From Octopus bimaculoides (Eukaryota), in assembly GCF_001194135.2 (NCBI RefSeq), contig NC_068981.1:52502395-52566394 (forward strand): a stretch of 64,000 nt of DNA, written 5' to 3'. Under the pieces are notes generated by a model. The model had not been told where the DNA came from, searched no databases, and worked only from the letters and a program-made list of their open reading frames with translations. Below, in pieces: positions 1 through 64,000 of this stretch; positions within the stretch are counted from its first letter, which is position 1, and each line of letters begins with the position of its first letter. The translations under genes were made by a program, and so were the position numbers.

Positions 1-716
1 GTTGGCAATGAGTATAGCAAAGAATTTAGTGTACAGGTAGGAGTTCACCAGGGATTGATTCTCAACCCCCTCTTGTTTATCATAGTCCATCAGGCCATAA
101 CAGGAATTTAAGACAGGCTGCTCTTAGGAACTCCTCTACACTGATGACCTTGTTCTTATTGCTGAATCATTACCAGAATTAGAGAAGACATGTGGAAGCA
201 AGGCAAAGTCCTACTAAGTAGGAAAACAGACAAGTCACTGATCCCTTCAGGGAGATGGTCCTGTTCAATATTTAGAAAAGTTGATGGTAGAAATTCTGTA
301 CAGTGTACTAAGTGCAAGCTATGGATGCATAAAAGGTGCGACAATATCACAGGAAAATTAATGGAAAAAGCTGTCTTTATATGTGGCAGATGTGCAGGTG
401 TATTAAACACCAGGAATGTTGAGAAAATAGACTCCTTCAAATGTATGGGTGTATCCTTAAAAGTGGTAGGCAATTTCTGTTATTTGGGTGATCAAGTTAG
501 CAGTGGTGGAGGTAGTTCTGAAAGAGTAGCTGCTAAAATAAGAACAGGCTGGACAAATTTCAGAGAGCTGCTACATTTGTTAGTAACAAAGAACATCTCC
601 CTCAGAGTGAAAGGTAGATTGTATGATGCCTATCCATGCTACATAGTTACGCTACATAGTAGTAAGACATGGGCTTTGACTACTGAGGATATGTGAAGGC
701 TTTAAAGAAATGAATC
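1..716 (+). mobile_element. Degenerate RTE-clade LINE ORF2 (RT core, PHD-like insert, post-RT region)
   Basis: VGVHQG motif, ELLYTDDLVLIAES (YADD at 137-148), FCYLGDQVSSGGG, RVKGRLYDA. Frameshifts and stops present. Confidence 0.9.
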
Positions 717-728
717 CCGCATGCTCCA

Positions 729-1290
729 TCATCATCGTCATTTAATGTCTGTTTTCCATGCTGGCATGGGTTGGACAGTTTGACTGAGGTCTGGAGAGCC
801 AGCAGCTGTCCCAGGCTCCAATCTCATCTGACAATGTTTCTACAACTGGATGCCCTTCCTAACACCAACCATTCCGAGAGTGCAGTGGGTGCGTTTCACA
901 TGCCACCGGCACAGGAGCCAGTCAGGTGAGCCTGGCATCGTTCATATTCAGATAGTGCATTGATCATATTCAGATAGTGCCAGTTAGGTGGCACTGGCAT
1001 CAGCCACGTTTGGATGGTGCTTTTTATGTGCCAGTCAGGCGGCCCTGGCATCAACCACATTCAGATGGTTCTTTTTACGTTTCACTGACACAGGAGCCAG
1101 TCATAGAGCACTGGCCACAGCTACGATATTGGTTTTACTTGTCTCAGCAGGTCGTCTCTTCTCAAGTATATATCGCCCGATGCATCAAGGGTACTCTTAA
1201 ATGGGTCAGGCATGCAATACTGGCATCAGCCATGGCTGTGATCTCACTTTAGTTGCTAGGTCTTCTCAATCACAGCATATCTCTAAAGGT
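729..1290 (-). mobile_element. RTE LINE 3'UTR/tail with (CAT)n end
   Basis: catcatcatcgtcatttaatgtctgttttccatgctggcatgggttggac matches the other tail copies in the window. Confidence 0.85.
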
Positions 1291-1630
1291 CTCGGAAGGA
1301 ATCTGTTTTCTGTACATCTTCAGTATTTATTGCTCCTGTGCATCTGCCACACATAAAAACTGTCTTCCCGGTTAACTTTCCTTTGATATTGTTGCACCTT
1401 TTATGTAGCTTGCACAGGTACATCGTATAGAGTTTCTACCCATGCCTTTTCTACAGATCAAGCAGAGCCATCTACCTGAAGGGGTTTGTGATTTGTCAGC
1501 CTTCCTACTTACTAATACTTTGGTTTTTGCTTGGTTAACTCTAAGGCCCTTCGATTCTAGACCTTGCCTCCACACCCTAAACTTCATCTCTAGTTCTGGC
1601 AGTGAATCAGCTATTAGAGCAAGGTCATCC
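1291..1630 (-). mobile_element. RTE LINE RT fragment
   Basis: KFRVWRQGLESKGLRVNQAKTKVLVSRKADKSQTPSGRWLCLICRKGMGRNSIRC, homologous to 190-400. Confidence 0.9.
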
Positions 1631-1882
1631 TAGTTTTGCGGGCTTTTGGATTCTAATGCTACGTAACAGCACCCATGCTGGTACCACATAAAGCGCCCAT
1701 GCTCGTGCCACGTAAAAGCACCTAGTACACTCTGCAAAGTGGTTGGCATTAGGATGGGCATCCAGCCATAAAAACCATGCCAAGACAAACAAATGGGGCC
1801 TGGGAAGCCCTCCAGCTAACTGACTCCTGTCAAATTGTCCAACCCATGCCAGCATAGAGAACAGACATTAAATGATGATGAT
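1631..1882 (+). mobile_element. RTE LINE 3' tail fragment
   Basis: gcacctagtacactctgcaaagtggttggcattagg...aacccatgccagcat...taaatgatgatgat. Confidence 0.8.
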
Positions 1883-2682
1883 CTATTGCTAGTTGTTGAT
1901 TCAGTGAATTTACTAACACTGGTGAAATAAGGGTAGTGAGAGATTTTGTATGGATTTTGTTGAGTGTACAAGGTGAATAGTTGAAATTAAAATTGGTGGT
2001 ACATATGGAGGTGTGTGTGTATATGATGTTCGACAAGTAGTTGAGCATTTGATCACTTAAGAGAGTAAAGATATTATTGACCAGAAACACAGAAAGCCTT
2101 GTGAAATTCAGCTATCCAGGTTTCTTGGCTGGAATACTAAATTTATTTAACAATTTTTTTAAGCTGGTTATGTCAACAAAGCAGTTTAATAGCTGCATTT
2201 GATGTAAGCAAAGTTTGACTGAGCATGCTTGGTTTGAGAAAATACACAGTGATTATGGGGAGATAATTTACTGACCAGCAAATATAGACAATCTCATGAG
2301 TAGTGAAAATTTTGTAAACCAACGTTGGAATGTACTATGGTTTGCCTGATGGCTTGTCTTTAATTCCTATTAAAATAGGGGAAAGTTATTCTCTTTTAGT
2401 GCCTTATAATTTAACACACTCACCGGTAAAATATAGACATGAGAAAATTTCACTCTTGGTATTTATACAGTCCCTGGAGGTTCTTAGGTTCTTTAAAAGA
2501 TACAGTTTTTCGAGTGAATATACAGAATAATGTTAAGAATTCCCAAGGTATTTATCTAATATCATATAAGCTGGGTTCACTGCGACTTTTAATACAATCT
2601 CTTAATCACTATACATATTGCATTTCTAAATATTTGGATGTGTGGGTTTCCTTTGAGCGCTCTGGTTTCTGCACATTTGTCA

Positions 2683-2955
2683 TCATCATTGTTTAACGTC
2701 CGCTTTCCATGCTAGCGTGGGTTGGACGATTTGACTGAGGACTGACGAACCAGATGGCTGAGAATGTAGTGGGTGCTTTTACGTGCCACCGGCACGAGGG
2801 TCAGTCGGGTGGTACTGGCAATGGCCACGCTCGAATGGTGTTTTTTATGTGCCACTTGCACAGGAATCAATCCAGCGGCACTGGCAACGACCTCGCTTGA
2901 ATGTTTTGTTCACGTGCCACCAGCACAAGTGCCAGTAAGGTGACACTGGTAACAT
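2683..2955 (-). mobile_element. RTE LINE 3' tail fragment
   Basis: catcatcattgtttaacgtccgctttccatgctagcgtgggttggacg, near-identical to 31486 and 55684. Confidence 0.88.
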
Positions 2956-3425
2956 AAGGATTTTATTTCTATGAGTGCTTTTACTTTCTAACACTCCTGT
3001 TTTTACTCATTTCTCAAGCTATTTTAAGAATTAAGGAATATCAGGAATAAAAGATTAAGTAAATATTTTGTTTTTTAATTTGCATGAATTAGAACCATGT
3101 AATTTTTCACATTTAAATTATGAAATATACTTTTTATATCAATAGTGCTATGCATTAGACATTGCACAGTTGAAAATGCCTTCACTTTATAGCTACTGTT
3201 CAGTTTGAACAACACCAACTATTGTTAGTATACACACACACACACACACACNNNNNNNNNNNNNNNNNNNNNNNNNNNNNNNNNNNNNNNNNNNNNNNNN
3301 NNNNNNNNNNNNNNNNNNNNNNNNNNNNNNNNNNNNNNNNNNNNNNNNNNNNNNNNNNNNNNNNNNNNNNNNNNNNNNNNNNNNNNNNNNNNNNNNNNNN
3401 NNNNNNNNNNNNNNNNNNNNNNNNN

Positions 3426-3479
<54 letters not shown>

Positions 3480-3632
3480 TTAATATCCATGTTCTATATT
3501 TGCATGGGTTGGATGGTTTGACTGAATTCCATGAGCCCAAGAGCCATATCATGCTCCAATGTCTGTTTAGCATGGTTTCTATGGCTGGAAGACCTTTCTA
3601 ATGTCAACCACTTTACAGTGTGTGCTAGATAC
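3426..3632 (-). mobile_element. RTE-type tail variant with long (CAT)n tract after gap
   Basis: (cat)n followed by ttaatatccatgttctatatttgcatgggttggatgg. Confidence 0.7.
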
Positions 3633-4080
3633 TCAGCTGTCTGGATTACTCCTCTCAACTGTGGTCACTCTACAGTGTCAAATTAATAGTAGAACTTGAG
3701 GCAGTTCAGTGGTGTTACACCAAGTAGATTGCATCAATGGAACAACTGAGCTACAGGAAGAGACTGAAAGAGCTGTGACTCTACTCCCTGGAGTGGAGAC
3801 AGGAGAGGTATGCAGATCCTGGAGGGGCTAGTACCAAACTTTGGCATTGAGAGCTATACCAGCCACCAAACTGGATGTCACTGCACTGTTCCAAAGGTCC
3901 CAGCTATCCTGTCTAGAGTGAAGACTATGTACTGCAACAGCTTGGGATTCAAGGACCCATAGCTAGTTAAGGCCTTGCTAAAACATCTGAGGCATCTTCA
4001 TGGAGTAGGGGTAGATGTTTTCAAGAAACAACTTGACCTCCTGCTATCCAAGGTCCCAGATGAACCAATATCAAGGTAGG
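3633..4080 (+). mobile_element. CR1/L2-group LINE ORF2 C-terminal relic
   Basis: LSCLDYSSQLWS..ELEAVQ..LSYRKRLKEL*LYSLEWRQERY..LEGLVPNFG..VFKKQLDLLLSKVPDEP. Confidence 0.82.
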
Positions 4081-4919
4081 AGACTCATGTGAAATGCAAT
4101 ACTGCATGGTAGTGAGATGTATCCACTGAATGCAGAGGATGCACAAAGGTAGGAAAGAAATGAAGCAATCATGCTCCACAGGACAATGTGTCATGTTACA
4201 GTGCATAATTGATGAAACATAGATGATCTGAGAGGAAAACAAAATATCACAGGAATCATATGTAGTGTGCATATGGATGATGACGCATGAGTTTTCTTCC
4301 TCTTTTTCCATGTGACAGGTCATTGTGTTAAAAAGAATTGGTCTCATTTAAGTGAGCATAAAAATAATGATATACATATATTCAGTGTCTTATTTGAAAC
4401 AAACTACTTCAAGTTTCATGTTAGGAAGAAGATATCTGGCTTAGTTTAGCTGAAGCTATTGCCATCATTCTCTATCATTCCTCAGGTCTGTCCTCAAATA
4501 TGGCTACTGGTAGTGTGAAATTTTGTGAGAAAAAACAAAAAAATTTACTTGAAAGTGAATATATGTTTGCATGGAAAGGAGTTAACTCAGCTGTATTTAA
4601 AAGTTGTACTCCTTGCAGCATCAGCAAATATTTAATTTAATGAATCCTAAAGAATATTTGCTAAGTAATTTGTATTGAATTTACTTAATTATTTACCTTT
4701 ATTGTTGTCATGTCTAAGTGGGCATATCAAGATACCACTGGCAGTGGTATGTTAATATGCCCAATTTGTATGTTTATTGAAGTGAAGGTATATGCATTGA
4801 GCAGGTTTAGTGTGAGAATGGAGTAGTAGTCTGGTTAATTGTTGTGTAGACATCCTTGTGTAGGAGGTGTCTTCCAAATGAATAAAATAAATTTTAATGG
4901 ATACATCTGGTGAAAGATT

Positions 4920-5180
4920 TTATAATCAAAGTCATTATTCAAGTGCAATGTGTAAAGAAATGCTATGATATTAGCAAACCACATGTGGAAACTGAGTGAC
5001 AACATCAAATGGAGGTTTCTTGAAATATCAAAGCCATATGCAGATGGAATGAGATGCAGCTTCTGTACTGCTGAAAGGATACATGTCTAGCTAAGTCAAA
5101 GAGTCAAAACACCTATTTAATTTCCAAAACTGAGATTTTCATCAGGTGTCTCCATGAAAGGAAACCATGTTTTGTATTAG
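4920..5180 (+). mobile_element. Penelope-like element GIY-YIG C-terminal relic
   Basis: LANHMWKLSDNIKWRFLEISKPYADGMRCSFCTAERIH..EIFIRCLH resembles the LSKHIW..IKW.IL..A.PY..RC.LC.EK motif. Confidence 0.7.
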
Positions 5181-5337
5181 ATTGTCAATAATGTTGTGGA
5201 GTTGGTTGTAATAACATCAACTTTTAACAAGGCAATGAGGGAGCCTGTATGTAGTCACTTGACCTACTTAAAATAGCAGCCATATCTCTTTTAAATCACA
5301 TGCTGTCATTGTAAAGATATTGCATAATAGTCTAAAA

Positions 5338-5485
5338 CAGTGCTACTCGAAGTGGTGGTCCAGGAGCCATCAGCTGCGGGTATGCAGCATGTTTCCAGAA
5401 AAGAAAGAAACATTTTAGAATGCTTATGTAGGAAAAAAAAAAAAAAACTGCTGATATGCCACATCAGATAGTTTGAGAAGTACTT
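5338..5485. mobile_element. hAT (Charlie/MER5-like) MITE nested in another repeat
   Basis: Ends cagtgctactcgaagt and tttgagaagtactt. Identical 8-bp TSD gtctaaaa at 5330-5337 and 5486-5493. Confidence 0.8.
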
Positions 5486-5591
5486 GTCTAAAATACACTA
5501 TTTCTAAAAAGAAAAAAAATGACTGTATAGTTATGGCTGGGATGTCTTTTATATATCTGTCTGATCAGCATTGATTTAAGGCTAAACAACA

Positions 5592-5745
5592 TGCATGGTT
5601 GTGTGGTTAAAGAAAGTTTGTTTGCAACCATGTGGTTTTAGTTTTGATCCCACTATGTAGCAGCACTTTGGGAAAGTGTCCACTATAGCCTCAGGTTGAC
5701 TAATGCCTTGTGAATATAACTGGTAAACACACTATACAGAAACCG
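5592..5745 (+). mobile_element. tRNA-derived CORE-like SINE, 5' half
   Basis: gcatggttgtgtggttaa...gcactttgggaaagtgtccactatagcctcagg. Confidence 0.7.
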
Positions 5746-5765
5746 TGCAGAAAGATGTACACATA

Positions 5766-5914
5766 TACTCTCTTTTACTTGTTTCAGTCATTTGACTGCA
5801 GCCATGCTGGAGCACTGCCTTTAGTCGAGCAAATCGAACCACTAAGTTACGGGGACGTAATCACACCACCATCGGTTGTCAAGCGATGTTGGGGGGACAA
5901 ACACAGAGACACAA

Positions 5915-5947
<33 letters not shown>

Positions 5948-6120
5948 CACACACATATATACGACAGGCTTCTTTCAGTTTCCATCTACCAAATCCACTC
6001 ACAAGGCTTTGGTCGGCCTGAGGCTGTAGTAGAAGACACTTGCCCAAGGTGCCTCACAGTGGGAATGAACCCAGAACCACGTGGTTGGTAAGCAAGCTAC
6101 TTACCACACAACCACTCCTG
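5766..6120 (-). mobile_element. Full-length tRNA-derived CORE-like SINE with internal (CA)/(TA) microsatellite
   Basis: ctcttttacttgtttcagtcatttgactgc...gaagacacttgcccaaggtgcc...cttaccacacaaccac. Same family as 20703, 21075, 36787 and 62530. Confidence 0.88.
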
Positions 6121-6289
6121 CACGTGTATATCTTTCACTGATGTACATCTGTGAGAAAACTGATAAAGTAGTGGTATTTATTTCGCCTGAAATACAATTT
6201 CTTTGTCATTGCACCAGCAGAAACTTAGTGAGCCAATGACAGGCTTGGAGATCAATGACCCTATTATTCATAAAATGCAGGATAGAGAA

Positions 6290-7432
6290 TAAAATAACAA
6301 ATAGATTCCAGGGTGAAAAACTAGAGGTAGTCGATAGCTTCCGCTATCTGGGCGACCAAGTTAGTAGTGGGGGTGGGTGCGCTGAAAGTGTAGCTGCTAG
6401 AATAAGAATAGCCTGGGCAAAGTTTAGAGAGCTCTTACCCCTGCTGGCGACAAAGGGACTCTCACTCAGAGTAAAAGGCAGACTGTATGACGCATGCGTA
6501 CGAACAGCCATGCTACATGGCAGTGAAACATGGGCTGTAACTGCTGAGGACATACGTAAGCTCGCAAGGATGTGTAATGTCAATGTGAATACCCGTCAGA
6601 GTGTAAGTATCTTGAGAGAAAAGCTGAACATTAGAAGCATCAGTNNNNNNNNNNNNNNNNNNNNNNNNNNNNNNNNNNNNNNNNNNNNNNNNNNNNNNNN
6701 NNNNNNNNNNNNNNNNNNNNNNNNNNNNNNNNNNNNNNNNNNNNNNNNNNNNNNNNNNNNNNNNNNNNNNNNNNNNNNNNNNNNNNNNNNNNNNNNNNNN
6801 NNNNNNNNNNNNNNNNNNNNNNNNNNNNNNNNNNNNNNNNNNNNNNNNNNNNNNNNNNNNNNNNNNNNNNNNNNNNNNNNNNNNNNNNNNNNNNNNNNNN
6901 NNNNNNNNNNNNNNNNNNNNNNNNNNNNNNNNNNNNNNNNNNNNNNNNNNNNNNNNNNNNNNNNNNNNNNNNNNNNNNNNNNNNNNNNNNNNNNNNNNNN
7001 NNNNNNNNNNNNNNNNNNNNNNNNNNNNNNNNNNNNNNNNNNNNNNNNNNNNNNNNNNNNNNNNNNNNNNNNNNNNNNNNNNNNNNNNNNNNNNNNNNNN
7101 NNNNNNNNNNNNNNNNNNNNNNNNNNNNNNNNNNNNNNNNNNNNNNNNNNNNNNNNNNNNNNNNNNNNNNNNNNNNNNNNNNNNNNNNNNNNNNNNNNNN
7201 GGCACATAAAAGACACCATTTCGAGCGTGGCCGTTTTCGTGCGGGTGACACGTAAAAGCACCCACTACACTCTCTGAGTGGTTGGCGTTAGGAAGGGCAT
7301 CCAGCTGTAGAAACTCTGCCAAATTAGACTGGAGCCTGGTGTTGCCATCCGGTTTCACCAGTCCTCAGTCAAATCGTCCAACCCATGCTAGCATGGAAAG
7401 CGGACGTTAAACGATGATGATGATGATGATGA
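6290..7432 (+). mobile_element. 5'-truncated RTE LINE across a gap, with (GAT)n tail
   Basis: QGEKLEVVDSFRYLGDQVSSGGGCAESVAARIRIAWAKFRELLPLL.., then the family 3'UTR and gatgatgat tail at 7412-7432. Confidence 0.92.
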
Positions 7433-7485
7433 TACAATATACAGAAAATACTTTAATGTAACTCTATCAGTATTAATATTACTTA

Positions 7486-7850
7486 CAATAAAGGCAGCAT
7501 GCTGGGCAAAATGCTTAGTGGTATTTTGTTCGTCTTTACATTCTGAGTTCAAATGCAGCCAAGGTCGACTTTGTCTTTCATCCATTTGTAGTTGATAAAA
7601 TAAGTTTCGGTTGTGAACTGGGGTTGATGTAATCGACTTACCCTCTCCCCTGAACTTGCTGGCCTAGTGCCAAAATTTGAAACCAATATTACTTACAGTA
7701 GCATTTCATGTGGCTCATTACATTCTGGGTTCAAATTCTGCTGAGGTTGACTTTGTTTTGCATCCTTATTTGAATACTGGGGTTAATGTAATTGGTTTAC
7801 CCTTTCCCTTAAAACTGTTGGCCTTGTATCAAAATTTGAAACTAATATTA
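7486..7850 (+). mobile_element. Two tandem SINEs with Nin/Meta-type central domain
   Basis: ttctgagttcaaatgcagccaaggtcgactttgtctttcatcc...ctggggttgatgtaatcgact, repeated in degraded form at 7700-7850. Domain name is from recall. Confidence 0.72.
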
Positions 7851-8089
7851 TTTATAATAGCCAATGGCAACCAAGAGTGGAGTGAATGTAAAATGAAGGA
7901 CATATGACATTCACTGTATGTCTCTACATTCTCATGTGACTATGCAGCATCAATAGACTTGAAAAGTATAAAAGGTTCTATTAGCAACACAGATTGTAAT
8001 AAAGATTTCCAGAAGAAATAAAGTGAGACCATGGTTGGCTAAATTAGTAGAGTACCAGATAGGAGGTTATGAATTCATGTCGTCACCAG

Positions 8090-8400
8090 CACTGTGTTGT
8101 GTCTATTGCCAATACATTTAACTTTCGAATATTCAGTTCACCCTGCTGTATACAGTCACTGCAGAGTAAGAACAACTCACTACTGCAGACGTGGGAACTC
8201 TGTAAAATTCATCAATGTTTTGTTAGTTGGCAGTGCTGAATTTAACTCCTTGAATTCTATCAAGCTGGCTAACTCAAGTAGTTTTACATAAGTGTGGTCT
8301 ATCAATATTTCAATGTTATGGGATTAGAAGATGCAGCTGCATGGAGTCAGTTTAGGTGAGATAATAATGGTGTTGAGTCTTTTACAATCAAAGTGAATGT
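8090..8400 (-). mobile_element. Highly degraded RTE-like RT relic
   Basis: IISPKL..IF..NIENID..HL and ELNIRKLNVLAI resemble RT domains 4-6 (ISPKLF, LNI.KTKVM). Confidence 0.35.
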
Positions 8401-8731
8401 GACGGTCAGGGTTACAGTTCAGCAGTAGGCTGCAGGGTAGATTTTTTTCTCTCGAGTTTAGTCCAAAACAGTGGTTCTTAAATTGCAGAGAGCCAATTCT
8501 AGGAGCTGTGAGAAAAAAGTGTTAAACAACTTTTTGTTGTTTTGTTGCTAATTTATACAACTTCTTCTTTTGAGAAATTGGTTGGATGCTCAACATGCCA
8601 TCTTTTTAATGAGTTATTTCTTTGTTAATAATAATCAATAGTAAAATTTTCAAAACAAAGACTTATGACCAAAACATTTAAAATAAATTTGGTTTGCAAG
8701 GTTCTTTATGTGAATTCGTGTGTTGAAGCAT

Positions 8732-8955
8732 ATTTTATTGTCTGGGGAGAGTCATTCTCTTTTAGTGCCTTATTAACTAAACACACTTACTGGTTCAATT
8801 TCCACTCATTTACTTATTTATTTTTTTACTAAAATTTTCGTGATGCAATGAAAATTTTAGTAAAAATGAATAAGTAAATGTGTGGAAATTGGACTGGTGA
8901 GTGTGTTAAATTAATAAGGCACTAAAAGAGAATGACTCTTCCCAGACAATAAAAT
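8732..8955. repeat. Foldback/MITE-like long inverted repeat (arms 8732-8839 and 8850-8955, 10-nt loop)
   Basis: attttattgtctggggagagtcattctcttttagtgcc.. is complementary to ..ggcactaaaagagaatgactcttcccagacaataaaat. Partial copy near 2374-2460. Confidence 0.9.
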
Positions 8956-8999
8956 TTTAAATGAAATTAAAATACAAAAAGCAATCTGACTATTTCAAT

Positions 9000-11892
9000 G
9001 ATTATACTGTTTTTATTCAAATATTTAGACTAAATAGAATTCAATGACAATGAATACTTTATTTAAAACAAATATTACAATAAAAAATCAACTTACAAAT
9101 TAAATACAAATGCAAATTATAAAAAAATAAACAAATGAAATGGTTTCAAATGCTCTCTGCTTATACTAGAAGCTCATTATAGTATCTGCACAACCCTTGC
9201 ATACTAAAAGCACATAATGAACACCATCTGCACCAGCCTCTTCAGTAGATCATATGCAATAATGTGGCTAGATATAAAACTAAGTAAAGAAGTTAGATCC
9301 TCATTATTAAACCACTTGGATATAGATTATTACTTTAAATTCCTAAAACAATGGTTATCTTTTCTAAACTAAACTTTAAAGAGTACAGTAGCTGATAATT
9401 GATAATTCTTATTAATAAAATTGTTTTGAAGTTAGTCAATGGTTTGCTGCCAGTTTGACAGAAAATCACAATTGTCAGTGAAGGTTTGCAGATATGGAAG
9501 CATATAAAGATAACAGTTTTGATTTCAATGTTGAGAGCAGATTTTTTTTACTTATACACAAGCATTAATTATCTGAATACATTAATGAATGAACAGTCAC
9601 TTCATTCATCATGCAAACACATAAGTATTTTTTAATATATATCACATGTCATTAACTATTTAGTAAAAGAAATTGCACATTGGATCCCAGGTACAGCAAT
9701 CATTTACAAAAGTCCAAAAGGTGAATTATATAGACACATACAACAAGACATGATGAGAAGGTATGTGTATAACTGACTTGGTTATTTAAAAAGAAATCTT
9801 CTATACAGATTCAAGATATAAAATAACTGCATGCAAAATTTGACAAAGTATGGTGAAAAATGTCTTTCAAAAAAAAAAAAAGTTGTACTCTTGGTAAAAT
9901 TAGATGTTATGGGGCACAGGCTTCATATTAATTATAATGATATGTGGCATGATTATGGGAAATAGGATGGCACTTTTTTTAGTTGAATTAATAAGAAAAT
10001 TAACTTTTTTGAATTTTAATATTTCTTCTTACTGATTTTAAGTGATAATTGATATAAAAGAAGTACATAGCAAAAATAAATTAAAAAAAAACAATCTTCC
10101 AAGTAGAATTTTATAACAGATGGAAGCATTTTAAACTGAGAAAATTTATAAAAGGTAAAAAATAAAATAAAACTTAATTACAAAGTACTGAGCCAGTTTG
10201 TTTATGATTTAATACATAAAGATATAAATTATCTAATGGAAAATTGAAAAAAATAATTTTGCAATGAATTGTCTTTGAAAAATGCCATTCTCAAGAGAAC
10301 CACACATTTGATTTTAGAAGAAAGTGGGTATATCTACACATTAGAACAGTAGCTATCAAATATGTTTATAAAGTAAGATAAATTTAAGGCAGATCTTTTA
10401 CACCAAATGTTTTTGTTTCTGTTCTTAATAAATATGACTTATAAATAATTTGCAAACTAAAACAAAGACTGAACTTTTAATTTTACTTGGAAATGATACT
10501 CAAAATAAATATTTTTGTATAGGTGGATAGAGTATAAAATGTAATATAAAAAAAAATGGGGGGAGGGGAAAATAACATTTGAAAGGAAACTTATTTTATG
10601 GTGATGCATGTGAAACAAAATTTGAGTTTAGTGATACTAAGAAGGCAGTTGAGACCAATAATAAACACAAATTTATTTGATAATGTAACATTACTGGTTA
10701 ACTTTTCATTTGTTTTCTTTTAAATTTTAATTCTTGATAAATTACTGTAAATGTGAAATACATGAAGTAATTCCATATGAAAATAAATTTAGACAAGAAA
10801 ATTTTAAATGAACTGGTAACTTTAAAGAAGGTTCTATGCTTAATAAAAAACAAAACAAACTTTATAATGGCAAAGAAAAAATATCCAAGTAATACAACCG
10901 GTGCTTTATCGTTTTATATTCTTTGCAGAGAGTGAACATGTTTTTTTTTTTAATCTTTAGTAATAAAAGATAGTCATTGGATAGAATATCAACTGCAATT
11001 AGTCAGAATTATAGAATGCATAAGATTTTATATCTATTGATATAGTTCACTTCTTTACCAGTTAAGAAGAAACCAATCTAGTAATAGAATTTATTTTACC
11101 ATCAAAAATATTTACAAAGAATAACAATGAAAATAAGATGGCTAGGTGTGCCTAACAACAGTTCTAATCCTTTATCAATCTTTATCAGTATCTTTCAACA
11201 TATTGCTTATTGTTTTCCATTATGTCACATGACCAAAGCTATTCTGGCTTCAGAAACTGTATAAATAGCACATATTTCAGTTATCAAAATTATTAAAATG
11301 AATAATTTGAATGTAAACCACTTCACTTTCATGCTCTTTCTTTCTCTCTATGTATCAGAGAACATGTGTAATTTTATTATCAAGAAATGGTTAATGTCTA
11401 AACTAAGCCACATAAATTTTAAAGACAAAACTTATAAATTGAACATCTGTTCAAAAATTGAATCTCTCAGATATGAATGCTATGGGAAGATGAAGCATAT
11501 GATACAGTTAGTAAATATAGAAATACATGATCTTGTTTTATGTTGGTGAAAGGTATATGTAATTAATAAAAATGATTCTAATGTTCACATTAGAAGTATT
11601 ATTATACTAGTGCTGATTTGGCAAACGTCTGGCACTAGGATCCAGTTAGGAAGATGACAATGAAAAATTGTGGTAGATTGGATACAGAATATTACATTCC
11701 AAAAAAGATGACACCCTAAAGAATTGAAAATGATAGCTGAAAAGAGAAGTCATGTTGAAAATACTGGAGAGTGAGTGAATGCAGTTTGTTGCACATTGCT
11801 GACAGATCCTGGTCAGTCAGAAAGTTATTGTTGTAGTCCTCCCAATAAAATTGTGGAACCATAAACATTCTTTTAGCAATTTCACTTCCTTT
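9000..11892 (-). other. Probable long 3'UTR of the septin with several polyadenylation signals
   Basis: U-rich on the minus strand with no recognisable TE. AATAAA (plus tttatt) at 10672-10677, 9058-9063 and 9012-9017. The end position is inferred. Confidence 0.6.
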
Positions 11893-11926
11893 TCAAAATA
11901 TGGACTTCTTCTTATCTTTCTTTGTA
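11893..11926 (-). CDS. SEPT7: Septin-7-like canonical terminal coding exon ([D]TKKDKKKSIF*)
   Basis: Strong acceptor tatttttcattttattttctgcag. Phase 2 matches the 26830 donor. Basic tail ending in IF resembles SEPT7 KKKGKIF and peanut KKKGLF. Confidence 0.88.
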
Positions 11927-14900
11927 CTGCAGAAAATAAAATGAAAAATATTAAAATTATATCAAAACAAAAAAAATTGAAAGTATTAAATCATAAAACT
12001 TTTTTTCACCAAATTTCCATTGGAAAGTGAAAGAATAATTGGAATTAAAGAAAACAATATTAGTTTTTCTAAATGAATTTCATGTAAATGTAGTCAATCT
12101 CTCCCTAATATAGAGACTGACTCAATGCAGACAGTTTCTTAGCTGTGGAACAGAATCAACTAAACAAAGATTTGCAGGATATATTTTCAGAGTTTTTTTT
12201 TTTTAATGTATACTTCACAAATATAAAATTATATTGATAAAACCTTATCTTATATTAACAATGAGTAAATTTGGTAATAGCAAAATAGCTAACATATATT
12301 TTTAAATAATAGAAATACCGAATGATTAAAAATAAAATAAAATATATAAAAAATATAAATTTGGAACTATTTTGTTTCAGACAACCAATCCCAAAGACAT
12401 ATCTATGAAAGAACAGCATCAGAAGAAAAGAAAAATCAGACATCACAAACAACATAGACAAAACATATATGGAAACACTATGACCTTATAACTAGTTCAA
12501 TAATTTATTTTAAAAAACGTGCAACAAAAATGAAGTAAAATGATGATAAACTAACTGAATATAATAAATACTTAAACAGAATCAAATTCATTGAAATTCT
12601 TTTTGGTAACTTATTTGAAATTTGAAAGTTTATGAATTTATTTACGGTGCTCCAACATGGCCACAGTCAAATGACTAAAACAAGTAAAAGAATAAAAAAA
12701 CATCCTCTAAAACAGAAACGGCACTATAAAACATGTAGATTTTTTTCTTCTAAAATTCTTTATAATACTAAGGTATATAATTGATTGAACTGACCTCAGT
12801 GTATATCAATAACAGATGTAGGAAAGAAAATGAGATTTAAACTCTAATACACAGTACACTTAACTAAATTGCAGAAAAAAACCCCCATAATGTCTTGATT
12901 AATACTGAACACCAATATACAAATTATATTCATTTAAATAAAATGACAACTTTATTTTAATGCTATACTACAGAATATAACTATCATTTTTTTTTTAGTC
13001 CACACTATGCATGAACACAGACATTTTCATGGATAGGAAAAGATGAATCAGTTGAACTAGTTTCAATCTTGTGTTGAGATTTTATCAATGACTGAGTAGC
13101 TCTTTAACTACCCACAGAGATACTGCTTATAAGCATACTATTATTAATGGCTTAAATAAAAGATATAACACATTCTTGGCAGGTAGTTTGATTATTAAAA
13201 TACAGGTACATTGACAGTGTTTGGTTTCAAAGCTGTATCATACTATAGAATATATATTATATATACATTCTTAACCAACATTAAGAACAGACAGATGTAA
13301 ACATCTTGTCTGTATATACAATATCTTTACAGACAGAAAACTTTGTATATTACAGACAAGGTGTTAATATCTGTCTATTCATAGTGTTAGCTAAAAATCT
13401 ATAGGTATATTCTATAGTACAATACAGCATTGAATCAATACAGTTAACACACTAGTAATTCATTAATCCAAATTTACTTTTAAATTCTTTCAGAAAAAGA
13501 ATACATGAGGCTCCAGTATAAACTACTTTGAAAGTAGGCAAAGATATCTACACTGTTACAGGAGATTTTCGTTCAAACAAGGTACACTGCTACAAATAGA
13601 AATTAATGTCATTCAATAAAAATAGACAAAGAAAACAGGAGATTCTTGACAGTTCTGATGGAAATAGATGAAACTAAAATTTCAGAAGCTATCCAACCAA
13701 CTGCAATTAACCACCATTTCAATTTTGTTCTGTTGACAAAAGAAATTTCACAAACTCAAAATCCCATTTCAATATTGGAATCAAAGAAATGTCTATCCTC
13801 CATATTAAAGCAGAACTTATAGGAAGGTTTTTACCTTAGTGTTAATGCAAGCCAATGAAAGAGCTCTTATGTGGTCACTTAACTACTAGAAATAGCTGCT
13901 AGATCTCTTACAAATTACACCACACCATCTTGAAAAGAGAGTAGTATATTGACAGATACACAATACCTAAGAGAAAGATGGTTTGGTTGCAACTAAACAC
14001 CTTTGATTACAAGGTCTGCTCAATCAAAGCTTTCCAGGGACTAAGATGCTGTTGTACATCCAAGAAGCAAGTAACTTGGAACAATGTTGTAGATAAAATT
14101 AAGTGTGTAAACGGTTTGGAAGTAGAAAAAAAATGTAGTAGAGATTATATGAAGAGTTTAGATGACACTACATTTACTGAGCTGGAGTGAATGTTAATGG
14201 CATGAAAAAAGTGTAAAGTGCCCGAGACAAATTAGGCTGTTATGGGAAAGAAATGCTGTCAAAAGTAGAGATGTAGTCAAGGGCTAATAGTAAGAGAAGC
14301 TTATATTATCACTACAATACAATCATTGAACATATGGTATGAGGCAGAGAGAGTCTATAATCAGTAGAGGAAATAAAAGTTTCAGATATTAAATAAAACA
14401 ATGATATGTAGGCAGAGAAAATTGCAAGACAACCTTACAAATAAAAGAAAACAACTATCTTGCATTTGTTCTGCATGTTTATAGTTGTTGTTTACTTCCA
14501 TGTCAGCTTCAACTAAGCAAAACCTAGGAGCAACCATGACAATCCTGTCCTCATAGATCTGAGATTACATTATCCAATGTGTCCTTCACTTTTAAAGAAT
14601 AATTTTAAGGATATTTGGCTGTTAATTCTCATAGGTTATGTAACCATGTAGAATCCCATTTGTTAACTCAAAAGGCTAGGTGAGGCTGAATGGCTTATGA
14701 GAAATTTGCCATGTAAAAATGTGCAATAAACGTCAGAATCAACTGCAAACCCAATGAAGAATTTATGTATGTAAATATAGTTTAGCCTGCTTTGAAAGAA
14801 ATCATTAGCTGAAAATCCAAGTTATAATTTCAAAGAAAGACTAAATGTGTTTTATAGTCATAAAATTCATGGATTTCTATTATGTGTAGTTTATCTAACA

Positions 14901-16098
14901 ATTAACTTCAAATATTTTTGTCAAACATTTTCTATGTCGACCAGAATCCTTAGTTGTGTACACAACCCTTTAGCATTCAGATTAGAATGACATTGTAGGA
15001 GACGTGTGAGAGGCTGGATCTGGCTGGTTTAAATAAGACAGAATGAGATGGACATGATTAAAGCAGCGTGTGTTGAGAATTGGCTATATTAATTTTATAT
15101 TAATTCCATTCAAATCAGCTAGATGTCATTATGTGTTGAGAAATATGTTTTACTTTAAAGAGTTCTTTGGATGGGATAGTATGAAGTGCAGGAAAAGCAA
15201 AAACAAGACAGGGAACCAAGATATCAGTAATAAGAGAACAGAGAATCTTGTAGTGATAGAGAAGGCAACCAAATAGAAAAATAAGACTTGATAAAAACCA
15301 TTTAACACACACACACAAAATATTCTGACAGGATCAAAGCAACTTTTGTAAGGAGTGTGTGGTGCACATAATTAATTAAATCAAAGTATAATCCTGGCAC
15401 TGATTTTATCAACTTCAAAAAGAGAGAAAAAGAAAAGACTGAGTTTAAATTGAGTCTGGAGGAAATAACTGCTATCTGGCCCTGAATGGTAAGAAATATT
15501 GAATAGATAATGATGTTTTTCATTAATCTTTAACATCTGTAGACTGATCTACTACACCAATTCAAAATAGAGTCTCTAGCTAAAAAAGCACACATCCAAA
15601 ATATAACTGTTGACACTTGAACTATAAGGGAAATATTTGTCATTATTATACTATATGGCCTGATCATAATAGTTGTAAGATGAAACAAAATAAAAACCCT
15701 ATATCAATGAATAGTATAACCATTGCACCAAAAATAATGATAAAAGATAATATATCAAGTTTGAAGATTTTTAAAATTAATTATTGAACTTAAATGATTT
15801 TCGTTTGATACAGAGCAAAAACAAAATAAATAATGTATTACTCAAGACATGAGAATCTAAATTTCATTTATTTTACTTGTTTTTTTTTTTGTAATTGAAA
15901 AAATAACAACAAGGCAGCAACTAAAGCTCTGAAATCATGCAAAGGAATGGGTTTGAGGCAGTAACATGAAGGTATGTATATATGAAGATGACAAGGTTCT
16001 GAAGAAAAACGAAAAAAAAAAAAAAAAAACCCTCATCTAATAATACATACAATCTAATCTGTAAATGTAAAACTGTTCCAGAATATTCACAGCCTTAC

Positions 16099-16235
16099 CC
16101 ACAATAAGGACAACACACGAAGCTCAAATGCTGAATAGCAGCTGCTAAGCAGGATGACACAGACATACAAAGGACACAATACAAACCACATTGGTTTCCA
16201 CTTAGCAGGGTAAGACACACAAGTTGCGAAAGCCA
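16099..16235 (-). CDS. Candidate 137-nt Cys-rich alternative cassette exon ([D]GFRNLCVLPC* if entered in phase 2)
   Basis: Acceptor aaatattttcag, donor TGG|gtaagg. GC-richer island. The two other frames are open throughout. Confidence 0.55.
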
Positions 16236-19200
16236 CTGAAAATATTTGAGACAAATATTCACTATATCACAGGAATAGGTGAGAATATGCAAGCTAGATG
16301 GGATCAAGCAGTTTGAGAGAAGAGAGGAACCTCTTGAATAGAGGCTGTGCATAATTGAAAAGCATATTGTTCTAAATATTAGTCATACAGATTCTCAACT
16401 GAAATAAGCATATTTGTAGGAATTAAATTCCTTATAAGCAATTTTGAATTTAATATAAAATGACTAATAATAAGGATAATAATGAAAATATACATTAAAT
16501 TTTTTTAAGACTAAAAAATAAATTCATTTTTTAAAAATCAGGACGAACAGAATGACTACAGAAAGAAACAAAATTATTTGACATATATCATTGAAAATGC
16601 AAATAATAATGTATAATCAATTAATTTCTAGAAAAATAGATACAATGCCAAATAAAAAAATTTAAGAAACAAAATAGTAATCAAGGAATAAAATAGAGAA
16701 ATTAGGTTTTATTCTCAAAGAATAAAGTTTGTGAATGAATATATTCTTTAAAATAGACAGGAATAATAGGCCTTATTTCATTTGTTTTATTTTATACAAA
16801 GGTTTTCTCTCTTTGTGAAAGGGCAGTGTAGAGATGTGCATGAAAAATTATGGTTATACATATATATATATATATATGGCTGTGTAATACAGATACTGAA
16901 TGCAGAGAATGTGTAATAATTGGGAAGGAGAAATGAATTCAGTATAGTCTGTTGAATTTCCAGTGTTAACCTGGAAGAAAGGTGGAGCAGAAGTGAGTTG
17001 CAAAAGCAGCTGGGGTATCAAAGGCATTGGCCAATATATGCAGGACAGGTGACTGCTTCAAGATGTCATATCAATGGATGATGCATGCAAGTGAGGAAAA
17101 GTTATGAATTGGTCAAATTATAACTTTACACAAACCAATAAATATTTGGGAAAAAATGCCTGATTATGTTAAATTCTTATAAATAGGATGCCAGTAGACA
17201 GACAATACAATTTTGTGGACCCATTGCACTATATAATTCAAATGGTAATCTATACTGCTGATGGTAATTATAAAGATACTTTCAATATTGAAATATGTAT
17301 ATACACTGAGACACTTTTGAACAAAATTTGAAACATTCTAAATATGGCAATGAATCTAATAATAAACAATTATCGATAACATTCATAATGGTCAATCCAA
17401 TTGAGTAGGCTTTCATCAGATATATTTAAAGAAAAGTAATAAAACGAAGCTGTTGAAGAAAAGCACCTTTTTTAGAATAACAAAAGTATGTTACACCATG
17501 CCACTCTATCTTTCAAATGGATGAGACAAAAATTGGTGTATCACAGGTATCTCTTGTTGTTTTTTATTTTTCTAATTTCATATAATTTCCTTTCTTTTTA
17601 GAAGGGTGGGTAGCTGGCCCAATGGCTAAGCACAATTCTTTTGAAGAAAATTACTTTTTTCTGTAGGGAGAATTGCATACTTTAACGTAAGCCAACAAAA
17701 ATTTACCAATATTATAGGGCTATCACTGCTTACACAGCAATCTATACCACCATGTGGTAGCCATTTAGAATTAGGTGGACTCATTGCAAACTAAACTATA
17801 AAAGAAAAAGGAAGTAGTAAAATATTTTGCTTTAACTTTTTGAAAATCAGTCAAAATCTTTCCTACAATTGAAAAAGGTGCTTAAAATCACAACATTTAA
17901 GTTGTATGAAGAGGTTAAAAATTATCCTAACTTTTAATGAAATGATTTTTAAAATTACTAGAAGAAATACAACACACCAAACAAATGGCTCACTATATAC
18001 ACATTCCAGAAATAATGACACTAAAATATTATTATCACTTACAAAAAAACTTTGAGAGTACAACACAATAATCCTTTATAAAACTTGTAAGACAAATCAG
18101 AAGAAAAACCTAAAACACAAACCCTCCTCACAAAAGACCAAGATGCAGCAACAATTAATGCATAGGTTATGACAATTTAGTTAGTTGAACTGTGACATCA
18201 TATAATACCAAACATGACCAACAATCAAGTTTATTTTCAAAATATGAAGCATCCAATACACAAAATCATTATATCAAGTTTGGAAAAATATATCCTGTAA
18301 AAGAATGAATACTGAAAACATTGGCTTAAACACAATATGAATCTTACACATTAGATAATACAAAGGAAAACCAAGCCCTACATGTTCAAAGAACTTGAAA
18401 TTTACGTGCCATCACAATCATGATTCTGATACCTCCATATCTCAAAGAAGAAACAAATAGGAAATTTTTGACAGACTAACATCTTGACACTCAAATGTGA
18501 TTTTTCTTGTACTATTACTTGAAAATATTAATCTGGTTATAGGTTAAATCCTTAAATCAGTTAAAAACCCAGTGGAAATATACATGGAAAAATTTAGAGG
18601 CTACTTTATGTAATACTTATCAGTAACATTGTGATATTTTTTTTTTATCATAGCAGTATGAATAGAAATGAATTTATTTGCACATAAATTATTGAAGCAA
18701 CTGTGTTTACAATTAGAAGTCCTTCTACAAGCACCTGGATAGTAGCAATATCTACATTTACATTGTTGAAATGTTTTTAATGCACAGTATATATTTCCCC
18801 CAAACAACATTTTAAACTTAACAAAATTAGAAAACTAATCTAGTATAGCTATCAAGATAACATTCTTATCGTCACACATCATCATATTATCAATCACACT
18901 AAGATATATCTTTCTTGTATCTGAAATATATCTTCAATACTACAGACACTTTGTAAAAATGTTTATCAAAGTAGCTTACAGCATTATTTTATTAAAACTA
19001 CAGACCCATATCAGGCTTTATTACATTTTTGTAACTCATCACATTGTAATATTAGTCAGAAGTATATCAATTGTTATTTTCATATTGTAACCAAACTTTT
19101 ATTCATATTTCTTCATTTACAGAATCTTATATATAACTTCTTCATATATTCCACTGGTCATATGAATTCTTTTTATTTTAAGGCTCGACAGCCAATCAAA

Positions 19201-19870
19201 ACAGAAATTTACAGAATTTTTTGATTGCCTGCACACATACACACACACACAAAAAAAAAAACGAGGAATCATTTATACTTTAAATATTTTCTTTTTCAAA
19301 ATACACCATCATCATTCAGTTGTCAATTTTGAGGCCAACTAGAAAATCACAAAGGAAATAATACATAAGGAACCAAACGTGCTGCTAGACCTTTTGACTT
19401 ACTGTATAAATTTAATACAGATATTTTCACCAGTGAAATTGATTAATTATTAAAGCATGTGTTAATATAACTCCACTTATTTTTAAAGATGTAGTGAAGA
19501 TGTCAGTAAATAACAGCTATGGTAAACACTGTTTAGATTCCAAACAAAGTGCTGAAGATTCAATAAATCTAATGACCAAACAATCAGAAGCATCAACATG
19601 TCAGTTTCATATAAATATGAATAAAACGTTAGTACATGCTAATCCAGTTCTTAATTTCACAGCATGTGTAATTATACAACTGGATTACATATCTGACAGA
19701 TGACACGGCCGAGGCAATTTTTAGAAAAAGGAGATGAAAGGGTTATAAAAAAAGGTCATGCCAATAACATGCACTCGAATGCTTTCAAAGCATGATGGTT
19801 GTTTTAGTATTCAGTGGTTTTGATTATAGTTACAATTTCTTATCTACTTCACTAGCATTTCACGACATAC

Positions 19871-19935
19871 CTGCTCTCCTTGTGATATTTTGATCGATTT
19901 AGCGTTTCAACCGAAAAAAAGTAGACCAGGCCGCA
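19871..19935 (-). CDS. Candidate 65-nt alternative septin C-terminal cassette exon ([D]AAWSTFFRLKR* if entered in phase 2)
   Basis: Acceptor gtttctttcgctttcag, donor CAG|gtatgt. Locally GC/CpG-richer than the flanks. Also open in phase 0 (CGLVYFFSVETLNRSKYHKES). Confidence 0.6.
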
Positions 19936-20702
19936 CTGAAAGCGAAAGAAACTTTACCAGAATGGAATAATGTTTCCTTAAAGTTTAGATGCAGGATGAA
20001 GAATGTTAATGTAGTAGATATTACTACTGGAAATAACCTGTTATTGTATCCTCTTTAAAGGGCTTTAGTAGGTTAAAAATATTTCAAAATTTTCTTTGTC
20101 TTTATTCTTTTTTTACTCTCTTTGGAAAGCAAGATAAAAATTACCCAAACTGTTAGAGGGATTATGTGAGGTATCAAGGGAATTCAGACTTCAAAGAAAA
20201 TAATTCAATTAATTAATAATGTTAATTTGTTAAAAAGAATTAGTACATTAAGAAAGAATCATATATATATTTTTTACAGACATAAAGTAATCGTGTTTAG
20301 TGATTAGAAAAGAATTTATTAAATATAATTATCTCCCCTTAGTTTTATGATATGAAACTAATACTGAAGACTATTTCCATAGCAAGAAAATAAATCTCTT
20401 AAGTTACATGGTATATAAGTGCTAAAATATATCAAAAGTAATCCTTCCAATAAGAATAAAAGATCATTACTGATTTAGTGTTATCCAGTGTATTTTGTAA
20501 AGCAAAATGGTGAAAGGATTAACTGTGAAGCTCACATTTCTCATTTAAAATATAAATTTATTCAAATATCACATGGTTGCATTTATGTATTGCAGCCATT
20601 GTAAAATTTTATCACTGATAAAATGCCAGATGCAACAGGAAAATGTTTTATTCATATTAGACACTAGCACGTAATTTCAAACAAAGCTTTTTTTTTGTTT
20701 CT

Positions 20703-21036
20703 TTTTACAGGTTTTCAATCATTAGACTGCAGCCACACTGGGGCACTGCCTTGAAGAATTTTATTTATTCTTTAAAGCCTGGTACTTATTCCATCAGTCT
20801 TTTTTGCTGAACCACTAAATTATTGGAACATAAACAAGCCAACACTGGTTGACAAGCAGTGGTAGGGGCACAATCACAGACATAAACACATACAGGCTTC
20901 TATAATATATACTCACAAGGTTTTGGTTGGCCTGAGGCTATAGTAGAAAACACTTGCACAAGGTTCTACACAGTGGGACTGAACCTGAAGCTGGAACCAA
21001 GTGGTTGGGAAGCAAACTTCTTACCATACAGCCATA
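20703..21036 (-). mobile_element. CORE-like SINE (degraded)
   Basis: Homologous to 5766-6120. Confidence 0.82.
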
Positions 21037-21074
21037 CCTACATAAACATAGCTAAAAAGGCTGTTTGTTAAGAA

Positions 21075-21470
21075 TAATAGCTGTGTGATTAAGAGACTCA
21101 CTTTGTAACCACATGGTCTTGGGTTCCATCCTGCTGGGTGACAACTTGGGCAAGTGACTTCTACTGTAACCCAGGCTGACCAATGTCTTCTGAGTGAATT
21201 TGGTAAACAGAAACTGAATGGAAGCCCATTATTTGTGTGTATACACACACACACACACATACACACACACACACACACATATATGAATGCATGCATATGT
21301 GTCTTTATGTTTCTGTTTGTTCCCAACACGACCACTTGACAACTAGTGTTGGTTTGTTTACATCCCCATAATTTAATAGGTTCAGTAGAAGAGATCAATA
21401 GAATAAGTGTCATATTTAGAAAATAAGTACCCCAGTTTGGCAGCAGTCCAACGACTGGAAACAAGTAAAA
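21075..21470 (+). mobile_element. CORE-like SINE (degraded), inverted relative to the 20703 copy
   Basis: atagctgtgtgattaag...cttgggcaagtgacttctact...gactggaaacaagtaaaag. Confidence 0.82.
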
Positions 21471-21712
21471 GGTAATATTATGATACTTATACCAGTGCTC
21501 AGTAATTATACAATTATACACCCAACCACCTGGGGCAGTCAACTTTCAAGTTAAGAAAGCATGCTTATCTTGACACTTGAAAAGAAAATATAGCTTAGAA
21601 TTAAAATAAATTATGAAAATAAGATACAAAGCTTACAACATGTAGAGCAAGCAAGCAAGAAAAGCTCCTCATTGGTTTTGATTCTTAGTTGATGTAAGTT
21701 CATTTTACTTAC

Positions 21713-21764
21713 ACCATTATTACCCTTGTGGAAGGTATGAAAGTTGCAATATCCTATTTCTCCT
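21713..21764 (-). other. Candidate 52-nt cassette exon ([E]GEIGYCNFHTFHKGNNG), phase 2 to 0
   Basis: Acceptor ctgtattttag, donor GGT|gtaagt. Open in the phase-2 frame. Confidence 0.38.
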
Positions 21765-22499
21765 CTAAAATACAGGGTCTTTGCAACTAGTCACGCGAAT
21801 CAATAAAAAATAAACTTAAGAAAACTGTTAAGAAAGATATAACATTGACTATATTGAAATACAAGAGCATCTATTTTCTAGTAAAGAAATCAAATACAAT
21901 TATAAATGTAAACCCAACATTTACTACTTACGAACATATGTTCATATTAACACTACTATTCTAACCCTTGCCAGCACACTGAGAAATGCCATTTTAATAA
22001 TATGTATAATATATTTGCAAACATTGATAAAAGTTTCTCTTCCCACATTACATGATCCATTGTATCTTTTTTAAAGTTAATTTGGAACAGAATCCCGTGG
22101 TTCTCTAAATGGTTACAATTCTGAATTGCTTCTAGGCAAAACACAAGTTAGGAGACCTATGCAAGCTTTCACACATTAAATGATCTATTTAATATGCTTT
22201 TAACTCTGAATGAAAATGTCCTGAAAACTAGTTTCAAAAGCTAATACTAGAGAAAAAGTTCCAAGGAAGTTTAATATTCTACCTCTTTTGTAAAATATAT
22301 ACTGCTTATGTAATTCACAACCCTGGATACACTATAACATTATATCTAAATGAAGATGTTGAGAAAAATTTTATGTAAAGATATGTATTAATTGTATGAA
22401 TTTTTATTTCTAACGTGACTCCTTCCTTTATGATTGTTAGTGCTTAACTATGAGCAGTTTAGTATGAATGAAATACACTAGAAACACAGCAATACCGCT

Positions 22500-23030
22500 T
22501 CATAAAAAATTAAGTATCATCTGAGGAATGGTATTAGCAGAATTGATGGAGAGTAGGTTGTTATGTATAAGAGAAAGAATATGGGAAACAAAACTGAAGC
22601 TAAAGATCACACTGGAGTCAAAGTGTGGGTCAAAGAGAACTCTATTAGTATGCTCTGCAGTAGTGCAATCTGACAAATGAATGGAGCCCACAGGCAGACA
22701 GTTTTGGCAAGAGATTCATGTACAAGACATAGCTGAAAGCTTTGCCAATATCAGGGGCCACATCACTGCTTTCATCAAATTTCTTGAGGGTGAGATCCCA
22801 CTTGTTAGTGATATAGGAAGAGTGTGGATCTCCAGTAAATCTGGTTTTATGTACTGGTGACCATTAGGGAGCGAGAAAGATTCAAGTGTTGGAGAATGTT
22901 GTTAATAGCTGTTACCATCACCTTTAAGACATTGGAAGTGTACGTATGTATGTAATAGAATAGTTGTTGGCGGGATTAGAGGAGTTGCCTTTCTTGAGAG
23001 GGGCACACATTGATTGTGTTTCTAAAGATT
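22500..23030 (-). mobile_element. CR1/L2/Jockey-type RT relic
   Basis: PLKKGNSSNPANNYSI and VAPDIGKAFSYVLYMNLLPKLSACG resemble PI.KKG..S.P.NYRPI and ALDISKAFD.VWH..LL.KL. Confidence 0.72.
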
Positions 23031-23699
23031 GAAAGTAGCACAATAATGGATAATAATTTCTTGAAAGTTGTTTTAATCTTATTTAGTGTTACTGAAAAAC
23101 AAAAAAGTTGCACAAGTACACATTTTCATCCATCCATCTATCCAATCATCACAACATCAATATTTCTTATCTTTTATAATTGCTCTATGAGGTTTGCTGC
23201 CTTCTATCGTGGTGCTCAGAGGACTTCTAATTGTTCAAATGTTGATAAATCATGTAAAATTAAAAGTATGTAGTATATATGATGGTTATTGATGTTATTC
23301 TAAATATCTGGTTTTAACAATAGAAACATATTCTTAGCAAGTGAAGAGATCAAAGAATAAGATAAGATCCTTTAGTATCATCATCATTAATTTTGTCATT
23401 TATTTGATAGATTTGCAAGCTTGCTCATTTACTAGAGAAAGAAAGCTTATTAAAACCCTGATATAAATGTATCAATAGCTAAGATATGTTTTTACCAAAA
23501 TAGACTAACTGAAATCATACTGAGCTTTCATTAAAAAAACCAGTGAGGGAAAACAGTTAAATTAAAGAGGGCTTACAATATTTATAATTTCTAAAGACAT
23601 GTTTTCAAATAAATAACTACTCATTAGAGATGTTATAGGAGAGCATCAATATCTTGTAGAAATGCAAATAATGATAGACCAGTGAAGGTTAAGGAATTC

Positions 23700-24650
23700 A
23701 TATGCCAAACAGTTATAGCCTAATAATCCTGAACAACCAATTCTGAATGCTAAATCCCAAACATTGAAACTCCTCAAAATTAGAACCCTCAAAGGTTGAT
23801 ATACTGAAAACTCTTCGAAAACTCTCCATCTCAAATGTAATTAAAGATTAAAATCCAAAACAATTCTTGCATCTTGTTTATCTCTCTTTGACTTCATCCT
23901 TTTTGATGTATAAATGCCATTCTACACACTGCCTACAGAAATACAATCTTGAATTCAATGATTTACTGTCATCATATGGAAAGATATGGAAGACATAATC
24001 GGGGATGTAGTTTCAATATTAAACACTTTCGGTCTTTAAAATCAGTCATCACTGAATACCAAAACTGATTAAATTAAAAAAGTAATTAATATGGATAATA
24101 CAAAGGAAGTCATAGAATTGGATATTGCTCCAAAATATAGGTTAACATATACTGTCAAATGCACCACCAGTTGTTCTGCTACACAAACTCAAACTAACCC
24201 GTTGTGAAGCTGATGGTATGTTATGACTTCACCCTAAAGCTATTCATCACTGTACATTATACTTGCAGTAAAAGAACAGATGTATTCAATAGTTTAAGAA
24301 CAAAAGTATTTAATATTTAAAGAATAAAAGTATTTGACAAGGAAACTCTTTACATTCCCAATTCTTAAAGTTGCTGGAACCTATGTTCACCAATGAAGCC
24401 TATCCCTGAAATACACTTAAAATTTTTTTGAAGTAATTGTATTTTAATATGTTTCTTAAATAAATAAATCCCATTTTAAAATCATAAGAAATGTCCTTTA
24501 AGAATTTTTTAAAAATAATTTTTTTCCTGAAATATATTTTCTGGGGTTTTGAGATTGTGATTTTCAGCATTTGGGGATTCTGATCTTTCAGGATTTAAAC
24601 ATCTGGAATTATGTCATTTGGGACGTTTTTTGAGATTACACTCAAAACCC
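23700..24650. mobile_element. Non-autonomous MULE (Ricksha-like) with long degenerate TIRs
   Basis: Right end reverse-complemented reads gggttttgagtgtaatctcaaaaaacgtcccaaatgacataattccagatgtttaaatcctgaaagatcagaatcccc. A degenerate counterpart lies at about 23720-23800. Family assignment is from recall. Confidence 0.5.
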
Positions 24651-25032
24651 AGCCTAAGACTATGAGTGATCACAACATGATAAAACTCTTCAACTATATC
24701 ATTTGTTTATGCCAACTGGATGTAACATCACACCTAAAGTATGTATCAAATGTTTCTACTAGGATTAAATTATTTTGGGATTATATGTAAAGCTGTTAGA
24801 CAGATTAACAAACTGGTGAAGTAGACTACCATCACAAAATATATAGATAACTATCTTAGTTATTACAAATGGAAAACAAGGTAACATATAGCAAGGGCTA
24901 TTGTTCATAAACCTAATATTTCCATAATAGCAAATACCAACATCAGACCAAAATTATATAATATGAGAGATAAGCCAAAAGTACCACTTATACATCAGTC
25001 TTTTTCACACATTACATTGCACTTATGCTCAC

Positions 25033-25069
25033 TACTAAAATATCTAAAGTTGGCTGCAGTACCATGTCA
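25033..25069 (-). other. Candidate 37-nt cassette exon ([D]DMVLQPTLDILV), phase 2 to 0
   Basis: Acceptor ttttctctactctctacatag, donor GTA|gtgagc. Open in the phase-2 frame. Confidence 0.35.
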
Positions 25070-26376
25070 CTATGTAGAGAGTAGAGAAAATTTACAACGA
25101 AAATTGAACATTCAAGGTAGTTGCCTTAATAATAAAAGTTACACTAAACGATTTCCTTCTTGTTAAATAAACAATGTTTTGGATTAAGATTTGAGAACTT
25201 CTCACCTTTCTAAAATGAGAATATATAGCTAGATAAATAAAGAGAGAAAGCAGTAAGGATATTAATATGTTAATGTATACACCTTATAAACCTCCAGCAA
25301 CAACAACAACAACAACAACAAAAAAAAAACCTACTTCCAGTTTCTATGACAGTGGTACTATTTAGTAAAAAAGAAGCAGAGTGAAATTTTTATTTACACC
25401 CGTACTTCCAAAATACAAAAAACCCCAGAAAATACAAATAAATAGAATCAGAAATGTTAGAATTAACTTCAGTTGATCAATTTATTTGATTTTCATCTAG
25501 CTTGAGATAATACTTTATACCATTTAAATTTAAATATCTCATTGTAAGTTGATGTCTCATGAAATCAAGGATATAGCAATATTAAATCAACAGATCATAA
25601 AAAACATACAAAGCCAAATAACAAGTGTTACACATTTTTATTGATTTTTAAGTATTTTCATTAAAGGAAAACAAAGTGAAAATATTCAAAAGAAACAAAT
25701 TTTGAATTGCATTTTTTTTAATAAACTGAATTTTTTTTTTTTGTGCAATAAAAAATGAAAATATGGCCAGTTGTGATATACTCATGCAAAGAAATGGAAA
25801 ACTGCAACGAGACAGCGAGTCTGCTGAGAATAGTCAAGCACAGAATGTATTAACTGCAGATAACAAAAGAGGAAAAGATAAGCTAAACGTCACACACCTT
25901 CAGCCAAAGCATTCTAAATGAAGGAGAAAGCAACTGCTTAACAGGCAAAGCTTTCTGAATACTTGAAAAGGGGTTGCCCATCTTGTCTTTTACTCCTACC
26001 TGCTTTCAGAATATAGATTTTCTGGGGTTTTTTTTTCAGGAATGCCCTAGTACTCACCAAGTCAGGCTTCTGAACCCCCAACGAGTATATCCTTCAATGG
26101 TGTGTAAAATGTTGACTAACTTTTAGTTTAAGGGACAGAGGGAAGAGGTATTGAAAGTTCCATTTTTCTTTCCCATATGCATACCTAACATAACATCATA
26201 CTAATATTGTGTTGCTATTAGGTTCAAATAGACCACTGATGATTCTATGGACGTCTTACAAAAATTGCAGTAACATGTTTAACTTAAGGCAATTAGCTGT
26301 AGTAAAAGAATGCTCATCAAAACTGTTCATTTGCAAAAAATGACTTATTTCATATTATCCTCAATATATTTGAAGT

Positions 26377-26586
26377 TCAACATCTGAAAAGTTTTGGTGG
26401 TGCCTTGATATTTTTGTTGTTTCTCATTGTCTGTGGAATATTATATTTCTACTATTTAGTTTCCTTACGTGGACTTCACAACTGCTGACTTTTTATCAAG
26501 AGTTGCAACTGACATTATCAGCAATTTGAAAAACAAATGGAAACATGGTTTCCTTGGTTTGATTAGAGGATCGGCTAACACCACGA
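26377..26586 (-). other. Candidate proximal alternative terminal exon region of the septin (acceptors at 26586 and 26430)
   Basis: The 26586 acceptor gives DRGVSRSSNQTKETMFPFVFQIADNVSCNS*. The 26430 acceptor gives EQ* (phase 2) or TMRNNKNIKAPPKLFRC* (phase 0). Minus-strand AATAAA at 25637-25642 and 25481-25486. Confidence 0.4.
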
Positions 26587-26829
26587 CTAGGACGTGATAT
26601 ATAAGTTATATTTTCAGAATATATATAATTTAAGTTTATAAATTATCATACAGTTTAGATAATAACGAGTAACTGACATTTACATAAAAATTGTATTGCT
26701 AAAGAAATGACTTGCACTTATTTCCATGATCAAAAAAGAACAACATAAAATAGACATATATACTGGAGTGAGGAACAACAAAAGACTAGAGGGAAAATAC
26801 GGTAGTCTGATTAAAAGGTATTAACTTAC

Positions 26830-26975
26830 TCTTTTGTATTCTCCAGTGAGCGTCTTCTTTCTCCCATCTGCTCTTCCCAAGTGGATTTTTCTTTCTCAAA
26901 GGTAGCCCATTTTTCATCAAGTTCTTTCTGTTGTTGTTCTAAACTTTTCTTCATCTGCTCAGCTCTTCGTTGCAA
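26830..26975 (-). CDS. SEPT7: Septin-7-like coiled-coil exon (LQRRAEQMKKSLEQQQKELDEKWATFEKEKSTWEEQMGERRRSLENTK-GA)
   Basis: aattttag acceptor, GA|gtaagt donor, 146 nt, phase 0 to 2. Confidence 0.96.
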
Positions 26976-27508
26976 CTAAAATTTTATTTCAATAGAATTT
27001 ATGAATGCATTTTATAAAAAGCTAATTTCTCAATAAACCTATTTTGGTATGATGCTGGGTAACAAGCTATGCCTGCCCTGCCTTGTAAAATCTACCATTC
27101 TTGGTCAGTAATAAAGGGTAATGTGTTCATGATGGTCAGTTGTTCTTTCTAATGATTAATTATATAAGAAAAATTAAATTTGTATGTAGGCAAAAGTGGG
27201 TATACAGCTGCTTAATGAGTTCTTTTCATTTCTCTGTTTATCTTTTAGGATGAGAATTAGTTAAAAAGATAATTAAATAGAATATAGAATCAAAGAATTC
27301 TGGTCTTCAATGAAGCCTGTAAACTTTATACATATAACACACACACACACATTCTTCAAGCATTAATCATGATGTAATCAAATCTGAACACACACCAATT
27401 ATTAGTGATAATTAAAACTAAAAAACCGTTGGTAACAATAGTCCTTTTATTGTTGACATATCAAAGTAGTTAATGACACACGTATATTCAGAAATTTAAT
27501 CAACTCAC

Positions 27509-27644
27509 ATCAGCTTCAGAGTCCTTTAATTTGGTCTTCTTTTCTTTGACCTTCATTTCGAAAACTTGTTCCATTTCAGCCTCCATCTTCTTCATTTTAG
27601 CATCATGTTCACGCTTTTCCTCTTGCATTTGTGTGAGGGGATCC
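27509..27644 (-). CDS. SEPT7: Septin-7-like coiled-coil exon ([45 protein letters not shown])
   Basis: ttttcttag acceptor, GAT|gtgagt donor, 136 nt, phase 2 to 0. Confidence 0.97.
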
Positions 27645-27843
27645 CTAAGAAAAAAGTGGGGATAGAAAAAGATAATTTAATTAACTGTAAATTTTAATAG
27701 CTCCAATAATTAGTTTCTTTTGTTGGATATTTTCTTTGTTATTTGCTTTGATAAAATATGTTAATTTTGCTTATCTAACTAAAACATTCAAGTATAAGAC
27801 TTTATCTCATCTAGAAAATAACTGGAAAACAATGAATACTTAC

Positions 27844-27957
27844 TTTCCAAGAGATGCTTTTACTTTTCCATCAGCAGTGATAGGAGCTAGCTTACTATAG
27901 CGATAATTTTCATAATGCACATTATTGGTCACATCTTTTAAATCTTGCATGTGTGTC
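27844..27957 (-). CDS. SEPT7: Septin-7-like exon ([38 protein letters not shown])
   Basis: ctttcttag acceptor, AA|gtaagt donor, 114 nt, phase 2 to 2. [19 protein letters not shown] is diagnostic of the SEPT7 group. Confidence 0.97.
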
Positions 27958-28504
27958 CTAAGAAAGAATGAATTAAGAAGGAAACATTCTAATAGTCAGT
28001 TAATGAAAAAGTATAGTTAATATTGTCCAAATTTAGTTTTCTATTCAACATTATACCATGAAATATATCTGCAGCATTGAGAGCTAACAAATGATTAACA
28101 GTTACATAGATTTGTTTTTCTTTTAGTTTTTTTCCTTTTACTATTGCTATGAAAGAGAGTAATTTTATTGACCCTAAATTCAAAGTGACATAAAAAAATC
28201 ATCAGCATTGCATATTCCAGGCATTAGGCTTTCTGTTTCATTCATCGCGTACAGTGTTCCTAGCTAATTTAATCACTGTTACAGGTGGACAGTCAAAATA
28301 AATAAAGACACAAAATTCTTTCACTTTTATAATATTCTCTAACCAAGTAATAATACACAATTACAACATATAAATAAATAATAAATCAAAAAAATGTGAA
28401 AACCAATAAGACATATTCTCTAATGCCAATATATGACCATATAGATTAAAAAAGTATGGAAGACCCTACATACAAAATATGTGCATACAACAAATTAGAG
28501 AAAA

Positions 28505-28690
28505 ACCGGTATAAACCACCGTTTTTCCCAGTTTGTCCATTTACGCGGGAGCTCTGGGCAAAATGTTATAGTGCATGACCATCCTTGGGACATAAGTAAT
28601 GTGTGTGTAAAGTTTGGTGAAAATCAGTTGAGAATTGTGGAAATGTGTTAGTCAATATACATACACACATAATGCGATTTATATATACTA
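28505..28690 (+). mobile_element. Short Helentron/HINE-like non-autonomous element
   Basis: Imperfect 5' hairpin aaaaaccgg..ccgttttt, core aagtttggtgaaaatcagttgagaattgtgg, (CA/TA)-rich end. Confidence 0.35.
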
Positions 28691-30002
28691 AATGACCAAT
28701 TGGCAGGGCTGTTAAAGCTTTAGATAGATTGTTTAGTGGTAATCATTCTGGATATTAGTGCTCAGAGTTCAAATCTTGCTAAAATCAACATTTGATCATC
28801 TTTCCAAAACTAATAAAGTATTGGATTGATTTCTCTCTCTCTCTCTTTTTTTCTTTTTCTGCTATCTGTCCATCTTTTTATTAGGAAGAAATTGGTTGTG
28901 GTCAGACCTGGAGAAAGATGAACTGTGCTAGGTCTAAAAATGTCCAAGACATATATATTATAATGAATAATTTAAAACATTCTAAACAGTAAATTGGCAG
29001 TAAAAGACTAAATTAGTGGAGGACAATATGCTTTGCATTGTTTGCCTTTCATCCTTTCATGACCAATAAAATGGAAGTATGAGTCATGGAGGGTGTATTG
29101 TCAGAATTGTTGAAGCATTAGACAGGATGCTTTATGGTATTTGCTCTAGCTCCTTGTCTTCTGAGCTCTTAGACTTAATCTGACACCTTGTTTAACACTA
29201 TCACCTGATCCATCGGTGCCTTTGGCAGAATTCACTCTGTTGGAAGTATCCAGGCCTGGTGTCTAGCTTGAGGATAGCTTCCTCTATTCCTCCCATCAGA
29301 TTGCATTTATAATCTTAAAAAATCTTCTTTATTCAATGATTTACAGTTACAAGCTAATACCTACCAAGTATGTAAAGTCAATTTTAGTAAAACAAAGAAG
29401 TATGACAGTGAATTTAAACCTCAAGTTTCAAAGTAGTATTGCATAAATTTTAAAGATCATATTGTAAGGTACAAGCAGCAGAGACATTTGTTTAAGCCAA
29501 ATAGGCATATAATTTATCAAAGAAAAAAAAAAAGAGGTTTAAAAAATTAACTTAAGATCAAATAAAAATATTCTTCTTTCACTAAATTTAAATAATAAAG
29601 AGAGATTAAATTGGCACTGATTAATAACTTGGGGAATCCATTGAAATATGGAATATCAGCTAAATGCCATAAACATTAGATCTTGTGCTCTTTGAGGGTC
29701 AAAAGTATTGACAATGATGTAAATATCTTCTCATAAAACAGTATATAGTTAGCACCAAGATTAGACTTTAGAACATCATCATCATCATTTAACATCCAAA
29801 CTGTCTACATATAAAAATCATAAAAAGAATTCTTTTGAAATCACAAGGATTTGTATAGTATCATATTTTGTCAATTCCAATTTATTTTATTGGTGTGTAA
29901 TTTTGAATAAACTGCTACCAGAAATTAAGAAATATCCAAGTAACTGATTTAGAACAAAAGGGTTCAATCGAGTCTCTTTAAATATTTTAAACATTTTCTT
30001 AC

Positions 30003-30054
30003 CGAATCAGCATATTTCGAAGAGCAATAAAGTCATTATGCTCAAGATTTTCAA
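30003..30054 (-). CDS. SEPT7: Septin-7-like exon ([V]ENLEHNDFIALRNMLIR)
   Basis: tactttcag acceptor, CG|gtaaga donor, 52 nt, phase 1 to 2. Confidence 0.96.
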
Positions 30055-30581
30055 CTGAAAGTAAAATAAACAAGTAATCTATTAGTGATCATTATGTAAT
30101 TACTCCAATAAAAGTTACAAATAGGCAAGTATGTGCACTTATTGGTGCAGAAAAATAGGTATGTTCACAGAATTTCTGATGCCATCAGTATGAAAAAAAC
30201 ACAATAGCTAACATAGTGTTAACATATTTAATGCAAAAAGTTTACTGGAAAAAAAAATTGTGTATCTTAAAAAAAAACCAAAAGCCATAACATTTATTGA
30301 TTATTATCATTTAAATTTTTTTTGGTAAGCAGGGAAATTCTTGCCAGTGTTATTAAACTTACTGCCCCCACCCCAGATTTTGTAGTCATAGCCAATATGC
30401 TTTTAGCAATGGTGTGAGTACAAGATTTTTTACTTGGTCTTTACTATTGTCAATCAATTGCCAGTATATAAAAATAGTTAAAAAATGATTTATTGAAAGT
30501 TTGGAAAAAAAATTCTTAGATTTAATTTTAAACTAAAGTCATCTTTATTTTACTTTTATCTTCGAAAAATATTATTCTAAC

Positions 30582-30678
30582 CTTCAACAATCCCCCATGG
30601 ATATTGACGTCCACGCATTCTCTTTCCATTGCAGTCAATCACAGTGTTACTGCCAACAACAGCGAAAGGAACTCGGTC
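30582..30678 (-). CDS. SEPT7: Septin-7-like exon ([32 protein letters not shown]), start of septin unique element
   Basis: atgttttag acceptor, G|gttaga donor, 97 nt, phase 0 to 1. Contains GRQYPWG. Confidence 0.97.
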
Positions 30679-30968
30679 CTAAAACATAAAATGTTATACT
30701 TTTACAAATAGGAAAAAGAAATGTTTAATTTACTCACTGTAAAATGTATTAATTATTTGAAATTATGAAGGGAGAAATGGTATAGATACCTATGTGAGGT
30801 TATTTACCATGGGTGCTACCTTAGTCGTTATAATGTTAGTTACATAATATATAGTTACAAAAAAAAGTTGTAAACTCCTTGCTAATTTCATAATAAAAGA
30901 TGGCATTTACAATTTTGATACTAATCACTCATATATATGTGAGTGTGTGCGATATATTATATATATGT

Positions 30969-31180
30969 ATCATCATCATTGACTATCCACTTTACATGCA
31001 GGTATAGGTTGGACAGGTTGACAAGATCTGCCGAGGTGCAGGGCTCTGTTGGGCTCCACTGTTGGCTTTGTCATGGTTTCTACAGTTAGATGCCCTTCCT
31101 ATTACCAACCACTTTACAGTGGATACTGGCTGCCTTTTTTGTGACACTGGCACTAGTGAGATTGCCAAGTTTGCAAGATA
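30969..31180 (-). mobile_element. RTE-type tail variant
   Basis: catcatcattgactatccactttacatgcaggtataggttggac..gatgcccttcct. Confidence 0.7.
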
Positions 31181-31485
31181 ATGAAAAAAAAAAAAAAAAA
31201 AAAGGAAGGGAAAAGCTCCCTCAACTGAATAGGAGTGTGTTTAAGAGATGGGGAGGTGACTTTATGTCAGGTGTTGAAGGTTAAAGTATGAAAGAGGGAC
31301 AGGCACAGATGTCTTGCTATAGAGGAGATACATAGCAAGCCCATATTATATAAAGGTGGATGAGAGTAACTGGAAGAAAGATAAAGATGGTGGTAACAGG
31401 GTACCAAAGTATACTCTCAAAATACAAGAAGGTTGGTATAAAGGAGAATATAGATAATATAGCTAGAGATGAGAGTGGAGGTGGA

Positions 31486-31852
31486 TCATCATCATCATTT
31501 AACGTCCGCTTTCCATGCTAGTATGGGTTGGACGATTTGACTGAGGACTGGTGAAACCAGATGGCTACACTAGGCTCCAATCTGATTTGGCAGAGTTTCT
31601 ACAGCTGGATGCCCTTCCTAACGCCAACCACTCAGAGAGTGTAGTGGGTGCTTTTACGTGTCACCCGCACGAAGGCCAGTCAGGCGGTACTGGCGACGGC
31701 CACGCTCAAAATGGTGTATTTTATGTGCCACCCGTACAAGAGCCAGTCCAGGGGCACTGGCAACGATCTCACTCGAAGGTCCTTACACATGCTGCGGGCA
31801 CAAGTGCCAGAAAGGAGACGCTGGGCACAGGTGCCATCACGATTTCGATTGC
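31486..31852 (-). mobile_element. Young RTE LINE 3' tail
   Basis: Near-identical to 55684-56050 and to the reverse complement of 7201-7432. Confidence 0.92.
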
Positions 31853-31868
31853 CCCAATAAGTCTTCGC

Positions 31869-32008
31869 ATATATATATCTATATTTATATATACATACAC
31901 ACACATATATATAGTTATATTTATATATACATACACACACATATATATATTTATATTTATATACACACACACATATATATATATATTTCAACACCATTAT
32001 ATATATAT
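31869..32008. repeat. Compound (TA)/(CA) microsatellite with about 36-nt periodicity
   Basis: tatatttatatatacatacacacacatatatata repeated about 3.5 times. Confidence 0.85.
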
Positions 32009-32306
32009 TTGTTGATTTTATCAAGGTAGCCCCAGTAGTAATTCATGTATCTTAATAAAAAATATTTTTAAGAATAGCAAGACATTTTCTTTCATAATAT
32101 CTCAAAACCCATACTATTCCTGCCCATTTTAGTCTCTTTAGAATAATAAATAATAATGATAATGAAATTATTGTGTATAGTGCTGAGGTGCACTACAATT
32201 TATCAAAAGTACATGTACAGTACATACAATTATGTACAAAAGTCAGGAAAGTGAACAGTGTATGAGTCATGATATACATGTGTGCATGCGTATGGAGGTG
32301 GGGATA

Positions 32307-32927
32307 TCAGGTGTAGTGTTGGCAAATTTCAGGAAGCATGGCGGTTTTAAGGGAAGCAATGTCTCGGCAACTAACAACTGATGCCAGTAGTTTGTTCCAT
32401 GCTTCAGCAACTCTGAGTGTGAAAAAATGTTTCTGAAAGTCATGGGAGCTGTGCTGTTTTCTGACTTTGTAGGAGTGCCCATGTGTGTTAGACACATGTA
32501 GCTCAAAAAGGTGGTTGTTGGCGCAATGGTTAATAATTTTGTGGGTGTTTACTAAGTCAGTTGCCAGACGTTGGAACTTCAATGTATCTTTACTCAGGGA
32601 AGCAAGGTGTTCAGAGTACAGTAGATGCCTGATTGCGTGTCTCTGAACAGTTTCCAGGAGGTCATTGTCCTGAGCAAGATAGGTGTTCCAGACTGGTGAT
32701 GCAAATTCCAAGTGTGGCCACACCATAACCATATACAGCCTTAAATAAACAGCTGGAGAATGGCCGACAAAGGTCTTGCTGAGTAATGCCAAGACACCCT
32801 CGGCTTCCTTGACAATTTTAGAGATGTGCTTTGTCCAGTGCAAATCGCTGCTGACAGTAATGCCCAAATTACGTTCACAAGAAGACTTCTTGTTCCAAAT
32901 ATTACACACTATTAGAAAAGCTACCAT
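32307..32927 (-). mobile_element. CR1-clade LINE 3' end (RT C-terminal region)
   Basis: PHLEFASPVWNTYLAQDNDLLETVQRHA..THGHSYKVRKQ..KHFFTLRVAEAWNKLLASVV. Confidence 0.9.
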
Positions 32928-35315
32928 CCTGCTTTATTAACAACAACTTAAGCATTATCTTGTTGAACATGAAAGAGGTGGTGGAAGATAAAGGAGAAAA
33001 ATAATTTCAAAAGCAATTCTGAAATGGTTAATTGATATAAAGAAATTAAAAAATTCATTAAGAAAAAAATTAAATGTAATTATATAATGAAAAATGAAGG
33101 TGAATTCATTGTTTCTAATCAGAACAACTAGTTTATGAATCCTTTTACAACAGCTTTATATTTATAATACCATCATTTAACATCCTTGTTCTATGTTGGC
33201 ATGAACTGGACAGTTTCATGAGGATCCAATGAGTCAAAGGGCTACATTGTGCACCAGTGTCTGCTTTGGGATGGTTTCTATAACTGGTTGCCCTCCCAAA
33301 GTCAACCACTTTACAGTGGGTACTGGGAGATTTTCTTCATGCTACCAGCAGTATTTGAGGTTGCTGTGTAGCTCAAAACTCTACAAGCCTGAGGAGGAGT
33401 ATGTGTGCTGCATCCTTACGTTAGATGGGGTTTAAGGTACGAGGGAAGAGGCTGGGGTAAAGCAGGTTTTGTTATAGAGAAGCTACATGACTACTCACAT
33501 TTAGGAGAGACAGTGAGAATGAACTGGTGGTATCTCCAAAGAAAGAGATAGTGGTGATGAGGTGTCTAGGTGCACCTCATGTAAAAAGAGTAGTAGTGGG
33601 AAGGGTTTGCAAGAGTGTATGGGAGAAGAGCTAGAGGAAGTGGGAAAGATTGGGAGGGGTTGCATCATTTGGAGAGGCTACAGGGATGCTAACAGCAGGG
33701 TAGAAATGACCTGTTTGTTAAAAATCTAACTTCAGAGAGAAAAAAAATGTATTGATTGTTCTATGTAGTTCACTCTGAAGGCCTAATCAACATACAATAC
33801 TGATTTTTCAAAATTGATAAAGTTTAACATAAAAGTTATTATTTTAGACAAAAATTACAATTTTTTTCTTTTGCTTTTCTTTCCAGTCAGTTGTATGATG
33901 GGAGAAAAAGGGTGATATGTTTCAATTACAGAAAGGGATGACGTTTTTTTTAATCCCAGATCAATATTTAAGGTTTAATTTAGTTTATGATTTACCAGAA
34001 AATAAAACTGCCATGATAAAATTATTGGGAAATGTTAAATGATTTAAAAATACAGACATGTCTATGTAAAAAATAAAAAAAATCAACAACAAAAAACCCA
34101 AAACAGAGTCAAGCTATTAAAATGTGTTTCTACTTCACAGAGTTAAAACCATTTTATATATGTTGATCATTCAAGTAACTAAAGAATTTAACAGACTATT
34201 CATACTTCCAAGGTCTCCTTGCTTGACTCTCATTCATCTACATCCATAGGAAAAGAAAATACATATAGTATGGAAAGCAATTTTATGAAAATTAGGGCTC
34301 TGTCGTCATACTGAATGAACAACTACTTGAAAAGGTGAATCATTTCAAAACTTAGGCTTCCTTTTAATTAAGGGATGGTTATTTATTATAGCAAAATAGA
34401 AAAGTGGTGACCCTGGATATTCTAGCTGCAACCAGTCTATATGTTATGTATCTGAAATCAATGTGTCTATATATTATGTACCTGAAATCAATGTGTTTAT
34501 ACAGTTGAAGCTATGAAAGTTATTGGTTGTCATTTATCTTCATGAATTGAATCCTAATGGCATGAACAAACGTTAAATGTTAAACACAGACATTTTAATC
34601 ATAAAACACTTTTTAAATCTTATAAACAACAACTCTATAAAAAGGGAGTGGGGGGAGATAAAAACAAAATCACCACATCTAATTGTCTAAAATGAGTTAG
34701 TAATAAGATTAAAAACTCTTAGAAAATCTTGAATTTTGCAGGAAACTGAAAGTACGTATCACATTCACTGACAAGATGAAGAGTTATCAAGAGTTATTGA
34801 TACATCACACAATATAACTTTCTATTCAAAATTTATGTTCAAAACTACAACGAACAGTTGAAAGCAACCATTGAAATGCAAAGTTATAAATTGTGTCTTT
34901 CAAACCTACCACAATTAATGAGGACTGTGAATCACATAAACTAATTAAAGACATAGTCAGGACACCTTACAAACTCACTATTGTCACAGGTTGAATGAGT
35001 TGATATAATTCCCAATTTTTATGCACTTAATTTTTTTGAATTTATATATATATGCCTCATCTTCAAAATGCCTAGTTTACAATAGAGGCAGCTGATGAAG
35101 GAAAAGTTCCATAAGTGGCTCGTCTGTTTTCCTATGTGTTCATTCTGTTGTCCGTAAAAAAAGTCCATTTTTTTGTACTTTGTTTATGTTCCCGTTCCTT
35201 TTTTGACGTCCTGTACCCGGATATGCATTTTTATATACATGTAGATGTAGGTATGTACATATATGTATGTATACATGCATATGCTCATATATCATTTGTA
35301 TTATATATATATATG

Positions 35316-35359
35316 TGGAGGTGCAATGGCCCAGTGGTTAGGGCAGCGGACTTGCGGTC
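35316..35359 (+). mobile_element. tRNA-derived SINE head truncated by gap
   Basis: gcaatggcccagtggttagggcagcggacttgcggtc carries a Pol III A-box. Confidence 0.7.
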
Positions 35360-36786
35360 NNNNNNNNNNNNNNNNNNNNNNNNNNNNNNNNNNNNNNNNN
35401 NNNNNNNNNNNNNNNNNNNNNNNNNNNNNNNNNNNNNNNNNNNNNNNNNNNNNNNNNNNNNNNNNNNNNNNNNNNNNNNNNNNNNNNNNNNNNNNNNNNN
35501 NATATATATATATATATATATAGAGCATAATTGTAATAATTAAACATATATAAATGCCAAAGGCATGAAGAGTATGATTTACAGATAAAAACATTGAATG
35601 AGAAAAATTGTTTATCAAGAATCAAGAGTTCAGTCATCTAGAAAAGAATGGCATTAAACATTTAACATGTTGCAATATCCTATTCATAGTTTGTAGATAT
35701 GTATTTTGACTTTGTTGCAGTAAAGATTTACATGTAATAATATTTTGCATTTACTTATTTTAGTAAAGATGGGATAGGGTATTTAAATGGAATCAAACTA
35801 AGTACAATGTGTTGAAGTTATAAATTGTTTGTTTTCTTCTTTAAATAAAAAAAGCTCCCCACCCACCAATCGAGAATAATAGTGAAGATAAACTGTGGTA
35901 GCAAGATCAAATTTAATTCAAACATTCAGTTTGTTTAATTTTGATATTCCTCAATTATAAAATAAGGAAATATATTTGCAGAGAGAAAAAAAAAGCACAA
36001 ATGGTGCCAAATTATAAGAATAGTAAAAAAAAAAAAAAGAAGAAATTAAATAAATAAATATAATAAATAAGTAAGTAAATAAGCACAATTAAGCAAAACA
36101 TGCAGAATTGAATAAGAAGGTCCTGAAAAGAATTTTAGAAAATGACAAACAACAATAAAACAAGAACATAAGCAAACTTTGAACCTACATTGAATGTTAA
36201 GTATTAATCTATAATTAACTAAAATTATAATTTCTAATAATTCAATGCAGCTTTGGATTAGGTAAAATAAGTTAGAGCTTCAAAAAACTATTATTAATAA
36301 AATAAAACCAGCATTTTTCATACTGATTGATTTAAAAGCAATGTTTTATATTTCTGAGTTTAACCAAGAACTAGTTTTTAGTATTAAAAACGTTAACAAA
36401 CAATATATATATATATGTGGTAAGTTGCAGAGCACCAACCAACACTGACTCATTGCACTAGATTAATTAATTAGTTTAACATATTTCTCTTGGCTGACAA
36501 TTATTTTGTAAACTTCAAAAAGTCCATAGTTCCAATACTTGACTGCTCAGCAGATGAGAGATCTTATCCAACGGGATAAGATGCCAATCTATAGCAAGTA
36601 AATTTGCCAAAAGTTCTGATACCTATTCCCAACAGGTGGGAACTAATGAACAAAGAATAAAGAAAGCAAGTTAAAGCTAGTTATGATAATTTGGTAACAG
36701 GATAATGATTTTCATCACAATGATGAATATTCCTAGTATTTACTGTAATAAAAAAAAGAATCCAGAATATGAAACTGGCATAATAT

Positions 36787-37455
36787 TCTTTTACTTGTTT
36801 CAGTCGTTTGACTGCAGCCATGCTGGAGCACCATCTTCAGTTGAAGAAATCGACCCCAGGACTTATTCTTTGCAAACCTAGTACTTATTCTATTGACCTC
36901 TTTTGCCGAACCGCTAAGTTATGGGGATGTAAACACACCAACATCGGTTGTCAAGCAATGGTGGGGGGACAAATACAGACACACAAACATACACACACAC
37001 ACACATACATATACTATGGGCTTCTTTCAGTTTCCATCTACCAAATCCACTCACGAGGCTTTGGTCAGCCTGAGGCTATAGCAGAAGACACTTGCTCCAA
37101 GGTGCCACGCAGTGGGACTGAAACTGTAACCATGTGGTTAGGAAGCAAGCTTCTTACCACACAGCCACACCTGCACCTAGAATAATAAAACACTAAGAAT
37201 AAGATTCAGTTATATAACTTATCTACACAATAATTTTCCCTGCAACGTATTTTTAGTCGAATGAATCAACTCCAATACTTTATACATATTTAAGACAGGC
37301 TTCTTTCAGTTTCCATCTACCAAATCCACTCACAAGGATTTGGTTGGCTTGGGGCTATATTAGAAGACACCTGCCCAAGGTGCTATGCAGTGGAACTGAA
37401 CCCAGAATCATGTTGTTGGAAAGCAAGCTTCTTACTACACAGCCACACCTATGCC
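36787..37455 (-). mobile_element. One full CORE-like SINE (36787-37180) plus a tandem half copy (37275-37455)
   Basis: Homologous to 5766-6120; gacaggcttctttcagtttccatctaccaaatccactcac is duplicated. Confidence 0.88.
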
Positions 37456-38134
37456 TATTAACATTTTTCATTGCGATATCTCTATCAATATAAAGTTACT
37501 TTGAATTTAAATACATTTATTATTATGATAAACTTAGTGATCTATTTCAGACTGAGAAAAATAATGATTAATCACAATATTTACACAGGAAAGATGATTA
37601 GATAAACTCAGTATATTCTTGTTATTTTATTGACCTAAGAGCGATGAGCAAAGTTGGCTCTGGAAATCAGAAGAATAAGGCACCAAATGAAATACTATAA
37701 CACAACTGGAAGTGCTTTAGTATTGGCCCTCATACATTTAACTAGAGAATTAGTGCAATAATGTCAGTAAAAGTATTTTCTGCATTATTTATCCAGTTAG
37801 TATATACTGTCATTTAAACATATGGTATTTATTTTAGAAAACATATGGCATTTATGCTCAGGTCATAATTTATAAGAATATTCAGCACATTCTATTTCAG
37901 AAGTTACAGAATTCATATTGGTAGTATGAATTCATTGGTAATTGGTAAGTTACAGAATCCATATTGGTAGTAAGAGTTTAAATTTCATAACTAGATAATA
38001 TCAAATAAAATATAGTATTTCAACCATTATGGTTTCTATTTCATTAACTTTAAGTAGAAAATCTCAAAATACCACTTTATGACAACCCTCATTTTAATTT
38101 TACTTAAATGGTTTCAAAAACAAAGTGAACTTAC

Positions 38135-38184
38135 GCATCACCTTCCACTCACAGAATAAAGTTCCTAAATACTTTAATGCAGAA
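38135..38184 (-). other. Candidate stop-containing (poison) cassette exon in septin intron
   Basis: Acceptor ttatttttctcatgttctactcag, donor TGC|gtaagt. Internal alternative AG (38165-66) and GTGAGT donor. TGA in frame 0. Confidence 0.4.
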
Positions 38185-38239
38185 CTGAGTAGAACATGAG
38201 AAAAATAATTATGGTTGTTTCGTTTGCTATTTAATTGAA

Positions 38240-38280
38240 TTGTAGCTCAGTTGGTAGAGCAGAAAACTGTAGTCTGTAGT
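38240..38280 (+). pseudogene. tRNA-Tyr(GTA)-like 5' half relic
   Basis: tgtagctcagttggtagagcagaaaactgtag matches the D-arm and anticodon arm of eukaryotic tRNA-Tyr. No B-box/T-arm follows. Confidence 0.5.
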
Positions 38281-39387
38281 GTAATTAAATATCAAAAGAT
38301 ATGTCCAGTAGAGCAAAGTAAATATATTACTTTTTGTATTATGTTAATACAAAGTATTTAATCTCTCCTAAACTATAAAAAAATAACTAATAATGACTTA
38401 TCCTGGGGATGTTGTTTTTCAGAATAAATTAGCTCCAATAATTCAATATTTTTTCATAATCAACCTTTTAATATATAATCTAATGTAATTTAAAACTGAA
38501 CATCATTAAAATTGTTGTTCAGCATTTTATTTTCAGTTTTATAGTGGAAAACCATCTCTTCCAAGTATTACTGCTAACATTTATGAAAATATTGAGGAGA
38601 CATTTCTAATGTAATTGAAGAAAGATATTTTTTTTGTTTAGAATAAAAGAATGCAATGGGCTAACAGAAAATGCTCAATTATATCCAAACCAGCTTTAAA
38701 AACTACTTTAAACTTTCTTCTGAACAAAATTCTAAATAATCTGGATTATTTAAAACCAATAGTCAATATCTGGTATTGCTCAAGTTAGCGATATTATGAG
38801 AAAGTAATATAAAATTTAATAACTAAAACTGAACACTTTTAAATAACAATTCTAATGAATGAAGCAGGAACTAGTTTTTATTATACAAATGAGTGCAGCA
38901 GGAATAATTTCAAATGTGTATAACATCTCACTATTAGCTGCATTTTCTAATAGATATAGGCAGCTCAGATTAAATATAGAAAAAAAGGGAAATGATTATT
39001 TTACATTCAGTGTCAAGTAACACTCAATTTCAGATGTGAGTGAGCTGTGAAAGTGGACTTCAACATAAACCACTTTTTAATAACCTTGTATAAACATACA
39101 AATAGTGAGTGACTAACATACGAAATCACATTAGATTATTAGATTTATATATTATCATGAACACCGAGATAAAATGTGCCAGTGAACATAAAAGTTGCAT
39201 TTAGAAACTAAAGCACGCCTAATGCTATTGCAATAGCAACAACTAAAACACATACGTTGCGATACTATATTAGGTACAGACATAAAGGGAAAAAGAAGAG
39301 TTTGGGTAAAGAACAACAGGCAAATGGAGACACTATAAGACATGAAAAAAAAAAAAACAGAAAGCAGAAAATAATTTAGTTACATAC

Positions 39388-39417
39388 CTTGAAGAATTTA
39401 CCGCTTTTTAAGTCTTT
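39388..39417 (-). CDS. SEPT7: Candidate 30-nt alternative microexon of the septin (KDLKSGKFFK)
   Basis: Strong acceptor ctattttatttcaacctttcag and donor AAG|gtatgt. Exactly 10 codons, open, inside a phase-0 intron. Confidence 0.72.
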
Positions 39418-41775
39418 CTGAAAGGTTGAAAATAAAATAGTGTGCAAGATCCAACTTAGCAGACAGCTAATTCTTCACTTCCCAGATAGGTATGAGATAA
39501 GATACTTTTAGAAATGTGAAAACCAACTTAATATTTCGGAGATTTTTTTCAACTTCTATAAGTTTTTAAGCATATAGATATTGTTGAATAGAATTACTGC
39601 ATATATGTGTATGTCTATGTATACTTGTACACATATGCATGCACACCGATTTAAATAATTAAATGATATTAAAATGAAACAGTTCTGAATTGATAAATAA
39701 TACAATTTCTGTACTTCATCAAGAATAGTATATAAAAACAAAATGTATATTAAGAAATGAAGACAGATGTTTGTTAAATAATAGTGAAATGCAACTTTTG
39801 TCATAATAATAATTAGAGATGAAACCGAAGTATCGCACAAGAGTAAGATTTTATAATACAATTAGTATGAGAACCTCAATAAAAAATCAAGCTAAATAGT
39901 AAGATTTCTTTAATCATCTACAGCTACAATCATTGTACATTAATAAAAGTTGTAAGAGTTTTCTTCTAAAAACTAAAGAAAAAAGAACGAAAATTTCCCT
40001 ATTATACAGAGATATGAACTGATAAAGATAAAATTCAAAAGCATCCATGTTTCCACACATTACTACATTTTCTAACCCAACTTCTATTTATCTAGTTATT
40101 AATAATAGGTGGAATAGAATACTAATCAAATATAAAGAGCTAGTTCAATAACTCAGTCTTGCAACTACATAACTTGAAATTTAATTATAGGCCTATATGT
40201 TTAAAATATATTATTGGTAGAGCAGTTAGAAACAAAAATTATGGACAGTCTTACTTTTGACACTATTTCTATAAGTGAGATTTTTTCAAATTGTCTTTTG
40301 GCAATACATATCCTGTGGTTAGGCTTGAACTTAATGTATTTATTTTAAAATCTAGCCAGCCACAAGGTCCTGAATAAAAGCTCCTGAATGGCTAAGAGTA
40401 TATAAAGTGTGCTTAAAATAAAAGTTATAGAAATATGGCGTGAAGACAATCAGTTTGATCATTCAAAAGGAATAGGTAAAAGAAAATACAAAAAAAAAAA
40501 ACAAACCCAAAAAACCACAACAAACTTAAATTAAATTTAAATGAATCTAAGATAACTGAAAATATAGTAAAACAATATTTTAAAAAAAGTCAACACTAAT
40601 GGTAGTTTCTAGCAGTGTTAGTGTAAAACTGTTTAATAATACACCAACATCATTTCAATAACAGCAAATGAGTTATAGTAAGGCAGAAAGTTATAAGGCA
40701 GAAAGCTATTATATTAATGTTATTAGTACAAATAGCAAAGCAGGATGATAGTTTAAAAGTTGGCAAAATTTGAAGTAATATACTAGAATAGCATATATTA
40801 AAAACCCATTAAATCAATTAAACTAATGAAGGGGAAAAAAAAAGTTTGGTTGCTAAATATTTGCCACAAAATACTAAGCATTCATTAATGCTACTTCAGG
40901 CAAAGTTTTAAAACAGGGACATAATTTTGTTAAAAGTGTCAAGAATGTTATATACTTAATCATATCTATTAATACAATTTTAAATTAATGACTTGGATAA
41001 GTTTCCCCCAGTTTCATCACTAAATATTTTGAAGTATCTTAATAAATATTAGTAAGTACATTGTGGAAGAGTCATAGCTTTTTATGAACACAAAAATCTA
41101 TATTCAAAAATCTTTCATTTCTTTTTTAATTCTAGTTTATTCTGAAATGTCAACAATTTCCGTTACCCTTCTATGACTTGGTCACTGTTACAATTTCAGT
41201 GCACAATTGTATCAGGAAGCAGGTCAGAGAAGTGCAGTGTTGAGACTTCATAACAGACTGTGGTATGAAAGAATGTGAAAGTGAATATAGCTCTGCAAAA
41301 ATGTAGCTGTTTCAGTTTCAGCATAAGATCTCGGATCAAGTCATCTGCCAAAAAGTATGACACTGGAATTAATAAACTTTATAATTCACTCATATAAATT
41401 TAGATAAGTTGAGGATAAAAGTAGTACCATATTAGACAATCCTAGGCAATTTGAAATGCAATTGTTTTTAGATAATTAAAAGAATAAATAAGCAAAATAA
41501 AGCTAAACATAAAAAAATATTGAAGTATATAGGGTGGCAGAATTTTGAAATAGTCCTAAAAATTCCACCTGCAATACAAAACCTGCAAAACATAACTTCG
41601 GAAGATTTTTTTCAATAAAATATATGAACAACTTTATAAACTATATGTAAAAAATACTCTCATATTCAAATAAGTACTTTTATGACATGGAGGTGGGGAG
41701 CAAAATAAATCACCACAAATATTTAAACAAAGAAAACAATTATTAACAAAGAAATACAGTGTAGAATAAACAAAC

Positions 41776-41871
41776 CTTTAGTAATTTCTTCTGCAGTTTG
41801 TTTTCCTCTTCATCATCACATTCAGGAAACTCATAGATTTTAATTTTATGCTGCGCTATTTCATTTAAAAT
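41776..41871 (-). CDS. SEPT7: Septin-7-like exon with polyacidic region ([32 protein letters not shown])
   Basis: cttatgcag acceptor, AAG|gtttgt (weak) donor, 96 nt, phase 0 to 0. Confidence 0.95.
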
Positions 41872-43789
41872 CTGCATAAGATAAGTCAGAAGAGATCATG
41901 GAATGGAGACAATGAATATATTCTTTGACATAATTTCATTCATTCTACAAATGTACATAATATAGCTAACGTTATAGAATTATTATATTTAATAAAAGAT
42001 GGTGTTTTCTCTCTCTCACTCACTCAAAATGTATGACAACAGATACACATCCTCTGAATAAATATATGAATTGAATAATAAATTAAAAACAGGTGTAAAG
42101 ATGAAAATTATATTTGTAATAATGAGTGAAGACTCGATCCATTTTCCTATGCATGCATTTGAGATCATTAGGTGTTTTTTTTTATATTCACAAAGGCTTT
42201 TGTTTCAAGCAACACTTCATGACTAATAGTCAATACGATCTCGTTAATTTTCAAAACTCTTTTCTTAATCTCCAACAACAATAGTTACTTATGATTCATA
42301 AACATCCAATACCCAGGTTAATTAAATTACATACTCAATTTCTCATCTTAAGTTAGATATTTTGTCTTAAAATGCTTAGAAATACCAAAGTTTTTGCTAC
42401 TCAATTTTGGAACTGTTTTGTTAGATTATCTGCATATAAATTATCATCCAATGTTTTAAAAAATTTTTTATTTCCATAGAAAAAAGAATTATCCCCCTTG
42501 TTTTAAAAAACTAAAGGAAACAGAAAATGCAAGGGAGAGATACAAGCTTCAAGTTGCAATTTTATCTTGTATGAATAATGTTAGCTTCTTAATTCAGTTT
42601 AAACATATTAAACTCTTACAATCCTAAAATGCATAAAACTGCAACCAATCACTTTTGTGCATGAGGGACAAAGTCTAGCTTCATTCTGAATTCTATAAAG
42701 AATTTCTTGTCACATGGTTTCCTGTTCACATTTAATCGAGTGAATTTCTCTGGATTTTGCTTCCTTCAATTTATGAACATAATGGCAATGAATACCTCAA
42801 GTTAAGTGAATTAGAATTCAGTGACATTATCCATTAATTTAATTAGAGAAAGAGAGCTTAGACATGGACACAAAGAATTGGAATATTTCAGTTTCATCTA
42901 TAAACACCAACTAAGTGACATTGGAATTTACTGATTCTGAGCAGGAGTGCAATTACCACATAACTGATATGGCTTCAATAATTTTCTTAATAGATAGTAA
43001 TCTTTAAAAAAAAAAAAAAGTACTGATATATTTTAAATGTGTAGTTTCCAGATTTATGAAGAAAACATAATTATTGTAATAAAAGTGAACAACTCTCATT
43101 TGTTGAACCTTACAACATCATTGAATGGAGGAAATGAAAACATAGCTTGGAATCCTTTTTTGAACGTGTAGCTTCAAAGTTACAAAGACTAGCTGGAGCA
43201 CAATTTCAGCTCTAAAACAGGAAACTGATGCCCAGGAATCAATATCTTGTAACTATATGTGAAAACACCTATGTGTAATCAACTTAACTGTATTCAACCT
43301 ATCTTGGCAGGTGAAAGTGACATGACTAAGTAAAAACCACATTCACAATGTACACCAATGGTCGTTATATTGTATCAGTAAACTTCATCCAAATTCATTC
43401 CATTGTCATATTTTTATGATTTTTAAACTGGACTAATTACATTTCATCAAAATCTCTAATTTCTAACAAGACTGGGAGATTTTGAGACAGAAAGAACTAT
43501 AGAGTTTTAAGAGTTAACATTCAGCTTAGCATTATATAAAATATTCAAATTATCACTTATAAGATAACATTTTAATGCTTAAATCATCATAGTTAATGAG
43601 CTCTTTGCACACTTAGATTGCTCCTATTTGATAAGGACAAAAACTCTTGAGTTTGGTGCATTTTGCTCTTTTTATTAGGCTACCTGGAAGAGGTTACTTC
43701 ATTATAATGGTGGTCTAAGCAGGATTTTGAACTTAGGGCTGAACTGAAATAGATACTCCAAAGCATCCTACTCAACATTCTAATGAATC

Positions 43790-43890
43790 TGACAATCTGC
43801 AACTCTGGAATGGTATTTTATTTAACCCTGGAAGGATGAAAGACAAAACTGATCTCAGCAGGATTTGAATTCAGAGTGTGGAAATCTAGA
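43790..43890 (-). mobile_element. Nin/Meta-type SINE fragment
   Basis: Reverse complement ctctgaattcaaatcctgctgagatcagttttgtctttcatccttccaggg. Confidence 0.65.
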
Positions 43891-44178
43891 ATGATTTCAA
43901 CAGATAGGAAGAGGCTATTTATTTCTAAAGTATTTCAATACTTATAATGAATTACAAATATACATAGCTCCACATAATATTGTCCAACAACATAGTAAAA
44001 TCAAATTTAGGTTTTTCATTGTTATACATGTGTATTCTGGATTTTAGAATAGATACATCATATCCAGTTATAAAACACTCTCATCCAACCCATATCAGTA
44101 TGGAAAATAGATGTAAAAATGACTGTTGTATTGAAATCATGAAAGAATAAATACAAAATAAATACAAAAAAAACTTAC

Positions 44179-44296
44179 AGTTTTCTTGAAATCTCTGCAT
44201 TCATCTGGTGTCAGTGTATCAGCTTTGGCAACGAGTGGAATAATATTTACTTTATCATGAAGACGTTTCATGAATTCAACATCAAGCGGTTTCAGT
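44179..44296 (-). CDS. SEPT7: Septin-7-like exon with G4 motif ([39 protein letters not shown])
   Basis: tacttcag acceptor, ACT|gtaagt donor, 118 nt, phase 2 to 0. Contains AKAD. Confidence 0.97.
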
Positions 44297-44407
44297 CTGA
44301 AGTAGTTAGAGAAACAATTATTTTATTACAGATGAGCTTTCTTCTTTATGACAAATATTTAGTTTTGCTATATATTACCAATTAAAACTGTTGAAATTAT
44401 TACTCAC

Positions 44408-44542
44408 CCATGACCTGTGGGAGCAATGAAATATAAGCAACAATGGACTCTGTTGTCAGGCATAATGGTTCGGTTAACCCTGGATTCTGAGTTGAGATAT
44501 TCTTCATATTTAGTGTCAATGAAATCAATTACAGGCTGCCAA
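44408..44542 (-). CDS. SEPT7: Septin-7-like exon ([45 protein letters not shown])
   Basis: ttcaaaag acceptor, GG|gtgagt donor, 135 nt, phase 2 to 2. Contains Sep1/Sep2-type motifs. Confidence 0.97.
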
Positions 44543-44769
44543 CTTTTGAAGAATTGGAAAAAAAAAAAATTGTATTAAAATATTGTAAAAAGACAAAACT
44601 AGAAACTAAACTAAAGCCCGCTATAATGACCTGTTGCATAGATTCGGAAGACAGGGAAATAAGATCGTGTTGTGCAACACACACTTTTTAGTGTTAGCTA
44701 TTCAAGTGGAAAGAGAATTAAAAACCCATGTCAAACTCTTTATTTCTTAAATCCATTTTCATTTATTCA

Positions 44770-44975
44770 GATGGCTGCTGGCAAAATTGTTAGCATGCCA
44801 GACAAAATGCTTAGTGTATGCCCTGTGTTCAAATTCTGCCAAGGTCAACCTTGCTTTTCATCTTTCCAGGATTAATAAAATTAAATACCAGTCAAGTACA
44901 GGGGTTGATGTAATCAACTTTTCCCCTCCTTCAAAAACCACTGGCTCTGTGCCAAAATTTGAAACCAATTATTTT
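44770..44975 (+). mobile_element. Nin/Meta-type SINE
   Basis: Homologous to 7486-7690. Confidence 0.78.
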
Positions 44976-45593
44976 TCAATTTGTTAGTCATTTTCCAAAC
45001 ACCAGCTTAATTCTGAAAGCATGATGTATTTTACTAAATCCCATAAAATTTTTGAAACAGTGTTTGTCAATGGAAATATTGCTGTATAAAATTAATTGAA
45101 ACAGAGGTTTCACTGGAAGTATTGCAACAAAAGTTAGAATTAATAAAGTTATTTTTCTTATGATACAATAGCATGGATACATTGTCATCAATAACATTCT
45201 AAAGTCTATCTTTTCATTGTCATGAACTATGGAAAGGTTAGCTATATAGCATATCTCCATTTAACTCAAGCTTTTATGAGGACCAGCATCTTGAGATCTG
45301 ACCACACTACTCCTTCCTATATCTCCCTTTTCCAATGGTACTTTCTACCAAGAGCACATGCCCTGTGTGCATTTGCATTACATGTTTATTTATTCTTTAA
45401 GGTCACTTGTGCTTCATCTTTTATGTAAGCTAGCATCACATATCTAACAGGTCATGATTACATCATTAATCTCCAAATCCTTTCCAGTCAATGATCCTAT
45501 CTCAACTGCTGCATCACACTTCTTACACATGTTACATAGAGTCTTGCCAAAATATTCAATGTTTTTCAAATACAAAATGGAATAGATTCATAC

Positions 45594-45694
45594 CAATTGC
45601 TGTTGTCAACTGCATCTCCAAAACCTGGTGTGTCAACAACAGTTAAACGCAATGAAACACCATTTTCTTTAAGGAGTACTTGAGTTGTGTCAAC
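45594..45694 (-). CDS. SEPT7: Septin-7-like exon with G3 motif ([34 protein letters not shown])
   Basis: tttatag acceptor, TG|gtatga donor, 101 nt, phase 0 to 2. Contains DTPG. Confidence 0.97.
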
Positions 45695-45980
45695 CTATAA
45701 AGGAAAAAAAAAAATGAAAAATATGATCTTCTGAAAGCAAAGTTTATTTTATAAAATTACTAATAAAAAAGCCTAGATATTTCAATGGAATATATATAAA
45801 GTTGCAGTCATGGATGAAAGTATTATGTATAATAGTTGCAGTTGAAATAATGGCATCAATTAACCAACTTGTCCTGTCAACAGTAAGTAGTTCCTCAAAC
45901 CAGAAGAAGTACTGCAGAAATGAATATTCTTAATCTTAATTAGTAATTTCTTTTTTAATTTAAAAATTTTTATGTTTTTA

Positions 45981-46102
45981 TATTTTTGGCATTAGGAAAG
46001 GCATCCAGCTGTAGAAATCATGCCAAACAAGTAAAAAAGCATAATGTGTTCCATGGACCCATTCATTCCTGTCAAACATCCAATTCATGCTAGCATGGAA
46101 CG
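45981..46102 (+). mobile_element. RTE 3' tail fragment
   Basis: ggcattaggaaaggcatccagctgtagaa..atgctagcatggaa..aaatgatgatgat. Confidence 0.78.
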
Positions 46103-49100
46103 CATATATTAAATGATGATGATTTTATAGAACTTAAGATATTTTATTTGGACGCTGTCAATATGAAACTAGATCCTGGGTATTTGTAAAGCTTAGAGAT
46201 GAAAGTGTTGAGTAGTTCCTCAGTGGCCTATAGCACATTCTATAATTTTACTTACACTTAATTATTACTGACAAATAGAAAGTTACTGAAACTTTGGTGA
46301 ATTTGTACAAATTATTGGAACAAATGTTTTTTGTTTTTTTTTATGAATGTCAGAACAAGAGTAATATATTATTTTCAGTTCAGAAGATTGAAACGGCTAC
46401 AGTAGTATTGTAAACATAATTGAAAATGCATTTGTGAGTACATGTGCCATATTTTACTCATTTAGACAGCAGACTTTTGCATTGCATAATACAAATTTCT
46501 TCAATGATGGAATATAACATAATTAAAAAAATTTGATTATAAATTCTTTATGCTACTATCAAACATTGGCTTCATTTTTAATACATAAGTATGCTTGTGT
46601 GTGCATGTATATACACACAAACATATACAGATCAATAAAGAAAAAAATCAGCAGCCTCTCCAAAACAGATTAGGTGAATATTATACAGGATTGCAATGTG
46701 AAGAATGCAAAGCTTTTGTAAAATGCTGCTACTAGAGGTAACTGAGTGCCATCTCTCCACTTAAATACCATTAAAGGGGGATCATTTGCTGACATTATAC
46801 CAAAACAGAAAAATTCATTTTTGAATAGAACAAATATTCTGAGAAAGTTGAACATCGTGAAAAGTTGAAAATATGGAGCAACATTAAAAAGGAATGAATA
46901 ATAAGTATTATTTATAACATTGGAATGACATTTCAAATTTTAGGAGGAGTAAAAATGTAAAGCTGTCACGTAGATATCTTTCCCAAGTGTATTAGTAAAG
47001 AAAAACAGAATTTATCACAAACTACTCCAGCAATACTAATAGCAAAAAAGTTAAGTTGATTATTAAAATTTTTTGTCAGGAAGAAAAAGATAAAATTACA
47101 AGTGTAATATATTTAGGGTGAGGCCACAACAGTGTAACTTAAAGTTATCATGTGTATCTTATGAAAATGGAGTAATTACTAATAACAATGGCTGTTTGTT
47201 GAAGGCCAGCACTATAAGCTACACATTGTAAAATGCTTTTCCCAACACTGTGACACACTTTAGCCACATTTATTTCTTAGTTACTTTAAACATATTCCAC
47301 AGTTTAGACAGCTTTTCACCAAAAATTTTATCAAAATTGTACACAGATGATTCACATCTTAATTGTTAATTATTATTCATTTTTAAAATCGTACTTTATG
47401 AAATCCTTAAAAATTAATAAGGAGCTTATATTACCAGCACCATCCACTTATTACTAACACTGATTTTTTTTTTTTGCCATATTTTTTTCTATCTTGAAGA
47501 GAAGTAGGGGGTGGTTTGAGAAGATTTGGCAGCTAAATTCTAGCAGGCTGAGAGACTTCCTATTCTAACTATTACTGACAGTAGCAAACCTTTTGATATC
47601 ATTCAGCCCTGCCCACTTGTACTCTGTTGAATAGTAAACACCACCTTAAAAACAACACAAAATGCTGGCTGATGAGCTGTTATTGCTAATGACAGTAGGC
47701 CTATGTAAGGTACAGAAGGAACATATATAGAATCCTGGAATCTGTAACCCTTTTTAAACAGAATACTGTAAAGATCTTTCTCATTTATACTTATTATCCA
47801 TTTCATCTCATAATAAAAATATATATGCACAACCTCATAAGTAGATGACAATATTATAGTCTTTTCACCACACTTTATAACTGCTCAAACCCATATTTCA
47901 GTCACAGATGAAAGCATTATCTATAAAACTCCATCATCTTTCTTTTAAATGAAAACAAAGTGATGCACAAATATTTAGTACTAGGAAACAACATTTCTAC
48001 AATCTGCAGCATGCCTTAAAAGTTTCTAGAGATTAAGAAACCCCACAAAACTCTAAATTCACGAATCTCATAAATGTATTTTAGAATGACTTGAAAAGAG
48101 ATTAATCCTTAGTTGTGCATCACAACTCCACAATTGTGTCTGTCTGGAGAAATGGAAACAAATCTTAAAAAGTATGTGCGTCAAGAAATCCAAAGGTGAA
48201 GGAAGGGGTGTGCATGCACAAAGCCAGGATCACAAAACTTCCCAGCAATCATATGGTACAAGAATGGGGTCTGAATTACAAGATATTGTAGGAAATTTGT
48301 ATGACATTCAAAATGCTGTTCCACAGAATATTTTCAAAACACCCAATAAATTAATGTCATATATTTTGATGCAATAATTAAAGTCAAATAGATAGCCATC
48401 ACCACAAAAAAAAAAGAAGGAAAAAGAACAAAAACAAAATAAAACCCTATTTAATTCATCAAAACAGCTCATCCATTATTTAATGCAATTAATTAACCTA
48501 TATTCATTTAAATAATTGTTTAAGCCTTGTGTCATAAAATTCTTTGCTCTGAAAATTTTCAAATTAAGAATACAAATTTCTTTTAATTCATGAAATCATC
48601 TGCTTATATTTTTATAATGCTGTATTATTTAGATGTTGTTCATCAGAGTAGTTCATTCAAACTGGTAAGGATGAAACTAATATTCATTGTTCAGTAGAAT
48701 TATCCTACTATACAGACAAGTCTCATCTTAGACTAACAGTTCCTCTTGTAAAAAAAAAATATATATTATTTAATAAATACCAAATGCAATAGAAAAAATG
48801 CTATTTTTGTCTTTTATACATCAGATTATTTTATGACAAACACGTCCAGCAAACTTGGATATTGTACATTTGATACATATGAATATCATCATGGCTGTGC
48901 ACACACACACAAATTCTTTTTCAATCCTGGCCCAAAACACAAGCCTTTTCCAGCTGCCCATATCCTTTCTTAGTCATTTCCTCTTATGCCCTCACCTCTC
49001 ATGTCAATCCTACTACATTTTACCCTGCCTGCTTCAGTTTAAGCTACCATTAACAACAGCAAACAGTGTCTACAGTTTTAAAAATAATCTTACAATGTAA

Positions 49101-50559
49101 ACTAAACATTGAGCCAAGGTTGATTCCAAATTAATTCATTGCTTTTTGTTTTTAGTATTTCTTGGACAATGTTTAAGAGAAATTTTGTTTGTTCAAAAAG
49201 ATATTTTTTTAAAAATTAATTTTACCCTTCCTAAGGAAATTATAATAAAACAGTAAATTTGATGTGGAGGGAGAGAGAGAGTTGAAAGTAAATGGTTATA
49301 AGAAACGATGGTGGGGTAAAGAGGAAGAATAGAAGAAAAGAGAGATTCAAGGAGAGACTAAGATAAAGGGAAAGAGAGTGAGAGAGAGACTGACTGGGAG
49401 AAAAGGGATGAGGATTGAGAGAGCTAGTTGGGCAAAGAGAAAGTGGTGAGCTTAAAAAGGAGGTGAGTTTTGTGAGAATGGAAAAGAGAAGAGAAATGGG
49501 ATCATTGAGATGATTAGAGTGGTCGTTGGGATATATAATTCCCTCTGTAATAATATATTGGCATTTGTCTAGAAATCATAACCTTGACCTGAATGTAATT
49601 CTTGTTAATCATTATTATTATTGGTTTAAAGACATATGAGAATAAAGAATACATATCCATAGCCTAATTTTAAATAAAAGTTAATTAAATGCCTTAACAT
49701 TTCTCATGTTAATAGTTATTTAGACCAAAGTTATTTGCAACCATAACAGCTAAGAAATTAAATAGACTTTACAGCTTCATTTTCATGTTCAGCTGGCACA
49801 GATCATATGATTCTGTTTGATCATCTATTGCCTTTTGTTGGTGGTCCATAGAAAGTCCAGCCTCTCACACTCCTCTATCCTTTTGCTGACATATTTTCAA
49901 TGTATTTCTGTTTGTTTCATGTAAGCATACTTGCAATTCAGAATTTTTCCTATTTTCATCCAAGCTAGTGTATTTCTTAAATTCTCACCAATATGACATC
50001 ATGCTGAATATTCAAATATTAATATGATTACATCATATATTTTGCTTCTTTATTATTTGCACTAGAGTACTCGCACCGTTAATATGCATGTCATATGTAA
50101 ATGTACTGAAACTGATAATGAAATATAGTTAAAATCTAAAATATCAAGTTTATTTTTAAATACTGATATTTACATACTGTAGTATTCTTAGCATTGAATT
50201 TTTTTTTTCAAGTGTTTATATTCCATTCCTTCCAGTATGCATGCTAACACAATTTCATGAAAAAAATAGTCTTTCTTTTTTTGGAAAGTAAATTTTTCAT
50301 AAATTTATGTGGATGTGATTGATTTATGTGTGTGTTATCATCATCATACCCATGCTTGCATGAATCAGATAAGATTTGTTGAGGCAGAATTTTTATGGCT
50401 GGATGCTCTTCTTGCCGTCAACCTTCATTTGTTTCCAAGTATGCATGCATACACACTTGTATGCACAAGCATCTTAGCTAGAGATACATGCACTTCAGTG
50501 CATGTGCATATATGCATGTGAACAAAAGTGATCTATCATTATCTTTCTAACTAGCTAGC

Positions 50560-50563
50560 TAGA

Positions 50564-50613
<50 letters not shown>

Positions 50614-50650
50614 GGTGATGTGAGAGAGAAGTAGATAGATAGATAGATAT
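50560..50650. repeat. (GT)n(GA)n(GATA)n microsatellite
   Basis: Directly visible. Confidence 0.9.
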
Positions 50651-51362
50651 TTAAACAACCAACAAAATACAGGTTAAGCTACATTTGAGTAACAGTTAAG
50701 TAAGGGAAAGTGATAAAAAGACTCTCATTTTAATTCTTCTACTACCTCTCCCGATTTGTGGTTTGATCACCTTCTACTGCATTACACAAAATATTAAAAT
50801 ACACACTGGAAATTATTTTAAGTAATTAAAAGAAATTCTCAAAATTCCTACAGTTAAGACAACTTGACCAATAACTACAACCCTGATAAAACAACTAATA
50901 TTTCTATTAAATACACATGAGACTTCATTTTGGTAAACCAATTTGCTATGGTATATATCCTGTCAGTGTACATAAAACTGGTAATTTACAAAAATTAGTA
51001 AAAAAAATATATATATATATATATATATTTATTTGAGTGATGTACACTTTTTGGAAGCTCAAACCCAAATAAACTTATTTGCATTGACATTAAATCTGTT
51101 TTTATATTGTGAATGCAGCACAGCACTTGCTATCATGTTTGGTATTCATTTAATGGCAACCTTACACTATTATCAGTTCTTAGAATCCCAGCCTGAAATT
51201 CTAAATTATCAATCAGACAGGACATTCTTCAATATAAGCTATACAGGAAGTTGATGGTTCTAACAAAACTAAAAATTGCAGTACTCTGGTAGCCATCATA
51301 TGATTTATGTTTCTAATTTCAAAATTCTTTCAGAATGATTACATGTAAAGAAGAATAAAAAT

Positions 51363-51436
51363 GTTTCACTATGCATAAGTGAATGAATGATAGACATTGA
51401 TATGTCTATCATTCATTCACTTATGCATAATGGTAC
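51363..51436. other. Perfect 28-bp hairpin (51370-51397 / 51402-51429, loop TGAT) with imperfect basal extension
   Basis: tatgcataagtgaatgaatgatagacat-tgat-atgtctatcattcattcacttatgcata, checked base by base. Confidence 0.9.
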
Positions 51437-53518
51437 TCAGGAAGAAACTTTTATTTTTATGTTTTTTAGTTTAAAATTGTAAAGCTGGTCAATTTCTGTC
51501 TACACTAGTAATGTGTAGAGGATATGCCAGAACTTATGAATGATGTAAGTACATGCAGCTGTTCTTCACGGTACCATGAAACAAAAACAACTGACTAATA
51601 TATGTAGCTACTTTGTACAATATTATTTCTAATTTCTATCACCAGTTAATATTTCCCCTCTATAATTATTTAGAAAAGAGATACTTGTTTTCATGACGTA
51701 TTGAAATACCCACTTGAAATCAAAATGAAGTTATCTTTGAAATAAATGTACAAAATAGAAAATAGATTGAATAAGAAAGATATTTTTTAAAGCTGTCCAT
51801 AGTTTTCAAATGTAGAGCATGTTGTGATTCTGCTAATTCTCCCTAATTCTTTAATACTTCTTATGTTTGGAATGGACAGATGAGATCCATGATTAATTCT
51901 CTAAAGCATGCTGTTGAAAGGTGTATATTTTTATCAACTGAGAAGTGTGATAACAGGCAAATTTCTTGAAATAAGATGTGAACAAATCAGTTTGAAGCTG
52001 GGAACAATGATAACAAAAAAAGTCTTCTAGTCATGGTTACAGATATACTAATTGTCCCTATATTTTTGCAGTTTACCTCAATATAGGTTTGTGTCTGAGC
52101 TTAAATGACAAACACTATACACCCTTATAACATCCACACAAAATTGTAGTAAACAGTCTTCTGATGACAAGATGCATGCATAGAGCCAGAAAATGTTTAA
52201 TCCCCAATCAGTCATTAGCTAGCTACAGCTTCCAAGTATGACTCACATTGAAGTGCTGCTACAAGCACAAACATCTTAGACTATAGCCTGCCTAAGGCCA
52301 TCCAGCTGATTAGCAAATACTCACTCCAATACATTACAACCACTACTTAACAGCTGTATTAATTTTCTCTCTTATCATTACTAAAACAGCCTCTAAAGTA
52401 GAAAGCTACATACTTCTCCAACCTGGTCCACAAGAACTTACCCTTCCTTGCAAATATACTGTATTTCACTCTCGCAGACCTCTTGGAGTAAATATTCTTT
52501 CATCCTCCCCCACAAGAACTCCAACCTATTGAAATTATCTCCCTGCTTACATATTTTCCCTATGACNNNNNNNNNNNNNNNNNNNNNNNNNNNNNNNNNN
52601 NNNNNNNNNNNNNNNNNNNNNNNNNNNNNNNNNNNNNNNNNNNNNNNNNNNNNNNNNNNNNNNNNNNNNNNNNNNNNNNNNNNNNNNNNNNNNNNNNNNN
52701 NNNNNNNNNNNNNNNNNNNNNNNNNNNNNNNNNNNNNNNNNNNNNNNNNNNNNNNNNNNNNNNNNNNNNNNNNNNNNNNNNNNNNNNNNNNNNNNNNNNN
52801 NNNNNNNNNNNNNNNNNNNNNNNNNNNNNNNNNNNNNNNNNNNNNNNNNNNNNNNNNNNNNNNNNNNNNNNNNNNNNNNNNNNNNNNNNNNNNNNNNNNN
52901 NNNNNNNNNNNNNNNNNNNNNNNNNNNNNNNNNNNNNNNNNNNNNNNNNNNNNNNNNNNNNNNNNNNNNNNNNNNNNNNNNNNNNNNNNNNNNNNNNNNN
53001 NNNNNNNNNNNNNNNNNNNNNNNNNNNNNNNNNNNNNNNNNNNNNNNNNNNNNNNNNNNNNNNNNNNNNNNNNNNNNNNNNNNNNNNNNNNNNNNNNNNN
53101 NNNNNNNNNNNNNNNNNNNNNNNNNNNNNNNNNNNNNNNNNNNNNNNNNNNNNNNNNNNNNNNNNNNNNNNNNNNNNNNNNNNNNNNNNNNNNNNNNNNN
53201 NNNNNNNNNNNNNNNNNNNNNNNNNNNNNNNNNNNNNNNNNNNNNNNNNNNNNNNNNNNNNNNNNNNNNNNNNNNNNNNNNNNNNNNNNNNNNNNNNNNN
53301 NNNNNNNNNNNNNNNNNNNNNNNNNNNNNNNNNNNNNNNNNNNNNNNNNNNNNNNNNNNNNNNNNNNNNNNNNNNNNNNNNNNNNNNNNNNNNNNNNNNN
53401 NNNNNNNNNNNNNNNNNNNNNNNNNNNNNNNNNNNNNNNNNNNNNNNNNNNNNNNNNNNNNNNNNNNNNNNNNNNNNNNNNNNNNNNNNNNNNNNNNNNN
53501 NNNNNNNNNNNNNNNNNN

Positions 53519-53920
53519 CTATGGTTGCAGAACTGTTTCCAGAGGGAAACGCAGTCTTTCAGGATGATAATGCACCAATTCACACAGCTAAAGTTGTTAC
53601 TGAATGGCACAAGGACCATTCTAGTGAAGTTGAACATCTTATCTGGCCATCACAGTCCCCAGATCTCAATATTATTGAACATTTATGGTGCATTTTATAA
53701 AAACGAGAAAGGAGTCAATATCCTCCATCATCATTACAAGAACTGGAGACTGTTTTAACCGAAGAACAGACAAAAATTCCTTTGGAAACAATTCAAACTT
53801 TGTACAAGTCTATACCTCATAGAATTCAAGCTGTAATTACTGCCAAAGGCAGTCCTACCCCTTATCAAAATAAATTTGTTTGAAATTTTAAAGTGTTTCC
53901 ATTATTTTATCCAACCCATG
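53519..53920 (+). mobile_element. Tc1-like transposon 3' part (transposase C-terminus and right TIR); 5' part is in the gap
   Basis: [39 protein letters not shown], one internal stop, end gtgtttccattattttatccaacccatg. Confidence 0.92.
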
Positions 53921-55683
53921 CATATAGAGTAGTTTTATTTTCACAAAATGAAATTACACACCTCTTTCCTTTTTACACCCACCCAATTATGGTGTTTAAA
54001 AAAAAATCAAATTGATACTATATTTAGAGATGTTTTCCCCACTGATATTGACAAGCTGCAATCTGGGATTTTTTCCTCTCCATACAGTTACAGAGATCTA
54101 AAACAGCAACTATTACTGATTAAAACTGATAATGAACCTTACAATGGGCACTGATGCATTGTAATTAATAATTACAGTTTTAGAAAGTTATTTGCAGAGA
54201 ACCATTTCTGTGGAGGGATAATATAAAAGGTAAAAAAATAGGTTGGTTAACCAGGTGCAGAGCATAATGACCAAAAAACAATTCAAAATCAATATCTGTT
54301 TTTATGCATCTTTGGATATGATTAATCTAGGGGATGCTCAACAAAACAACTAGGTTAAATTAACCCAATGAAATCAGAGATGATTTAGTTTCCAAGGCTC
54401 TGATATTCTACTAGCTGTTGTAATACAGAAACAAATACATTCTACTGGTGTTAGTTTTTAAAGCACAAGAAAAAATGTTAAAATAAAATTTTCTTCCTAT
54501 TGAATATAAAGAAAATTTTATATACAGCTGGAAGAAAATTTATAGCACTTGTAAAGTTATGTTGTATTAAAGATGTGAACTACTTAAAGTGAATGCAAAG
54601 AATTTACTTAGGTGACTTCAAGCCATTTATGAATCAGCAAAAAAGAATCCAGAAGAGATGTGGTGAGGGAATACAATTTTTTGTGCAAGTGAATAAGCAA
54701 ACAATTATTTTCTTTGAGTAAATTCAGAGGGAGAGCCTACTAACAGCTAGGAAATAACATAAATAGTTACTTTAGTAGAGAGAAAAAAAAAAGAAGTGAA
54801 TATATTGGTCAGAGATAACTGATGAAAACCACATTTTAAAAATCTACTTAGTTCTAAACAGGTCACTCTTAGTGTTTGTTTCATGTAGAGAAAATGTATG
54901 TATGTCAGTTAGCATATTATTTTTCCCTTTAGTAAATCCAAGAAAATAAAATTATTTACCTAAACTATTACATATGAACAGTAAATTATATAATTAAATT
55001 TCTTCCCATTTAAAACATATGTTTGAAATAATGTTTCTTAAGTATAAAATTGTTTATTGTTAAAGATATTTTCATCATCTATAAAGATTCTATATTTTAA
55101 AGTTGATATGGCAGCATCTAGATAGAGCAATTCATTTATCTAATCACTCAGCTTTCACCAATTTTTTAAATTTTATTTTTTGAACAACATTAATATTATT
55201 TACATTTAGTTTGAGAAAGTTGTGACTGCTGATCTTGATAATAGGGAGAACTAGCATATAAGTTTAATTCCTAAATCTTTTATGTTAGTAAGAGTGGAAT
55301 GGACTTTACCAGCTTGAATATAAATAAAATACAGTTAGTGCAACTATTTCTACATCTGGAGGCTCTTCCTTTTTCGAGATAGATTTATATAACATTTTAT
55401 CACCAAAATGGAAACTAATAATACATTTTACAAAATAAATAATTAGTAAAATCATTAATAAAAGAATTTAAAGCAGATGTAATAAACTATAAAATGCAAG
55501 TTCTTTTACAGTTATAATCCATTATAATATGATTATCTGCAATATAATCTAAGTTATTACACATTTGCACAAACTGTTTGAGTAAAAGTTCAAATCACTT
55601 TTCAATAATCAACAAGAAACCAAAATACTTTGAAACTAGAAAGAATGGTTTCAGTATTAATTTAGAATAATAATTATTTAGTG

Positions 55684-56140
55684 ATCATCATCGTTTAACG
55701 TCCGCTTTCCATGCTAGCATGGGTTGGACGATTTGACTGAGGACTGGCGAACCAGATGGCTACACCAGGCTCCAATCTGATTTGGCAGAGTTTCTACAGC
55801 TGGATGCCCTACCTAATGCCAACCACTCCGAGAGTGTAGTGGGTGATTTTACGTGCCACCGGCACAAAGGCCAGTCAGGCGGTACTGGCAACGGCCACGC
55901 TCAAAATGGTGTATATTATGTGTCACCTGCACAGGAGCCAGTCCAGTGGCATTGGCAATGATCTCGCTCGAATGTCTTTACACATGCCACCGGCATAAGT
56001 GCCAGGAAGGCGACGCTGGGCACAGGTGCTATCACAATTTCGCTTTCACTTGCCCCAACAGGTCTTTGCAAGCCGAGTTTCGTGTCCAATGAAGGAGACG
56101 ACATTAGCATGGGTGCCAGTCATCGAGTTTAGTTCGATTT
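55684..56140 (-). mobile_element. Young RTE LINE 3' tail/UTR
   Basis: catcatcgtttaacgtccgctttccatgctagcatgggttggacg.., near-identical to 31486. Confidence 0.92.
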
Positions 56141-56259
56141 CGATGTGGAAATAATTTTTTCCCTTTTTATTTGACATTTTGTGTGAAATTTTTTGTAACT
56201 TTGTTGAAGAATAAATCCTGTTAAAAATGATTTCATGTCTGGCCATGAAATATAACTTC

Positions 56260-56370
56260 GCACAGGAACATGAGGATTAGCAACAGGAAGAGCATCCAGC
56301 AACAGAAAATCTGCTAAAACAAATTCCGTCTGACCCATGAAGCATGGAAACGTGGATGTTGCATGACAAT
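56260..56370 (+). mobile_element. Divergent RTE-type tail (related copy at 50337-50445, minus)
   Basis: caacaggaagagcatccagc..gacccatgaagcatggaaacgtggatgtt. Confidence 0.6.
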
Positions 56371-56620
56371 ACACATCACAAAAAAAAAAAAAAAAAGATC
56401 AAAGGTTGCTCCTATGTTCATAAGGCCAGTGTCCCAGATTCTGTGGCATACATATTTGCCTTCTGGATGGGATGCTGGTCTGTCACAGGATTACTAATTT
56501 TTACCAAAATGAAGTGTTTTGCTTCAGAACATAAGGAACCACCCAGTCCAGGAATCAAAACTACAATCTCACAATCATGAGTGCAACACCCTAACCATTA
56601 AGTCACATGCTTCCACATGC

Positions 56621-56651
<31 letters not shown>

Positions 56652-58544
56652 CTTTTAACACAGCAAATGTGGAAATGTCATTTCCTTATTTCAACAGAAC
56701 AATATATACTTCATTCGTTTTAAGTAGCGCAAAAGTATGAGTGAAGTAGAACTGAAGAATACAACTGAATTATGGACGATATCTTAGCTTGCTAGTCATT
56801 AGGTTTATACATTCTATTAAATGCCATGTTAAACAGGAATAGGCATAGTGAAGCAATGGATAAAAAAATTGTAATTAGTGACTAAGATCTAGATATTTAA
56901 GTGTTTACCATATATATATATATATATACATTAGGTGTGTGTATACATGTAGGAGGACACAACGTGGCAGCTAGAAGGAGGATGAAAGTCGTCTGATATC
57001 AGAGAGGTAGCTAGTACAAGAGAAGTAGCTGGTATGAGAGATAGGAATAAAACAAACAGAAGTTGATGCAGAAAGATAAGTGAAACAAACTGTAATAGTT
57101 TAAAACCATTCCAATTTCTCACAACAGCAAAACATTTTGGCAAATAGCACACTCATATCTTTAGTGGCATGAAAACATGTATTTACTTAATATTGTTAAT
57201 TTTCAGTGAGTTGCAATAAAGCTTTTTTTTAAATTCAAACCTAATGCAACACTTAAGCATAAATAAAAATATAGATGTGATTAATCTTTCTTTCAATTTG
57301 TTTTGTATGACTCAAGTGCTAACTGTAAGCAAAAATAGTTTCCAAATCAAAAGGTCAACAACTTTCTTTATATTTTGTCCAAATTTGCTTAACATCCATT
57401 TTCCCATAGAAGCAGGTGTCGAAATGATCTACTGGGCATCCACATTTCAGTTCTATCCACTTTATACATCTGACTGAACATCATCTTTCTTTGTCTCGCC
57501 CAAGGCTGCCACTGCTTCCGCCAACCATGTGACAGATCTTGAAGTGGTACTAACAGAAAGGTGAAACTTTGTGATGTAAAGTAACATAATATCTGTCAGT
57601 CTTGCAAACGCTATGGTGGGGAAATGTTCTTCATTTTAAGTATATGCCTAAAGTTAGACAGACTGAGGTATTTGGCATTAAGTATTTGATGGTAATATGA
57701 CACAAACCATCAACTCCTTAATTGGCAGTCTGGTATTCTATTGTCTTAGTTGTAATACTTTTAATTGAAATAAACAATATTAAATATGCATTATATTTTC
57801 TGCTTAGTATATATTTTTTCATTCAATGTACACTATCAATACACATCATAAATTATAACTACAAAGTATCCAACAAACACATGGGAATAAAAAATATATA
57901 TATATTTAAGAAAACAAAGATCATAATAATGTCCAAAACATTTTCAACTTGCTTTGACATTCTGCTACAAGTAACTTAACCATATTCTGACCTGCTGTCC
58001 TGACCACATCTACAGGATATCAATTTGTTCTATGTATGAGAACAACTTTCAGTTGACACTATCTTTAACTGACTTCATTGTCATTTTGACAAATGTAAAC
58101 AGCAAATTCAGTAATCCACAATATTGCTATATGAGCTATTATGCAGCCATTCATGTGTAGCAAGGCACAAAGAAGCCAGTGCCATTTTGAAACAACGAGA
58201 TCTCGCCTGCAACCATTGCCATATGTGAGACAAAAACAAGATCTCATCTGCAACCATTATTTAAGGAAAAGGCAACATTTTCCCTCTCATTTTTCTCACG
58301 CTGACACCGAGCAATATATCAAAGCCAGGAGTTCACAGCAGACTTTTGTCCCGCTGTGATACCATATGCATTGTCTCCAGAGGTTATTGAACCTCACATG
58401 TATGGGAGAGAAGGCTAACTACGCACTGCTGTGAAGATGGTTACTGAAAGCAAACCCCTTGTACGAAGCACCTGTAAATAAATGGTTATTGAATTTACTC
58501 TGCCTAAGAACTTCATTCTTTGTATTTCCAGCTCCTTGAATCAA

Positions 58545-58707
58545 CATCATCATCATCATCATTCAACGTCAGCTTTCCATGCTAGCATGGGTTGGATGAT
58601 TTGACTGAGGACTGGCGAACCAGATGGCTGCACCAGGCTCCAATCTGATCTGGCAGAGTTTCTACAGCTGGATGCCCTTCCTAACACCAACCACTCCGAG
58701 AGTGTAG
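58545..58707 (-). mobile_element. Young, extremely 5'-truncated RTE tail
   Basis: catcatcatcatcattcaacgtcagctttccatgctagcatggg..ccgagagtgtagt. Confidence 0.9.
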
Positions 58708-60073
58708 TACAGAATAATTATAAAGGAAGAAAAATACCCCAAAAGTATCATAAAAACCTTCCTTCCATTATATATGCAATTAAATAAACAATGCTTATAA
58801 ACTTGATAAAGTCCACAATCAAGCTACAGTATATGTAGCAGTATGCATATTTGTCACATCCTGTTGCTATATCCAGCTTATTATTTATATCCTGAAATTT
58901 GAGAGGATTTATTGATCAATTACTTCTTATTTTTCCAACAGCTCATAGGAATCTAATCTTAGTCAAGCAGGATGCCTGTCAAGATTATTTATCCTAGCAG
59001 TTAATTTAAAAGGCTGGAACTAAATATATAAAAGCATTTTGTCCAATACTAAAGTTTGCAAAGGTTCATTTTTCCTTAACCCTTTAGCATGTAAACTGAC
59101 CATATCCATATCATTCACTTCACAGCTATTGTTCACTCCATTCATAACATAAACTAAGTCACCAAGGTTACATATTCCATTTGACTGAGGCATTAGAAAT
59201 AGCAAAAACTATGAATTGCAGAATCTGAAATCATACTTTACTTTAATCTATTTATTTATTATTACACAGCCTGTAAAATATGGGATCCTACTAACTTCTT
59301 TTCCATGATACCTGAATAATGTCTTAGGCTTGGCTCACTTTGTTGAATGCATACGAGAACTGGACAATCTCAAGCTGACTACCAGAGCATTCTCTTGAAT
59401 TGAGCTTTCCACAATTGACTATTGGTCCCCTCATTAGCATGTACTTTACACATACCCAAGGAACTGATCTACTAAGAAGGTGAGTATTTGCAGTAGTTAG
59501 AAAAAATGCTATAAGGATACGCTTGGTTTCTGAAGTACTTTGATAATGATCCAGCATCACAGGACATGCCTTGCACAAGATTTGCAGCCACATGAAGGGT
59601 GCTGCCTGGTTTTGAGCAAAGCAAATATTATAGGATCCTTAGAGTTCTGAGCTTTCTCAGACAAAAGTACTACTATTTTTCCCTATGATTATAATAATAA
59701 TAAATGCTCTGATGTAGTACCAATGCTCTGATGCAGTACCATATGCCCTGATGATATTCTTGAGATCCTTTAAATAGCTTTTGGCTAAGAACTGAATCAT
59801 GTTAATACATCAGTTGAGTCTTGTTAATTCTTAATGAATGTAACACAAAAACCTAAGTTTACATCTGTTTAAAGTGTCATTCTTTCACATTTAGTTTGTT
59901 TCTATTATTTATCAAACAAAACATGAGATACTCTAGATCAGTAAAAACTAGGGATTTGTTCATTGCACTTTCTCAGAAAAGACAACCAAACACAAATACT
60001 ACACTGTGAAAAATGCATAAAACATTTTTTGTCTTTTAAATAGAAATAATAAAAATAAATAATGTTTGTAAAC

Positions 60074-60180
60074 CTTGACAGTCTTTTGAATTCTTAGTGA
60101 TGGTCCAGGATACTCAGAAGAATATAAGTCCGTTAGAAATAGAGAATTTATCAATGTAGATTTTCCCAAACCAGATTCAC
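60074..60180 (-). CDS. SEPT7: Septin-7-like exon, P-loop/G1 and switch I ([G][35 protein letters not shown]); upstream exons are outside the window
   Basis: Manual minus-strand translation. Acceptor tactttcag, donor AAG|gtttac, 107 nt, phase 1 to 0. Matches the SEPT7 G1 region. Confidence 0.96.
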
Positions 60181-60460
60181 CTGAAAGTACACAAAAAGAA
60201 AATATTGATGTTGGCTGGATAGTAATGGTGAGAGTAGCAGTTAAAAAAAAGACAAAAACAAACTATAGCATTGCAAAAGCTCTGACAAATATTTAGATAA
60301 TATTGAAACAAACTGATTTTGAAATACCAAAAACATTCAAGTAAAAATCATTAACTTACATAAAAAAAAAGAACTTGATATAAATTTATTCTCTAAAATA
60401 TCTACAAATTATACATTTACTTAATGGTTCTCAATAATTCAGCCAGTATGGCAGTATAGT

Positions 60461-60528
60461 GACATCTATGTTTCACTGATGACATCTATGTTTCACTGAT
60501 GACATCTATCTTTCACTGATGACATCTA
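60461..60528. repeat. 20-bp tandem repeat x3.4 (gacatctatgtttcactgat)
   Basis: Units start at 60461, 60481 and 60501; partial unit at 60521. Confidence 0.95.
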
Positions 60529-62529
60529 ATAATACCAAAACATTTCAGGGGGGGGGGGATCATGTACAACCAGAATAATTAATATGCTAGTCACTAACTA
60601 ATATTGTTTTTTCTTCACTGAATAATTTGATTAACTTTTAATGGCCACAGTATTCAATTTGTTAACACCAACTTAACATTTGTATATTTATATATATATT
60701 CTTAAGTCTTTAATATAGTGAATAAAAATTTACTACGGAAGTTATATATCAAATCATCATTATTTTCTATGTTTTTCCATGAAAAAGTTAAATGCATCCC
60801 ATAGCATCTCATCATTTACCATAGTATATATCATCTTGCACACAGCAACAGAGAAAACTGGTCATTCTTCATAGTTGCATACATCTAACAGTGTGGGCTG
60901 GGTACATTTGTTGTTACTGGCACTAAAAAAGGTTCTCCTATGCAGGAGATCTAAGGTATCTCTTCCAGCCTGTACCAGTTACTATCCACTTCATTATCTG
61001 GAGTTACTGCCATCCTAGAGGGACAACATTCAATTGTCTTTGAGTCTCTGTGGGAATTTTCACTGGATAATGCTTTTGCTATGTGAACTGAGCAAAGGAT
61101 ATTACAGTGTTTTTCTGTGGCAGCTGGGCATGAAATAAGTAGATGGTGGTGAGGAGGAATACTCAACAGTACAACTTATTGTTTTGGATAAAACAGTAGG
61201 GCTAGATATCAAAGGAACTAATTATCCTAGACTAATGGGGGTTGGGTTGATATACCAACTGTTAGGGCCCATAGGTTATGGTAGTGCTTTGTTCATGATC
61301 AAAGAGTTCAATAAGAGAGAACTGCAATAGAGATCACCAGTTGCCAGTCAAGATGATAAGCATAGCTATGCACACACAAGGAGAGAGTAGCCCAAAGCTG
61401 GCTCCATTATTTAGATAGTGAGGGAAGCATTGTTAGCTATTGGGGGAGAGAACCATGACTGACAAGAGGGAATGGGAGAGTGGGTATAAATGATTGTCAA
61501 GTGAATAGGGAATGAGAGTGTGTATAAAAATTGTCAGCTGGACACTTCTGTCAACAGAATTTCTTAACAATTTAAAATAGATAAAAATTTAAAGTAGACA
61601 AAATCACTTGCATTCATTTTTGTTGGCAGGGTGTAAAATTTCTAGAAATTTCATTGAACAAATTTGGGCATATTTTCTAACTATATTTTAACAAAATGTA
61701 AATAATACAACATGATTATTTAGCTTAGTTTTTATGTTACAGTGTAAAGCTACTGGAAGAAATGCTGCCGAGTCCAGTCAGTGATATGTAACTAATTACA
61801 AAAGACTGAGTGCTGTTTGTTGGTAATGCTAATTTCTACAAATTTCCCAGAACTAAAATCTTGACATATTTTTCTAAATATAAATATATAATAAAAATAA
61901 CAAATTCAATAAAAAATACTGCTGCTGCAGAGTTGGTACAAAAGTTATTTAGGTTAATGTGATAAACATTCATGTTGTTTAATAATTTCAAATAGTGGTA
62001 GTTACACATAAGATAAAATTTTGTTAGTAGAGAGGATCAACAAACATATCAAACTTCAAGTACACTGTTCATTATATTGTGGCACAAGACATGTGAATGC
62101 ATGCACTGTTAAGAAACACAGCTATGGACAATAAACGACAAGGACCCTACCAAAGCTTTATCTACTTAACCAATCTATGTTAGAATGAAAAATCATAATT
62201 AAAAAAAAGAAAAGAAAAACTATATCATTACACTAGCAAAGACGACACATAAGGACAAGGATTTCTTTCATTTTTATGTACACTTAAAATGAATGAAGAA
62301 TTAATAGGAGATATGCAGTTTGGTTTTGCATCAATGCTACTTCACAAATGGTACAACTGGTAGTAAATTGGAACAAGTAATTTTATTTGCTCTCAAATTC
62401 ATTTGGAGAAAACATGCAATATAATCTGATGTTAATAAGTATCAGTCAAATATAAATGACTGAGATAGTAATCAAATTCAAATATATATAGGCCAGTCTT
62501 AAGACTGGTTTCTAAGAAAGAAAGATATA

Positions 62530-62915
62530 TTCTTTTATTTGTTTCAGTCATTAGACTGTGGTCATGTTGGGGTACCATCTTGAAAGGTAGTAATCAAAGC
62601 GATCAACTCCAGTACTATTTTGTGAGTCTAGTACTTATTCTATAGGCCATTTTTGCTGAACTTGCCAAATTGCTAAGTTATGAGGATGTAAACAAACTAA
62701 CACTAGTTGTCAAGTGGTGGTCATGGAAAAAGCAAATACACATGCAAACACACACCAGGCTTCCACACAATTTCTACCTACTAAATTCACTCTCAAGGCA
62801 TTGGTTAGTCTGGAATTATAGAAGATACTTATTCACGGTGCTGTGCGGCGGGACTGAATCTGAAATAATGTGGTTGCAAAGCATGCTTCTTAACTGCAAA
62901 ACCATACCTATGTCT
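62530..62915 (-). mobile_element. Degraded CORE-like SINE
   Basis: Homologous to 36787-37180. Confidence 0.78.
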
Positions 62916-63625
62916 ACACTGTAAGCTTTTAGAATATTAAAAAAAATGTTATCACAAAAAAACCCAAATAAATGTCATGAAGAATGAAAGAATTGTACTC
63001 CTTTAAATATTGGGAAGACATTTTCAATAAACTTGTAATGAAATATTGTAGTATTTAAGACAGAGCTATATTTGCTTTTTAAGCCAAATTTTTTTTTCAA
63101 TTTCTACAAATAATATAAATTAATATAGAACAAATTTTAAATGATAACCAAAAGAGAATGAGAAAAATATTTCGGTGTCAACAGAATTTAAGACAAAAAA
63201 AAAAAAAAGTTAACAAAAGTAGCAGTAATGTTAAGTCAAAAGAATGTAGTAGGCAAGCCCATATAGGAGATGAATAAGCTTTTTGAGGTAATCTACTGGT
63301 TATGACAAATTCCTAGCATTGGTAGGTAATATTTTCAATGTTAGTGTTGGACATTTTTATAATACTGGAGATGAAGTAAACCTAAACCAATAGTTTAGGA
63401 GTGGCCAATAGGGATTATGTAGAAATGTATCAGATTATGTAAATATATGGCCTAGTTTCTGACAGTATACTCCAGTACTGAAAGGAATGGTACTGCAAGG
63501 CAAAGCTGACCAGCATTCAAAATTCCTATAAACTCTCATCATTAGGAATTTAGAGACTAATATTGTATTAATGTATATCAGGTTGCTGTAAACCAAAATA
63601 TAAGAACAAACAACATTTTCTATAA

Positions 63626-64000
63626 CCTTCTAAGAGACTAAATAGTAAAGCCACCGACCAGATTTGTGGGTGGTGTAAGGTCCCCTCCCGACCCAGAGTA
63701 ACGTGGTGGTGGAACAAGGAGGTAGACAGGGCTATTAGACAAAAGAAACAGGCTTGGAAGGACTGGAAGAACGGTGGTAGCAGGGAATTGTACCAATGTG
63801 CCAGAAGGGAGGCTAGGCGACAGGTTTATTTAGCCAGAGGGGAAGCAGATAAGGAAAGATTTTCCAATGTTCTGCGCCGTAAGGACCAAAGACTCGAGGT
63901 ATTTCGTGTTGCAAGACAGTGTAGGAGAGAGAATAGTGATGTTGTAGGAGAGAAATGTGTTCGCATGGATGATGGTACGCTTGCATTAAATGAGGATGCA
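63626..64000 (+). mobile_element. RTE LINE ORF2 (endonuclease-RT linker), 5'-truncated, running off the window
   Basis: Uninterrupted 117 codons from 63650: ATDQICGWCKVPSRPRVTWWWNKEVDRAIRQKKQAWKDWK..GEKCVRMDDGTLALNEDA. Confidence 0.88.

What the first reader, a model, noticed from the sequence alone, without database searches (positions are those of the whole stretch)
11893..26975. Combinatorial tail-swap exon array in the last intron of a SEPT7-type septin
Seen: the coiled-coil exon exits in phase 2, and 15 kb later the canonical KKDKKKSIF* exon accepts phase 2. Between them are candidates with good AG/GT signals in two complementary length classes. Class 3n+1 (25033-25069, 21713-21764) is open from phase 2 and exits in phase 0. 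Class 3n+2 (19871-19935, 16099-16235) gives a short stop-terminated tail if entered directly, but is fully open if entered in phase 0 and then rejoins the terminal exon in frame. Example: 52+65 nt gives EGEIGYCNFHTFHKGNNGCGLVYFFSVETLNRSKYHKESSTKKDKKKSIF*. Established: septin C-termini can carry amphipathic curvature-sensing helices (Cdc12, SEPT6), and vertebrate tail diversity is mostly in the SEPT6 group. Inference: a frame-switch code that lets the single SEPT7 carry basic, aromatic-amphipathic or Cys-rich tails. Caveat: pseudo-exons arise by chance in AT-rich introns.
Basis: partly seen in the sequence, partly recalled or inferred. Interest (0 to 1): 0.8.

Follow-up and report, generated by a model that had tools for sequence, protein, structure and literature searches.

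The report
Alternative tail exons of octopus septin-7
The last intron of the Octopus bimaculoides septin-7 gene holds two real, conserved, already annotated alternative exons that each replace the protein's basic ten-residue tail with another short tail, but the proposed four-exon frame-switching code is not supported.

Summary
The window carries the Octopus bimaculoides septin-7 gene on the minus strand. The four candidates split into two groups.

**Real exons (65 nt, 19871-19935; 137 nt, 16099-16235).**
- Public gene models of three Octopus species enter them directly from the coiled-coil exon.
- The resulting tails are ...ENTKD-AAWSTFFRLKR* and ...ENTKD-GFRNLCVLPC*, replacing ...ENTKD-TKKDKKKSIF*.
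- Both are conserved in Argonauta hians as well as or better than constitutive coding exons.

**Chance pseudo-exons (37 nt and 52 nt).**
- No isoform uses them, and Argonauta has no detectable counterpart.
- In O. vulgaris one has an 18-nt deletion and the other has lost its acceptor AG.
- Dinucleotide shuffles of the intron yield about four such exons.

**The frame-switch code fails.** In Argonauta the two real exons are 63 nt and 144 nt, both multiples of three, and the second has no GT donor. The short phase-2 tails are nevertheless kept.

This is ordinary alternative use of 3' exons that switches the C-terminus, and it is already present in public annotation. Not settled: whether each exon is a cassette or a terminal exon, and what the tails do.

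The parts
26830..26975 (-). Penultimate constitutive coding exon of septin-7 (end of the coiled coil, ...RRRSLENTK + GA). It exits in phase 2 through the donor GA|GTAAGT.
   Evidence: It matches residues 545-593 of O. bimaculoides septin-7 isoforms. Identity is 97.3% to O. vulgaris and 88.7% to Argonauta.
19871..19935 (-). Alternative 65-nt exon. Entered in phase 2 it encodes (D)AAWSTFFRLKR, with the stop TAA at 19901-19899. The donor GTATGT lies at 19870 and the stop is 28 nt upstream of it. Probably a cassette exon that turns the canonical last exon into 3'UTR.
   Evidence: This tail is present in O. bimaculoides X1/X3/X4/X5, O. sinensis and O. vulgaris isoforms and maps at 19934-19902 with 100% identity. 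It differs from O. vulgaris by 1 mismatch in 65 nt. Acceptor, donor and tail are kept in Argonauta, which has an in-frame 3-nt deletion before the stop and a 1-nt insertion after it.
19530..20253 (-). Conserved island around the 65-nt exon, extending about 320 nt upstream and 340 nt downstream of it. Presumed splicing-regulatory flanks.
   Evidence: A 734-nt blastn alignment at 74% identity to the collinear place in the Argonauta intron. Alignment shown.
16099..16235 (-). Alternative exon. Entered in phase 2 it encodes (D)GFRNLCVLPC, with the stop TAA at 16204-16202. The exon may instead run on to a poly(A) site near 15850.
   Evidence: This tail is in O. sinensis isoform X3, P0126, and the window translation is identical. 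The exon is 100% identical to O. vulgaris over 177 nt. Its first 80 nt are 100% identical in Argonauta. In Argonauta the donor GT has become CT and the equivalent length is 144 nt.
15887..16313 (-). Conserved island containing the 137-nt exon plus about 210 nt downstream. An AATAAA lies at 15872-15867, just beyond the island. Possible 3'UTR of an alternative terminal exon.
   Evidence: A 461-nt blastn alignment at 78% identity to Argonauta. Sequence and alignments.
11893..11926 (-). Coding part of the canonical terminal exon. It accepts phase 2 and encodes TKKDKKKSIF*.
   Evidence: It is 100% identical to O. vulgaris and 97% to Argonauta. Decapodiform transcripts join the coiled-coil exon directly to it.
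8970..11892 (-). Probable canonical 3'UTR of about 2.9 kb.
   Evidence: Collinear conserved blocks with Argonauta run from 11926 down to 8970, and an AATAAA lies at 9017.
25733..25936 (-). Third conserved island of the intron. It is non-coding and its role is unknown.
   Evidence: 74% identity to Argonauta. Frameshifting indels occur between species. No Rfam match and no folding signal.

Best explanation
The 14.9-kb last intron of the Octopus bimaculoides septin-7 gene contains two conserved alternative exons. Each is entered directly from the coiled-coil exon in phase 2, and each stops translation after 10-11 codons. Three alternative C-termini result after ...RRRSLENTKD.

- **(a) Both exons skipped:** TKKDKKKSIF. 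This is the ancestral polybasic tail, shared in type with human SEPT7 (...KNKKKGKIF).
- **(b) Acceptor 19935:** AAWSTFFRLKR, aromatic plus basic, net charge +3.
- **(c) Acceptor 16235:** GFRNLCVLPC, hydrophobic with two cysteines.

Shown: the acceptors are used in public gene models, and the exons and their short tails are conserved across octopods.

Inferred:
- The 65-nt exon is probably a cassette whose conserved donor splices on to 11926. The canonical last exon then becomes 3'UTR. Its stop lies 28 nt from the junction, too close to trigger nonsense-mediated decay (NMD) under the 50-55-nt rule.
- The second exon is more likely an alternative terminal exon with its own poly(A) site.
- The tails probably tune what the end of the SEPT7 coiled coil binds, such as anionic lipid or partner proteins. 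Tail (c) might be S-acylated.

The 37-nt and 52-nt candidates are chance pseudo-exons, and there is no frame-switch code.
For: **Annotation**
- Isoforms with tails (a) and (b) exist in O. bimaculoides, O. sinensis and O. vulgaris. Tail (c) exists in O. sinensis X3.
- The tails map exactly onto the window.

**Conservation**
- Only three islands of the intron align to Argonauta hians. Two of them are centred on these exons.
- Against Argonauta, the alignable 45 nt of the 65-nt exon are 97.8% identical, 118 nt of the 137-nt exon are 95.8% identical, and its first 80 nt are 100% identical. Constitutive coding exons score 88.7-95.4%.
- In Argonauta the only indel inside the tail-coding part is an in-frame 3-nt deletion. 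Indels after the stops are 1, 1, 1 and 5 nt.
- The Argonauta tails read DAAWSLFRLKR* and DGFRNLCVLPC*.

**Exon type**
- The donor of the 65-nt exon and about 340 nt downstream of it are conserved.
- The stop-to-donor distance is 28 nt in Octopus and 29 nt in Argonauta.
- The donor of the second exon is lost in Argonauta. Conservation runs about 210 nt past it, and Octopus has an AATAAA just beyond that.

**Against the other two candidates:**
Against: - No read-level transcript evidence could be inspected. Use of the exons rests on gene models.
- Tail (c) is in a single model of a single species.
- Eighteen squid and cuttlefish transcript-derived proteins all carry the canonical tail, so the alternative tails may be confined to octopods or be rare.
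- Nucleotide conservation continues undiminished past both stop codons. Selection therefore acts on more than the peptides, and could act on regulation alone.
- The tails are too short to show a significant amphipathic pattern.
- The AATAAA after the second exon is not aligned in Argonauta.
Confidence: 0.75

Rival explanations
1. Regulatory, non-productive splicing. Inclusion of either exon mainly lowers or redirects septin-7 output, through NMD, a change of 3'UTR, or altered mRNA localisation or stability. The short tail peptides are incidental.
For: - Conservation is as strong or stronger after the stop codons. The first 80 nt of the second exon are 100% identical in Argonauta although the stop is at nt 32-34.
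- Long conserved intronic flanks surround the exons.
- If the GTAAGG donor at 16098 is used, the stop lies 103 nt upstream of a junction.
- The post-stop sequence is UG/UGUA-rich.
Against: - The only indel within the tail-coding stretches is in frame, while indels after the stops are not.
- Both tail peptides are kept across octopods.
- The stop of the 65-nt exon is only 28-29 nt from its donor, which is NMD-insensitive under the 50-55-nt rule.
- The encoded protein is otherwise complete.
Confidence: 0.18
2. A 3n+1 exon (37 or 52 nt) shifts reading to phase 0. A 3n+2 exon (65 or 137 nt) is then read through and rejoins KKDKKKSIF in frame. This would give a combinatorial set of long tails.
For: The arithmetic works in O. 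bimaculoides, and the predicted peptides are open.
Against: - The 37-nt exon has an 18-nt deletion in O. vulgaris.
- The acceptor AG of the 52-nt exon is AA in O. vulgaris, and its 2 mismatches in 52 nt equal the intron background.
- Neither aligns to Argonauta.
- The Argonauta exons are 63 nt and 144 nt, so phase-0 entry would end in YKER*, and the second has no donor.
- No such isoform exists among the 26 clustered Octopus proteins.
- Shuffles give about 4 class-A pseudo-exons and about 9 frame-restoring combinations by chance.
Confidence: 0.02
3. The conserved islands are not exons at all. They would be intronic enhancers or an unannotated non-coding RNA, and the gene models that use them would be artefacts.
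For: A third island (25733-25936) is conserved without being coding.
Against: - Acceptor AGs with pyrimidine tracts sit exactly at the start of the peak of conservation.
- Three separately annotated genomes call the 65-nt exon.
- No Rfam family matches and no folding signal is present.
Confidence: 0.05

Closest known systems
Public septin-7 isoform models of Octopus bimaculoides (XP_014776063 X1, XP_014776064 X2), O. sinensis (XP_029656066 X1, XP_036355308 X3) and O. vulgaris (CAI9715008-13)
   Same: These are the same gene and the same three tails. The window encodes them exactly.
   Different: The models give only proteins here. They say nothing about function, about conservation in Argonauta, or about whether each exon is a cassette or terminal.
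Alternative tails at the same junction in other protostome SEPT7 orthologues (public isoform models)
   Same: Splicing after ...SLEN.K[D/E] gives alternative ends in several lineages.
- Snails: SPTSRAKKWMSLK and relatives.
- Mytilus: an in-frame cassette, SHDTNMSSTTGKRVVNS.
- Hymenoptera: TGSMSSEGS...HPEHP.
- The sawfly Cephus cinctus: a cassette DHFFRFLKR combined with either of two ends.
   Different: In Cephus and Mytilus the cassettes are multiples of three and keep the frame. That makes their arrays truly combinatorial without any frame switch. In Octopus each alternative exon terminates translation. Homology of the exons between phyla is untested.
C-terminal amphipathic helix of septins (Cdc12; Cannon et al. 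2019, as cited in PMC8099429)
   Same: It is a membrane-directed element placed after the coiled coil at the C-terminus. Tail (b) is likewise aromatic plus basic.
   Different: Tail (b) has only 11 residues, and its hydrophobic moment is no greater than that of its own shuffles. No membrane data exist, and the element lies in a SEPT7-group rather than a Cdc12/SEPT6-group subunit.
Septin isoforms with transmembrane domains (Perry et al., PMC10690161)
   Same: An isoform-specific terminal extension changes membrane association. Some of these domains are C-terminal, as in Carlito syrichta SEPT10.
   Different: The only transmembrane-like octopus reading is the phase-0 frame of the 137-nt exon (WLSQLVCLTLLSG...). 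That frame is not the one used, and it is not preserved in Argonauta.
Poison or 3'UTR-switching cassette exons with highly conserved flanks
   Same: Very high nucleotide conservation, including non-coding parts, and a stop codon inside the exon.
   Different: The stop of the 65-nt exon is too close to the junction (28 nt) for the classical NMD rule, and the encoded tails are conserved as peptides.

Membership tests
SEPT7-group septin | Septin-type GTP-binding domain (Pfam PF00735) with G1 GxxxxGKS, G3 DTPG and G4 AKAD | tested here: met
   The exons read [16 protein letters not shown] and VAKAD. P0001, whose tested segments (P-loop, micro-exon and C-terminal exons) the window matches at 91-100% identity, carries PF00735.
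SEPT7-group septin | Best relatives are SEPT7/Pnut orthologues, with a long C-terminal coiled coil ending in a short polybasic tail ...KKxKKxxF | tested here: met
   The top 120 hits are almost all named septin-7 or peanut. The tail TKKDKKKSIF compares with vertebrate KNKKKGKIF and insect KKNKKKGLF.
SEPT7-group septin | Occupies the SEPT7 position in hetero-oligomers | not testable with these tools
   This needs biochemistry.
Alternative 3' exon that switches the C-terminus | The exon is used in transcripts or gene models | tested here: met
   The 65-nt exon is used in models of 3 species and the 137-nt exon in 1 species. The 37- and 52-nt candidates are in none. No read-level data were available.
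Alternative 3' exon that switches the C-terminus | Conserved above intron background, with splice sites kept | tested here: met
   Met for the 65- and 137-nt exons. Not met for the 37- and 52-nt candidates. The donor of the 137-nt exon is not kept in Argonauta.
   One has an 18-nt deletion and the other has lost its acceptor in O. vulgaris. Argonauta has no counterpart, and about 4 such exons are expected by chance.
   The Argonauta exons are 63 nt and 144 nt.
   None occurs among the 26 members of the two Octopus protein clusters. No octopus C-terminal fragments appeared in a dedicated search.
Septin C-terminal amphipathic helix | A helix long enough to lie on a membrane, with a clear hydrophobic moment | tested here: inconclusive
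   Tail (b) has 11 residues and muH 0.50, and 28% of its own shuffles reach that value.
NMD-coupled poison exon | Stop codon more than 50-55 nt upstream of the last exon junction | tested here: inconclusive
   The 65-nt exon has 28 nt, so the feature is not met. The 137-nt exon has 103 nt, but only if its Octopus-specific donor is used. The rule itself is established for vertebrates.

The most novel reading that the evidence does not exclude
The octopod tail exon encoding AAWS(T)FFRLKR may be the cephalopod form of an ancient protostome alternative micro-exon at the end of the SEPT7 coiled coil. Possible counterparts at the same junction are the sawfly cassette D-HFFRFLKR, the millipede ...SSFVKLRR... 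and the cockroach FKLRFARF. On this reading the last SEPT7 intron is a conserved tail-swap hub that exchanges the polybasic end for an aromatic-basic motif binding membrane or partner proteins. Insects would use it combinatorially, and octopods as a terminating exon.
Probability: 0.15. Interest if true: 0.55.

Novelty: already known. Interest (0 to 1): 0.22.

Why it matters
SEPT7 is the single, central subunit of animal septin hexamers and octamers, and its coiled-coil end faces neighbouring filaments and membranes. Octopods switch that end between a polybasic tail, an aromatic-basic tail and a cysteine-containing hydrophobic tail. If the switch is functional, it is a simple handle for testing how the extreme C-terminus affects membrane binding and filament pairing.

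The exons are conserved as strongly as constitutive coding exons, so the switch is probably under selection. The isoforms are already in public annotation, however. The part of the finding that would have been new, a frame-switch code, does not hold.

Tried and rejected
- **Short-fragment protein search.** A search with the C-terminal 132 residues, meant to find transcript-derived fragments with other tails, returned only short proteins from other taxa and nothing from octopus.
- **Failed locus look-ups.** The O. bimaculoides and Sepia loci span more than 100 kb, so no DNA was returned. Two shorter Octopus isoforms (O. vulgaris P0140, O. sinensis P0126) and the Cephus isoform are not on record. 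Decapodiform genomic conservation and the sawfly exon structure therefore went untested.
- **Decapodiform transcripts L003 and L004.** These show only the direct junction from the coiled-coil exon to the terminal exon. Nothing in them resembles the alternative exons.
- **RNA structure.** Folding gave no signal for the three islands (z = -0.1 to -0.5). Pairing between the coiled-coil exon and island 25733-25936 was no better than for shuffles.
- **Rfam.** Matches fell far below threshold and lay only on an AC microsatellite and an AT-rich palindrome. None fell in a conserved island.
- **Pfam on intron ORFs.** Nothing was found, including for the 174-residue ORF at 21024-21545.
- **Generic splice-site weight matrices.** They scored the true coiled-coil acceptor at -10.7. 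They describe octopus sites poorly, so I used them only to set thresholds for the chance estimate.
- **Hydrophobic moment of the tails.** Not informative at 10-11 residues.
Full report
**What the window is.** The minus strand carries a septin gene. Its exons read [15 protein letters not shown]......[15 protein letters not shown]...[14 protein letters not shown]..., VENLEHNDFIALRNMLIR and a long coiled coil. An assembled translation hit septin-7 of Octopus bimaculoides at 97% identity. The differences come from one residue I guessed wrongly and from an alternative micro-exon I had omitted. tblastn of the O. bimaculoides isoforms places the P-loop exon and the C-terminal tails at 100% identity, and the other tested segments at 91-98% where the alignment runs past a splice junction. 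The window is therefore the 3' two thirds of the O. bimaculoides septin-7 gene, which spans 155 kb in the chromosome assembly.

**Check of the observation.**
- The coiled-coil exon 26975-26830 is 146 nt and ends AAAAGA|GTAAGT, so it exits in phase 2.
- The terminal exon begins at 11926 and reads T|ACA AAG ... TKKDKKKSIF*, with the stop ending at 11893.
- The candidates are 37, 52, 65 and 137 nt, all AG/GT-flanked, with the stated frames.
- The 52+65 example translates exactly as written.

**What public gene models show.** I read all 26 members of the two protein clusters that hold the Octopus septin-7 isoforms. They carry three C-termini after ...RRRSLENTKD:
- TKKDKKKSIF, in O. bimaculoides X2, O. 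sinensis X2 and O. vulgaris.
- AAWSTFFRLKR, in most O. bimaculoides and O. sinensis isoforms and two O. vulgaris proteins.
- GFRNLCVLPC, in O. sinensis X3 only.

The second tail is the 65-nt candidate entered directly in phase 2 (mapped to 19934-19902). The third is the 137-nt candidate entered directly. No isoform contains the 37- or 52-nt candidates or any frame-restoring combination. It is my own knowledge, not tested here, that RefSeq models of this kind are normally built on RNA-seq intron support.

**Comparison between species.** I obtained the whole orthologous loci of O. vulgaris (L001) and Argonauta hians (L002).

*O. vulgaris.* The last intron is 95.4% identical in ungapped columns, with 6% gap columns. 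At that distance:
- The 37-nt candidate loses 18 of its 37 nt to a deletion.
- The 52-nt candidate has 2 mismatches, both amino-acid changing. That equals background, since 28% of intron windows are at least as similar. Its acceptor AG is AA.
- The 65-nt exon has 1 mismatch.
- The 137-nt exon with 20-nt flanks has none over 177 nt. Only 3% of intron windows are that similar.

*Argonauta.* The intron is unalignable except for three islands: 25936-25733, 20253-19530 and 16313-15887. The last two are centred on the 65- and 137-nt exons, and the 37- and 52-nt candidates have no counterpart. Constitutive coding exons of this gene are 88.7-95.4% identical to Argonauta. By comparison, the alignable 45 nt of the 65-nt exon are 97.8% identical, 118 nt of the 137-nt exon are 95.8% identical, and its first 80 nt are 100% identical.

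**The frame test.**
- The Argonauta 65-nt exon has a 3-nt in-frame deletion before the stop and a 1-nt insertion after it. Its length becomes 63 nt and the tail reads DAAWSLFRLKR*.
- The equivalent of the 137-nt exon has insertions of 1, 1 and 5 nt, all after the stop.

The phase-2 short tails are preserved while the 3n+2 length class is not. A phase-0 reader would leave both Argonauta exons in phase 0 and read YKER* in the terminal exon. This is the opposite of what a frame-switch code predicts. It is what is expected if the short tails are the products.

**Chance expectation.** I set splice-score thresholds at the level of the weakest candidate.
- The sense strand of the intron then holds 130 AG...GT pairs of 20-200 nt, of which 8 are 3n+1 and open from phase 2.
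- 54 ordered frame-restoring combinations exist.
- Dinucleotide shuffles give 3.9 +/- 2.7 such 3n+1 exons, with P(>=2) = 0.81, and about 9 combinations.
- Open frames of these lengths have probability 0.16-0.44 given composition. The 137-nt exon is open in two of three frames simply because it is 15% A.
- My generic matrices fit octopus sites poorly, so these numbers are order-of-magnitude only.

**How it most likely works.** Skipping both exons gives the ancestral polybasic tail.

*The 65-nt exon.* Using acceptor 19935 gives tail (b).
- Its GTATGT donor and about 340 nt downstream are conserved.
- Its stop lies 28 nt (29 nt in Argonauta) from the donor.
- I infer that it is a cassette spliced on to 11926. 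The canonical last exon and its conserved 3'UTR of about 2.9 kb then become untranslated. The stop is too close to the junction for NMD under the vertebrate 50-55-nt rule.

*The 137-nt exon.* Using acceptor 16235 gives tail (c).
- The donor is lost in Argonauta.
- Conservation continues about 210 nt beyond it.
- An AATAAA follows at 15872-15867 in Octopus.
- I therefore lean towards an alternative terminal exon, but this is not shown.

*Function.* What the tails do is inference.
- Tail (a) has net charge +4.
- Tail (b) is W/F/F/L plus R/K/R, net +3.
- Tail (c) is hydrophobic with two cysteines.
- The position after the coiled coil is where yeast Cdc12 carries its curvature-sensing amphipathic helix (Cannon et al. 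2019, as cited in PMC8099429). Isoform-specific terminal membrane segments are known in other septins (PMC10690161).
- At 10-11 residues the hydrophobic moment is not informative.

**A serious rival.** Selection may act mainly on regulation rather than on the peptides, because nucleotide conservation does not drop after the stop codons. I give this rival 0.18.

**Wider context.**
- All 18 squid and cuttlefish transcript-derived proteins end in ETKKDKKKSIF. Two such transcripts join the coiled-coil exon directly to the terminal exon. The alternative tails may therefore be octopod-specific or rare.
- Alternative ends at the same junction are common in public models of other protostomes: snails, Mytilus, Hymenoptera, cockroaches, a millipede and Limulus.
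- In the sawfly Cephus cinctus an in-frame cassette D-HFFRFLKR is combined with either of two ends. That array is genuinely combinatorial and needs no frame switch.
- The sawfly motif resembles octopus tail (b). Whether this is homology is untested, and it forms my novel case.

**Verdict.**
- Two of the four candidates are real, conserved and already annotated alternative exons. The other two are chance pseudo-exons.
- The combinatorial frame-switch interpretation is contradicted by the comparison between species.
- What remains is an ordinary, though well conserved, case of alternative 3' exon use that changes a short C-terminal tail.

Noticed in passing
window 25733-25936 (minus strand): A third island of the last intron is conserved with Argonauta at 74% identity. 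It is pyrimidine-rich with three conserved YAG sites. Frameshifting indels between species rule out coding, and there is no Rfam match and no folding signal. Its role is unknown.
   Followed up: partly
window 39388-39417 (minus strand): A 30-nt alternative micro-exon, tttcag|AAAGAC...TTCAAG|gtatgt, encodes KDLKSGKFFK within the G domain. It is present in the X1/X2 isoforms and absent from X3, and is 96.7% identical in Argonauta.
   Followed up: partly
P0004/P0006/P0208 versus P0203/P0209 (squid and cuttlefish transcript-derived proteins). The equivalent codon lies in window exon 26830-26975.: Transcripts within one cluster differ at GERRRS versus GERGRS in the coiled-coil exon. This R/G difference, of the AGA->GGA type, looks like A-to-I recoding.
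   Followed up: no
P0091-P0100 (Cephus cinctus), P0086 (millipede), P0052 and P0054 (cockroaches): Arthropod SEPT7 orthologues have alternative cassettes at the same junction. The sawfly cassette D-HFFRFLKR combines with two different ends and resembles the octopus tail AAWSTFFRLKR.
   Followed up: partly
window 8970-11892 (minus strand): About 2.9 kb after the canonical stop is collinearly conserved with Argonauta at 74-81% identity, and an AATAAA lies at 9017. This is probably the full 3'UTR.
   Followed up: partly
window 1375-1629, 32310-32933, and several sites such as 31568-31660, 55763-55900 and 58562-58717 (minus strand): Transposon debris is scattered through the window. It includes a weak reverse-transcriptase fragment (RVT_1, E = 0.0097), a 208-residue ORF with no Pfam match, and repeated copies of a short interspersed element whose translation reads ...[23 protein letters not shown].
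   Followed up: no
window 3252-3425, 6645-7200, 35360-35501, 52567-53518: Four runs of N mark assembly gaps. None lies in the last intron.
   Followed up: yes
window 19912-19935 (minus strand): A weak internal donor, CG|GTTGAA, lies just before the stop of the 65-nt exon. It would make a 24-nt in-frame cassette (21 nt in Argonauta) giving ...DAAWSTFFR-TKKDKKKSIF, the same size as the sawfly cassette. There is no evidence that it is used.
   Followed up: no

What the first reader, a model, noticed from the sequence alone, without database searches (positions are those of the whole stretch)
39388..39417. 30-nt microexon adding KDLKSGKFFK next to the septin polyacidic region
Seen: textbook splice sites, frame-preserving, a weak upstream donor (gtttgt), and TGC motifs in the upstream intron (..tctgctaag..cttgcacactattttatttcaacctttcag). 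Established: the junction lies after the DDEEE patch and helix alpha5', near the NC interface; vertebrate SEPT7 reads directly KIK-DRL here; neural microexons driven by SRRM3/4 (eMIC) use upstream UGC. Inference: a probably neural switch adding four Lys and two Phe that could neutralise the acidic patch, alter filament assembly or bind phosphoinositides.
Basis: partly seen in the sequence, partly recalled or inferred. Interest (0 to 1): 0.75.

Follow-up and report, generated by a model that had tools for sequence, protein, structure and literature searches.

The report
Annotated alternative 30-nt exon in octopus septin-7
The 30-base segment is a real alternatively spliced exon of the Octopus bimaculoides septin-7 gene, already annotated and shared by octopuses and cuttlefish, that adds a 10-residue loop beside an acidic filament-contact patch; whether it is brain-specific is untested.

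Summary
On the minus strand, 39417-39388 is a 30-nt, phase-0, stop-free exon (tttcag|AAAGAC...TTCAAG|gtatgt). It lies between the septin-7 exons ending ...[14 protein letters not shown] and starting [10 protein letters not shown].

The exon chain in the window reproduces RefSeq XP_014776064.1 (septin-7 isoform X2, Octopus bimaculoides) exactly, so the exon is already annotated. Isoforms with and without it are annotated in O. bimaculoides, O. sinensis, O. vulgaris and Sepia pharaonis. An orthologous 30-nt exon (NDLKG[GS]K[SP]LQ, 23/30 nt identical) is spliced into RNA-seq contigs from seven cuttlefish runs. More than 80 other contigs skip it.

None of 94 isoforms from other molluscs carries an insert here, so on present annotations it looks restricted to coleoid cephalopods.

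The structural placement is right: directly after helix alpha5' and next to the polyacidic region at the NC interface.

The neural/SRRM (eMIC) reading is not supported by anything I could test. The two upstream TGC motifs are no more than chance (P about 0.16), the exon's own splice sites are not weak, and no tissue data were reachable. Only the D-L-K-x-x-K core is conserved, not the four Lys and two Phe.

Verdict: real, ordinary, already annotated; function and regulation are open.

The parts
39388..39417 (-). 30-nt alternative cassette exon encoding KDLKSGKFFK (residues 402-411 of XP_014776064.1)
   Evidence: sequence, phase 0, GT-AG; 100% match to the RefSeq isoform; isoforms with and without it
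39418..39440 (-). 3' splice site: pyrimidine-rich tract ctattttattttcaacctttcag ending in CAG
   Evidence: PWM 3.8, about the median of this gene's acceptors
39444..39461 (-). Upstream intron stretch with TGC at -29 and -44 and a branch-point-like CTAAG at -42. The nearest upstream AG is at -39.
   Evidence: TGC count not above background (P=0.16)
39382..39387 (-). 5' splice site of the cassette exon, AAG|gtatgt
   Evidence: PWM 8.9, second strongest donor in the gene
41776..41871 (-). Upstream constitutive exon [32 protein letters not shown] (polyacidic region plus helix alpha5')
   Evidence: structural placement
41770..41775 (-). Weak upstream 5' splice site AAG|gtttgt
   Evidence: PWM 4.6
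30582..30678 (-). Downstream constitutive exon [32 protein letters not shown], with a weak acceptor (ttttatgttttag, PWM -2.2)
11896..60180 (-). Part of the septin-7 gene inside the window. Coding exons: 60180-60074, 45694-45594, 44542-44408, 44296-44179, 41871-41776, 39417-39388, 30678-30582, 30054-30003, 27957-27844, 27644-27509, 26975-26830, 11926-11896. An alternative terminal exon lies near 19931. The 5' exons lie beyond position 64000.
   Evidence: the boundary at 60180 was read by eye

Best explanation
The segment is a genuine cassette exon of the Octopus bimaculoides septin-7 (SEPT7/peanut orthologue) gene. It is already annotated and is conserved across coleoid cephalopods.

Shown: the spliceosome can define the 30-nt exon through its own adequate 3' splice site and strong 5' splice site (AAG|GUAUGU). 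It can also skip the exon by joining the weak upstream donor (AAG|GUUUGU) to the weak downstream acceptor. Both mRNA forms exist in octopuses and cuttlefish.

Shown: inclusion keeps the reading frame and inserts 10 residues, consensus x-D-L-K-[G/S]-[G/S]-K-x-[F/L]-x, between the last residue of helix alpha5' (...[14 protein letters not shown]) and the strand [10 protein letters not shown].

Inferred: the insert is a flexible, Gly/Ser-centred, net-basic surface loop (+3 in octopus, +1 in cuttlefish). It lengthens the alpha5'-to-strand linker beside the polyacidic patch. In other septins that patch docks the polybasic regions PB1 and PB2 at the NC interface, which for SEPT7 faces the SEPT6-group partner. 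The most likely effect is a modest tuning of NC-interface electrostatics or of polybasic-region release for membrane binding, in the subset of cells that include the exon.

Not established: which cells include it, and which factor controls inclusion.
For: - Exon chain with GT-AG at every junction reproduces XP_014776064.1 exactly.
- Isoforms with and without the 10 residues are annotated in O. bimaculoides, O. sinensis, O. vulgaris and Sepia pharaonis.
- Orthologous 30-nt exon AATGACTTGAAAGGCGGTAAATCTTTGCAG (23/30 nt identical) is joined precisely to both flanking exons in RNA contigs from SRR8281663, SRR8281676, SRR8281688, SRR20545812, SRR9970013, SRR21372852 and ERR12374249.
- SRR20545812 is Sepia esculenta whole larva (PMC10466719).
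- The skipped form occurs in more than 80 contigs, including runs from the same series.
- The candidate ranks 2/292 among possible pseudo-exons.
- The insert falls in an 11-residue gap relative to human SEPT7 in PDB 2QAG chain C.
- The polyacidic region precedes alpha5' and contacts PB1/PB2 at the NC interface (PMC7201284).
- The AlphaFold2 G-domain model puts alpha5' at residues 390-401 and the insert mostly in coil.
Against: - For O. bimaculoides itself the transcript evidence seen here is only RefSeq model proteins. No reads were examined.
- The AlphaFold2 model is mediocre (mean pLDDT 57.6, below 50 over residues 400-407, which include the first six residues of the insert). The loop conformation is therefore not reliable, and no dimer was modelled.
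- The C-terminal half of the insert diverges strongly (KFFK versus KSLQ or KPLQ). Any function that depends on charge or on the Phe residues is therefore not conserved.
- No functional or tissue data exist in the literature searched.
Confidence: 0.85

Rival explanations
1. One reading: a neuron-specific switch exon whose inclusion is driven by the Srrm234/eMIC factor through upstream UGC motifs. On this view it adds a basic, hydrophobic patch that neutralises the acidic region or binds phosphoinositides.
For: - The exon is short (30 nt), frame-preserving and deeply conserved within coleoids, as many neural microexons are.
- UGC motifs sit at -29 and -44, with a CUAAG branch-point-like motif at -42. 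UGC enrichment and a CUAAY branch point are described features of eMIC exons (PMC8797185).
- In whole-animal or whole-larva cuttlefish assemblies the skipped form dominates: about 82 contigs against 7. That fits inclusion restricted to some tissue.
Against: - The TGC count is not above background (2 in 60 nt, P=0.16; 1 in 40 nt, P=0.4).
- The motifs lie upstream of the pyrimidine tract, not next to the AG.
- The exon's 3' splice site is average and its 5' splice site is strong. PMC8797185 reports very weak 3' splice sites for eMIC exons.
- 30 nt is outside the strict 3-27 nt class.
- Lys and Phe content is not conserved in cuttlefish.
- No tissue metadata or intron conservation could be obtained.
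Confidence: 0.25
2. A real but functionally near-neutral alternative exon. The surface loop tolerates a 10-residue insertion, and the isoform ratio reflects splice-site competition rather than a regulated programme.
For: - The insert sits in a linker and is modelled with low confidence.
- Five of the seven nucleotide differences between octopus and cuttlefish change the amino acid, concentrated in the C-terminal half. The flanking exons are almost invariant at protein level.
- Inclusion and skipping both turn up within the same run series. The S. esculenta series with known metadata are whole larvae, as expected if PSI is intermediate and the assembler's choice is stochastic.
Against: - Exon length (30 nt), phase, position and the D-L-K-[GS]-[GS]-K core are kept in both octopods and decapodiforms. 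That split is deep, a few hundred million years from my own knowledge, not tested here.
- Nucleotide identity of 77% is similar to that of the neighbouring constitutive exon.
Confidence: 0.25
3. A chance pseudo-exon or annotation artefact: an AG...GT pair in a long AT-rich intron that gene predictors picked up.
For: The 11.1-kb interval holds 292 open, frame-preserving AG...GT segments, and one other segment scores as well overall.
Against: The orthologous exon is spliced into de novo RNA assemblies of at least two or three cuttlefish species from seven independent runs. It is also annotated independently in four cephalopod genomes.
Confidence: 0.02

Closest known systems
RefSeq/GenBank septin-7 isoforms of coleoid cephalopods (O. 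bimaculoides XP_014776064.1 and XP_014776063.1; O. sinensis XP_029656066.1 and XP_029656067.1; O. vulgaris CAI9715008.1; Sepia pharaonis CAE1319371.1)
   Same: It is the same exon. The O. bimaculoides entries are identical in sequence to the window. The others carry KDLKGGKFFK or NDLKGSKPLQ at the same junction.
   Different: Nothing differs. The exon is annotated there but, as far as the searchable literature shows, has never been described or studied.
Neural microexons controlled by SRRM3/SRRM4 (eMIC domain of Srrm234 in non-vertebrates)
   Same: Short, frame-preserving, conserved cassette exon inserting a few charged residues on a protein surface near an interaction interface. UGC motifs and a CUAAG element are present upstream.
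   Different: Its 30 nt exceed the strict 3-27 nt limit. UGC is not enriched above background and is not adjacent to the AG. The 3' splice site is not weak. Neural enrichment and Srrm dependence are untested.
Human SEPT7 in solved septin complexes (PDB 2QAG, 7M6J, 6N0B)
   Same: The G domain is about 80% identical. The polyacidic DDEEE patch, the alpha5' helix and the following strand are all shared.
   Different: Human SEPT7 goes directly from KKIK to DRLPLAVVGS. The octopus isoform has 11 extra residues in the alignment: one extra alpha5' residue found in all cephalopods, plus the 10-residue exon.
Septin 7b isoforms of xenocypridine fish (Megalobrama amblycephala XP_048007751.1; also Culter and Chanodichthys)
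   Same: An optional insert at exactly the same exon junction, after KKIK and before DRLPLAVVGS.
   Different: The insert is 14 residues (EEPCVSNALVSKAK) and unrelated in sequence. It is seen only in this fish clade among 117 vertebrate representatives, so it is most likely an independent origin. No transcript evidence was checked here.

Membership tests
Septin-7 (SEPT7 / peanut) subgroup gene | Septin-type GTPase domain with P-loop [20 protein letters not shown] and the septin unique element; best match to SEPT7 rather than other subgroups | tested here: met
   Motifs are read in the exon translations. The precomputed Pfam domain is PF00735. Against PDB, Septin-7 scores E=5e-142, compared with Septin-2 at 1e-98 and Septin-6 at 1e-66. 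The window is identical to RefSeq 'septin-7 isoform X2'.
Cassette (skipped/included) alternative exon | Canonical AG/GT boundaries, length a multiple of 3, no in-frame stop | tested here: met
   tttcag|30 nt|gtatgt, phase 0, KDLKSGKFFK
Cassette (skipped/included) alternative exon | Both inclusion and skipping mRNAs exist | tested here: met
   Annotated protein isoforms with and without the insert exist in four species. In Sepia, RNA-seq contigs encode the 615-aa form with the insert and the 605-aa form without it. For O. bimaculoides itself only model proteins were seen, not reads.
Microexon, strict definition (3-27 nt) | Exon length 3-27 nt, as used in PMC7935315 and related papers listed | tested here: not met
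   The exon is 30 nt. It qualifies only under looser limits such as <=30 or <=51 nt, which I know from memory.
eMIC / SRRM3-4-dependent neural microexon programme | UGC motifs enriched close to the 3' splice site | tested here: inconclusive
   TGC at -29 and -44: 2 in 60 nt against a background mean of 0.73-0.75, P=0.16; 1 in 40 nt, P=0.4. A single locus cannot show enrichment.
eMIC / SRRM3-4-dependent neural microexon programme | Very weak 3' splice-site region with a long AG-exclusion zone (PMC8797185) | tested here: not met
   The acceptor PWM of 3.8 is about the median of the gene's 11 acceptors. The AG-free zone is only 36 nt, from -38 to -3. The PWM is crude and built from remembered frequencies.
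eMIC / SRRM3-4-dependent neural microexon programme | Neural-enriched inclusion and dependence on Srrm234 (eMIC) | not testable with these tools
   No read-level RNA-seq access. Run metadata were found only for whole-larva or whole-animal samples. Supplements of the one preprint with octopus tissue splicing data are not held.
Coleoid-conserved exon | Orthologous exon at the same junction in both Octopodiformes and Decapodiformes, and absent outside cephalopods | tested here: met
   Present in three Octopus species and in Sepia esculenta, S. pharaonis and one further cuttlefish-like run. Absent from 94 isoforms of abalone, chiton, clams, Aplysia, Biomphalaria, scallops, oysters and mussels, and from about 110 other invertebrate representatives. 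Nautilus was not examined. The cluster with sequence AVVGS (P0125, probably squid) showed only the skipped form.

The most novel reading that the evidence does not exclude
The exon is a coleoid-cephalopod innovation that acts as a tissue-restricted switch, possibly specific to the nervous system. It would place a basic, flexible loop beside the polyacidic patch of septin-7. That could alter how PB1 and PB2 dock at the SEPT6-SEPT7 NC interface, and so alter filament assembly or membrane binding. If so, it would be a rare case of alternative splicing inside a septin G-domain interface. A parallel, independent insertion at the same junction exists in some fish.
Probability: 0.15. Interest if true: 0.55.

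Novelty: already known. Interest (0 to 1): 0.27.

Why it matters
Septin isoform diversity is usually attributed to the N- and C-terminal extensions. Here an optional insert sits inside the G domain, immediately after helix alpha5' and beside the polyacidic patch that shelters the polybasic, membrane-binding regions at the NC interface. That gives a natural handle for testing how this patch controls filament assembly and membrane association. If inclusion proved tissue-specific in coleoids, it would add a lineage-specific cytoskeletal switch to the list of cephalopod transcriptome specialisations. As it stands, the exon is an annotated, ordinary cassette exon with no functional data.

Tried and rejected
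1. A 130-aa protein query around the junction returned only short fragments and no cephalopods. A 378-aa query was needed.
2. Genomic DNA of O. sinensis and Sepia pharaonis, wanted to test conservation of the intron flanks and UGC motifs, could not be retrieved. The isoform P0122 is not on record, and the genes span more than 150 kb.
3. Tissue of the inclusion-form runs: full-text searches for the SRA accessions identified only Sepia esculenta whole larvae and S. pharaonis whole animal. Nothing was found for SRR82816xx, SRR99700xx, SRR213728xx or ERR12374249.
4. A 2026 preprint analyses tissue-specific splicing in O. bimaculoides, but it does not mention septin and its supplements are not held.
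5. AlphaFold2 on the full 603-aa isoform was poor (pLDDT 49). The G-domain-only model was mediocre (pLDDT 57.6). I therefore ran no fold search and draw no interface conclusions from it.
6. The idea that the exon is part of a repeat or transposon was rejected: the 500-nt neighbourhood is unique in the window.
7. Structured RNA, tRNA and Rfam family around the exon were rejected: fold z-score 0.17, no Rfam hit, no tRNA.
8. Other high-scoring pseudo-exons in the intron, such as 37069-37055 (ADQSL), have no support in any annotated isoform.

Full report
**What is in the sequence.** The window is AT-rich (about 30% GC). It carries most of a septin gene on the minus strand. Read on that strand, positions 39417-39388 are AAAGACTTAAAAAGCGGTAAATTCTTCAAG, which encodes KDLKSGKFFK. 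The segment is preceded by ...tctgctaagttggatcttgcacactattttattttcaacctttcag and followed by gtatgtaac. The exon upstream ends ...GATGATGAAGAGGAAAACAAACTGCAGAAGAAATTACTAAAG|gtttgt at 41776. The next exon begins ttttatgttttag|GACCGAGTTCCTTTC at 30678. All three junctions are phase 0.

**Gene model.** tblastn with a remembered human SEPT7 sequence, followed by exact matching to a retrieved protein, gave this minus-strand exon chain:
- 60180-60074
- 45694-45594
- 44542-44408
- 44296-44179
- 41871-41776
- 39417-39388
- 30678-30582
- 30054-30003
- 27957-27844
- 27644-27509
- 26975-26830
- 11926-11896

Every junction is GT-AG. An alternative terminal exon lies near 19931. The exons encoding the N-terminus lie beyond position 64000.

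**Is it more than chance?** I scored splice sites with a crude PWM whose frequencies I supplied from memory.
- The cassette exon's donor (AAG|gtatgt, 8.9) is the second strongest of 11 in the gene.
- Its acceptor (3.8) is about the median.
- The upstream donor (AAG|gtttgt, 4.6) and the downstream acceptor (-2.2) are weak.
- The 11,097-nt interval between the constitutive exons contains 292 open, frame-preserving AG...GT segments of 3-63 nt.
- The candidate ranks second by summed score, and no other segment matches or beats it on both sites.

Sequence alone makes it a good candidate but not a proven exon.

**Independent evidence that it is real.** A 378-aa translation of the chain, insert included, matched 'septin-7 isoform X2 [Octopus bimaculoides]' (XP_014776064.1) at 100% identity and coverage. 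This identifies the organism and shows that the exon is already annotated.

Cluster listings show isoforms both with and without the 10 residues in four species:
- O. bimaculoides: KDLKSGKFFK
- O. sinensis and O. vulgaris: KDLKGGKFFK
- Sepia pharaonis: NDLKGSKPLQ

De novo RNA contigs from public runs encode 615-aa proteins with NDLKG[GS]K[SP]LQ. The 30-nt block AATGACTTGAAAGGCGGTAAATCTTTGCAG sits exactly between the orthologous flanking exons. It is 23/30 identical to the octopus exon, about the same as the neighbouring constitutive exon. One of these runs, SRR20545812, is Sepia esculenta whole larva. Contigs L001-L004 differ from one another by 0-5 nt and so come from the same species.

The skipped 605-aa form is far commoner. 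P0267, P0268 and P0269 occur on 59, 14 and 7 contigs. It also occurs in runs of the same series as the inclusion contigs, for example SRR8281684, SRR9970004/06/08/12, SRR21372856/60/61 and SRR20545806.

**Phylogenetic spread.** Among the 120 best representatives of the septin-7 search, only the three cephalopod inclusion forms and two cyprinid fish proteins have extra residues at this junction. Isoforms cluster together at 90% identity, so I listed the members of ten further mollusc clusters: abalone, chiton, venerid and myid clams, Dreissena, Aplysia, Biomphalaria, scallops, oysters and mussels. None of the 94 isoforms covering the junction has an insert.

On present annotations the exon looks restricted to coleoid cephalopods. 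Nautilus was not available. A second decapodiform cluster (P0125) showed only the skipped form.

Among 117 vertebrate SEPT7 representatives, 110 read straight through. Xenocypridine septin 7b has an unrelated 14-residue insert at the same junction. One viper model has a 62-residue insert that looks like an annotation artefact.

**Where the insert sits in the protein.** Alignment to human SEPT7 of PDB 2QAG shows an 11-residue gap between ...ENKLVKKI and KDRLPLAVVGS. Castro et al. 2020 (PMC7201284) describe three relevant points:
- The polyacidic region lies at the entrance to helix alpha5'.
- It gives PB1/alpha0 a 'safe haven' when the NC interface is open.
- It contacts PB2 of the neighbouring subunit when the interface is closed.

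That SEPT7's NC partner is the SEPT6 group comes from my own knowledge of the revised hexamer order.

An AlphaFold2 model of the G domain (mean pLDDT 57.6) places alpha5' at residues 390-401 ([10 protein letters not shown]). It leaves most of the insert (402-411) as coil, with pLDDT below 50 across residues 400-407. The full-length model was worse. These models agree with a flexible linker but are too weak to say more.

**What is conserved in the insert.** The four sequence variants seen share x-D-L-K-[G/S]-[G/S]-K-x-[F/L]-x. The octopus version has four Lys, one Asp and two Phe (net +3). The cuttlefish versions have two Lys, one Asp and no Phe (net +1). The proposal that four Lys and two Phe neutralise the acidic patch or bind lipid therefore rests on features that are not conserved. 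A Gly/Ser-centred basic turn is what is kept.

[quoted passage not shown] The findings at this locus are:
- TGC occurs at -29 and -44, and CTAAG at -42.
- Two TGC in 60 nt is expected by chance in 16-17% of windows of this gene. One in 40 nt is expected in about 40%.
- The AG-free zone is only 36 nt.
- The acceptor is not weak.
- The exon is 30 nt, just above the strict 3-27 nt class.

I could not obtain tissue-resolved evidence. Run accessions traced only to whole larvae or whole animals. Supplements of the one preprint with octopus tissue splicing are not held. Orthologous introns could not be fetched because the genes exceed 100 kb.

The predominance of the skipped form in whole-animal assemblies is compatible with tissue-restricted inclusion. 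It is equally compatible with a low or intermediate PSI everywhere. I put neural enrichment with Srrm dependence at about 0.25.

**Other checks.**
- The 500 nt around the exon are unique in the window.
- No Rfam family or tRNA lies nearby.
- The pre-mRNA around the exon folds no better than shuffled sequence (z = 0.17).
- Literature searches for septin with microexon, cephalopod microexons, and septin with octopus and splicing found no description of this exon.

**Verdict.** It is already present in public annotation, and it belongs to a well-known kind of feature, a short frame-preserving cassette exon. Its position beside the polyacidic patch makes a modest effect on the NC interface or on membrane binding the most plausible function, but that is inference. 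The neural/SRRM reading is untested, and the cis evidence offered for it is no better than chance.

Noticed in passing
window 19900-19960 (-) and 11896-11926 (-): There are two alternative 3'-terminal coding exons of the septin-7 gene: ...AAWSTFFRLKR* near 19931 and TKKDKKKSIF* at 11926-11896. They correspond to the two C-termini seen among the RefSeq isoforms.
   Followed up: partly
proteins P0201, P0204, P0384, P0386 (Megalobrama, Culter, Chanodichthys septin 7b): Xenocypridine fish septin 7b isoforms carry an unrelated 14-residue insert (EEPCVSNALVSKAK) at exactly the same KKIK|DRLP junction. This intron position may be a recurrent site for optional exons. The insert was not seen in 110 other vertebrate representatives.
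   Followed up: partly
L001-L005 and L006-L015 (Sepia septin-7 mRNA contigs), CDS nt 603, 918, 1789; window 39403-39405: Three of the five variable positions among Sepia esculenta contigs are A/G, including AGA/GGA (R597G near the C-terminus). Position 5 of the cassette exon is AGC (Ser) in the O. bimaculoides genome but GGC (Gly) in O. sinensis, O. vulgaris and Sepia. Both patterns could reflect A-to-I RNA editing, polymorphism or species differences. Without genomic reads these cannot be told apart.
   Followed up: partly
window 32310-32933 (-), 166-693 (+), 63626-64000 (+): Long open reading frames lie outside the septin exons. The 208-aa frame in the intron downstream of the cassette exon resembles, from memory, the C-terminal part of a non-LTR retrotransposon ORF2, but it has no Pfam hit. 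The frame at 166-693 has a sub-threshold PHD-finger match (23.9 bits against a cut-off of 24).
   Followed up: partly
window 3252-3425, 6645-7200, 35360-35501, 52567-53518: Four assembly gaps (runs of N). The gap at 35360-35501 lies inside the 8.7-kb intron downstream of the cassette exon, so a further small exon hidden there cannot be excluded.
   Followed up: no
window 41776-41790 (-): All cephalopod septin-7 proteins have one extra residue in helix alpha5' (KKLLK), where other molluscs and arthropods have KKL[KR]. This is independent of the cassette exon.
   Followed up: no
window 44297-44407 (-): A very short 111-nt intron separates the exons ending ...FIAPTGHG and starting LKPLDVEF. Neighbouring introns range from 2 to 15 kb.
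   Followed up: no
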